From NCBI GenBank assembly GCA_001938485.1, contig MQRK01234477.1, positions 24,465 through 76,149 on the forward strand: a DNA stretch of 51,685 nt, written 5' to 3'. Positions within the stretch are counted from its first letter, which is position 1, and every line of letters begins with the position of its first letter. A program made the position numbers and the translations under genes. The notes under the pieces were generated by a model, which was given only the letters and a program-made list of their open reading frames with translations, had not been told where the DNA came from and did not search any database. Shown piece after piece: positions 1-51,685 of the stretch. Origin of the DNA: Girardia tigrina (taxonomy: Eukaryota).

Positions 1-482
1 ATAATTGAAAACTGAGGGTACACTAAAATTGTCTTTTCTGACCCAGAAAAGTTATTTTGTCCTTTTGAGTGCATTATGAAAAGTGCTTAGTATTTTTTTT
101 AAAATTCTGTTATTTAGTTCTATTTTTAATCATGATTATTCGAACAATTTTTCAAAGTCATTTTTTAAAATATTTAACCTATAAAAATTATTAATTAAAA
201 ATAATAATTTTTACCATTCCTTAATAAATCCACAAATTATTAAAAATGCATTTAATTTAAAATTTTCTAAAAAAAATATTAAACTTAATTTTAATAGATA
301 AATTAAAAAATATGAACTTATAAAATGATTACCTTAATCATAGTCAAACATGTTAAATTTAAATTAAAAAAATACCTATTTCCATCTGGGTGGGAGAATC
401 ACCATTCTAAGTTCAACATACTTAAATCAACATACAGCACCAATACATTTACAAATTAAAACAATTTAAAATATTCCTCACA
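1..482 (-). mobile_element. Gypsy LTR (diverged member of the TG...TA family), truncated by the window edge
   Basis: On minus it begins TGTGAGGAATATTTTAAA at 482 and carries TCTCCCACCCAGATGG (382-397), as do the LTRs at 20308 and 38182. Confidence 0.75.
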
Positions 483-654
483 GTGTTAAAACAAAAAATA
501 AGTATGAATGACTGAAAACCAGAAGACCTTTTGACGATATTTAAAATAATAACATATCTTAATGTATGATTTAAATAAATATACGATTTTGAATTATAGG
601 ACAATTTTGTTTTTTAAACAAATATAAATATCTCTACGAACCAGGCGCATGAAG

Positions 655-835
655 TTAGCCGGTGAAGTTTCGATTTTGGATTTTTTGGTATTTGGTTTGC
701 ACTTCATTGTCCCTTAGGAATTTTTGAGTATGTTTCTTCAGTGCAAAAGTTACAAGCGAAAAACTAAAAAAAACTTAAAGACCCTAACCCTAATCCAGAA
801 AGACATCAAAATTCGAAAATTCACCCGTTAACTAA
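655..835. repeat. Imperfect inverted repeat (possible MITE remnant)
   Basis: GTTAGCCGGTGAAGTTTCGATTTTGGA near 655 resembles the reverse complement of TCAAAATTCGAAAATTCACCCGTTAAC near 806-832; internal CCCTAACCCTAA. Confidence 0.3.
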
Positions 836-908
836 ACGTTTCTTTGCGAACCGGTTGTTGAGCAATTCTAAACCCATCACTGAATAAAGTAAATATGAAA
901 TGAATTAC

Positions 909-1067
909 TTCACAAATCCTTTAAGGATATTTTTAGTGCTCCCTTCTGTAGAAATTGAATTTCGATCATCTTAAATGATACAAATGCAAAATATTAAAAA
1001 ATATCTAAATTATTACTGTCTCCCTGATCAACAGAAACAGCATCCAGAGAATTGTTTTCATTCTTTT
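909..1067 (-). CDS. Two candidate small exons (1017-1067, 909-969), possibly the Cav1 I-II linker
   Basis: AG/GT boundaries around a 47-bp intron; splice phases fit exon 6293-6408 (phase 1) and give an open peptide EKNENNSLDAVSVDQGDNDRNSISTEGSTKNILKGFV. No diagnostic motif. Confidence 0.35.
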
Positions 1068-1508
1068 CTAAAAAAATGATATATTAAAATAACAAAATTA
1101 AACGAAACTAAAAAATAAATTATTTATTACTTTAATTTTGATCATATAATAACGTTGATCATATAATATAATTAACATTGTTAAGAAAATTGAAATACAT
1201 AAGTTAGTATTTGAATTTCCTTAAACGAAATTTTAACGAACTAATAACGTACTTAGTATAAATATGAATAACGCAATTAAATTTGGTAACAGAAATATAT
1301 TAACTAAACAAATCTTTCAACGCAGATAAAAAGAAGTATACCTTTAATCACAAAACAATATTTGAAAGTTGGTCAGGAGGAAGAGAACGATACTAATCAG
1401 GAAAGATATTAATGTTGTATGTAAGAGGAAGATGAGATATATTTCTTCGTTTTATGTTTATTCGATTTCATATTAAAGTTCAGTTTCTTTCTCAAAAAAG
1501 GACCGGTC

Positions 1509-2374
1509 TCAACCGTCCCACAGGTCAAGGGAACATTGTTCAAGGAATCGTCGCTGTGCTTCGTCACAATCTGTTTCTTCAACACACTCGTACTGCAAGA
1601 ATTGCTACATCAATTAATCGGATCGAATTGATTAGTCGAAAAGAGATTGATTTGATTAAAAGAAAATTCATTGAATTTTGATTTCCCGGGAACAATTTCC
1701 CCATTGACACTCTCGGTTTCAGAATAATCCTTCAATTTACGTGTGATCGTTTCGAGAAATTTGAGTGCAAATCTTTTTACTGTTTTAACTTTCAAATCGA
1801 ATTTTAAACTGGGTACTAAAGAGAAAAGACTTTCGTCAATTACCGAGCTTAGAATCATATTGAGAATAACGCTAGAATGAACGAGATAATAGTCAGAGTT
1901 TATATCTGACGTCTCGGACGAATTATGAGACTTTTCCATTAAATGATGGTGCATATTCATTGATAATCGAAACAATTCGATGTGATTCGTAGATTGTTTG
2001 ACAGACCTCAGAATTTTTTTATCTTCACATCACATCTATCGTAACGCCATAACAAAAGATAATTAAAATATTCAACAAAAATCAACTCAATATCATTATA
2101 AACAATCGATTGATTATTTAATATCGATAGTTTTAGTTCAAATTCAAAATCGTTAAGTAAAACGAATCGGCGAAATCGCAAAATCGATCGATGATTTACG
2201 AGATAAATTGATCAATTTGATACTTCCCCTCGCACACTCACAGAACAGTTGAAAAAGTGAAATGACATAATCTTCCCCGCAAATAACGAGGTTTTTGAAG
2301 GCATTTCTGAAGAATTTTGGAGGCTTTTCTCCAAGACGGTGGATGGAGGAGCAAATTGAGCCCGCAACGCTCAA
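1509..2374 (-). CDS. Coding-like segments of an unidentified gene or pseudogene
   Basis: ORFs 2153-2374 and 1610-1975 and a terminal segment QFLQYECVEETDCDEAQRRFLEQCSLDLWDG* after an AG; more GC-rich than the flanks. Splice structure unresolved and no family recognised. Confidence 0.3.
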
Positions 2375-2429
2375 TTGTGGCTATGGAAACGCTACTGATG
2401 TAAATGTGAATATTATCGTATAAAAATAG

Positions 2430-3312
2430 ATATCCCAGACTCTGATCTTGCGTTGTGCCTTCCTTGGTTGCTGCACGTTTTTGAAATAGTAAGAACTATT
2501 GATCTTTCCGCTGGATTCAACAAAGTCAGTCAGAATAATGTCATTAGGTCCAAAACACTGTCAGCCTAAGAGCCATTCAGTTGCAAGTTGAGGACCGAAT
2601 TTTCAGTGAGCTGCTTTCTCTTGATAGTTTCCATTTTTGTGACTCTCTTTTAGATTCTGGGAAATAAAAGACAATGGTGTCTCGTCCACAGTGAGGATAT
2701 TATCAATGAAACGGTCTCTAAAATTGGTCCCGATTTGATGATTTTCCAAGCAGCATTCCAAATGTAGGCACATTCCCACCGTTAAGAAGCGTGGCACAAA
2801 ACGGGAACATAGTTTTCGAATACCACTTTCAGTGAGGAAAGTATACAGAGTGCCCTTGCTCACATTTTGACGGGTGTGAGCTCTCTCATTACTATTATTT
2901 TCTCGTTTTGCACAATTGTCTGTAGAGTTTGCATTATTTTATCATCAATTTCAGTGGGTCTTCTAGATATTTCTTCGATCACTACGGAGGTTCTACCAAT
3001 ATGAAAGTAATTGAACCAACGATAAATTGTTGCAACGGATAAGCACTCTTGTTGTTAAACATCTTTCAGTTCAGAAAGAACATTTTCTCTATTTTTTCCT
3101 TTTAAAAAGAGAAATTGAATAACGCTACGGTATTGAATAGTTTCCAGTGGCATTTTTAAAATATTTGCAAAAATTGACTTAAACAATAATGGATTATAAA
3201 TAACAAATAGATTTTCTTAACCTAATATATATTGAAATTTAAGTATGTCTGTATCAATTTTTTTACTATTATTATTTTTATCTTAGTCTAACAACTTATT
3301 GGATGCACCGCG
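2430..3312 (-). mobile_element. Degenerate mariner-like element, 3' truncated
   Basis: End TA-CGCGGTGCATCCAATAAGT; transposase fragments MPLETIQYRSVIQFLFLKG, TIYRWFNYF, KLCSRFVPRFLT, ILTVDET with stops and frameshifts. Confidence 0.8.
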
Positions 3313-4007
3313 TATTTGTTTGTTTTATGTATATGTTGTCCTTCAAACGTCTTCTAAAAATATTTAAACCGTGATCTGTGATTTCAAAATTGGAAGACAA
3401 ATTTCAAACTATGTGAACATAATTGCTAAACGTAATCAATCGATTATAAATATTTCAATATAAACTCATAATAATAAATTTAAAATTTGACAAACTAAGG
3501 GCCACTAAAAAGAATTTAAAAAGACATGGTATAATTTTGACATAAATCATTAATGAATGATTATCACAATAATGTTAATAAAGTATCGTTACTCATAAAT
3601 AAATGTCCAAGGTCATTCATTCAAACACATTAAAGTTTTTCAAAGCATGTTTTTAAGAACCTTTGTTCGGGATTCAATTATCGTTATTATATTTTTATTA
3701 TCATTAATTATATATATGTATATATGAATATATTTAATGGATCCCGCGCTCTCTTTTTCCTCATTCGCTTTGCATGAAAAAACTGAACAAAACATTCTGT
3801 GATATTTTATTTTTGTTTTTTTTACCATGGAATTTGTAAAAAACTTGTTTTGAAAAAATAATTTTTAATTTTTTTGTCAAAATATTGAATCGAAAATTAG
3901 TTTTAAAGGTAAAAAACAATTATCGACATTAATAATTATTATCGTGTAAAATTGATTTTTGTTTGAATAATCATGGTTTTTGATGAGTTTAAATATGTGA
4001 AATTATT

Positions 4008-4655
4008 ATGAAAATAAATAAATGATTTTGAAATAGAAGAACTGGATCAGTAAAATAAACAATATAATTTTATTGAAGATAATAGTCAAAATAATTTAGA
4101 AGATCATGTTGATGATGCGATATTGAACGATGTTACCGATAAGTTACCAACAGAAAACGAAAATACCGATCGGAGAAATGATTCTGACAATGTTGACAAT
4201 TCAGAAGAAATCGAGAGTACTTAATCGCTATCGGGCAGATCGAAAAAATCTGAAGAATTACAGGATGATATTGTAAATATTTCTGAATTGGAAAATGAAG
4301 CAAATAAAGAGTTAGATCATGAAGTTTATTTAAATAGGATTCAGATTCTTTTTACGTGCTCGGTGATTTTGCTGGATTACCTGAAATCTTGGGAAAGGAA
4401 AGTTTTCCTGTGTCTTATCAAGAAAATTCCATGAAAGAACTTTGTTTGGAATTTGTCGATAATTTTAAAAGACAATATCGTCATTTATACGGTGACAGAT
4501 GGCCTCCTTTATTGAAACCGAAAAATGAATGTGAAATAAAGAAATTCGTCTGCTCAGATATAACTCCTACAAAGTATCCATGTCCAGTAGAAGACTACTG
4601 GGAAGGAGTAGAAATGCCTTCACGATTTCTATCACCAATGACAGCTATCAAATCG
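4008..4655 (+). pseudogene. DRC7: DRC7/CCDC135 (dynein regulatory complex subunit 7) N-terminal pseudogene fragment
   Basis: FPVSYQENS..ELCLEFVDNFKRQYRHLYGDRWPPLLKPKNECEIKKFVCSDITPT matches the recalled DRC7 N-terminal block (SY..N...E..L....DNF.RQY.HL..DR.PL.L.P.NEC.V.KFV). The upstream acidic region has two in-frame TAA codons and a frameshift; truncated near 4655. Confidence 0.8.
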
Positions 4656-4773
4656 ATATGGGCCCATCACCTGATCGAGAGAGTTTCCCTGTGCAACCAT
4701 GCAGCCTCCGTCCGATTCTCGGGGTGACCTGAGTGTCGGGCGGAACAACCTTTAATAATTTAAATAATATATA

Positions 4774-6084
4774 CAATGCGGGTTATATTACTCCGAATGA
4801 TGATAATAATGCGTGCTTATTACTGAAAAAGTACTGTGTTGATAATAAACAGAAAGCGTACAGAATGCAGTAAACAGAATAAAAACACACAATCAGTAAC
4901 TGTGTACAGCAGCACCACGATTGTGAATACAAGCTTGTGGTCTACGTTGCATGGATTCAACGAGTGTTTTACAGAGAGTCCGTAAATAGGCATCAGTGTT
5001 CCAAATGTGCTTAATGCGTGCAATGAGTTCCTCTGTATTTGCAGTTGGCCTCTCATAAACCCGTCGCTTAAAATATGTCCAGAAGTTTTCTATTAGGGTT
5101 CAAGTCACATTAATGTTACGGTCATTCCATACAATGAATGCCTTATTTTTCGAGGTGCTGACGTGTCTTTATGGATACGTGGTAGGGGTGCTGTCCTTTT
5201 GGAAGACCCACTGCCCCTAGGGGAACCACAAATCAGCTGATGGTAGAAGAGAATTATCAATTATGTTGATATCTGTTGGAATTCATTGTTCCAGCAACTC
5301 CATCCAATACGCCAGTTTCATAATATGAAAAGCAAACCCACACCATTACCTTGGTGGGGTAGGCGCCCCTGGGAAGCAGATATCTGGAAGAGATTTTATC
5401 AGTGGCTGATCGTCTTACGAAACAGAATTTGCGTAGACCCACCAGAAATCTTGTCTTGTCACTGAAAATGATCTGCATGAAAATAGAAAGGTAAAACAAT
5501 GCTACAGTGTTTTTCAGCGTGAACTGTACCTTTTTCCAATCATCCATTGGTTTTCCCACATATTAAAGTGTCCAAAGAAGGCGTTTCATGCGGCTTTGCC
5601 TCAAAATGAATGCAGTGTAGATTGGTCTGTAGACCTTACAGCCAGCCTGTTGCAGAATTCAATGAACAGTTGTTCTGGACACATTTTCACCAGGAGCACC
5701 TGCTTGCTGCTTGATTTCTCGAAATGATAAGGTGCAATCTTTCTTCGATTCGTGGACAATCATAGCCTTCTCACTAGATGTCACATTTTCTTTGTGGCCA
5801 CAATGCCCAGCTCTCGATTTTGCAGTGCTACCTGTTTCCCACTATTGCTCCAGCACGCGGAATACACCACACTTTGAGCAACCAACTTGTTCTGCAATCT
5901 CTTTGTAGGACATGGATGTGTGGCGGTGCAACGCAACGATTTCGTCCCTCTTCCTTCGTGGAATGTCTTTCTTTCCGAAAGTGTTAAAAATACTGTACAA
6001 ATAAAATGTTGAATAGACAAGCATGATCGCACTCATGCAACATACTTGAAAATACAACCGATCTCAATAATATGAAACACATTG
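4774..6084 (-). mobile_element. Degenerate Tc1-like transposon
   Basis: Imperfect TIRs CAATGCGGGTTATATTA / CAATGTGTTTCATATTA flanked by TA; HTH fragment KRDEIVALHRHTSMSYKEIAEQVGCSKCGV and DDE fragments IIFSDKTRF, KVMVWVCFSY, GTMNSNRY. Confidence 0.85.
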
Positions 6085-6292
6085 TATATATATATTTATA
6101 TACAATTGTATATATATATATATATATACTTTTGTTGGTTTAAAGGGAAAAGGGGAGTGTGATTTTAGTTTTTTTGAATATTTCATTGTCGTTGAAAAGG
6201 TAGATTTTTTTTTGTTGTGCCAAGGATGTTTAAATTGTAGGAGAAGTTTTATATATAATAAAAAATAAGCATTTATTAAAGTTTATATTTAC

Positions 6293-6408
6293 CTGTGCTT
6301 TCAATCCATGTTTTATAGTTAATATAATCTGTTTTAATTTTCAAATTTTGTGTTTCTTTTAAATATTTCATGCGACGTTCAACCTTCAATTTCTCTTTCG
6401 TAAATTCT
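6293..6408 (-). CDS. Cav1-like exon 7 (start of I-II linker, AID region)
   Basis: 116 bp, [38 protein letters not shown], donor GTAAAT. Confidence 0.85.
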
Positions 6409-9400
6409 CTAGAAAAATATTTTAAAAATTTTGTACATAGACGAATAACTGTTTTCAATTATCACCATAGTTAAAAATAATTATCATAAATATAAAATTA
6501 AGCAAAATTATAACGACTAAATTATAGTTTCCGAACGTCATTCTGATAACAGCTTCTAATTATGCATATCAATATGTTTTTGGTATCCAGAAAAAACAAA
6601 CAGTAGTATTTGAGTCAATTTGCACAGTCCAATTACTTGATATGAGAGTTGCCATGAATTCCAGACAGAGTACAGCATATTGTTGGTAATAATAATTTTT
6701 ATTTTAATAATAGAGTTTAAGTTTCGTTCATCCCACGTTCGTTCATGTCCCGTTCGTTCGTACCACGCTCATTCATCCTGTGTTCATTCGTCCAGATTTT
6801 TTTATATAAAATGCTTTAACGTAATAAATGTGAGTCAAAGGAAATTGGGGTATACGTACTTATATGTGCGTAATTGACATCTTGACATCGGATTATGACA
6901 TCAAGCAAATAATTAACATATGATTTTACGTAAACTAAAATGTCAAAAGCCAAGCAATAGATTACAACAGTCTTTACGTAAACGATAATATAAATAATTG
7001 CGGGGAACTAAAATGTATATAAACTCGTTAGGAAACTAAAAAGTATCACTAGGCGGGAAATACATGGATTTTGTTTTTGGTTGCAGTAAAAGAGGAAAAC
7101 AAACTTTGCTATACAAAGGCCAGGTATATTGGTAATAGAGGAAAAACAAAAGCGGAACAATTGTTTTGGATGTAGTAAATTCCAAAGTTTTAAATATAAA
7201 GTGTTACTTGTATTATCAGGTGCTCGTGTTCTCAGTAACTCTTTGCCTGAACACACACACAACAGCAATAACTCAACAAGAAAAGCAATTGGGAAATGAA
7301 AAAATGCAAGATTTTGCGAATACTCCTGTTATTGGTCAAGCTAAAATTGAGCGTCAACTACCAGATCACGTTTTAACAGCTCTGCAAAAAGAACTCTTAT
7401 TGCGCGAAAATAAAAAACCCCGAGCGCTTGCAAATTACAACTCAAGATAATATGTTTGATATTCCTGAGCAATATCGAGTTATGATATTATTTGATTCTG
7501 TACATAGTAATGTGTAGTAAGTACTTTCATTTTAATCAAAGTTTTTTGTGCAAAATAAATGAAATAGGCCTGAATATCATATGTGAGCAGAACAATGAAG
7601 TACTTATTTATATACATTCAATGAATGCTTTAGCCTTTGTCTCGCCTGACAACGTTCCAGAATCATTTGATATATTATCAGAGGCTAAACCAAATTATGA
7701 ACAGTTAGATGAACTTTTAACATTCTTCGAACACACATATGTTGGAGGAAGAAGGCTTGTAGATAAAGCTCATGGATCAACTTTTCATCACATTAGAGTC
7801 TGAAATACGCATACGATAGGTTTAGATGTTATAGCTCGTACAAATAATGAGTTCGAAGGGTGTATTTACGGTTTGCAGACACTTTTTCACTGCACCTTTT
7901 AGACGGTCTAAGAGGTGACATGACTAAACAGAAAACAACATTTCTACAGGTAAATCCAGATATTATACATCCAACAAAAAACTGTATCGCTAAATTAATG
8001 AACAAGTGCAGCGTATATATGAATATTTACAAGACCAAAAATCTATCAAATGAAATAAAAACCTCATATCAAAAAATAAAAACCATTTTTGATGGTGAAT
8101 TTTTTTCAGTAACTGAATTCATGATAGATGTAATTTACCATTATAAAATAAATAATTACAGTCTAACATGTTTTTATGCGGTCCTATTTTTGGTGCACTC
8201 CTAAAATGAATAATTGTAAGCAAAAGAAGTGAAAAGTAAGACAATTACATTAGAAACTAAAAAACGCATAAAAAAGACCGTTCAAAAACAAGTTTGAATG
8301 TAAATTAAATTCAGATGGTTTTACCAGATGAAATAGCGGAGTTTAGTAAAAAAAGATATAAAGAGTAAAGTTGGTAAATTGTGAGGTTTTGGATATAAAC
8401 AATGTAATGATGTTATTAGTATGACCCAATTAGTATTTTTTAAAAAGTATTGTTGAAAAATAGTATCGCTGAAGAGATTAATTACATCGACCCTTTTGTC
8501 GATAGAACTAAATACTTTAAAGCGATTTGCATTGTCGATTACGAAGATCTGTTGTGCCAAGATGATGATACATCAATTAAGAACCTTAAAGATGAATAAT
8601 GCCATGCAGATTGTTGTTATGACTGCGAAGTTTATAAGGATCAAAGAATTGAATCATTTTAATGTTACAATTATGGTAACCAATTTTAATAATTTATAAG
8701 TTTTCAAAGTTTTTATAAATTTAGAACAGCCAAGCAGTCATTTTTGATCACATGGAAAATTATAACCGCATTCATTTAAGACAATAATTCAGCTCGACTT
8801 GATTTTTCACACTCCTATTCACATTCTTAAAATCTAGTAAAATTATAAAAATTCACAAAATTCAAGTCAATCGGAAGTATTGTCTTAAAATGGACGAGTT
8901 TTAAAATTGTCATTCGGTCATAAATAACTAAAAATTCATAAAAGAATAAACTAACCCACACAAAACACCAATTATAAGATTTAATACAAAATAAGATCCA
9001 ATAAGAACCAGAGAAATATAATAAATCCATGGCCATGTATTTCCATAAATATTATTTGTCTGAAATGAAAATTAATTAAAACACGAACTTTAATAATAAT
9101 AATCAATTAAAACCGCTAACTGATGAAGTTTTTTCTGAAAAAAACTTTATTTTAGTAAGACATATGTCAGGGGTTGCAAAGATTTTCAATATTGTGATTG
9201 ACTTTTTACTTTATAACCCTCTGTGATCAACATATTTTAATTTATATATTTTATTATTATTAATAACACAAATTAGATTTTCAATACATTTATTGATATC
9301 ACAATTTGAATTGCCACTAGGACGATTCTCCACAAAACTTTTGTAACTAGTCATCGTTCTTGATTGATAAATTTAATTTTATTTCTAAACGCTTTATTAT

Positions 9401-9863
9401 TCAAACAAATTTAAATTACAATTTATTTACAATTCGATTTCAAAATAATTTCAAATTTAAATTACAAAATAATTTTAATTATTTTAAAAAAATATTTTAA
9501 ATATATTAATTTAATTTTAAAGTTAATTATTTTAATTTTAAAATTGAATAAATACTTCGACGTTCTAAAATATTTAAAATATCAATCTTCCATCTGGGTG
9601 AGAGAAACAATATCCTAAAACAACATACCAAACAACATACAATTAGCACCACTCAAAAATATTCCTCATAATTATAATTTACGTTTTTCATTACCAAGTA
9701 GGTAATTACCATTTCAAACTTTATGATAAAGCTGACATAAAGTCATTATTCCTGAAAAAATCAGTACGTCTTTTTTGATCAATAATTTAGACAAATGATA
9801 ATATTCAATGAAAATGGTAAACTACGAATTTATATAAACCCTTAAATTTATCTATTAATTCAG

Positions 9864-9910
<47 letters not shown>

Positions 9911-10434
9911 NNNNNNNNNNNNNNNNNNNNNNNNNNNNNNNNNNNNNNNNNNNNNNNNNNNNNNNNNNNNNNNNNNNNNNNNNNNNNNNNNNNNNNNNNN
10001 NNNNNNNNNNNNNNNNNNNNNNNNNNNNNNNNNNNNNNNNNNNNNNNNNNNNNNNNNNNNNNNNNNNNNNNNNNNNNNNNNNNNNNNNNNNNNNNNNNNN
10101 NNNNNNNNNNNNNNNNNNNNNNNNNNNNNNNNNNNNNNNNNNNNNNNNNNNNNNNNNNNNNNNNNNNNNNNNNNNNNNNNNNNNNNNNNNNNNNNNNNNN
10201 NNNNNNNNNNNNNNNNNNNNNNNNNNNNNNNNNNNNNNNNNNNNNNNNNNNNNNNNNNNNNNNNNNNNNNNNNNNNNNNNNNNNNNNNNNNNNNNNNNNN
10301 NNNNNNNNNNNNNNNNNNNNNNNNNNNNNNNNNNNNNNNNNNNNNNNNNNNNNNNNNNNNNNNNNNNNNNNNNNNNNNNNNNNNNNNNNNNNNNNNNNNN
10401 NNNNNNNNNNNNNNNNNNNNNNNNNNNNNNNNNN

Positions 10435-10482
<48 letters not shown>

Positions 10483-13400
10483 TTGAAGAAACCTCAACTG
10501 GCTGAAGTAAATTATCTTTCTAAAAACCATGTGGTAACATATATTGGCTATTGTTCAAATGAAAAGTAGATAGTTTCCCCACTACCTTTCCCGTATATAG
10601 AATTACTAACTACAATCAAAGAAATTCCAACAGCACTTCTAGTTCGAAAAATGTACGTTAAACTTATTTAAAAATTATTTTCAATGAATAATTTATTTTA
10701 TTTTATCTTTACAAATATTTAATTAGTCGAATGAAACTTGAATTGTTAATATAGCAGACAATGGTATTTGGTATTCATTTTCGTGTTCTTAAGACAATAT
10801 GTACTTATTTCATTTTGATACACAGATTTGAATTCAACAATTACCCAATACATAACATCTGTCCATCCCTGTCTGGTAATTATCTGGAAAACTGTTAGAA
10901 TTGCAAATCCCATGTGATCGAAATTTGTAATCCCATAATTAGGACCAGGATATTTAGTAACTTGTGAATTATTTACTTCATAAAGACAAATCCATTCTTG
11001 GCCGTCTATCAAAGGAGGAACTTTATCACAAGTGTACGATGATGCAATAGTTGGATCCATGCTACACGGAACAGGCTTTGACGTCATTTGATAAGTAACA
11101 TTACTGTAACATGTTGTTTGAAATATTCCCATGAACAAATTTATGCCAATGATAGCAAAGATTATTATAACAAATAAAACTAATACACCAATATCAGCCA
11201 AAGGTCTCATGGCAATTAAGATTGAATTCAAAACAAGTTGAAGACCTTAAAATACATACATATAAATAATTGTAGAGTAAAAATTACTAGGGAGCCTCGA
11301 AACCAGTCGAAGTGGCCTTAAAACTCGGAAAGCTCGTATAGCCTTGACATCTATTTTACTTTGATTTAAACTTGTTAATATGATTGTGAGAAATCTAAAA
11401 TAAATTAATAAAATAAGTAAAGTTGGAAAAGATTTATCAATAATTAGAATAATTTGATTATTAAATCAGATACAATATTAATTTCATTTTTCAAAGCTAG
11501 GTTACTTGAGTGTATGCTATTCCAGTTTATATACCTTACAATCATTAGCATGTGACAATTTTTATTTTCATATGTTTAGATATCTAATAAGGAATTTTTA
11601 ACTTATCTGAGTTGTCTACCAAGCAATTGAGCATGAAACCTATCAGCTTGGAGTACATGATTGTGGGGACACACATAATGTTAGTTGCCTTGATATCGTT
11701 TTCGTTATTCGAAGTCAAATTCAGTTTTATAAGCACAAATTTTAATTTTTATTTCAAACAAATTCAAGTAAATTTTTCAACTTTCTTTTAATAATCATTT
11801 TGCGAAAATTTATCTTAACAATCCAATTCTGATAAAATTTCTTAAAACTGAAACTTAAAAATAATATCTAAATCAATTAAAATTTATTCTAAAATAAATA
11901 CACATTTTAAAAATAAACAATTCTGGGCAAGATAATTAAAGTCTTTTTCCATTCTTTTAAATAGCTTACTTTCTATATACATGGATTTCTTTAGGTGGTC
12001 CATATTTATATATCCATCTATCCAGCAATATTTTCCGTAGCGTGTTCTCGTCTTGGTGGGCTACTGCTCTCAGACTAATATATCGGCTAAATTGATCAAT
12101 TATCGCTAAAATATTCTGGTATCCATTAACATTTCTCTTGAATGGACCACAAATGTCTATATATATATTTTCTGAAAAAGTTCCTCTGTGGATTGCTTAA
12201 TATGTCTTTCTTTGGTTTTTGCAGTAAGTGTTTTTCACTTTTGACAATTTATACAACTTTGAACAACTTCTTTTATCTTTTCCCTCATATTTTCGATGTC
12301 AAAATCATCTCTGATGTAGTTAAAAATCTTTTTTGCTCCCGTCATGACATAACATCTTATGCATATCTTCAATAAAATAAGTTCTTTTATTTTTCGGGAT
12401 CCAGTACTTATTATTTTCCGTTGCTACAATGTCATCTTTCAGTTTCCATCTCTTTGTTCTTCTTTGTTTCAAATCTTCCTTTATTTGTTCGATTTCTTCA
12501 TTGTCATTCTGCCATTTGAAACTATATGGTTTCTCGTGTAATGCCAGAATTAGCATTTTAATCTTTCCTTTCTTCGCTTCTTCATATGTTGTTTGACATT
12601 GACTACATAATTTGCCTTTCCTGTATTCCATTCTCATATCAATACCGCTGAGAAAATTTATCCATGTTTGAAATTGCGTTGTTATTGGATTCTTTGTGGT
12701 CATCATAAAGGTAATAGCTTTGTAATCTGTTCGCAACAGGAATCTTTTTTCATATAAGAAATGCTTAAAATGCTAAGTGAAATACTAGATTGCAAGTAAT
12801 TCTTTTCTGATAATGCAATAACTAAGTTCATGTTTATTCATCTTATGAAAACCATATGCAATAACTCTTTCTCTTGCACTCGAGTCTTTCTTACAGTACT
12901 GCTCCAATCGTATCGAAACTTTCATTTGTGTCCAATATGAATTCTTTATCGAAGTCTGAATATGCCAAGATTGGAGTTTGAACCACTCTTTCTTTTAATC
13001 TTTGAAAAGCTACGTCACATTCTTTTGACCATATTATTGGGTTGTTGCATAAGTTCCCGCCGTTACATGAAACTATTTGTTCTACAAAGACTTTTTGATG
13101 TTTGACGAAGGGTTATATACCATTAGAAAGCCCGTACTATGCTCTATAAGATTAAAGTAATCGTTTTTGCCTATATAATTTTTTTGACTTTTTTAAGAAC
13201 CGTCAAATGAATTGTCAAGTCGACAAAAAATCGCATTTTCGACACTTCCTTCTTTTCGCCTTTAATCTAGGTCAAAAAGCGAGTGAAGTTACCAGAGATA
13301 TTTGTACCGTGTATGGAGAGGACGCTATAGCTGAGAGAACTGCTCGGGATTGGTTTGCCAAGTTCAAACACGATAATTTTCACCTCAACGACGCTCCTCA

Positions 13401-16400
13401 TTCCGGAAGACCAGTCGAGATGGACGAAGACCAACTCAGGGATCTTTTGAAGGAAGACGGCCTCCTGAGGTGCAGAGAATTGGTCGAAAAGATGAATTGT
13501 GATTTTGCGAAAATTTCACGCCATCTTCAGTCGATGGGTTTCACTCAAAAGCTCGGAGCCTGGGTTCCGCACGAACTCACCCAAAAACAGAAGGATAAGC
13601 GGCTTTTCATTGCTGCTCAAAATCTCGCTCGACACCAAGGAACCCATGGCCACAGGCAACGTTTCTTATACAGAATCGTCACTGGAGACGAGAAATGGTG
13701 TCTCTATATGAATATGAAGCAAAGGAAAGAGTTGGTGAGTCCTGGAGAGAAGCCTAAGCCCAGGATCAAGAAAGATCTGCACCCGATGAAGACAATGATT
13801 TGCGTATGGGGGGATTGGGAAGGTCTAATCCACTGGGAAATGCTTGGAAAGAACATGACAGTAGAAAAGAATCTCTATAAAGCCCAATTGCTGCGAGTCA
13901 ATGAGGCAATTCAACAAAAAAGACCGGATCGACAAGACCAGGTGATCCTCCTCCATGACAATGCTCGACCACACACCGAAAAAACTGTCAAGATGGCACT
14001 CCAAGAACTCGGTTGGGAGGTCCTTCAACATCCTCTCTATTCCCCAGACCTCGACCCGACGGATTACCATCTCTTCCGCTGCCTTTCAAATAAAATGAGA
14101 GATCTTAGCTTGGAAAATCAGAATCATCTTGAGAATTAACTCAACAACTTCTTCGAGACTCGACCTAAGGATTTCTGGAGAAATGGAATCAACAAACTGG
14201 TGGAAAGATGGGAAGAAGTAGTGAACAATGAAGGAGAGTACATAATTATTATTTGTTATTATTTTTGCTGTTAAAATTTTATGATTTTATTAAATATATA
14301 ATTAACTTAGTCATTATTTTGGTTGTTAAAATTCTTTGATTTCTTTGAAAATAAACGTTTAAAAAACGGTGGAAACTTATGCAACAACCCAATATTTTCT
14401 TATCGTTGTTTTTACTACACATGCTTTCTAAAACTTATAAATATCTTGCATAATCTTTTATGAATTTACTGTAATAATTTGTTAAACCTAAGAAACTCCT
14501 TAAATATTTAATACATGATGGGTTTTGAAACTTGTTAATCGCATCAATTTTTGTGTTATCTGTTTCTATGACCTCTTTACTTATTACGTATTCCAAAAAC
14601 TTGGTCTTTTCTACTAGAAATTGACATTTCTCTGAGCTTATCTTTAAACCTGATTCTTTGATTTTTCGAAACACGTTCTTTATTCTTTGTAGATGTTCTT
14701 TCTTATCTTTAAAAAATATTAAAATATCGTCTAGATATACAACTGCTTCCTTACAATTCCATTGCCCCAGAATTTTCACCATTAGTTCTTGAAAGGTGCC
14801 CGGAAGGCATTCTTTTAAAACAATATTGACCATTCTTTGTCGAGAATGCCGTTTTAATCTTTGATTCTTCATCAAGTTCAACTTGATAGAATGCGTTTCC
14901 AAAGTCAATTGTACTGAAACACTTTGCTCCGTTTAATGTATTCAACATATCATCCACATTTGGCATAGGGAATGCAGGTCTGAGAGTAACTTTATTTAAT
15001 TGTCGAAAATCCATGCACACTCATATTTCTTGTTTCTCTTTCTTCCATACCAATGGAAAGTTCCATGGTGAACTACATATTTTGATTATATCATGTTCTT
15101 CATTCGTCTATTTTTTCATCAAAGTGCCTTGGTTGTCTAGACGGCTTTACTAATACCGGTTCACCATTAGTTTCTATTTGTGTTTCGTCAATGATGTTTT
15201 TCTAATATCCCATTTATCTACCATATCGACTTAAACTCCTTTATCATGTTCATCAACTAGTCATCGATTTTTCCACTGTATAGTTCCGTTATCCTTTTCA
15301 ATCTGTCTTCATCGAATCGGCTATGTCTTATCATAAATACATCACTATTTTGTATTGATTTCTTAATCAGCTTTATCTCAAAATTATCCAAAACTTCCAC
15401 TCCTGGTATCATTTCCGGGTCCATTCCTTTGACAACATAAAATTTTACAATATTTTGGTTCCCTTGAATTTTAATCTTCAAGAGTACTGTTCCATAATTT
15501 ATTAATTCCGAAGTATTTGCGCATGCTAAACGTCTTCGCGATTCTTTAATCTTAATATTTGGTATGTTTTTAATTAAACTTGCTTCAATCACATTTACTC
15601 TAGCACCGATGTCTAAAAGACTTCTCTATCTTTGATGTAAAAATCTATACTTGGTCTACCATCCAGTTTGTCATATTTAATGTTAAGCTTTGTTATTTTT
15701 AAAATTTCTTCATTCTTCGTTTTGTTTCTCATTTGTTCCATTTTACTACTAAAACAGTTTTCTTCACATTCTTCTTTCCAACAATCTAATTTACAAACTT
15801 CGAGGGGGTTATTTCCAGTAATACAATTACATATACAATCATACTTAATTTCATCACTTAATGAAGCACATTGATCACCTCTCCTTGCGATCGTGCCTCT
15901 TGGTTTCCCTGATTCTTTTCATACATTTTTCTCTTATCTGGGAACACCCTTTTGGGAACAACCTTTCCTTGATTTGATCTAGTCTCTTCGTATTCGCTGT
16001 CGTCATAGTATTCATCAATTTCCGCAACTGGACTTCGTCGATTTCGAGGTTTTTACGGTATCTTAGATTATTTGCTTTCCTTCAATCGTTGTTTCTACTG
16101 TACTGTTCTCTTTCCTTAAATCTATTCTTGTTGAGATAACATTGAGTTCTATAATGGTCTTTTCTGTTGCAGTGAGTAACTTCACATTCGGGCAGTCTCT
16201 TCTTATGTGGCCTTCTTCTTGACATGCATAGCATTTTACAGTTCTGTAATAAATGTTTTTTGGTTTGAATCCATTATTTCCTTGGTTCCTACTGTTGTGT
16301 TCGAAATGTCTTTTCGGGGTTCTTTTTTTGTGTACAACTTTGCGTCTACTTACCGAGATCAAATTATCTTGTTTATTTACTGTCGTATATGCTGCCACTG

Positions 16401-19400
16401 TTTCCTCACTTTCCGTTTTACGTAGTTCTTACATATTGGTAACTACGCTTTTTATATTTTTGGTTTCAGTTGTTCCTCTTAGTTTTGATTCTTTTTTGAT
16501 TTCATACCTATCAACCATACTTATACAGGCAATGTTGAGTAGTTCTTTTTTATACAATGTTTCTTTTGTTAGTATTATTAAGAACACCAATTTGATTTTT
16601 CATATTTTTATTAACACAACAATTTTGATTGTCTTTAAGACAATCTTTGTCAAAGCTTTCGTACGAGTGCATTCTAACTAAATTGATTAATGACTTTAAT
16701 CTTATTATTTTTAGGAAATGGTGATACAAATAATTTTTTAAAATATTTACTCAAAACTTATTGGATAAAAATTTAAATGATTATTAATTATTTTAAAAAT
16801 ATTAATTCGATTTATTGATTAAAAGTTGTAAATAAAATTAATTAACATATTTAAAATTTTACAATTATTTTAAATTAGAAATTAATTTAAACATTACATA
16901 TTTTTAGATAATAAGAATTAAAATATTAATCATCCATCTCGCTAGGAGAGACACAATTCCAAATCAACATACAACATTCAAACACAAAACATCAAACATT
17001 TAAAATATTCCTCACATCCCCCTCGATTTAAATGGCTTTAGCCATTCAACATTTCTAATAAAAATTCTTCCATCTTCAAGTTGTAACTCATAGCTTCTTT
17101 CATGATTTCTTTTCCCCAATGTTGCGGTACCCATGTAACGGTCATCTTCTTTAGAGACATTTTCCTTCTTAATCAATACTTTGTCTCCGACTTCGAAAAT
17201 TCTTCTAGTCTCTATTTTTTGTTCAACTGCTTTCAAATTTTTGTTATCTTCGTGATTATTTTTCCACCCTTGTCTCAGTTTTTTTCCAAATACTATATCG
17301 GCCGGTGACATATCTGACGTGGCTTGTATAGTATTATCTAACATAAAACTCGACTTCTGATAAGACTTCGGTCCAATCTTTATGATCTCCATCTTTCATT
17401 CTAATATTCAAAGCATCTCTGATCGTGTGAAACTGACTTTCCACCATCCCATTTGTATTATGATGATATGGACTCTAATAGAATACCTCAACTTGAATTT
17501 TTTTCGCCATGTCCTTGAACAAGGCCGATTTAAATGTTTTTCCTCTGTCTACGTGGATTTCTTTTGGTGGTCCCAATTTCCATATCCATCTATCCATTAA
17601 AAATTTTCTAACTGTTTTTTTCATCTTGACTAGCCGCTGCATTCAGGCTAATATATCTACTAAACTGGTCAATTATTGCAAATATATATTGACATCCATT
17701 TATATTTCTTTTGAATGGTCCACAAAAATCAATATATATTTTCTGGAAAGGTTCATTCGCTAATTGCTTTATATGCTTTTCTTTCGTTTTGGTTGTTAGA
17801 ATCTTCCTTTTCTGACAATTTATGCAACTTTGAACAATTTCTTTTATAAAGCCTCTCATATTTTCCATGTTTAAATCATCTCGCAGGTAGTTATGGGCCT
17901 TTTTACTACTTCCATGACACAACAATTTGTGCATTTCTTCAATAAAATTTTTCCTCTGCCTTTGGGATCCAGTATTTATTATCTTGATTTATTTCTTTGT
18001 ATAATTTTTTATACAGAAAACTATTGTTCACTTAAAGTTGACAATTAAAATTTCTTTCACTGTATTAAAGGAATTTAGATAGAATTTTGAAAGTATTACT
18101 TGCTGGAGCGACCGTTTAAAAAGTGGTCCTTCAGTGAGAAAAGGAAATTATTGGAGAAAATATATATTGGTTCGTACCAGAAAGAGTGAGAATGATGTTA
18201 TATTTCTATGTTTGTGATCTGTAAAAGCGGAAATTACTTGTGCAGTATATAGTAACATATAAAGAGTAAAAATATGTAATAGTTAAAAAATATTGACAGA
18301 AAATATTTATTGAATACTTGTTTGAATATTGGTTGATTTATTTGTCTGTATGATGGCGGTAAATCGAAAAAATTTTCGTTTCTATACCTTCTCCCGTTAT
18401 TCACTCGGCATAACGGGAAGTGAAATTTATCAGGAAATTATCTCTGTTCATGGTGCTGACAGTGTTGGAGAATCTACAGTGTATCGGTGTATAACTGAAT
18501 TTGACAATGGCAAGACTTCTTTTGCTTGGGAAAACTGCAGGAGAAAATCAACAAAAACAACCCTTGAAAACATTCTGTTGGTCTCTGGAATTATTAACGC
18601 CAATGGTGCAGTGACCATTGACGAAATTGATGATGAGACATCCCTCAGCCATGGAATCATTCAGCGTATTGTGAGTGACCATTTGGGATTTCGGTCTGTT
18701 GCTGTAAGTGGGATCCTCATGCATTGTGAAATGATCAAAAGGTTAATCGTGTCACTACTGCAAAGGAATGGTTTAAAATTTTGAAAAGCATATTGTGATG
18801 GTGGATGAGAATTGGTTTTACATGAGAACTGTTGGCAAGAAAAGAAGCAACCGTTGCTGGGTTTCCCCTGATGGTGATCACAGTGAACCCATTCATGTCA
18901 TGAAACGTAGTCAGTTTGACAAAAAAATCATGCCTGTCATCGCAGTGTCCTTGACTGGCAAATATCATTGCGAACTGCTGCAGGAGAGAGAAAGCATGAA
19001 TAGCGAGCGTTATGTCACTTTTCTTGTTAATATGGAGAAGAAGTTTAGTCGACATGTGTTTCCACTCAACTGGAGAAACATGATTTTCGTGCAAGACAAC
19101 GCGAGGCCTCATGTTTCCAAAGTCCATGTTTCTCGCAAACAAGAATGCTACCTTGCTCCGTCAATCACCATATTCCCCTGATTATAACATCTTGGATCGC
19201 TTTATTCACCCTTACTTGGAAGATCAGCGACACAAAACCAATTTTCAATCTGCAGATGAGTTACATCAATTCATTACATCAGAACTGAAAAATATTTCTG
19301 CTGATCAATGGTCACCTGAGATGGGAAAACTGATACAATGCCTCTCTAATGTTATAAAGAAGAATGGTGATTATGAATTAATGTATTACACAAGGTTGTT

Positions 19401-22400
19401 TTTTTACATTGCTCGTTAAAAATGATATTGACATTTCAAAAGTCTCATTCTTTCTGGTATGAACTAATATAAAATAAATAAAGTATTTTTAATATAAACA
19501 CGAAAATATTGTTGATTAGGTAGATCAATTAAGCATTATCAATTTTTGATATTATTCTTCTTCATTCACTCGATATGTCTTTGCTCTTACTACAAAAAAA
19601 GATTGGCGTACCTTAAATATAAAAATTCACTGAATTAATACTTCTCAGATTATTCTTTTGTGGTCACTTATTATACATACATTGACGTTTTGAAGATCAG
19701 AGCATTTTCAAAACCATAAGTAATTACGGATGAGTGAATAAAAATGGTTGATTTATTTTATTGATTTAGTTATTAAATATAACTTATAAGATTATCAAAT
19801 TGATTTAAATAGTTATCGTAAATTGTTAATAAAATAACTGATTCAATTATTTAACATATGATGTAAAATTGTTTTCTTTTTCTTTTCCGTTAATATTTTA
19901 AACTAAAGTATTCATTTGTAACTCTTATTTAATGTTTCCACATTATCAAAATAGATTTCCAAATAAATATATGGAAATTAAATATTGGTACGAAATAATT
20001 AAACATCATTAATCAAGTTTATTCAAATTAGAATTTAGTTAAGTTTTAAAGTTTGAGAAATTAGAAAATGTTTGATAATCCTCCTTCCTGTACGGTAATG
20101 TTATTATAAGCCAAATGGGTTTATTTGAGCCGATGAAAATGCGTTGAAATTATGTTCTAAATAATACAAAGAAAACTTAATAGTTTATGAGAACGTTGTT
20201 TTTTCATAGTTCAGAGATGTCTGGCAATGAGCACAAATGATATTTTTTCCAGACAACAATTTATTAGTCGATCAAAAATTCAATAGATATGTTAAGATGT
20301 TTGTGAGTGTGAGGAATATTTTAAATTTGGTATGTTGAAATTGGTTTGTTGAATTTTGTATGTTGAGTTTAGTATTTGTTAATGTGTTTCTCCCACCCAG
20401 ATGGAAAATTGTTGTTTTGGATGTTCACGATAGATAATTATTCGAGTATAATTTTCATTTTAAAGTACAGCATAAGATATGTAAAAACATTAAAAATATA
20501 AAATCTTTTCAAATTTTCATATTAAAATGTAAATAAAGTAAATAGTTTTAACTAAGTTTTGAATTAAATAAATGTTCTTTCTTTCGATAAAATAATTTTT
20601 AAATAAAATTAATATGTAAATAAAATTATTACTAAAATTACAAATTTGAACTTTAAAAATAAAATCTGAAAATAATAAAAAAATTGTTCGAATAATTGTT
20701 TAACTAAAAGTTATCAATTTAGAACGATGTCGAATTACGAGAGTTTTGCTGAGAGTTGTCCAAAAGACAATTCTGATTGTATTGAAAATAAAAGTTCGAA
20801 AACCCATGTCGGTGTTCTTAATAGTGAATTTGATGTATTATATGATGTATAATATGGTGCAAAGTATGTTATCTCTTCCAATCAGGGATCAACTGTGCGG
20901 CCAGTGGGCATACTTCTACGTAGTATCCCTGAGTAACTAGAGATCTCGGTCTCTAGGCTAAAGTGTCCAAGAGCTAGTCGATTATTGCGGAACAGCCGGC
21001 AATAGATCGTATTCAGAAATGGGCCAGCAATCCATTCCCTAGGCTAAGCTTTACAATCTGGGTGTGAAGGCTGTGGGGAGTAGTGACCCCGCTGTCGATG
21101 GTTGGATTGCATCTTAATGATCTGGGATGAATCAATCCCGTTGAAGGGTGTCATAATGACGTCGTTGCATCTTCGGACAGGCGGAACAAAGGCATGGATC
21201 CCAACATTGGGGGAGTGCCCGTTGAGAACCATCAGCGTCCCAGGTCTCCTATAAAGCATCAGGCTTAATACCGGAAAGCAGTAGAGGTGCATCTCTTCCA
21301 AAAATAATTGACAAACTATAATTTTAAAATTTAACGAATTCAAAGTAATTTGATTGCACTGATACGATTTGATTTAATTAAAATATGCTAAATTAAATTG
21401 TCGATAAATTTAAATTGTATCATTAAATTCGTATCTTAACATTCAATAATTTTGAGAAAATCTCAGTAACTTCTATCGGATATATAATACGATTATTTTA
21501 TACAAATACTAATTTTTCATAATTAGACCATAAATATTAAATAGAAACCATTAATCATCAATAAATATCATAAAATACATACATTAAATTTTACCTATAT
21601 TAACAGTTACAAACTAATCTTACCCCAAAGCAACCACACTGAAATCTAAAATATTCCAAAAACTTCTCAGATACGATTTGGGATGAAGAACGAATCCATA
21701 AATGATGATCTTCATTATGCATTCGATTAGAAAGATCGCCAGAAAATATGGTTCAGACAATTCCTATTATCCAAGAAATACGACATTTCAAAATTTAAAA
21801 TTGCAAAAAGAATTTAAAAATGTACTATAAATTATAAAATTTAATAATAAATAAATACAGTTCAGTCAATCACTATAATCCAATAGTGATACAACATCAT
21901 TTAAAACTTTAAAAACCAAAAATATTAACAAAAACTTAAAATAAAATAAACAAAAAATAAAAAAAATAAAATAAGCATTAAAAAAAAACAAGATATAAAA
22001 TGCTATAAGAAAGTTTGCAGGAAAATATGATTGAAATAAATTCAAATCATTCGATAGCGATACGACTCTGATCGATCACTAACCAGCTTCTCATTGAGAC
22101 TATTTGAGTCATTATTCGAATACATTGTCGTCAAGGACAACACGATACAATTGGCGAATATCGCCAACATGATCACACTCTCAAATATTCTATATTGATC
22201 GATATATAAACGATTATCGCTCCTAATTAGACTCGTATCACTAATTACTTGGATTCCACAATTATCCTAATAAATTTCCTAAACCGATTGTGTTTTTTTA
22301 AACAAAACAACGATCGATCCGGTTTATTCCACGGACACAAAGCGGGTTTTTTCGATGAAAATTCATCATTGATATCGTAACTAAGAAAGGAACTAATGAA

Positions 22401-22424
22401 AACGGTTTTTTTCCGAGAATTCAT
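6293..22424 (-). CDS. Cav1: Voltage-gated calcium channel alpha1 subunit, Cav1 (L-type)-like, N-terminus and domain I (spliced)
   Basis: Seven GT-AG exons join in frame: 22249-22424, 22084-22189, 21624-21763, 11288-11394, 10845-11245, 8956-9059, 6293-6408. Motifs IFANCIVL (S1), [12 protein letters not shown] (S3), [18 protein letters not shown] (Cav1-type S4), [18 protein letters not shown] (pore), [23 protein letters not shown] (S6) and an AID-like Y..WI. Confidence 0.92.
6715..8030 (+). mobile_element. Degenerate Mutator-like (MULE) transposon
   Basis: Subterminal tandem TTCGTTCA-like units at about 6720-6795; transposase C-terminal motifs [37 protein letters not shown] with stops. Confidence 0.75.
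8956..9059 (-). CDS. Cav1-like exon 6 (IS6)
   Basis: 104 bp, [41 protein letters not shown] acceptor and GTTAG donor. Confidence 0.92.
9258..9670 (-). mobile_element. Solo Gypsy LTR (413 bp) in a Cav1 intron
   Basis: Homologous to the other LTRs at both ends (T[A]TGAGGAATATT ... GTGTTATTAATA); ATTAT on both flanks (5-bp TSD). Confidence 0.8.
9911..10434. other. Assembly gap flanked by (TA)n; other gaps near 23413, 40168, 43122 and 49685
   Basis: Runs of N. Confidence 0.99.
10845..11245 (-). CDS. Cav1-like exon 5 (IS5 and pore loop)
   Basis: [40 protein letters not shown]...[34 protein letters not shown]; overlaps ORF 10746-11231. Confidence 0.95.
11288..11394 (-). CDS. Cav1-like exon 4 (IS4 voltage sensor)
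   Basis: [35 protein letters not shown]; TTTTAG acceptor; 42-bp intron follows. Confidence 0.92.
13037..14392 (+). mobile_element. Full-length mariner (DD34D) element nested in Gypsy pol
   Basis: 28-bp TIRs TTGGGTTGTTGCATAAGTT(C/T)C(C)(G/A)CCGTT with 2 mismatches and a TA TSD; the Gypsy frame resumes across the insertion. Confidence 0.97.
13207..14250 (+). pseudogene. Mariner transposase with one premature stop near the C-terminus
   Basis: [34 protein letters not shown]; TAA at 14137-14139, after which the frame continues [34 protein letters not shown]. Confidence 0.92.
16576..17016 (-). mobile_element. 3' LTR (441 bp) of a Gypsy element
   Basis: On minus it follows the polypurine tract GAGGGGGA, starts TGTGAGGAATATTTTAAA and ends GGTGTTCTTAATA. 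Confidence 0.9.
17012..17990 (-). mobile_element. Gypsy integrase remnant attached to the 3' LTR
   Basis: HHCC zinc motif MHKLLCHG...CINCQKRK, core IYIDFCGPF...IIDQFSRY, C-terminus [14 protein letters not shown]. Confidence 0.9.
18167..19467 (+). mobile_element. Mariner-like element with frameshifted transposase
   Basis: TIRs TTGGTTCGTACCAGAAAGAGTGAGA / TCTCATTCTTTCTGGTATGAACTAA with TA flanks; motifs [25 protein letters not shown] spread over three ORFs. Confidence 0.92.
20308..20823 (+). mobile_element. Solo Gypsy LTR (516 bp)
   Basis: TGTGAGG...GTTCTTAATA; flanks GTGAG / GTGAA (5-bp TSD, 1 mismatch); highly similar to 38182-38709 and 50664-51029. Confidence 0.93.
20885..21300 (+). mobile_element. 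GC-richer remnant, probably the C-terminal region of an R2/NeSL-like non-LTR retrotransposon
   Basis: Abrupt rise in GC; broken peptides [33 protein letters not shown] resemble the region before the zinc knuckle in RLE-type elements (recalled). Confidence 0.35.
21624..21763 (-). CDS. Cav1-like exon 3 (IS2-IS3)
   Basis: 140 bp, [47 protein letters not shown], donor GTAAG. Confidence 0.92.
22084..22189 (-). CDS. Cav1-like exon 2 (IS1)
   Basis: 106 bp, [39 protein letters not shown] flanks. Confidence 0.9.
22249..22424 (-). CDS. Cav1-like exon 1 (start codon and pre-S1 helix)
   Basis: MNSRKK...[25 protein letters not shown]; donor GTAATT; 59-bp intron follows. An upstream exon cannot be excluded. 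Confidence 0.8.
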
Positions 22425-22609
22425 TTTTTCGTTTGTTAAAAATTAGTATATAAAAATTGAATGTGAATAATTATAATTATAATTTATCGAATTAATAATC
22501 ATTAATCTGTGAAATTAAAAATAGATTGGATAATTTAAAATTTGAATTGCGCTTAATGTTTTTCGATTGATGCATTTAAACAAACATAATAAAATTCTTA
22601 TTATTATAT

Positions 22610-22982
22610 TATAAAGAACACTAATTGGATTTTCAATACATTTATTACCACTAGGACAATTTTAACAAAACTTTCCCGGTCAGTCATCGTACTTTATTGA
22701 TAAATATCAATTATATTAATAAACGTCTAATTATTCGTACAAATTTAAATTACAACTTAATTTACAATATCGATTTTAAAATAATTTAATTTTTAAATTA
22801 CAAATAATTTTAATTATTTTTAAAAATATTTAAATATATAATTTATGATCTATTAATTTAATTTTAAAGTTATTATTTCTATTTTTGAAAAAATCCGATA
22901 TTTTAAACTATTTAAAATATCAATCTTCCATCTCAGTGGAAGAAACACAAGCCTAAAACAACATTCAAAATTAGTTCTCACA
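22610..22982 (-). mobile_element. Solo Gypsy LTR (373 bp, internally deleted) upstream of the Cav1 start codon
   Basis: Closely similar to 9258-9670; TGTGAG start at 22982; TATAT on both flanks. Confidence 0.8.
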
Positions 22983-23378
22983 TATATATCGCTATTGAAA
23001 TATTCAGTTGTGACAAAATTTATTTGTTTAAACAAAAAAATGTTCTCAGAAAAAGCATTTTTATCAGAAAAAAATAATTAGTTCGATTTTCACGATGAAT
23101 TGAAAAGAATCTTTGAAAAAATTTAAAAGATATCCTATCGTAAAATGCAGGGATGTTACGGTAGCAGCGCAGTGGAAGCACCTTTTTTATTCGTCTTTGA
23201 AAGGGAGGAAGGACATTATTTTTTATCATTTTTATCATCATTATTATTTGATTCATTGTTAATTTTTATTAATTATTATTATTATTATTACTTAATTATT
23301 AATTATTATTACTTAATTTTTATTATCATTTATATTTTTATTTTTATCAATTTTATTTTTACTATTATTATTATTAAC

Positions 23379-23412
<34 letters not shown>

Positions 23413-23639
23413 NNNNNNNNNNNNNNNNNNNNNNNNNNNNNNNNNNNNNNNNNNNNNNNNNNNNNNNNNNNNNNNNNNNNNNNNNNTTTTTCACAATTTT
23501 AATAAATATAATTTACTTTAAAAGGTAACGAAAAAATTAAACATTTTTATTTATGAAAATATTATTGGGTAATAATGACAAAGATAATTTAATTAAAAAT
23601 TTTAATTATTGAAATAACCTTACTTTGCCTATTCTGAAT

Positions 23640-25990
23640 GTTAAGAACAAAGATAGTCCAAAGAATCAATGGTGCCACTCTATACTTATCTGATATCTGG
23701 GTATATACAAAAGATCAGCTGCAACACCATATTGTTTCGAATCATGTTTTAGATAATATTAGAAAAGCAGGATTGCTGCTGAACCCAGAAAAATGTTAAT
23801 TTTTGAAATGGATAATCAAATTCTTAAGACATGTAGTCAACGAAGACGGTGTTAAAATGGACCCATCCAAGATTGAATCAATAAAAACTTTTGGGAAGCC
23901 AATATGTGAAAAAACTTACGCAGATTTTTGGGCATTTAAAACTATTATCTGCTATTTATAAAAGAGTATGCAAAGAAAGCTAGATTATTAGAACAATTAT
24001 GCGGGCTGAATAATAATAAAAAACTTAACTTGACAAACAAGCTAGAGTTAGCATTCGAAGAGATGAAAAATGCATTAATGACAAGCCGGTATTCTGTTTC
24101 CCAGACTTTTAAAGAGATTTTATTCTAGATACGGATACTAGTTTCGACACAATTTGAGCCTTATTAGCATAGAAAGACGGTCAAGGAAAGGAAAGAGTTG
24201 TAGTTTATGGATAGCGATCAATGAATATCTCCGATTGTTATTGTGTGTCAAGAAAGGAATTACTGGTCATGTATTATTTCTGTAACCATTTTAAACATTT
24301 TTTGTATCATAAACGGTTTATTTTGGGTACCGACCATAAAACAATCACATATATGCTGAACAATAAGAAGCCGATTGCATCGCAGTTTCGAACGTTGATT
24401 AACAATCTTAGCAGTCTGGATATGAAGTTAGAATTTCGAAAAGATTCTTTGCACACGAATGCTGATATGCTGTCAAGGATGAATTGCGATACGTGTACTC
24501 AATGTTTGATGCAACACGAGGAAGCCAAGAAAGATAAAATCAAGACAGGTACACTGGAGGTTTTATCAGAAGATGAAACCTTAAAGTCGTTTGAAGATAT
24601 CATCCGGTTGTTGGCACACGTTGGTGCAAGAAAAGTTGAGCATTATTTAAGAGACTCTAAGGAGTTTGACAAGCTGAAGGGTAAGATCAAAGAGATTGTA
24701 TGCAGATGTGAATCATGCCAAAACTATAAAACATATACAGCCAGAACAAAAGAGAGCACGATAAAATTGGAAGCTCCCGATGTTTTTGAATGTATTTATA
24801 TGGATATTTGTAGACCGTTGAAAAAGACTGTTTGGGAAACGAAATATATTCTAGGCATCATTGATCAGTTCAGTAAATATATTACTTTAATAGCAGTATT
24901 GAAACATGATGATCAGTCGATAATAAAAGGAATAATGAGAAATGGGATACTGAAATTTGAATCTCCAAAGGCGATGAATGTGTATTGTTTTAAGGTTTTT
25001 GAGTCAAAAAAAGATGAGAGTTCGCGGAGAAACATAATTTTGAAATTCGATTATCCAGCTCACATCATCATAACACAAACGAACAAATTGAACGACAATT
25101 CCGTACAGTGAGAGAATTGAAAATGCAATATTGCATGAAAGAAGAAGTTCGGACTTGGTAGATATTCTACCAGAGATCGATTTCTCATTTAAATGCCACA
25201 TTACAAACGTCTTTCAGGTTGAGTCCGCCTGAAATCATTTTCAGGATATGCGCCAGTAGGGGGAAATGGGATTGAAGAAATAGCAAACATTTCAATATAA
25301 GTCGGACCAGGAGACCATTACGCGAAGGCAATTTTTTCCAGGAGATGAAGTATTGGTAAAAGTAGAATCTAGAACAAAAGATCAAGGGAAATACAACTGG
25401 CCATTCATAAAGTACATGATAGAAGATATGTTCTTGAAGATATGTCTAGCGAAACATGTGAAAGAAATGTGGAGAAAATTTTAAAATTCTCGCGGGTGTT
25501 ATTGTTAATTTTTTAATTTTCGAAAATAGGAATTTCGTTTTTTTAATTTCGCATTATAATCAAAATATAATTAAAAAAGGAAAATAAAAAACATGAAAAT
25601 TTGTTTAAATAACAAATTTCACCTTATATATTTTTTAATAAATTTTGAAAGTATTGATTTATATTTTAATTTACAATGGAAGTGAATTCCCAACTTAATA
25701 TTGTGAATGAACAATTATATTAAATATGTAACTTAGAAGCCAAATTCGGTCACAAAGTGATAAATGAGGAACGATTCAAAAGATTTAAAGAGTTCATGTG
25801 CATTGCAGATAAACAAAAAATTGTCGATATAGTAAAAAAACATCAATTATTTTTTATTACGGCTAAATTTGACGTTAGGTGTACAACATTTATAAAACAT
25901 AGAATTAACACGACAAGACCTTAACCTTAGGCCACCTTAGACCTTGAGGAAAAGATTGAAAAGGTTACAAAGTCGTTAGAACAACATAAT
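23640..25990 (+). mobile_element. Degenerate Gypsy pol (RT end, RNase H, integrase) plus a separate pre-RT fragment
   Basis: RKELLVMYYFCNHFKHFLY..FILGTDHK, NADMLSR, CRCESCQ, IYMDICRP, IIDQFSKY, end RNVEKILKF near 25490; fragment FIKHRINT..LEEKIEK at about 25860-25990. Confidence 0.88.
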
Positions 25991-26111
25991 GAAATTATAT
26001 ATAATCCAGTCGGGAAAGCAGGTTTAAGAAAAATCCGAAAAACTGTCATATCCTAAGTTAATTTTTGGACATAATTAATTAGCCGCTATAAAGTCCTTCG
26101 AAAAGCCCAAA

Positions 26112-26353
26112 TGTGAGTGGTGGTGTATGGTCGTTCTGAGTTCATAGAGCGATTTGCTTGGTTAATTCTGATAACTACCGAAACCTTGGCCTACTAAATA
26201 GTGTGATTGTGTTTAATTTCAACTACATAAAACTTCTTAGAGGAAATTAACAGTGCTGAGCTAAATAAAATGAAGTAATAACAGGTTAGTGATGCCATCA
26301 GATGTCTGAGGGTGCCCGCGAGCTATAATGGCAGTACCAGCCAGTTCTATTAC
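26112..26353 (+). pseudogene. 18S rRNA pseudogene fragment, 5' part
   Basis: Degenerate matches to conserved SSU blocks: GGTGGTGTATGGTCGTTCTGAGTT, GGTTAATTCTGATAAC, CCTACTAAATAG, AACTTCTTAGAGG, AATAACAGGTTAGTGATGCC. Confidence 0.9.
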
Positions 26354-29300
26354 CAGACCCGTACCCAGCAGGGGGACTTGGGGGGGTTAAGCCCTTAAAT
26401 GAGATCAAGCCTTTACTCAAGCCTCCTCATTGGAAATAGTACATAGAGTATTAACCTATAGTAGTTGTATACATTCATTAAACAAATACAAACCAAGTAT
26501 AAGTCTTTTATGTTGAGAAAAGGAAGGATATATTACAGTACCGGTATGTATAATTTAATTGAAGCAATCTGATTTTAATTATGGTAATGATTTATAATGA
26601 GTTTATTATTGTTTTATACTCATATATTAGCGCGCAACTTGTTGATTTACTTTTTCCGAAGTAGCTTTATGAAATGGTAAGTATCTTTCATGGTAACATA
26701 TATAAGCTATACACTGTCATACTGACGGAATGCATATATTAGCAGTTAATCAGATTTTTAAAAAAGGGTTCTCAAATACAATGCAGTTTTTTAACTACTG
26801 ACTTAAATGCATGTTACTTTATGAAAATTTCCAAACTATTGTTTTTTACGTAACTTACACTTTTCTTAGAAAGTAAAGAATTCTTCTTTTCTAGGAAACA
26901 CTTGCTCGTCTAAACGATCTGGGTGATCATGAACCTTCTCAGCCTAAAAAGCAACCTTCTGACTCAATTTGGAAATCAAAAGCGAGGCTTCAAAAGCCAG
27001 TGGTACCGAAACAGGCCGTGACTTGAATACTCACAATCAGCTGATGCAACTTTCTGCTTCCCTTGTCGAAAATTTGCATCCTCCATCAATTCAAATGGAA
27101 CATTTCGTGATTTAACTTTCATTACCAATGGCTTTCGCTAGTGGAAAACTGCTGTTGAAAAGGATAGAGGATTTATATTAGCACGAAAATTCTCAGATGC
27201 ATATTCGTGCTATCACAACTTGGTTAGAGCGAAAGAAAATAATCGAAACTGGGACATCTGTGGATAGACAACTAATCGCTCACCAATAAGAGAAGAATCG
27301 ATATTACCTACATAACGTTTTTGATTGTATCAAATTCTTGGTTACCAATGAACTTGCTTTTCGAGGTTATGAAGAGAATCAACAGAGCTTTCCAGTTGGC
27401 AAATTCCTTAATCTCTTTCAGTTCATGATGGAAATGTATGCCAAACTGAAAGAAATAACTCCAACGATACCCGCAAATGCTTCCTATTTATCACCTGAAA
27501 TTCAAAATGAGATGATCTCAATTTTGCCACCCTCGTACAGAAAGCAATTGTTTGCGAGACTGAAGAAGTCATAATGGAAGTGTGTCTCAATATTTTGTGA
27601 TGTTCCAGAGACAGAAACAAAATTGAACTATTGGTTTTGGCAATGCGTTATTTTAAAGAAACCCCAAAGGAGCGTTTGCTTACCTTTGTCAATATTTCAT
27701 CACTGGATGCAAATTCTATTGCTCATTCAATCTTGAATAATTTAAAGAGAGACTGAACTGATTTCCACAATACCGTCAAATGAACTAGCATCTTTAAGAA
27801 TAATTTCACAGTGCTTCGATGGCGCCAGTGTTATGACAGGAAAGTATGGTGGTGTACAACAAAAGTTGCAAAAGCTTCTAGGGTATAAGATCCCATACAT
27901 TCTCTGTTTTAACCACCAGTTGCACTTTGTGATCGTTCATATTTTATCTTTTGACAAGCAAATCTGCAATTATTTTGAAATTGCCAATGTTATTTATAAT
28001 TTTACTCAGCACTACAAAGTTTCATCCGCTTACACAGGAGACTCACTTAAAAGATTACTCGAACACCCTTGGACTGGACATTTCGCGACCACGGCAGGGA
28101 TAATCAAGAATTATGAGGAAATCAAAGAAGCTCTTCACGAAGTCAAAAAAAAGTAATGACTTCGATTCAGACCTGGTAGTTTAAAGCTGGTGGTTTGTTG
28201 TCTCAAATTAAACCACCAGAGTTCATTGTTACAGCACACATTATCAAAATAATATTGGATATTATTCAACCAGCACATTTTTTTTCTTCAATGCAGCCAA
28301 TGTAACATTTTATCAGCTGTTAAACTCATTGATAGTGTACAGAAATCACTTTCTGATATTCGCAATGACGAGAATTATGAATTATTGCTTCAAGGAGTCG
28401 AAAACATTATTGATATACTTAACAATGAACCAAAAGTGAAAAGGAAGCGTCTTGAATACAGGAAGTAAATAATTAGCTTAGGACTTGTATTCTATGATAA
28501 TTACATTATTTGCATTCCATCTCTCTTCAGACTTGCAGATAGCGTCATCATGTTTCCTATTGGATCATCGGATATGTCAGGTTTAAGTACACTTAAACAA
28601 CGTTTACGAGTTCTTTATCTTTCTGCAATTGATTCTGCCATGTGAGAGCTAGAAAACGATTTTCTGAGCGAGAAGGATTACAGGTAAGTACTTGTTATGT
28701 TTGTATTATAAACCTCAACTAGCAATACAAAACATACGTATTTTGCTTTATCAATGTGATGGATTAAAAGTACATTATTGCCAGTGAGAGATATCAAAAC
28801 ATTTTTAATCCAGATGCATAATAGTCGTTGTAAATATTTATCAATGGGTCTTTATCGTTTCACACTATTCTCTCAGGTAATAAATTCAATGCGACGTCTT
28901 ATTCCTCCCATGGATCCCAGTGCAGTCAGGTCAATCAGCGAGGTAGCTGGTAAAGATGTTGAAAAGGTTGTAAATGAAATGAAAGTTGCAGAAAAACTCT
29001 TTTTGGACAATGAACAACTAGAGGTTATGCAATCTGATCAAAGTCTGTTGAAATCATATACAAAGCTTCGAATTTGGCATGAGACTTTCCCTACTTTGTC
29101 ACAGACAATGACTGCTCCTCTCACGTTTGGTTTCTTTACCCTTTCGAGAATCCAGTTGCCCTACAGAATGTCAATGAAATGTGACAGACTCTTCAACCTA
29201 ACGCTACTTGGCTATGAAAAACAACTTGTGACTGGCATAACATTTGAAGCTTTTATAAATATGTTTTTAAAAACTTCTCGAAGATTGTGACTGTAAATTC

Positions 29301-29498
29301 TTTTTTTAAATAAAAAGTCTTGGTCATGAAAATATGCTTTCACTATTGATATTTTAGCTATTGGAGATGCAGTCGCGTCAAATAGCGAAGGATTTGTTCT
29401 CTATAAAATTGTATGTAACTTGATTTTGAAGCCCTCCTCGAGGAATTTTAAAAATTACAAAGCCCCCCTCCCTATGGAAAAAGCTGGCTACGGGGCTG
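26354..29498 (+). mobile_element. hAT DNA transposon (TTF zinc finger / ZMYM1-DUF4371-like transposase), decayed
   Basis: 16-bp TIRs CAGACCCGTACCCAGC / CAGCCCCGTAGCCAGC, exact 8-bp TSD TCTATTAC; motifs FKSQWY..LEYSQSADATFCFPCRKF, LAFRGYEE, YLSPEIQNEMI, QCFDGASVMTG, CFNHQLH; apparent introns. Confidence 0.95.
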
Positions 29499-29641
29499 TC
29501 TATTACTAGTTAGAAATTGCCGGATAACATGCTGAAACAATGTCGTGTCAGGAATAGTGGATTGAAATTATCCCACTTGAACGAGGTATGCCTAGTAAGT
29601 CACTATTTTGTGCTAAATACGCCCGTCGCTACTACAGATTG
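29499..29641 (+). pseudogene. 18S rRNA pseudogene fragment, 3' part
   Basis: TTGAACGAGGTATGCCTAGTAAG and CGCCCGTCGCTACTACAGATTG are conserved 3' SSU blocks; collinear with 26112-26353 once the hAT is removed; internal deletion. Confidence 0.88.
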
Positions 29642-29836
29642 TATGTTTACTATGTTTTACTTGTATTATCATTTTTTTCAATAATTAATAGAATTACTTG
29701 GTCAACAGCAGAGAAATAATAATAACTTAATATATAACCCTCTTATCTATTAACGACTATATTAATATGCTTGTTAAATGTCATTATAAATTGATAGTGT
29801 AAATCAATTATCAATAACATTTAATTATTTATTAAA

Positions 29837-32506
29837 ATGGGTTTTCTAAATTACATTATAGAAGTATTCCAAACGAATTTTCCCTTGCGTTCTCCTTCGA
29901 CATCACCCGTTAGTAGAAAAACAAAAAAAATCCACACTAAACCATCGAATGAATATAAAAACCAATTACTGCTAAAAAAAAGTTTCATAATTAGAAAAAA
30001 AGTTATTAAAAATTTTTTTAAATGTGGAAAAAATGGAATCCACAATACTCGAAATGCCAAAGTCAAATTTCAGAATTATTTTATGTTGGATAATAATAAC
30101 GAAGGCGTCATTAATAAATATGGAGATAAAGTAAATTTTGAGAGAAGAACAAATAAAATATCGAGTTTGAAGAAAACCAACGAAAAGTTTAATGTAAACT
30201 TTCAGGAAAATTCTAACATCAAAGACAATTTGATGATGAAAGACGTCGGCGGTTCTGAGAGGAAAGGCAAACTTACGGCGTCGAATATCGGAAGCTTCAA
30301 TCCGATGACGATGAAAGATAAAATAGCGTCTAAAAGTACAGATTTAGACACAGAAAATGTAAAGAAATTACCGATATCTGATGTGAAAAATAAAGTTCCG
30401 AAGTTAGGCGAAAAAAAGTTAAATCTTGATGTCAAACAGATGGGTCAATCGGATTTTAAAAATAAAATGTCTAAAAGCAAAGAGTCGATTTTGAAAACTA
30501 CAGAAACAGAAAATTTGAGTAAAATATCGAAATCCGAATTGAATAATAAAATCAGTTCGATGGAAAAGGGAAATAGTGTGGTGCCGGGAGTCAAAACCAG
30601 TATTCACGAATCTCTGAATACGAATGAAACGAAAAATCAAGTGTCAGCTTTTGAAGATTTGGAATTACAAACACAAACATCTAGTTTCAGTTTTTCCGGT
30701 GAAACAACTGAAGAAATACAATATAAACCACACTTTTTTATGAGTACTTTGCCGGAAACTACAGAAACCACATTTAAAGAAAAGGTTTCAGATAAAGGAA
30801 AGAAATCAACTGAAAAAAAGAAAAAGAAGGAACCAATTAGTGATTCTTTATCATTGAACACTCTTGATATCCAAAACAACGAGAAAGATAAATTATTTCC
30901 GAGTTCAATTAAAAATATCGAATTACAAGAATCATCAAATGAATCCAGTATTTCTACTTCGGCGAATGAAACTTCCAAAGACACTAAATCTAGTGAATCA
31001 ATGCAATTTCTACTCACCAATAGCTCACCAAGTAGCATTAGTACTTCTTCTGAAATATTAACAAAACAGTCGAGTAATTTATATAACTCCCAAGAATCAC
31101 AAAAAGAAACTAAGGGAGAATTGAAAAAAGAAGCTAAACAAGAACTAACACAAGAATTTAAAAACGAAACTAAACTTGAATCGAAAAAAGAGACGAAAGA
31201 ATCGAAAAAAGAAACTAAAGAATCGAAAAAAGAAACTAAAGAATCGAAAAAAGAAACTGAAAAAGAACTAAAACCAGAATCGAAAAAAGATGCTAAACAA
31301 GAATTAAAACCAGAATCGAAAAAAGAAACTAAAGAATCGAAAAAAGAAGCTAAACAAGAACTAAAACCAGAATCAAAAAAAGATGCTCAACAAGAATTAA
31401 AACCAGAATCGAAAAAAGAAACTAAAGAATCGAAAAAAGAAGCTAAACAAGAATTAAAATTAGAATCGAAAAAAGAAAATAAACCCAAAGATAAAAATCA
31501 AGCGACAAATATAAAGTTAGGTAAACCAGAAAAAGAAACAAAAGACAAAAGTAAATCTAACACTAAATTAGATGGGGATGATAGTAAAAAAAAATCTCTG
31601 AAGAAAGAATTAGGTTCACAAAATCCGATTAATAATGATCCAAATACTATCGAAAATGTCACTTCTACAAAAGTTAAAAATTTGACATTAAAAAAAGAGA
31701 CCGAAAACTCTAAGGAACCTATTGCGGACATTGGAAAGAGTTCAATAAAAGATAAAAAGTCAAAGGATAAAAGTATTTTTAGCAATAAAAGTGTCAAGTC
31801 TGATAAAATTTCAAAGAAAAAGAACGATGAAAAGGCAAATCTAAAAAGTGTAACAGAGACCTCCAGTAGCATTGAAGTTACCAATGACAAAGACAAACTG
31901 ACAAATAAAAACAAAGATTCTAAAACAAGTATTACAACAATGGATTCAAAAGCAAAATCTCTTCCAGTGTCCAATCAAACGAGCCCCAGCAAAAGTGTAA
32001 TAGCAGAAAATAGTATTTCCAAAGTCAGTGAAAGTATTCAAACGACCGCATTAGGAGGACAATCAAAAACGAATAATGGAGAATCAAATATTGAAACAGC
32101 AACGCGTAATCATAAACCCGACATGGATGGTAAGCAGTGTGATGAACTGTCAGACTTGTTTATCAACAACCGAGAGGACTTACGAAACATAAGTCTTGGG
32201 ATGCATTGTCGAATTTGTGAATCGATATTCGATTGTTGTTGTAATTGTGGTTGTTTGATGGATGAAAACCGAATACCAGTTTTTTCTTCTCTTAAATGTA
32301 GATCTATTTCCAAAACCAAATGCTGCCGACCTTTGAAACAAAATCGACAAAAGAGTATCTGTAAACCGAAACTGTCTTGGGAATGTAAGCGCCCTTTTTA
32401 CTCATCAAATTCTTCAGATAGTTTAACCCTTTCATACAATTGCATTGTTGGGGATGAAATTTGCGATAATTACTGTCCACAACGAATGATTTGTATTTCT
32501 AGATAA
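29837..32506 (+). CDS. Intronless 889-aa Lys/Glu/Ser-rich protein with ESKK repeats and a Cys-rich C-terminus; function unknown
   Basis: Uninterrupted 2670-bp ORF in AT-rich DNA; AAAATGG start context; ATTAAA about 20 bp after the stop; no TE motifs. Confidence 0.85.
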   Translation: MGFLNYIIEVFQTNFPLRSPSTSPVSRKTKKIHTKPSNEYKNQLLLKKSFIIRKKVIKNFFKCGKNGIHNTRNAKVKFQNYFMLDNNNEGVINKYGDKVNFERRTNKISSLKKTNEKFNVNFQENSNIKDNLMMKDVGGSERKGKLTASNIGSFNPMTMKDKIASKSTDLDTENVKKLPISDVKNKVPKLGEKKLNLDVKQMGQSDFKNKMSKSKESILKTTETENLSKISKSELNNKISSMEKGNSVVPGVKTSIHESLNTNETKNQVSAFEDLELQTQTSSFSFSGETTEEIQYKPHFFMSTLPETTETTFKEKVSDKGKKSTEKKKKKEPISDSLSLNTLDIQNNEKDKLFPSSIKNIELQESSNESSISTSANETSKDTKSSESMQFLLTNSSPSSISTSSEILTKQSSNLYNSQESQKETKGELKKEAKQELTQEFKNETKLESKKETKESKKETKESKKETKESKKETEKELKPESKKDAKQELKPESKKETKESKKEAKQELKPESKKDAQQELKPESKKETKESKKEAKQELKLESKKENKPKDKNQATNIKLGKPEKETKDKSKSNTKLDGDDSKKKSLKKELGSQNPINNDPNTIENVTSTKVKNLTLKKETENSKEPIADIGKSSIKDKKSKDKSIFSNKSVKSDKISKKKNDEKANLKSVTETSSSIEVTNDKDKLTNKNKDSKTSITTMDSKAKSLPVSNQTSPSKSVIAENSISKVSESIQTTALGGQSKTNNGESNIETATRNHKPDMDGKQCDELSDLFINNREDLRNISLGMHCRICESIFDCCCNCGCLMDENRIPVFSSLKCRSISKTKCCRPLKQNRQKSICKPKLSWECKRPFYSSNSSDSLTLSYNCIVGDEICDNYCPQRMICISR
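31094..31483 (+). repeat. Coding tandem repeat of 21-bp (ESKKETK) and 36-bp (ESKK[D/E]AKQELKP) units
   Basis: Repeated GAATCGAAAAAAGAAACTAAA and GAATCGAAAAAAGATGCTAAACAAGAATTAAAACCA; all units are multiples of 3. Confidence 0.95.
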
Positions 32507-32599
32507 AGACAACAAATACATTTCTATTAAAACTATTTATTTAATTTCACTATTCTTTAAACCCATATAGATTTCGAAGGATACACAAAAAACAACTCA

Positions 32600-34360
32600 T
32601 TTATGGTAGTGAGTTCATCATGTAAAAATATCCACACATTAACAGTCGTATACAACAGTCTCAATAAACCTGAAGTTTTTTCATTTAAGTCCTTTAAATA
32701 AATCAAAAGTTTAAAAAAGATATGCTTTATAAAACAATAAACGTTTCGGAATTTAAATTATAACTTATCTATTGTTAATAACTATACTTTGAACATAACC
32801 GTTTACAATTTGACTGTTCCACCATACAATTTATAGACATACAGGATGGCGCAAAATAAACTCCAAGGTACCTTTTTATTGGATCTTTTTATCCACCTAC
32901 TTTTTTATAGGTAAAGTATACATTTTTAGAATCCTGAGCGTCGCCAAATTCTGATGGTATATAAAAAAATCAAAAAAAACATCAAAAATTAAAAAAAAAT
33001 TTTGAGACGAAAAATTTAACAAGCTTTTTATTCCATAAAAGCATAACAATAATTAATTATCGAATTTCAACTTATCCTCCATCTCTAAGAAAACATTCAT
33101 GCAAACGTCGTCTGTAGTCGGCCACAATGCGTTCACGAAGTGCACGGTCTCCACGGATTTCATTGGCAACTCCTTCAATCGCTGCTCTCAACTCATCGAG
33201 TGTGCTTGGACGTTGTTCGCGATGATAAATTCGACCTTTCATGTAGCTTTTCATGAGGATTTTCATCGGCCCACATGATCCAGTCTTGACGATTGACGCT
33301 TCCGTCCAAATGAAAGTGGACTTCCTTCCGTAAAAAGAAGATTGTTGAGTCTGTTTGCATCTTCATTCAATCGATCAAATTCGGTTCGAGCAAACTCAAT
33401 TCGAGCGGCATAGTCGGTCACCTCTAAGGCATAAGCCATTTGCAAATGATAGGGACGCATCTGTAAGTCTTCTTTCAAAATTCGCTGCAAGCTTCTTTGT
33501 GACATACGAACTGTTCCGTGATCGTCTTCTTCGCTGTCAGTGTCGCCAGTTGAAACAAATGAATTGCGTCGAGTTGATAGATGAGGATTTGCAGTAAAGG
33601 CTTCACGGACGTCTTCAATGGCTTCTTTGGTAAGAACACGTTTTGGCTTGTTATTTCCGCGCTTTCCATGGACACTTCCAGTCGCTCGAAAATCGTCAAT
33701 CCATTTTACAATGACTCTTTTTTCCGGAATCTTTGCTCGACCATTTCTTGTTTCACTTCGGAATCGAGTTTTGAGCTGCGCATAATCATAGGCTTCCTCA
33801 ACAAGCATCAAAACGAGATGAGCTTTTTGCTGATCCATATACGTCATTTGAATCAAATTTTAGGGTAAAACTTTAGAAGTTCATTTAAAAAAACGCTTGT
33901 TAAATTTTTCGTCTCAAAAATTTTTTTTAATTTTTGATGTTTTTTTATTTTTTTTATATACCATCAGAATTTGGCGACGCTCAGGATTCTAAAAATGTAT
34001 ACTTTACCTATAAAAAAGTAGGTTGGATAAAAAGATCCAATAGAAAAGTACCTTGGATTTTATTTTGCGTCACCCTGTATTATCCACAGCTGCACATTTT
34101 GATAAAATTTCTTCCAATGTTTCTTACTTAACGAAATTCAAAACAGACTTTTTCATATTTTTGTTACTGCTGGAATCATCATTTTCTTCGTTGACTTTAT
34201 TTTTACTTAATACGAATTTCTTGTCGTTTAAGATGATTCGCCATTGTTGAAGTTGATCCTTAGGGACAAGATAATTTTATATCTTGTCATTTTCGTGAGC
34301 ATATAGAACACTTTACAGTATTTCCACACTTCAGATTTTTAAAAGCCATATTCCTTGGGT
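32600..34360 (-). mobile_element. Old BED-finger hAT remnant interrupted by the Tc1/mariner element at 32842
   Basis: Broken peptides SEVWKY, VKCSICS, GSTSTMANHLKR, ETLEEILSKCAAVD immediately right of the insertion; boundaries approximate. Confidence 0.5.
32842..34077 (-). mobile_element. Internally deleted Tc1/mariner-superfamily element with long (about 180 bp) TIRs
   Basis: Near-identical inverted repeats at about 32842-33024 and 33896-34077 starting CAGG(A/G)TG, TA TSD; HTH region and C-terminal PSTLDELRAAI remain, most of the catalytic core is deleted. Confidence 0.93.
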
Positions 34361-36339
34361 TCTGATAATATTAGAAAAAATTTATTTAAAATATAAGATA
34401 TGAAAATTGATTCAATAATTGTATTTTATTGAAATTGGTTTTTTTCAAAATTATTGTATTTTCAACTGAAACTTCAAAAGATAAAGAGTAATAAATATTT
34501 GTTTCTTGAAAAATCAAAAACAAGAGTTCTCGTGATGTTACTTATCGTCCATTGGGAAATATTTTACAGAAATTTTGAATACATACAGAATAACAAATTG
34601 TAAACTGAATTCACTTAAGCGAATAAAAATTTTGTATTAAGTTAAAATTCAAAAACTTTTTTGGAATATTTAAATATTCGAAAAATGCATAAAATATCAA
34701 ATAATCGAATATTCAAAATTGCGAAATTGTTATATTTATCTATAAATCTCTCTCCTTGGCAATAGACGACTCAAATCATATTTCCTGACATATTTTTTGA
34801 ATGACCGTAGCTGAAATATTTGTAGCTTCGTTTCGTTTATATATATATATATGATGTTAATTTAAATTAAATAAATAATATTTAAAAAAGAAAGAATTAA
34901 ATAAAATTACATTATTAAATGAAAAAGTATTATATTAAATTTGAATTGAACTTTGTTCGTAATGAGCACAACTAATTGTACAGGAATAGCAAGATTCTAG
35001 ATCACATTAAAAATGCAGAAGTAGAGAGAAAGTTAACTATGAAACTCATTTTTCGGACTTGAAAAAAAATTTTTGACACATCATGAGAAGATTGTATACA
35101 ATGTATACAATGTATTATGTATATGACTTTTTAAAAATGCGAAGAAAATGATTTGGCATAGTAGTAATGTGTGAACTTTTATGAAAGAGAGATAAGTACA
35201 CCAAAATTATGATAGTTACTTAAAAAAAGTTCATCCAACAAACCAATTTTTGAATTTTGAAATTTTACCATTGAAATCAATTGATCTTTTATTTTATAAA
35301 TTATTATTAAATGCTTTTTTTCTAATGTCACATCAGAATTTTTGCTTTGTTAATTAAATATTATTATTGTCGATTGCAGATATTATTGTTGATTGCATCA
35401 TTAATTGATTTTTGACATGTATTCCAAGAAATCATCGGTTGCTGTTTCTAAAAACAAGGCAACATGGAGGCGTAATTTAACGAAGTTTCAGGATTCTAGT
35501 AAAAAATAGGAAAAATTACCATTGAGATTAAAGCTTTGGATTCATTGTGCAAAATGCCAAAGGAAAATATGATAATTGGTGTTAAAATTCACTCTTTATT
35601 CACTGACAAAACAAACAAAGGAACAAAAAGTGATTTTTAACAGATATATAGTGTTATGTACTAAATTGACTTAACTAATGTTTGTTTAGAGGAATTTAGC
35701 AGTTTAATAAAAAAAACAACAGTCGATAAAAAGTAACTTTTAATCACAAACGATAGAACAATATGTACGAAATCTACTGTTAGTAAGATAGTTACTTTCG
35801 ACACTAGTGTACTCGCTGCAGAAGACGTGTCGGAATTGAATTACAATAATACTGGAATGACCTGTTAATATTTTGCTTTGAAATCGAAATTAAGGAATAG
35901 GATTCTGTTACCGAAACTATCGTCAGATAGATTTTGTGAAAGATGAATGGGTAATTCCTCTATTGGATTGATAGATACAAAGTAGAAGGGATTTCTGCTC
36001 TTTTAATAATTTTCCGTAATTATAACGTCGGTAAATAATTACTTGGTTTGTTTAATTTTTTAATGAATAATCAATAATATAAATTTCGCCTTGGAATTTA
36101 TATTATTGTCATAAATAATATAATTTCTATTATATAATTCCTTCGCTCTTTCTTGTAATTTCTTGACTTCCTTCTTCTTTCAGTTAAAATAAACTCAAAT
36201 AAATGAATAAAATAAAATAATAAAAATACAAAAAATAAAATAAAATAAATTTCATCGGTACATAATCAAGCACTATTACATAACATAAAGGCATTTGAAA
36301 ATTAAAAAGTATTGCATTAGATAAGATTGAATGTTTTTT

Positions 36340-38140
36340 TTATCACAAACGAAGAGGAAAATGTAAATTACATAAAGACAAAAGGTTGTTAAACTCATAC
36401 CCAAAAACACAAATACCTTTGCAAAAGATAAGAAAAATAAGATTGCCTTTTGTCATGAGTGTAAGAAATCTGTGAGGTTATTACAATTGGTAAATATTTG
36501 GGTCTGGCTGAAGTGGATAAATCTAGAAAGAAACGAATAGAACTAATTGGAGAAGTTCAGCATCTGTGGAATCACCTCAATTTGAATTGACAGTGAAAAG
36601 ATACGAGGCATACTTGAAAAGACCAGTTGGCAACATATATCAATTTTCATAAAGTGATGATTCAGAGTGGAGGACATGTTGGATTTACAACTGGAGAGAT
36701 TGCTAGTAAGAGTTCTATTCATCCATCAAAGCACAGAAAAGTTTAAAGTTTTCTTTAAGTTGACGCGCTTCCCTGTAAACAGCTCGGTATACACCTGACG
36801 GAGAAGGGGTTGGTATTTGGTGGTGATGATGACGACGACGATGGTGATAAGGATGGAGGTGGGGATGATGAAGATGGCGATAACGACAATGACGATGATA
36901 ATGATGATGGTGGTGGGGATGATGATGATGAAGATTATGAGGCAGAAATGTTTCCCTTTCAGAAGTGTAAACAACGTTCGCAGCAGTCGACATGTAGTGC
37001 GGTTAAGTCAGTACGATCAGTAAAGTTGCTCGTTCGAAGGGCGGCTACAGTAGGCCTTATTTTGCAACAACCCGGGATCCGAATACCAACCCATTCTCAG
37101 TCAGGTGAATACCGAGTGGTTTTCTGGGAAGTGCGTCAACTTAAAGAAAACTTTAAACTAAATTTGAATAAAAGTCTATTGTGCTTACATTTTTATGGGA
37201 AGATTTTGAATAGAAAAGAACACCAAGTAGTTGTTTTGAAGAAAGAAGATAGGGGAGTTAGACTAATGTCTTGGCGCTACCCGATGGCAAAGCTGCTACC
37301 ACTGCAGAGGCAATTCATAACGTATTGGATGAGTATAGATTGTGGACGGCTATTAAAATGATTAAAATTAAAATACTATCCGATACAACAAATTTTAACA
37401 CTGGTTCCAGGTCTGGCGTTGTTGTTAGACTTCAGAGGAAGTTCGTAGAACATAAGGAATTCGCACAAATGTTTATTGGATGTATTAGATCGTGTATTTA
37501 GATATGTGTGTGATCAAATGTTCGGTGGTGTGACTAAGTCTCCTAACATACTTTACCCTTTTGTGACAATGATTATTGAGGATTAAGAAATGTTGAAAGA
37601 AGAGTGTAGAAATATAGAGAATAACGCCTTAAAACTACCTGAAAAAAAACAAGGTTGGCGTGATGATATGAAGTTTCTACATCATCTAATTAGAGTATTT
37701 ATACATTATCAAACTTTCAACATTATGCCTAACATTAAGTTTGGTGCACTGTCTGGCATCAGCAATGCCCGTTGGAGATCACGCGCAATATTTACTTTGT
37801 TAGCCTACATACTGTTGCCTACTGAGCGAGAACATGTAAAACAAGTATGTAGATTTATTTTCGGTGCTTTGTGTGACGCATGGTTCAGTGATCAATTGTA
37901 CTGTCCAGAGCAGTACGACCTTCTGCATGATGCAGTTCTTCCTTATCCAAAGGCATCATGCTCCCTGGAGAAACACGGGTCACAAAGTCCTTTCCCTATA
38001 ACAACGCACCTCAGTAATTTGTGTGCTGAGAGGTCAATAAAAGTTTTACAAGACATTGCTCCTCTCTGTCACTCAGTAGAAAAACTTTGCGTTTTCTGTT
38101 ATCTAATGATGCGTGATTAATAGGCGCATTTGTGGCTGAC
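36340..38140 (+). mobile_element. Degenerate hAT-related (hATm-like) transposase
   Basis: LHFYGK, LSDTTNFNTGSRSGVV, SNARWRSRAI, NLCAERSIKVLQD resemble the recalled DTTASNTG / ARW / AERG motifs; frameshifted; ends not found. Confidence 0.6.
36818..36935. repeat. Degenerate (GAT/GGT/GAC)n trinucleotide repeat
   Basis: Directly visible; produces the poly-Asp, poly-His, poly-Met and poly-Ile ORFs. Confidence 0.9.
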
Positions 38141-38181
38141 TATAACCGTAATAATGTGGTAGCATAAAAATCTTTAGACTA

Positions 38182-38709
38182 TATTAAGAACACCAACATG
38201 GGTTTTCAAACTTTTATTCTCATTACAATCCGAATTATCTTTTGGACAACTCTCAGCAAAGCTCTCGTCATTCGACATCGTTCTAAATTGATAATTTTTA
38301 TTAATGTTTGTTAATAAACAATTATTCGAACAAATTTTTCATTATTTTCTGATTTTATTATTAAAATTCAAATTTGTAGTTTTAGTATTAATTTTTATTT
38401 ACATATTAATTTTATTTAAAAATTATTTTATGTAAAGAAAGAATATTTAATTAATTCAAAACTTAGTTAAAACTATTTATTTTATTTAAATTTTAATATG
38501 AAGATTTTATATTTTTAATGTTTTTAAATATCTTATACTGTACTTTAAAATATAAAGTATATAAATTATACTCGAATAATTATTTATCGTGAACATCTAA
38601 AATATCAATTTTCCATCTGGGTGGGAGAAACACATTTCCAAATACTAAACTCAACATACAAAATTCAACAAACCAATTTCAACATACCAAATTTAAAATA
38701 TTCCTCACA
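38182..38709 (-). mobile_element. Solo Gypsy LTR (528 bp) with exact 5-bp TSD
   Basis: GACTA at 38177-38181 and 38710-38714; termini on minus are TGTGAGG...GTTCTTAATA. Confidence 0.96.
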
Positions 38710-38934
38710 GACTACTTAGTGGGTGAGATTTTTTATAATTGAATACAATTGTATATAATTTTATGATTATCTAGTAAAATATCATTTGTTGCTGATATGT
38801 CGTTAAAATGTTATTCCGAAGTCATATCAATAGTAATTCATACACTTTATTCACTCACTATAACTATGTATTTCGCAACTAATTAATGGAGAAGTTAGTA
38901 AATAGTCATTTTGCATCCACCTAAAAGCTATATA

Positions 38935-40568
38935 CAGGGTGCTCATAAAGTCACTTGACATGTTTGAAATCTTTTTTTGAAAAATCTGTGAATGCTAGCA
39001 AAGCAATTTCTTAATAAAATACATCGATAGGTACTACCAAATTATGTAATATAAAAATTTTAACTTTTTATAAAATCTTTTGTAAGTAGTATATCATAAT
39101 TAAATTATGTAAAAATTTCGAAAATTGTAACAAAATTTGTAGAGCCAAACTTAATCGAAAATTCGTACATTAATTGAAGCAAAATAAAATGTTTACATAA
39201 TTTGTTTGTCTGAACCAAATGTAGAATAATAAAAATAGCACAGTGCATAATTTTGATATATAGCAGAGAATAGCATAACAGGAAAAGTAACTTAAATTTT
39301 GTTCCACAGTTTTTGTATTGACAGTTATTGGTTTAGATTTATGAAGATGGTATTGACATTGAAACAAAGAATTCAACTGGTTCAACTATATTATGCAAAC
39401 AACAAATCAATTACTGCAACGATCCGCTTATACAGTATGGAATTCAAAACATTTGCTCAAGACAAGGGTTGACGAATTTGATTCACAAATTTGAAAAAAA
39501 CAGAATCAGTTAAAGATGCTGACAAGAGTGGTCGTCCAAGCGTTTCGAAAGAAACGCTAGCTGAGGTGAATGAAGCAACAACCAGAATTCAAGATTTAGA
39601 TGCTCAAGGTACCTCAAGCACAAGAATCATTGCCAGAGATTTGAATCTTTCAAAGTCAACAATTTGGAATGTTCTTCGCACAAAATTAAAACACCATCCA
39701 TACAAAATCTCAAGAGTGCAGGAAATTACAAAAGATGACACGCATTTGAGATATGTTTTTGCTTTGCGTGCCATTGTCATAATGGAAACTGAAGAAAATT
39801 GGCTGTACAACATTTTATGGTCTGATGAAGCGCATTTCTCCATAAGTGGCCATGTTAATACCAAAAACTGTGTGGTATGGGCTGATCAGAATCCTCACCT
39901 ACTTCATTCACGACCCTTATTTTCTCCTAGAATTACCGTTTGGTGTGGTTTCACAAGTAATTTCATCCTTGGTCCTTACTTTTTTGAAGAACAACGTGCT
40001 AATGGGACTGTTCACACTGTTACTGTTACTGGCGCTAGGTACCTGGATCTTTTACAAACATTCATCATTCCTCAACTCCAACAGTTGCAAGTCCTGCAAG
40101 AAACTACATTTCAACATGATGGGGCACCCCCACATAATACAATCGCGGTTCGCAGATTTCTCGCAGANNNNNNNNNNNNNNNNNNNNNNNNNNNNNNNNN
40201 NNNNNNNNNNNNNNNNNNNNNNNNNNNNNNNNNNNNNNNNNNNNNNNNNNNNNNNNNNNNNNNNNNNNNNNNNNNNNNNNNCCTGCTCCTGCAACACTTA
40301 ATGAACTCAAAGAGCGTATCACTGACTGCATTGCTCATATTAACATTGACATCCTTCGAAATGTTGTGGGTAATTTTGCTGATAGAGTTTAATTTAATTT
40401 CACATTTTGAAAATTATATGTAGCATTTTTAATTAAAACTGGATATTTTTATATTACATAATTTGGTAGTACCTATCGATGTATTTTATTAATAAATTGC
40501 TTTGCTAGCATTCACAGATTTTTCAAAAAAAGTTTTCAAACATGTAAAGTGACTTTATGGGCACCCTG
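38935..40568 (+). mobile_element. Tc1/mariner-superfamily element with about 120-bp TIRs
   Basis: TIRs CAGGGTGC(T/C)CATAAAGTCACTT..., TA TSD; transposase WSDEAHF, ITVWCGF, ILGPYFF, FQHDGAPPH; third catalytic residue hidden by an N gap; N-terminal frameshift. Confidence 0.94.
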
Positions 40569-40599
40569 TATATATATATATATATATATATAAAATGAC

Positions 40600-40880
40600 T
40601 CTAAATGATTTGTACTACCTGTCTCGTAGTCGATGGCTGGCGACTAAATCGGCTCCGTGACTCAAAGCAACCTGGGTTAAGAAGGTGTGTGGACACCAAA
40701 CAGGATGAAAAACAAAACTTATCAATGGACGGATGACCTCCTTGGAGCCAACAGCCATCCATACCTGGAGCGGAGATAGGCTCCACAAGGTTACTTGTCC
40801 TCTGATACACTTAAAAATATGCAAAGACAAGCTAGAGATGTGACGAAGGCTTGTGCATAATTGGGTGCACCCTAGTCCAA
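40600..40880 (+). mobile_element. GC-richer structured fragment, possibly the 5' end of an RTE-like retroelement or SINE
   Basis: Compositional island with GTCG...GGCGACTAA and GGAGCC...GGCTCC hairpins; resemblance is from memory only. Confidence 0.25.
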
Positions 40881-41889
40881 ACGGTTACGGTCCAAAAAAT
40901 AGTTTTCATTATAAAAATCACTGCAGCTAATGAAATTCAACAAAATTTTACAAAATTTCTTAATTTTTTCTAAATTTAATAATATTTATAGACTAATAAA
41001 AAGAAGTTAAAAAAAGGAAAAAATAGTTATTGGTAAAAAGATTACTTTAAGTTCTCACAGATCTCTAATGTATTTACAATCGAAATCGGTATATCAAATA
41101 ATGAACCCCCCAACATGAATAATAATTATAATGATTCTATATATAAATCTAGAACTACTTTTACTGTAAAATAATAAAATTGAAATCGTATATTTCATGA
41201 AAATTATAGTTCAATTCACATAGAAAGATATTGAGCGCGACGGATTACATTTTGTTTTCAAAAAATAATTCGTTTCCGTACAAAATAATAAATAATCACA
41301 ATTTAAACATAAATTAATTCGAACAACAATCTGACAATTTGTCAAAAAAACTTGGCTCTTTATTTATACTTTTGGGGTTACTAAGTTTGACAGTACTGTT
41401 TGATCTTCTGTTCGATCCGTAAGTTGGAGCTTGATAGCGGTACACTTCTACAAAGGATATCAGTAATTAACAGATTTATTTTAAAAAATTAAAGGCAGAA
41501 TATGATGAAAGGTTTTTGACCTTTTTAAACTTGAAGGATGTCTGGCTAAAATTCCTTAAATTTTAGCTGAACTAAATTACAAGGACAAATTGAAATTTAC
41601 TTTAAAATTTTGAATCATCGTAATATCTCGAAAAATTTCTTTTCATCTTAAAATTACTTAAAATTTCTTCTTTTGATATTATTTTGGCCATATTTCAGAT
41701 CAAAATTGAATATTGTAAGATTAAAATTCACAGGCAACCATTTTCCACACAAAAGTTAGTAAGGTTTTTTATAAAGCCCTCTATTTCGTTATTTTGATAT
41801 AATTCCTATTTATATGTTCTTATTATCTTTATTTATATTTATTTATTTTTATTTTATTTATTATTTTATTATATTTTATTTATTTTATA

Positions 41890-43066
41890 GCCAACAGGTA
41901 AATTTTTCACTCCTCTGAGGCAACAAGGATTTGCGCTTTTTCCGATTAATAGAGGGCATCTTTCTCTGATCCATCCATGTTACATGTGAAAAGGACAGTA
42001 GGACGATCTTTAAACTTTTTACCCCAGCAACGTTATTTTTGTGGAATGTCAAGGTGCTGTCTGACATAGCACGATAATATAAACCACTCTTATCAGTGTT
42101 AAAAATATCTGCAGGAGAATATTCCGTCAGCAGATGAAGCAACACTTCGGACAACAAGCGATCCGCACGGGCCTTATCAGCATCTTGTTTTTTACCATGA
42201 AATTTCTTATAGACAATATTGTTACGCACCTTCTATCTTGTCAACCAACCATCTGTTGGGTTGAAATCAGTAACACCAAGGGATTCGGCCAAAGAACTGG
42301 CGTTGTCACACAGAATATCACGAGTAATTGGTGCATTTTTATCTCTTGCTCTTGTAAACCAAATTAACAGTGCTTCTTCAACATCAGATGCTTTACCTTT
42401 TCTCTTCCGTTTTCGACTGACATTTTGGTGGCCATAATTCATTTCTTTTAATTCAACCCGAGACTTCAATAGCTAGCAAAGACGAGGCTGAGAGATTCCT
42501 AACTTGGCTGCTGCTTCTCTTTGGCTGACAGAACCACAAGAATCATACTGTTCCAGAAGTTCCAATTTTTCAATTACAGACAGATCTTTTCTTTTACGAA
42601 TAGAAATGCCGCTTTGAGTTGATTTTTTTTCGAATTCATCGGAACTGGTTCATTAAATTGATTCATAGTTAGAATTAGTTAATTTACCAAAATTGGCCGT
42701 TTTTTTAGAACTAAAACCCGGCAAAAAACTAGAATTTTCGTATATAGATTTATAATCAAATTTAGACATTTGAAAATTTTGTATTTGAAAAGTTGAATTA
42801 AAATGATTGTGAATATTTAAACACGAATTATACGAATTTTATTAAATTATTACATTAAATTATTACGTCATGCATTAAAATACTCAGTATAATTAATTTG
42901 AGTTAATTCAGCACAGTAGACAAAAATAGACAAAAACTCCAGGATCATATTAGACGGCGGCTCGATCACATTAAGCTGCGTAAAATGCACAGAAATTGGT
43001 GATTAGGTTTTGGTTTTTTAAGATTGATCACATAAAACGGCTGATAACATAAAGTGGTGCCCACTG
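41890..43066 (-). mobile_element. Tigger/pogo-like transposon, 3' truncated
   Basis: End TA-CAGTGGGCACCACTTTATG; HTH RKRKDLSVIEKLELLEQY, CENP-B-like VEEALLIWF..TDGWLTR, DDE start YSPADIFNTDKSGLYYRAM. Confidence 0.9.
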
Positions 43067-43121
<55 letters not shown>

Positions 43122-43171
43122 NNNNNNNNNNNNNNNNNNNNNNNNNNNNNNNNNNNNNNNNNNNNNNNNNN

Positions 43172-43209
<38 letters not shown>

Positions 43210-44299
43210 TATATTATATTGTATTAATTTTAAAAATAAAAAATTATTTTAACATTAATCATTTTATTTCACTTAACTTAAATGATACTTTATTAATAAG
43301 AATCGTTCATTATTCATTTTACTTTTATTATTGTTGTATTAAAATAAATTTACAAGCTAAGTAACCATTAATACTGTTTAAAATAGTTTTCCTGTAGTAT
43401 TTTTCGTTATAAAATAAATCGAATTTCTAAATCGGTCAACTCCCTAAGTAACTTATTTATTAATTAATATATGAGAATTTTAAATAAATAATAATTCCTC
43501 AAATTAAAGTATGACTAAATCACGTTATGGTTAATTATTTTATCAATATTATTTTAGTTTGATATTTTAATATATTTTATTATATAAAATAATATTTGTT
43601 AAGTATATAAAATAATAAATACCAACATTGTTATTTAAAGAAGAAATATTTATATTTAATAAAGTCATATTTATTCTACATTGTTTGACAAGAAATCCGT
43701 TTCATAATCTTTATGGTTCTTTGAGTCGCTTTGATTTGCGTAAATGTATCCATTCGAATTTTAAAAAAAAGTATTTTTATTACAAATATAATAATAACTA
43801 CAAAATAATAATAATAGAAAAAAAAATATTTATCCAAATATTTTTATCTTATCAAATAATATTAATATTTATTTTATAAATAGACAACGAATTTCAAAGA
43901 AATCGTCCGCCAATTTATAAATTTTCTCTCATACTTTCTGTTGTAATTATATTTTGTCTAATTATTTTTATAGCTATTTTTTCCATTTTCAATTGATTCG
44001 TTTATATTTATAGTTTGCTTTTTTAATGGGTAAAATCAATTTTTAATTTTGAGATATTATAAAAGATATTATTAACAACATCAATATGATTTTTCGAACA
44101 TTTATTACTATTAAAGGTAGAGTTGCCTATACTACAATTCTTCAAATCACTTTCACTATCGAGATCTTTCTTGGTTAATATTTTTTCTGAAGATCATCCT
44201 AATATACGAAAGCAAATGGAAAATATTTATAATATAAATTAATTATCGGATCCCTCATTCGTTGAAATCAAATATAAACATTAAAAAAATAAAATACCA

Positions 44300-44389
44300 A
44301 TCAGCCATCTGGATAGGAGAGACACAATCCGAATCAACACACAACGTGCAATATATAAAACAACATAACAATTCAGAACATTCCTCCCA
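44300..44389 (-). mobile_element. Diverged fragment of a Gypsy LTR 5' end
   Basis: CCATCTGGATAGGAGAGACACAAT ... ACATTCCTCCCA has the same motif and spacing as the LTR ending at 17016. Confidence 0.55.
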
Positions 44390-45249
44390 GATAAAAATGA
44401 ATGTAAATAAAAACATCAAAATAAGGAAAATATAATTATATAAATAAAGAAAATAAAAATAAAGAAAAATAATATGCGACTTAATGAAACTTTTAATGGA
44501 TAATTTTGAAAGTCCTTTTAAACCGATTTATTTTTCAATTATTCAATTAAATTCATTTAAATTATATAATAAATAAAGATTTTTCGGATGAAACATGTTT
44601 TAAATCATATTGCGTCTTCAATCAGAAGTCCATAATTACAATTTTGAAAGTATATTTTTCATTAGGAAAGCTCAATTTATTCAGCTGGAGAAACAATTTG
44701 ATAGATGAAAATGATGTGAAAGTGACCAAACAAAAATAACATTTCAAGATATTTTGGAAAATATAAGAGATTCTTTATACAAATATTATCGAAAAAGAAA
44801 TTGGGAGTTGATAAGTGGGTTATTTTTAATGTCACATAAATGATTAAATGTCAACAAACATTATTTTCTCGTTTTTGTTAAAAATTATATTTCCATAAAT
44901 TCATTAAGCCAATTTCGCTCTTTCTGTCACATGAATTAATTATTAAATTAGAAAGTAATGAACTAATGAAATGAACGTAATTATTAAATTTTATTATTTT
45001 TCTTGTTACATTATTGAAGAACAAATAGGGATAGCTCTTAGAGAGCAGGTGAGTCTGGAAAGGAGAAACTAACTGTCGGTTATTTGAAATAAGGTAGAAA
45101 AAAGATTTAACGATAACACTAGAAATCTTTATAAAAATTATTGTCTTGGGTATATATAAATGGAGAGAAAGGTAGTGTTTAAATTGTTTTGAAAAATAAA
45201 CTATTTATTCAATTTAAAACAAAATTCATCCATTAAAAATATATTTATA

Positions 45250-45292
45250 GACAATATATATATTTCGACAATTCAACAGTTATCTTCAGGTC
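45250..45292 (-). ncRNA. Minimal type I hammerhead ribozyme core in the Penelope pLTR
   Basis: Minus strand: GAC-CTGAAGA-TAACTGTTGAATTGTC-GAAA-TATATATA-TT-GTC. Core boxes CUGANGA and GAAA intact, stem I GAC/GTC, palindromic stem III, stem II imperfect. Confidence 0.65.
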
Positions 45293-46320
45293 ACTGATTA
45301 ATAATTTACTTCAACTCTAAATAAATACAAATACCTTGATTTTGTAATCGATTGCATAAAGTCACACCAGTCAAAAATTCTCAATGAGCTGGTTGAGACT
45401 ATCGATTAATGGAAATCAAAAGATGAAAATCAACCTTTAGTATTTAAAAGATATATTGATGATATATTTTTAGTTTCTAAAAATCGGGTGATCTACTTCC
45501 ATTTTTAAATTTTATGAATTTTTTACATCCAAATGTTACTTTTACAATTGAAAATGAAACGAATGGAGTCTTTAAATTTCTGAATCTTTTGGTTGAAAGA
45601 AAGTTTCTTATGTACGAGAATGGAATTAATAGGAAGCAAGGTGATATAAACTTATATGTTTCACTGGACAGTTTTTATTAACTTAAGTATAAAGAAACAT
45701 GATTAGAGGCTGAATTAATCGATATTGGTAGTCGTCTTCAACTTTTCTTAAATCTGTAGAAAGGGGTAATAAACTATGATCTTTGTTAAATAAGAATGGT
45801 TATTCAAAATCTTTTCTGAAAAAATAATAAATAAAACAGTGGATAAGAGAATTCTTAAAGATAATTCAAAAAATTAGAGTTTTGCTTCTCCTGATGGATC
45901 TAAGAAAGAAATTGAAGTATCATTAGATATTAATAAGATTCCTAAATATTGCTTATTTGTACCTTATTTTGAAGGATATAAAAACTTTAAAAATGCATTG
46001 TTAAAAGTAATTAATAAAGAATTAAATTTAAAAATTATATCATGATCTCATAAAATACCAAATATGTTCAGTAATAAATCTGTATGTAAAAAACGTAAAT
46101 GTGATATTTATATTAATATTGTCGTAATTCTGTGTAAGCATTTTGATAGTAATTTGGAGAGATAGTCATGTAAAGTATAGCTAATTAGGTCGAGTTGCCC
46201 TAAAATCAAGTTTCAATCGGTAGTCTCAAACAGCTTATTAAAAATTTTAATTTATGTGATATCATGCAATCGATTACATAATAATGATTTATATACAGGT
46301 GCATTAAATTATTAATCAGA

Positions 46321-46359
46321 TACCCGAAGATGACGTTTGATACGTCGAAGTATATTGTC
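46321..46359 (+). ncRNA. Degenerate hammerhead core, second pLTR copy
   Basis: TAC-CCGAAGA-T-GACGT-TTGAT-ACGTC-GAAG-TATA-TT-GTC; perfect 5-bp stem II but both core boxes have a substitution. Confidence 0.55.
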
Positions 46360-46509
46360 TACAAATATATTTGTCTAATGGATTAATTTTGTTGCTAATA
46401 AAAAATTTTCATTCGGATTGAATTTTATCATTATTTTTAGTAAGTGACTAATTTTGGGAGATATCAATACAATTTTCATTGTCTTCTTATTTGTTGAACA
46501 TTCTTTGAA

Positions 46510-46715
46510 CACGAATATATGCAAACCTTATTTTTGTATATAAGGTGGATGATTTGTTGATTGTAACAGGAATATCGAAGAGGGCTCTGAATCGAAAGGC
46601 TAATTCCATCGTAGATTGCCTATCTTTGAGAGGGGGCTGAGGAAATCATCAGTTTGGGTGAATCCTCTAATGAGCCTGAGGCACAATGTCGAGATTGGAG
46701 GTCCACTATCATTTT
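46510..46715 (+). mobile_element. Short non-LTR reverse transcriptase remnant
   Basis: GC-richer island encoding YKVDDLLIVTGISKRALNRKANSIVDCLSLRG (xxDD motif and following helix). Confidence 0.35.
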
Positions 46716-47161
46716 GTTTTCATCATTATGATTATTATTAATAATAATGATAATTATAATCAATGTTTATTAATAGCATCCAATTATTTGTCCCAGGAAA
46801 CAATTTGTTATTCATTCATCACTTGTCTAAAAATTTCTGTTATAAATAGTTTATAGGAAAAACCTGACTTTCTGTCATCATTTGAAAATAAGCAAACAGA
46901 TAAAAGCACCTTTTGTTTTAAAGAATGTTTTTCAGGAGAATTATATAATTCGTTTCATAAAATATTTATTATAATTATATTTTTTCAACTTTATTTTCTA
47001 TTTTACAATAAGTAAACAAGATTGATTATATTTCTTACAAATTATTACATTTAATTTATATTATTTTATTATTTATTTCAATTGTTAATTTGAACGAGCA
47101 TTTTTATTTTTATTTATTAAATAAATTAATAATTAATCGACTCAACTATGAAAAAGTTTAC

Positions 47162-47480
47162 CTTTCACCAATTCAATAAAGGCTTCTTCCACATTTTCCG
47201 CGTTTAAGGCTGATGTTTCAACATACTTCATGTCATTTTGCCCTGTAAAACATTATTATGTATACATTTATGTAAAGATTACATTGGCATACTGGCATAT
47301 AATTCCGCTTCTTCTGTGGTAACTTCTTGTTTCTTTAGGTCAGATTTGTTACCTACTAGAATTATTTTTGCATTTGGCATGTGGTCGTGCATGCATTGGA
47401 GCCAGCGGTTAAGGTTTGTAAATGAATTTCTTTTGGCTAGGTCAAAAACCAATAAGCCTCCCATTCCATTACGATAATAC
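47162..47480 (-). CDS. Rab-family small GTPase, two internal exons (47293-47480, 47162-47242)
   Basis: YYRNGMGGLLVFDL, IILVGNKSDL (G4), YVETSALNAENVEEAF (G5); 50-bp GT-AG intron in phase. G1-G3 exons and the prenylation motif were not located. Confidence 0.88.
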
Positions 47481-47569
47481 CTATAAGAACAAGATAATAA
47501 CGATAATAATAATAACGGTAAGAAGAAACAACAAGAAAAGATACAATAAAAAAGTTTAGAATTATCGTC

Positions 47570-48700
47570 ACACTAGAGTTTCCTGTGCTAAATTGGGACG
47601 ATATACTGAACACTCTGTATGGAACTCAATATTTTAGTATGATTGATCTAGGAAATGCGAATTAGAAAGTCGAGTTGGAAGAAGAATAAAAAATTAAAAT
47701 GAAAAATCTCAATAAAAGACTGACAATATTGTTTCTAAAAAAACCATTTCGGGATAGCAGTAACCCCAGTAACTTTCCAAGAGTTAATGGTCAAAGTTTT
47801 AGGAGACTTGAATTGGAAAGAAACAGTTGTATATTTTTTACCATTTTGATGTTCGTAGAAAATAAAGAGTATCTTCAACGAATAAAACATGATTTAGAGA
47901 AAATATATAAATCAGGTTTAAAAATAAACCCAGAGATATTGTCGGTTCTTAACAGAAATGACAATATTTTAGATAATATTGTCAGCAGGAAAGGCTTATA
48001 AACAGATCCAAAAAATATCGATGCAATTTAAAATTTCAAAATCCATCTTCCATCCAAATATTAGAGAAGTATCGTGGGTCTAATGAATTACTGCAGAAAA
48101 TTTTTAAATGATTGCACAAAATAATCAAAATTATTAGAGAGTTAATAATACAAGATGTAATGTGGATAGAGGAAAGCGAGGAAATCTTTCGAAAATTAAA
48201 AGAAAAAATAATGAAAACCTCAATCTTGGCATAAACAAACTTTGATAGGGAACTTATATTAGATAAGGAGAAAATTTGCGATAACATTGTAGAAGTGCTA
48301 TCACAGAAAGACACGTATGGAAAAGAGAGAGGGGTTTCGTATGTGTAGCAGAAAATGAACAAACACGAGCTTGGATTATGTATAACGGGAAAGAGTTGTT
48401 TCTAATTTATTATTTTACTCAACATTTTAACCATTAAATTTATATTGAATATGAGAAATCCCATAATACAACAATTTCAACGAAGATAAACTTTCTTTTT
48501 TTGGTTTGAATGTGCGAATGAAATATAAGAAAGATGGCAAACACGCTAACACAGGTGCAATGTCAAAAAACTTATTCAAATTATGTAGTCAGTGTGAAGA
48601 AATGCACAAGGAAGCTAAGAAATGGAAAATTAAAGCAAGAAGTTTAGCATTAGATAGATAGCCAAAGGGATCATTATGACAGCAGGATAATGATGAAATT
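47570..48700 (+). mobile_element. Heavily decayed Gypsy pol remnant (in a Rab intron)
   Basis: FSMIDLGNA, KIYKSGLKINPE, IMKTSILA, NKHELG and HKEAKK fragments homologous to the pol at 11940-16575. Confidence 0.8.
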
Positions 48701-48989
48701 GTTAGGTACTGCATAAAAAATAAAATATGTGAATAAAATTGTTTTAATTAACAAGGTAAATAAGAATTTATTTACCGTCTTACCAAATTAAATATATATA
48801 TATATAAATAAAATAAAAGCAAATAAAAAGACAAATATTATGAATTGAAGAAGAAAGTATTTCTTAGGAAAAAATAATTAAAAATTTAAATAAATAAATA
48901 AAAGAAATTTATATTTAAAAGGATAGTATAAAAATACATGATTTGATTTTAAAAAGTAGAAAAAATTTTTAAGAATTGAAAAGAAAAGA

Positions 48990-49650
48990 CAGTTGATTTA
49001 ATTGTAGTATAAAAATTGAAGAAATTAGTTACACTTTGAAACAGATCCTTGATGTTCCAGGAGCACGCAATTCAGAAAGTACCATTAATGCAAGGCGATG
49101 CATTAACATTTATGGCATTTCCTTTCGACAACATAATGTTTTTGGATGAGAGTAGTTTTAGCTGATCAAGTAAACAAAGTGTAGAAATATTTTGAAAGGT
49201 ACTATGTCTAGAAGAGCAGTATAATCCATTCAATCAAGAAATTTTTCGCTTTCTGCTACAATTAGTAAAAATGAATTGTATTTTTTCAAAGTACAGCCCT
49301 ACGAGAATGTTACATTTCTTGAAATTATCCAGGATATTTTAAAAAAGTAAGAAGCTGATGGTTTAAATAATTTAATTTTTGAGATGGATAAAGCAACATT
49401 CCGCAAAGTATCTTAAGTACACGAAACAATTTTAAATTGGAGACATCAGCTGGTTTTATGCAACCTTAATCACCAGTGCTTAATCAAATTGAAGAGGTAT
49501 TTTCAAAGTTGAAAAATTAAGTAAACCTTGCTAATTGTAGAAACTATGATCAACTCATGAATGAGATCATGAATAGATTCAACTCGAATACTAATATTGA
49601 TTGTTTAAACTATTTTTAACATATGAAATCTTTTTTGACAAAGCAATAAA
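48990..49650 (+). mobile_element. Decayed Tc1/IS630-like (DD34E) transposase
   Basis: NIMFLDESSF, MDKATFRK, SPVLNQIEEVFSKLK. Confidence 0.75.
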
Positions 49651-50663
49651 TGGTGAAGGATTTTAATAAAAATGTTATATATATNNNNNNNNNNNNNNNN
49701 NNNNNNNNNNNNNNNNNNNNNNNNNNNNNNNNNNNNNNNNNNNNNNNNNNNNNNNNNNNNNNNNNNNNNNNNNNNNNNNNNNNNNNNNNNNNNNNNNNNN
49801 NNNNNNNNNNNNNNNNNNNNNNNNNNNNNNNNNNNNNNNNNNNNNNNNNNNNNNNNNNNNNNNNNNNNNNNNNNNNNNNNNNNNNNNNNNNNNNNNNNNN
49901 NNNNNNNNNNNNNNNNNNNNNNNNNNNNNNNNNNNNNNNNNNNNNNNNNNNNNNNNNNNNNNNNNNNNNNNNNNNNNNNNNNNNNNNNNNNNNNNNNNNN
50001 NNNNNNNNNNNNNNNNNNNNNNNNNNNNNNNNNNNNNNNNNNNNNNNNNNNNNNNNNNNNNNNNNNNNNNNNNNNNNNNNNNNNNNNNNNNNNNNNNNNN
50101 NNNNNNNNNNNNNNNNNNNNNNNNNNNNNNNNNNNNNNNNNNNNNNNNNNNNNNNNNNNNNNNNNNNNNNNNNNNNNNNNNNNNNNNNNNNNNNNNNNNN
50201 NNNNNNNNNNNNNNNNNNNNNNNNNNNNNNNNNNNNNNNNNNNNNNNNNNNNNNNNNNNNNNNNNNNNNNNNNNNNNNNNNNNNNNNNNNNNNNNNNNNN
50301 NNNNNNNNNNNNNNNNNNNNNNNNNNNNNNNNNNNNNNNNNNNNNNNNNNNNNNNNNNNNNNNNNNNNNNNNNNNNNNNNNNNNNNNNNNNNNNNNNNNN
50401 NNNNNNNNNNNNNNNNNNNNNNNNNNNNNNNNNNNNNNNNNNNNNNNNNNNNNNNNNNNNNNNNNNNNNNNNNNNNNNNNNNNNNNNNNNNNNNNNNNNN
50501 NNNNNNNNNNNNNNNNNNNNNNNNNNNNNNNNNNNNNNNNNNNNNNNNNNNNNNNNNNNNNNNNNNNNNNNNNNNNNNNNNNNNNNNNNNNNNNNNNNNN
50601 NNNNNNNNNNNNNNNNNNNNNNNNNNNNNNNNNNNNNNNNNNNNNNNNNNNNNNNNNNNNNNN

Positions 50664-51029
50664 ATAAGATATTTAAAAACATTAAAAATATTAAATCTTT
50701 TCAAATTTTCATATTAAAATTTAAATAAAGTAAATAGTTTTAACTAAGTTTTGAATTAATTAAATGTTCTTTCTTTACATAAGATAATTTTTAAATAAAA
50801 TTAATATGTAAATAAAAATTGATACTAAAACTACAAAATTTGAACTTTAAAAATAAAATCAGAAAATAATGAAAAATTTGTTCGAATAATTGTTTATTGA
50901 AAAACATTAACAAAAATTATCAATTTAGAACGATGTCGAATTACGAGAGTTTTGCTGAGAGTTGTCCAAAAGACAATTCGGATTGTAATGAGAATAAAAG
51001 TTTGAAAACCCATGTTGGTGTTCTTAATA
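50664..51029 (+). mobile_element. 5' LTR of a Gypsy element (left part lost in the N gap)
   Basis: Near-identical to the 3' two thirds of solo LTR 20308-20823; ends GTTCTTAATA. Confidence 0.93.
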
Positions 51030-51685
51030 TGGCGACACACGACCCCGTGATTCCGAACATCAGAGGTCCGGAGATTTTTGATGGATCAGAAACAAAAGTT
51101 GAGGCTTTCATAACGAGCTTTAACAGGTATGCGAAGATAATGGGATTTTCAGAGGAGAGGAAAATCTTATTAGCAACACCATATATGACTCCGGATGCCA
51201 TAATAAAATATGAAGCAGCGGCTGGTGAAACATGTGAAGAGAAACTAAGATCCGCATTTTCAAAGGAAAAATCTATCCTGGATCTAATGAAGGAACTGGT
51301 AGAAATGAGAATTTGATCTAGCGACCCAACAATAATATTTAGAAAGGCTGATGAAATCACTGAAAAGTTAATTGAGAAAAAGTTGGGTAAAAAGGAATTA
51401 TCAAATTTAGTTTACGCTAATCTGATAGATGACGAGAACGTACAGAAAGAAATAGCTGTTAGATGTGTCAAGAAATCTGAAGAGATTGAAAATATTCAAA
51501 CGAGAATGTTCGAATTTGATAAAAAGAAAAGAAATGCTTCTGTAGCGCCATATAACACAAAAAGAAAAAATGAATAGAGAACAGTGGAAAATAAAAAAAG
51601 AACACCAAGGCCACAGAACGAGAAATTCATAGAACAAGAAACAAGAAGAAATTTTAAAGTTCGAAAAATTACCTGTTGGGCATGC
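50933..51685 (+). pseudogene. Gypsy gag with two in-frame stops, running off the window
   Basis: PEIFDGSETKVEAFITSFNRY..ERKILLATPYM capsid-like start; TGA at 51314 and TAG at 51575 in one frame; ends at zinc-knuckle start CWAC; homologous to the gag at 16063-16575. Confidence 0.88.
51030..51041 (+). promoter_or_regulatory. Putative primer-binding site
   Basis: TGGCGACACACG directly abuts the LTR end; TGG is complementary to the tRNA 3' CCA. tRNA identity not determined. Confidence 0.65.

Follow-up and report, generated by a model that had tools for sequence, protein, structure and literature searches.

A divergent planarian Cav1A duplicate with a remodelled selectivity filter and a predicted loss of calcium selectivity

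The window analysed here, a stretch of 51,685 nucleotides from the planarian Girardia tigrina (G000:C234477:24465-76149), contains seven exons of a gene that is, judged by its descent and its spliced contigs, a real and expressed variant of the L-type calcium channel, with a strongly remodelled pore and a function that is predicted. Of the five acidic residues by which Ca2+ is usually selected, the deduced protein has lost three. The model we favour, with about an even chance of being right, is that an expressed duplicate of Cav1A would have lost Ca2+ selectivity and would pass Na+ and K+ in a voltage-gated manner. The broader proposition that the channel is unable to select Ca2+, which also covers the case of a voltage sensor, is quite probably correct.

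Read as the reverse complement, positions 10863-10877 of the window give ACC AGA CAG GGA TGG on the minus strand and encode TRQGW. A first-pass annotation had proposed that glutamine here replaces the filter glutamate of domain I and that arginine precedes it, and both the genome codons and the protein alignment bear this out. Within a redundant set of 270 fetched proteins, 265 of which span the filter position, glutamate is found in 261, glutamine in none and another residue in four (K, A, S, D); arginine at the residue before the filter occurs in 3/265. An unnamed protein of 284 aa (P0136), a Cav1-like fragment, has lysine at the domain I filter position, which may be an error. The same annotation had suggested a comparison with paralogs: the other domain I pore exons found in the genome (six contigs, five distinct sequences) all encode glutamate. 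A protein search with the domain I exon returned no orthologue among the best 120 of 261 matches (best identity 53%), and glutamine at the filter was absent from the 150 representatives listed of 2898; each is a weak negative result.

The glutamine codon was next compared with assembled contigs. Those of runs X1 and X2 show no difference to the domain I pore exon and leave CAG unchanged, in line with the codon check that the annotation had named, and rule out an assembly error; a single exon copy with 100% identity was found. A-to-I editing is unable to turn CAG or CAA into a glutamate codon, and RNA editing back to glutamate is ruled out by the codons kept in the spliced contigs. An alternative exon encoding glutamate, hidden in the gap of Ns 3′ of exon 5, is contradicted by contigs that splice exon 5 directly to exon 6, with room left for a minor isoform. 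Runs X8 and X9, from two other organisms (C and D), contain sequences that are ~97% identical, and no difference is listed for them at the domain I filter. One further difference per run, close to an exon end, is unlisted; since the filter codon lies 24-26 nt from the end, conservation of the glutamine in both organisms is likely rather than certain. Runs X15 and X16 (organisms F and G) showed no exon cover at 80% likeness, from which absence does not follow.

The seven exons within the window have GT-AG ends and share one open frame, as had been claimed for them. The closest database relatives of exon 5 are L-type channels, and the beta-subunit binding motif in the I-II linker has altered flanks around its retained core. 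Intron 3 contains a mariner transposase (13156-14136, plus strand), and broken pieces of a Ty3/gypsy-type reverse transcriptase and integrase lie at 12000-19400, in the same intron, and at 24215-25108, upstream of the channel. Also upstream, on the strand opposite to the channel, an 893-codon frame (29825-32503, plus strand) encodes a protein rich in Lys, Glu and Ser, with short repeats, a Cys-rich end and no Pfam match. An exon of a Ras/Rab-family small GTPase is present at 47282-47572 (minus strand).

Table 1. Location of the channel exons, filter codons and related loci. Plain ranges are window positions; other entries are contig positions.
Feature	Location	Strand	Remark
Exon 1, from likely start ATG, N-terminus	22249..22424	-	resembles residues 35-85 of Dugesia japonica Cav1A
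Exon 2, IS1	22084..22189	-	
Exon 3, IS2-IS3	21624..21763	-	end matches loose end of spliced contigs
Intron 3	11395..21623	-	with a mariner transposase and remains of Ty3/gypsy-type retrotransposons
Exon 4, IS4 voltage sensor	11288..11394	-	basic residues kept
Exon 5, IS5-turret-pore loop, 401 nt	10845..11245	-	Pfam Ion_trans E 5.6e-18
Arg codon AGA directly before filter Gln	10872-10874	-	
Domain I filter codon CAG, Gln replacing Glu	10869..10871	-	genome and spliced contigs
Exon 6, IS6	8956..9059	-	spliced straight onto exon 5 in contigs
Exon 7, I-II linker	6293..6408	-	Tyr/Trp/Ile core of beta-subunit binding motif
Domain II filter Glu	G000:C234477 13460-13458		outside window, same contig
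Leu (TTA) replacing domain II beacon Asp	G000:C234477 13457-13455		genome only
IIIS1-S3 exons	C233329		probable
Domain III pore, Gln codon CAA	C241605 14170-14168		genome and spliced contig
Domain IV filter Glu	C223667 17420-17418		putative link to the gene
IQ exon	C254860		probable; the remaining one of 3 such exons, in matching phase
Nav2-like channel pieces	G000:C251730:10420-16309; C211151:9217-9420 (L127); C221837:4083-4568 (L128)		

The remainder of the gene was traced outside the window. A genome search with a domain III pore yielded three loci: two are canonical Cav1, and the divergent third, on C241605, has glutamine at the filter and tyrosine in place of a conserved tryptophan. Domains I and III are joined by a 5031-nt contig of run X1 (depth 9.99), a record recognised by its identical length and depth in the two comparisons. 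In this contig the domain I exons occupy 4013-4521 and the domain III exons 1586-2095, with no difference to either; both introns are skipped, and the 1917 nt between the two sets of exons fit the spacing of a normal Cav1. A further 1585 nt lie beyond, and the loose end of the contig matches the III-IV linker exon. Three Cav1-type IVS5 loci were found; two match the canonical paralogs and the third, on C223667, continues the frame of C241605 and keeps its glutamate, and domain IV was therefore tentatively assigned to it. A third set of IIIS1-S3 exons (C233329) and a third IQ exon (C254860) were attributed to the gene in a similar way, as probable parts. The domain III exon, too, gave no orthologue candidate in a protein search, a weak negative.

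In all, 26 exons were traced, encoding 1278 aa without a stop and with GT-AG sites, a coding sequence that lacks ~740 nt of middle exons. The S4 segments of domains I, II and IV retain their basic residues. A search of the genome assembly did not recover the IIIS4 exon; its last 10 codons, with three Arg and one Lys, were read from the loose end of a contig. The EF-hand region is 72% identical to that of Cav1A. The domain I exon is at least partly present in 13 of the 16 listed runs, and in all four runs compared one contig lacks the 42-nt intron before exon 5 and extends into exons 3 and 6. Such contigs represent spliced transcripts, since the intron is skipped and exons 3 and 6 are joined; expression is thus deduced from splicing, none of the runs being recorded as RNA. 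The spliced contigs and the open frame with its GT-AG sites also counter the pseudogene that the annotation had named as the outcome opposed to its reading.

Assembled over the four domains, the filter ring reads Q/E/Q/E and the beacon aspartate of domain II is lost, with domain II taken from the genome only and domain IV attached through a putative link. The annotation had pointed to the filters of domains II to IV, and these read glutamate without the beacon, glutamine and, through the putative link, glutamate, respectively. The pair Glu-Asp at the domain II filter is present in 29/29 other aligned rows with residues there; the channel studied has Glu-Leu. The changes in domains I and III are the same isosteric replacement of Glu by Gln, each by a single G-to-C base. 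Four residues past the filter, domains I to IV have D, V, E and K, and Cav1A has Q, E, G and E. An EEEE ring and the domain II aspartate have been described as invariant determinants of Ca2+ selectivity in animal Cav1 and Cav2 (PMC4436565; PMC10120453), and neither of these two is intact here. The lysine that marks Nav1- and NALCN-type filters in domain II or III is lacking as well (Glu in II, Gln in III).

By descent the protein is, as far as its sequence can tell, an L-type (Cav1) alpha1 subunit, in keeping with the identity first given to it. In a tree of 20 rows (11 of 31 aligned rows were dropped as redundant, partial or too distant) it is the sister of two triclad Cav1A sequences with 100/100 support, on a branch of 1.64 compared to 0.05-0.07 for the Cav1A tips. 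AU tests on 12 of these rows, weakened by the long branch and unusual composition, reject its grouping with Cav1A of its own genome (p 0.00016), with Cav1B (1e-5) and with Cav2 (0.0007). The exon encoding IS5 and the pore is undivided, as in Cav1A, and is split in Cav1B, which agrees independently with the tree. The gene is thus placed as a fast-evolving duplicate, sister of triclad Cav1A, alongside a canonical Cav1A and Cav1B. It is a third Cav1 of this genome and probably predates the divergence from D. japonica, as suggested by the rejected clade with its own Cav1A; a 2022 paper gives two Cav1 for D. japonica (PMC8980814). The D. japonica Cav1A itself (P0271, UniRef, 1812 aa) is a sister sequence, and the exon layout of the Girardia Cav1A matches that of the gene studied, but the D. 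japonica protein has four glutamates and the beacon aspartate and is 51% identical to the channel studied. In the domain I pore exon, D. japonica Cav1A and the canonical paralog on C190963 share 83% identity, which by itself points to a triclad flatworm as the host. Canonical Cav1A also has two alternative-looking exons for domain IV from pore to S6 (G000:C247319:31822-31977 and 27022-27141), which are possibly mutually exclusive in splicing.

We propose that the loss of two of four ring charges and of the beacon would abolish high-affinity Ca2+ binding. With external Ca2+ bound weakly, there would be neither block of monovalent flow nor knock-on permeation of Ca2+, and on depolarisation the Ca2+-poor channel would open and let Na+ and K+ pass. 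Ca2+ entry would still be supplied by the canonical Cav1A and Cav1B. We infer the links to domain IV and the IQ motif, and also how the channel traffics, gates and conducts and that it associates with a beta subunit. The domain I glutamine, the domain III glutamine and the domain II leucine are three independent changes that point in one direction. For the cardiac channel Cav1.2, an E-to-Q substitution in repeat I is reported to shift the IC50 no more than twofold (PMC8184209), and a repeat III substitution to have the strongest effect on binding (PMC2230626). The glutamine in domain III and the lost beacon thus make a loss of Ca2+ selectivity much likelier than the domain I change would alone. 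The Cav1.1 mutant E1014K (repeat III) is described as losing Ca2+ current while conducting Na+, K+ and Cs+, E292Q is expected to behave like it, and low-affinity binding by a QEEE ring abolishes both Ca2+ flow and the Ca2+ block of monovalents (PMC8184209). Neutralising the beacon is likewise reported to render Cav channels permeable to Na+ (PMC10120453).

Several observations count against this monovalent cation channel. With 51% identity to Cav1A and a branch of 1.64, the filter changes could be part of a general drift, and the domain III Trp-to-Tyr change and the arginine before the domain I glutamine might obstruct the filter or make it collapse. The genome has Lys-bearing Nav-type channels and so already possesses a Na+ route. 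The natural channel with a repeat I E-to-Q change is reported to give just a slight outward Cs+ current (PMC8184209). Both readings offered by the first-pass annotation, altered selectivity or a poorly conducting sensor, still stand.

The second of these, a near-silent or non-conducting voltage sensor that would signal by coupling its conformation to a ryanodine receptor or by way of the beta subunit, convergent with teleost Cav1.1a, is in our judgement possible but doubtful. It would account for the retention of voltage sensors, beta-binding core and probable IQ motif while the pore is degraded, and the arginine before the domain I filter, the tyrosine that replaces tryptophan in domain III and the lysine four residues past the domain IV glutamate suggest a pore freed from conducting. 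However, two glutamates are kept and the swaps are isosteric, and the Asp (I) and Glu (III) four residues past each glutamine maintain an acidic mouth. Direct mechanical coupling to the ryanodine receptor is a trait of vertebrate skeletal muscle and is not known in flatworms. The dihydropyridine receptor of zebrafish slow muscle, the one described natural case of repeat I E-to-Q, is Ca2+ non-conducting (PMC8184209; PMC5330888), as a sensor would be, but Cav1.2 without the repeat I and III glutamates is reported to lose excitation-transcription coupling (PMC11017947). The opposite outcome, a useful Ca2+ entry route of lowered selectivity with Nav2-like passage of Ca2+ and Na+, appears improbable: Nav2 with a three-acid ring passes both ions (PMC10120453), the cardiac repeat I change is mild when alone (PMC8184209) and a probable IQ motif is retained, but here the ring acids are down to two, and the most important of them (III) is lost together with the beacon.

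The altered pore might also have no selected function at all: selection on a superfluous Cav1A copy would have relaxed, leaving it transcribed yet drifting to loss, which we consider unlikely. The long branch, the lack of an orthologue among the matches listed in protein searches and the high non-synonymous share among near relatives would all be expected. Of the 14 differences to X8 that are listed (of 20), nine are non-synonymous and five synonymous over 674/189 sites, a ratio of ~0.5 that is indistinguishable from neutral (~11/14 non-synonymous expected). Within domain I, however, six of the seven listed non-synonymous differences lie within the extracellular turret. The duplicate seems to predate the D. 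japonica split, yet its 26 exons are open with canonical splice sites; an open frame and intact splice sites despite the long branch are the stronger argument against decay.

Among other channels of the genome, a Nav-type channel has filter residues Asp (I), Glu (II), Glu (III) and probably Gly (IV), a Nav2-like pattern assembled over putative links between contigs. It occurs in the same genome as Lys-bearing Nav1-type loci (C226243), and a review describes Nav2 as appearing absent from flatworms (PMC6259924).

If the monovalent model holds, triclads would have evolved a voltage-gated monovalent-cation channel from an L-type channel without a lysine, a separate calcium-to-sodium route that we advance tentatively, at somewhat less than even chances. 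A natural L-type channel without three of the five acids is a direct test of models of Ca2+ versus Na+ selection. Planarian Cav1A and Cav1B have been linked to the action of praziquantel and to the polarity of regeneration (PMC4569474); RNAi is feasible in these animals, and a third planarian Cav1 is therefore directly testable. Our literature search found no report of a double-Gln ring, of a ring change combined with beacon loss or of a third planarian Cav1; the Chan 2017 channel inventory and its supplements could already include the gene.

Known channels share parts of this pore. The laboratory mutants Cav1.1 E1014K and Cav1.2 E363A/E1115A likewise lack the repeat III, or repeat I and III, carboxylates, but carry Lys or Ala and keep the beacon aspartate. 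One of the duplicate Cav3 genes of anthozoans has a neutralised beacon and is proposed to be Na+-permeable, and according to the same source no other animal Cav1/2/3 gene is known to lack the beacon aspartate (PMC10120453); that channel is T-type, with Asn at the beacon and an intact acidic ring, whereas the flatworm channel is a Cav1 with Leu and two glutamines. Zebrafish slow-muscle Cav1.1a is described as the sole innate dihydropyridine receptor with a distorted ring (PMC8184209). The flatworm channel may be an invertebrate counterpart of this non-conducting fish voltage sensor: the repeat I E-to-Q change is common to both and of independent origin, but the fish ring is QEEE, while the flatworm channel also has glutamine in domain III and is without the beacon aspartate.
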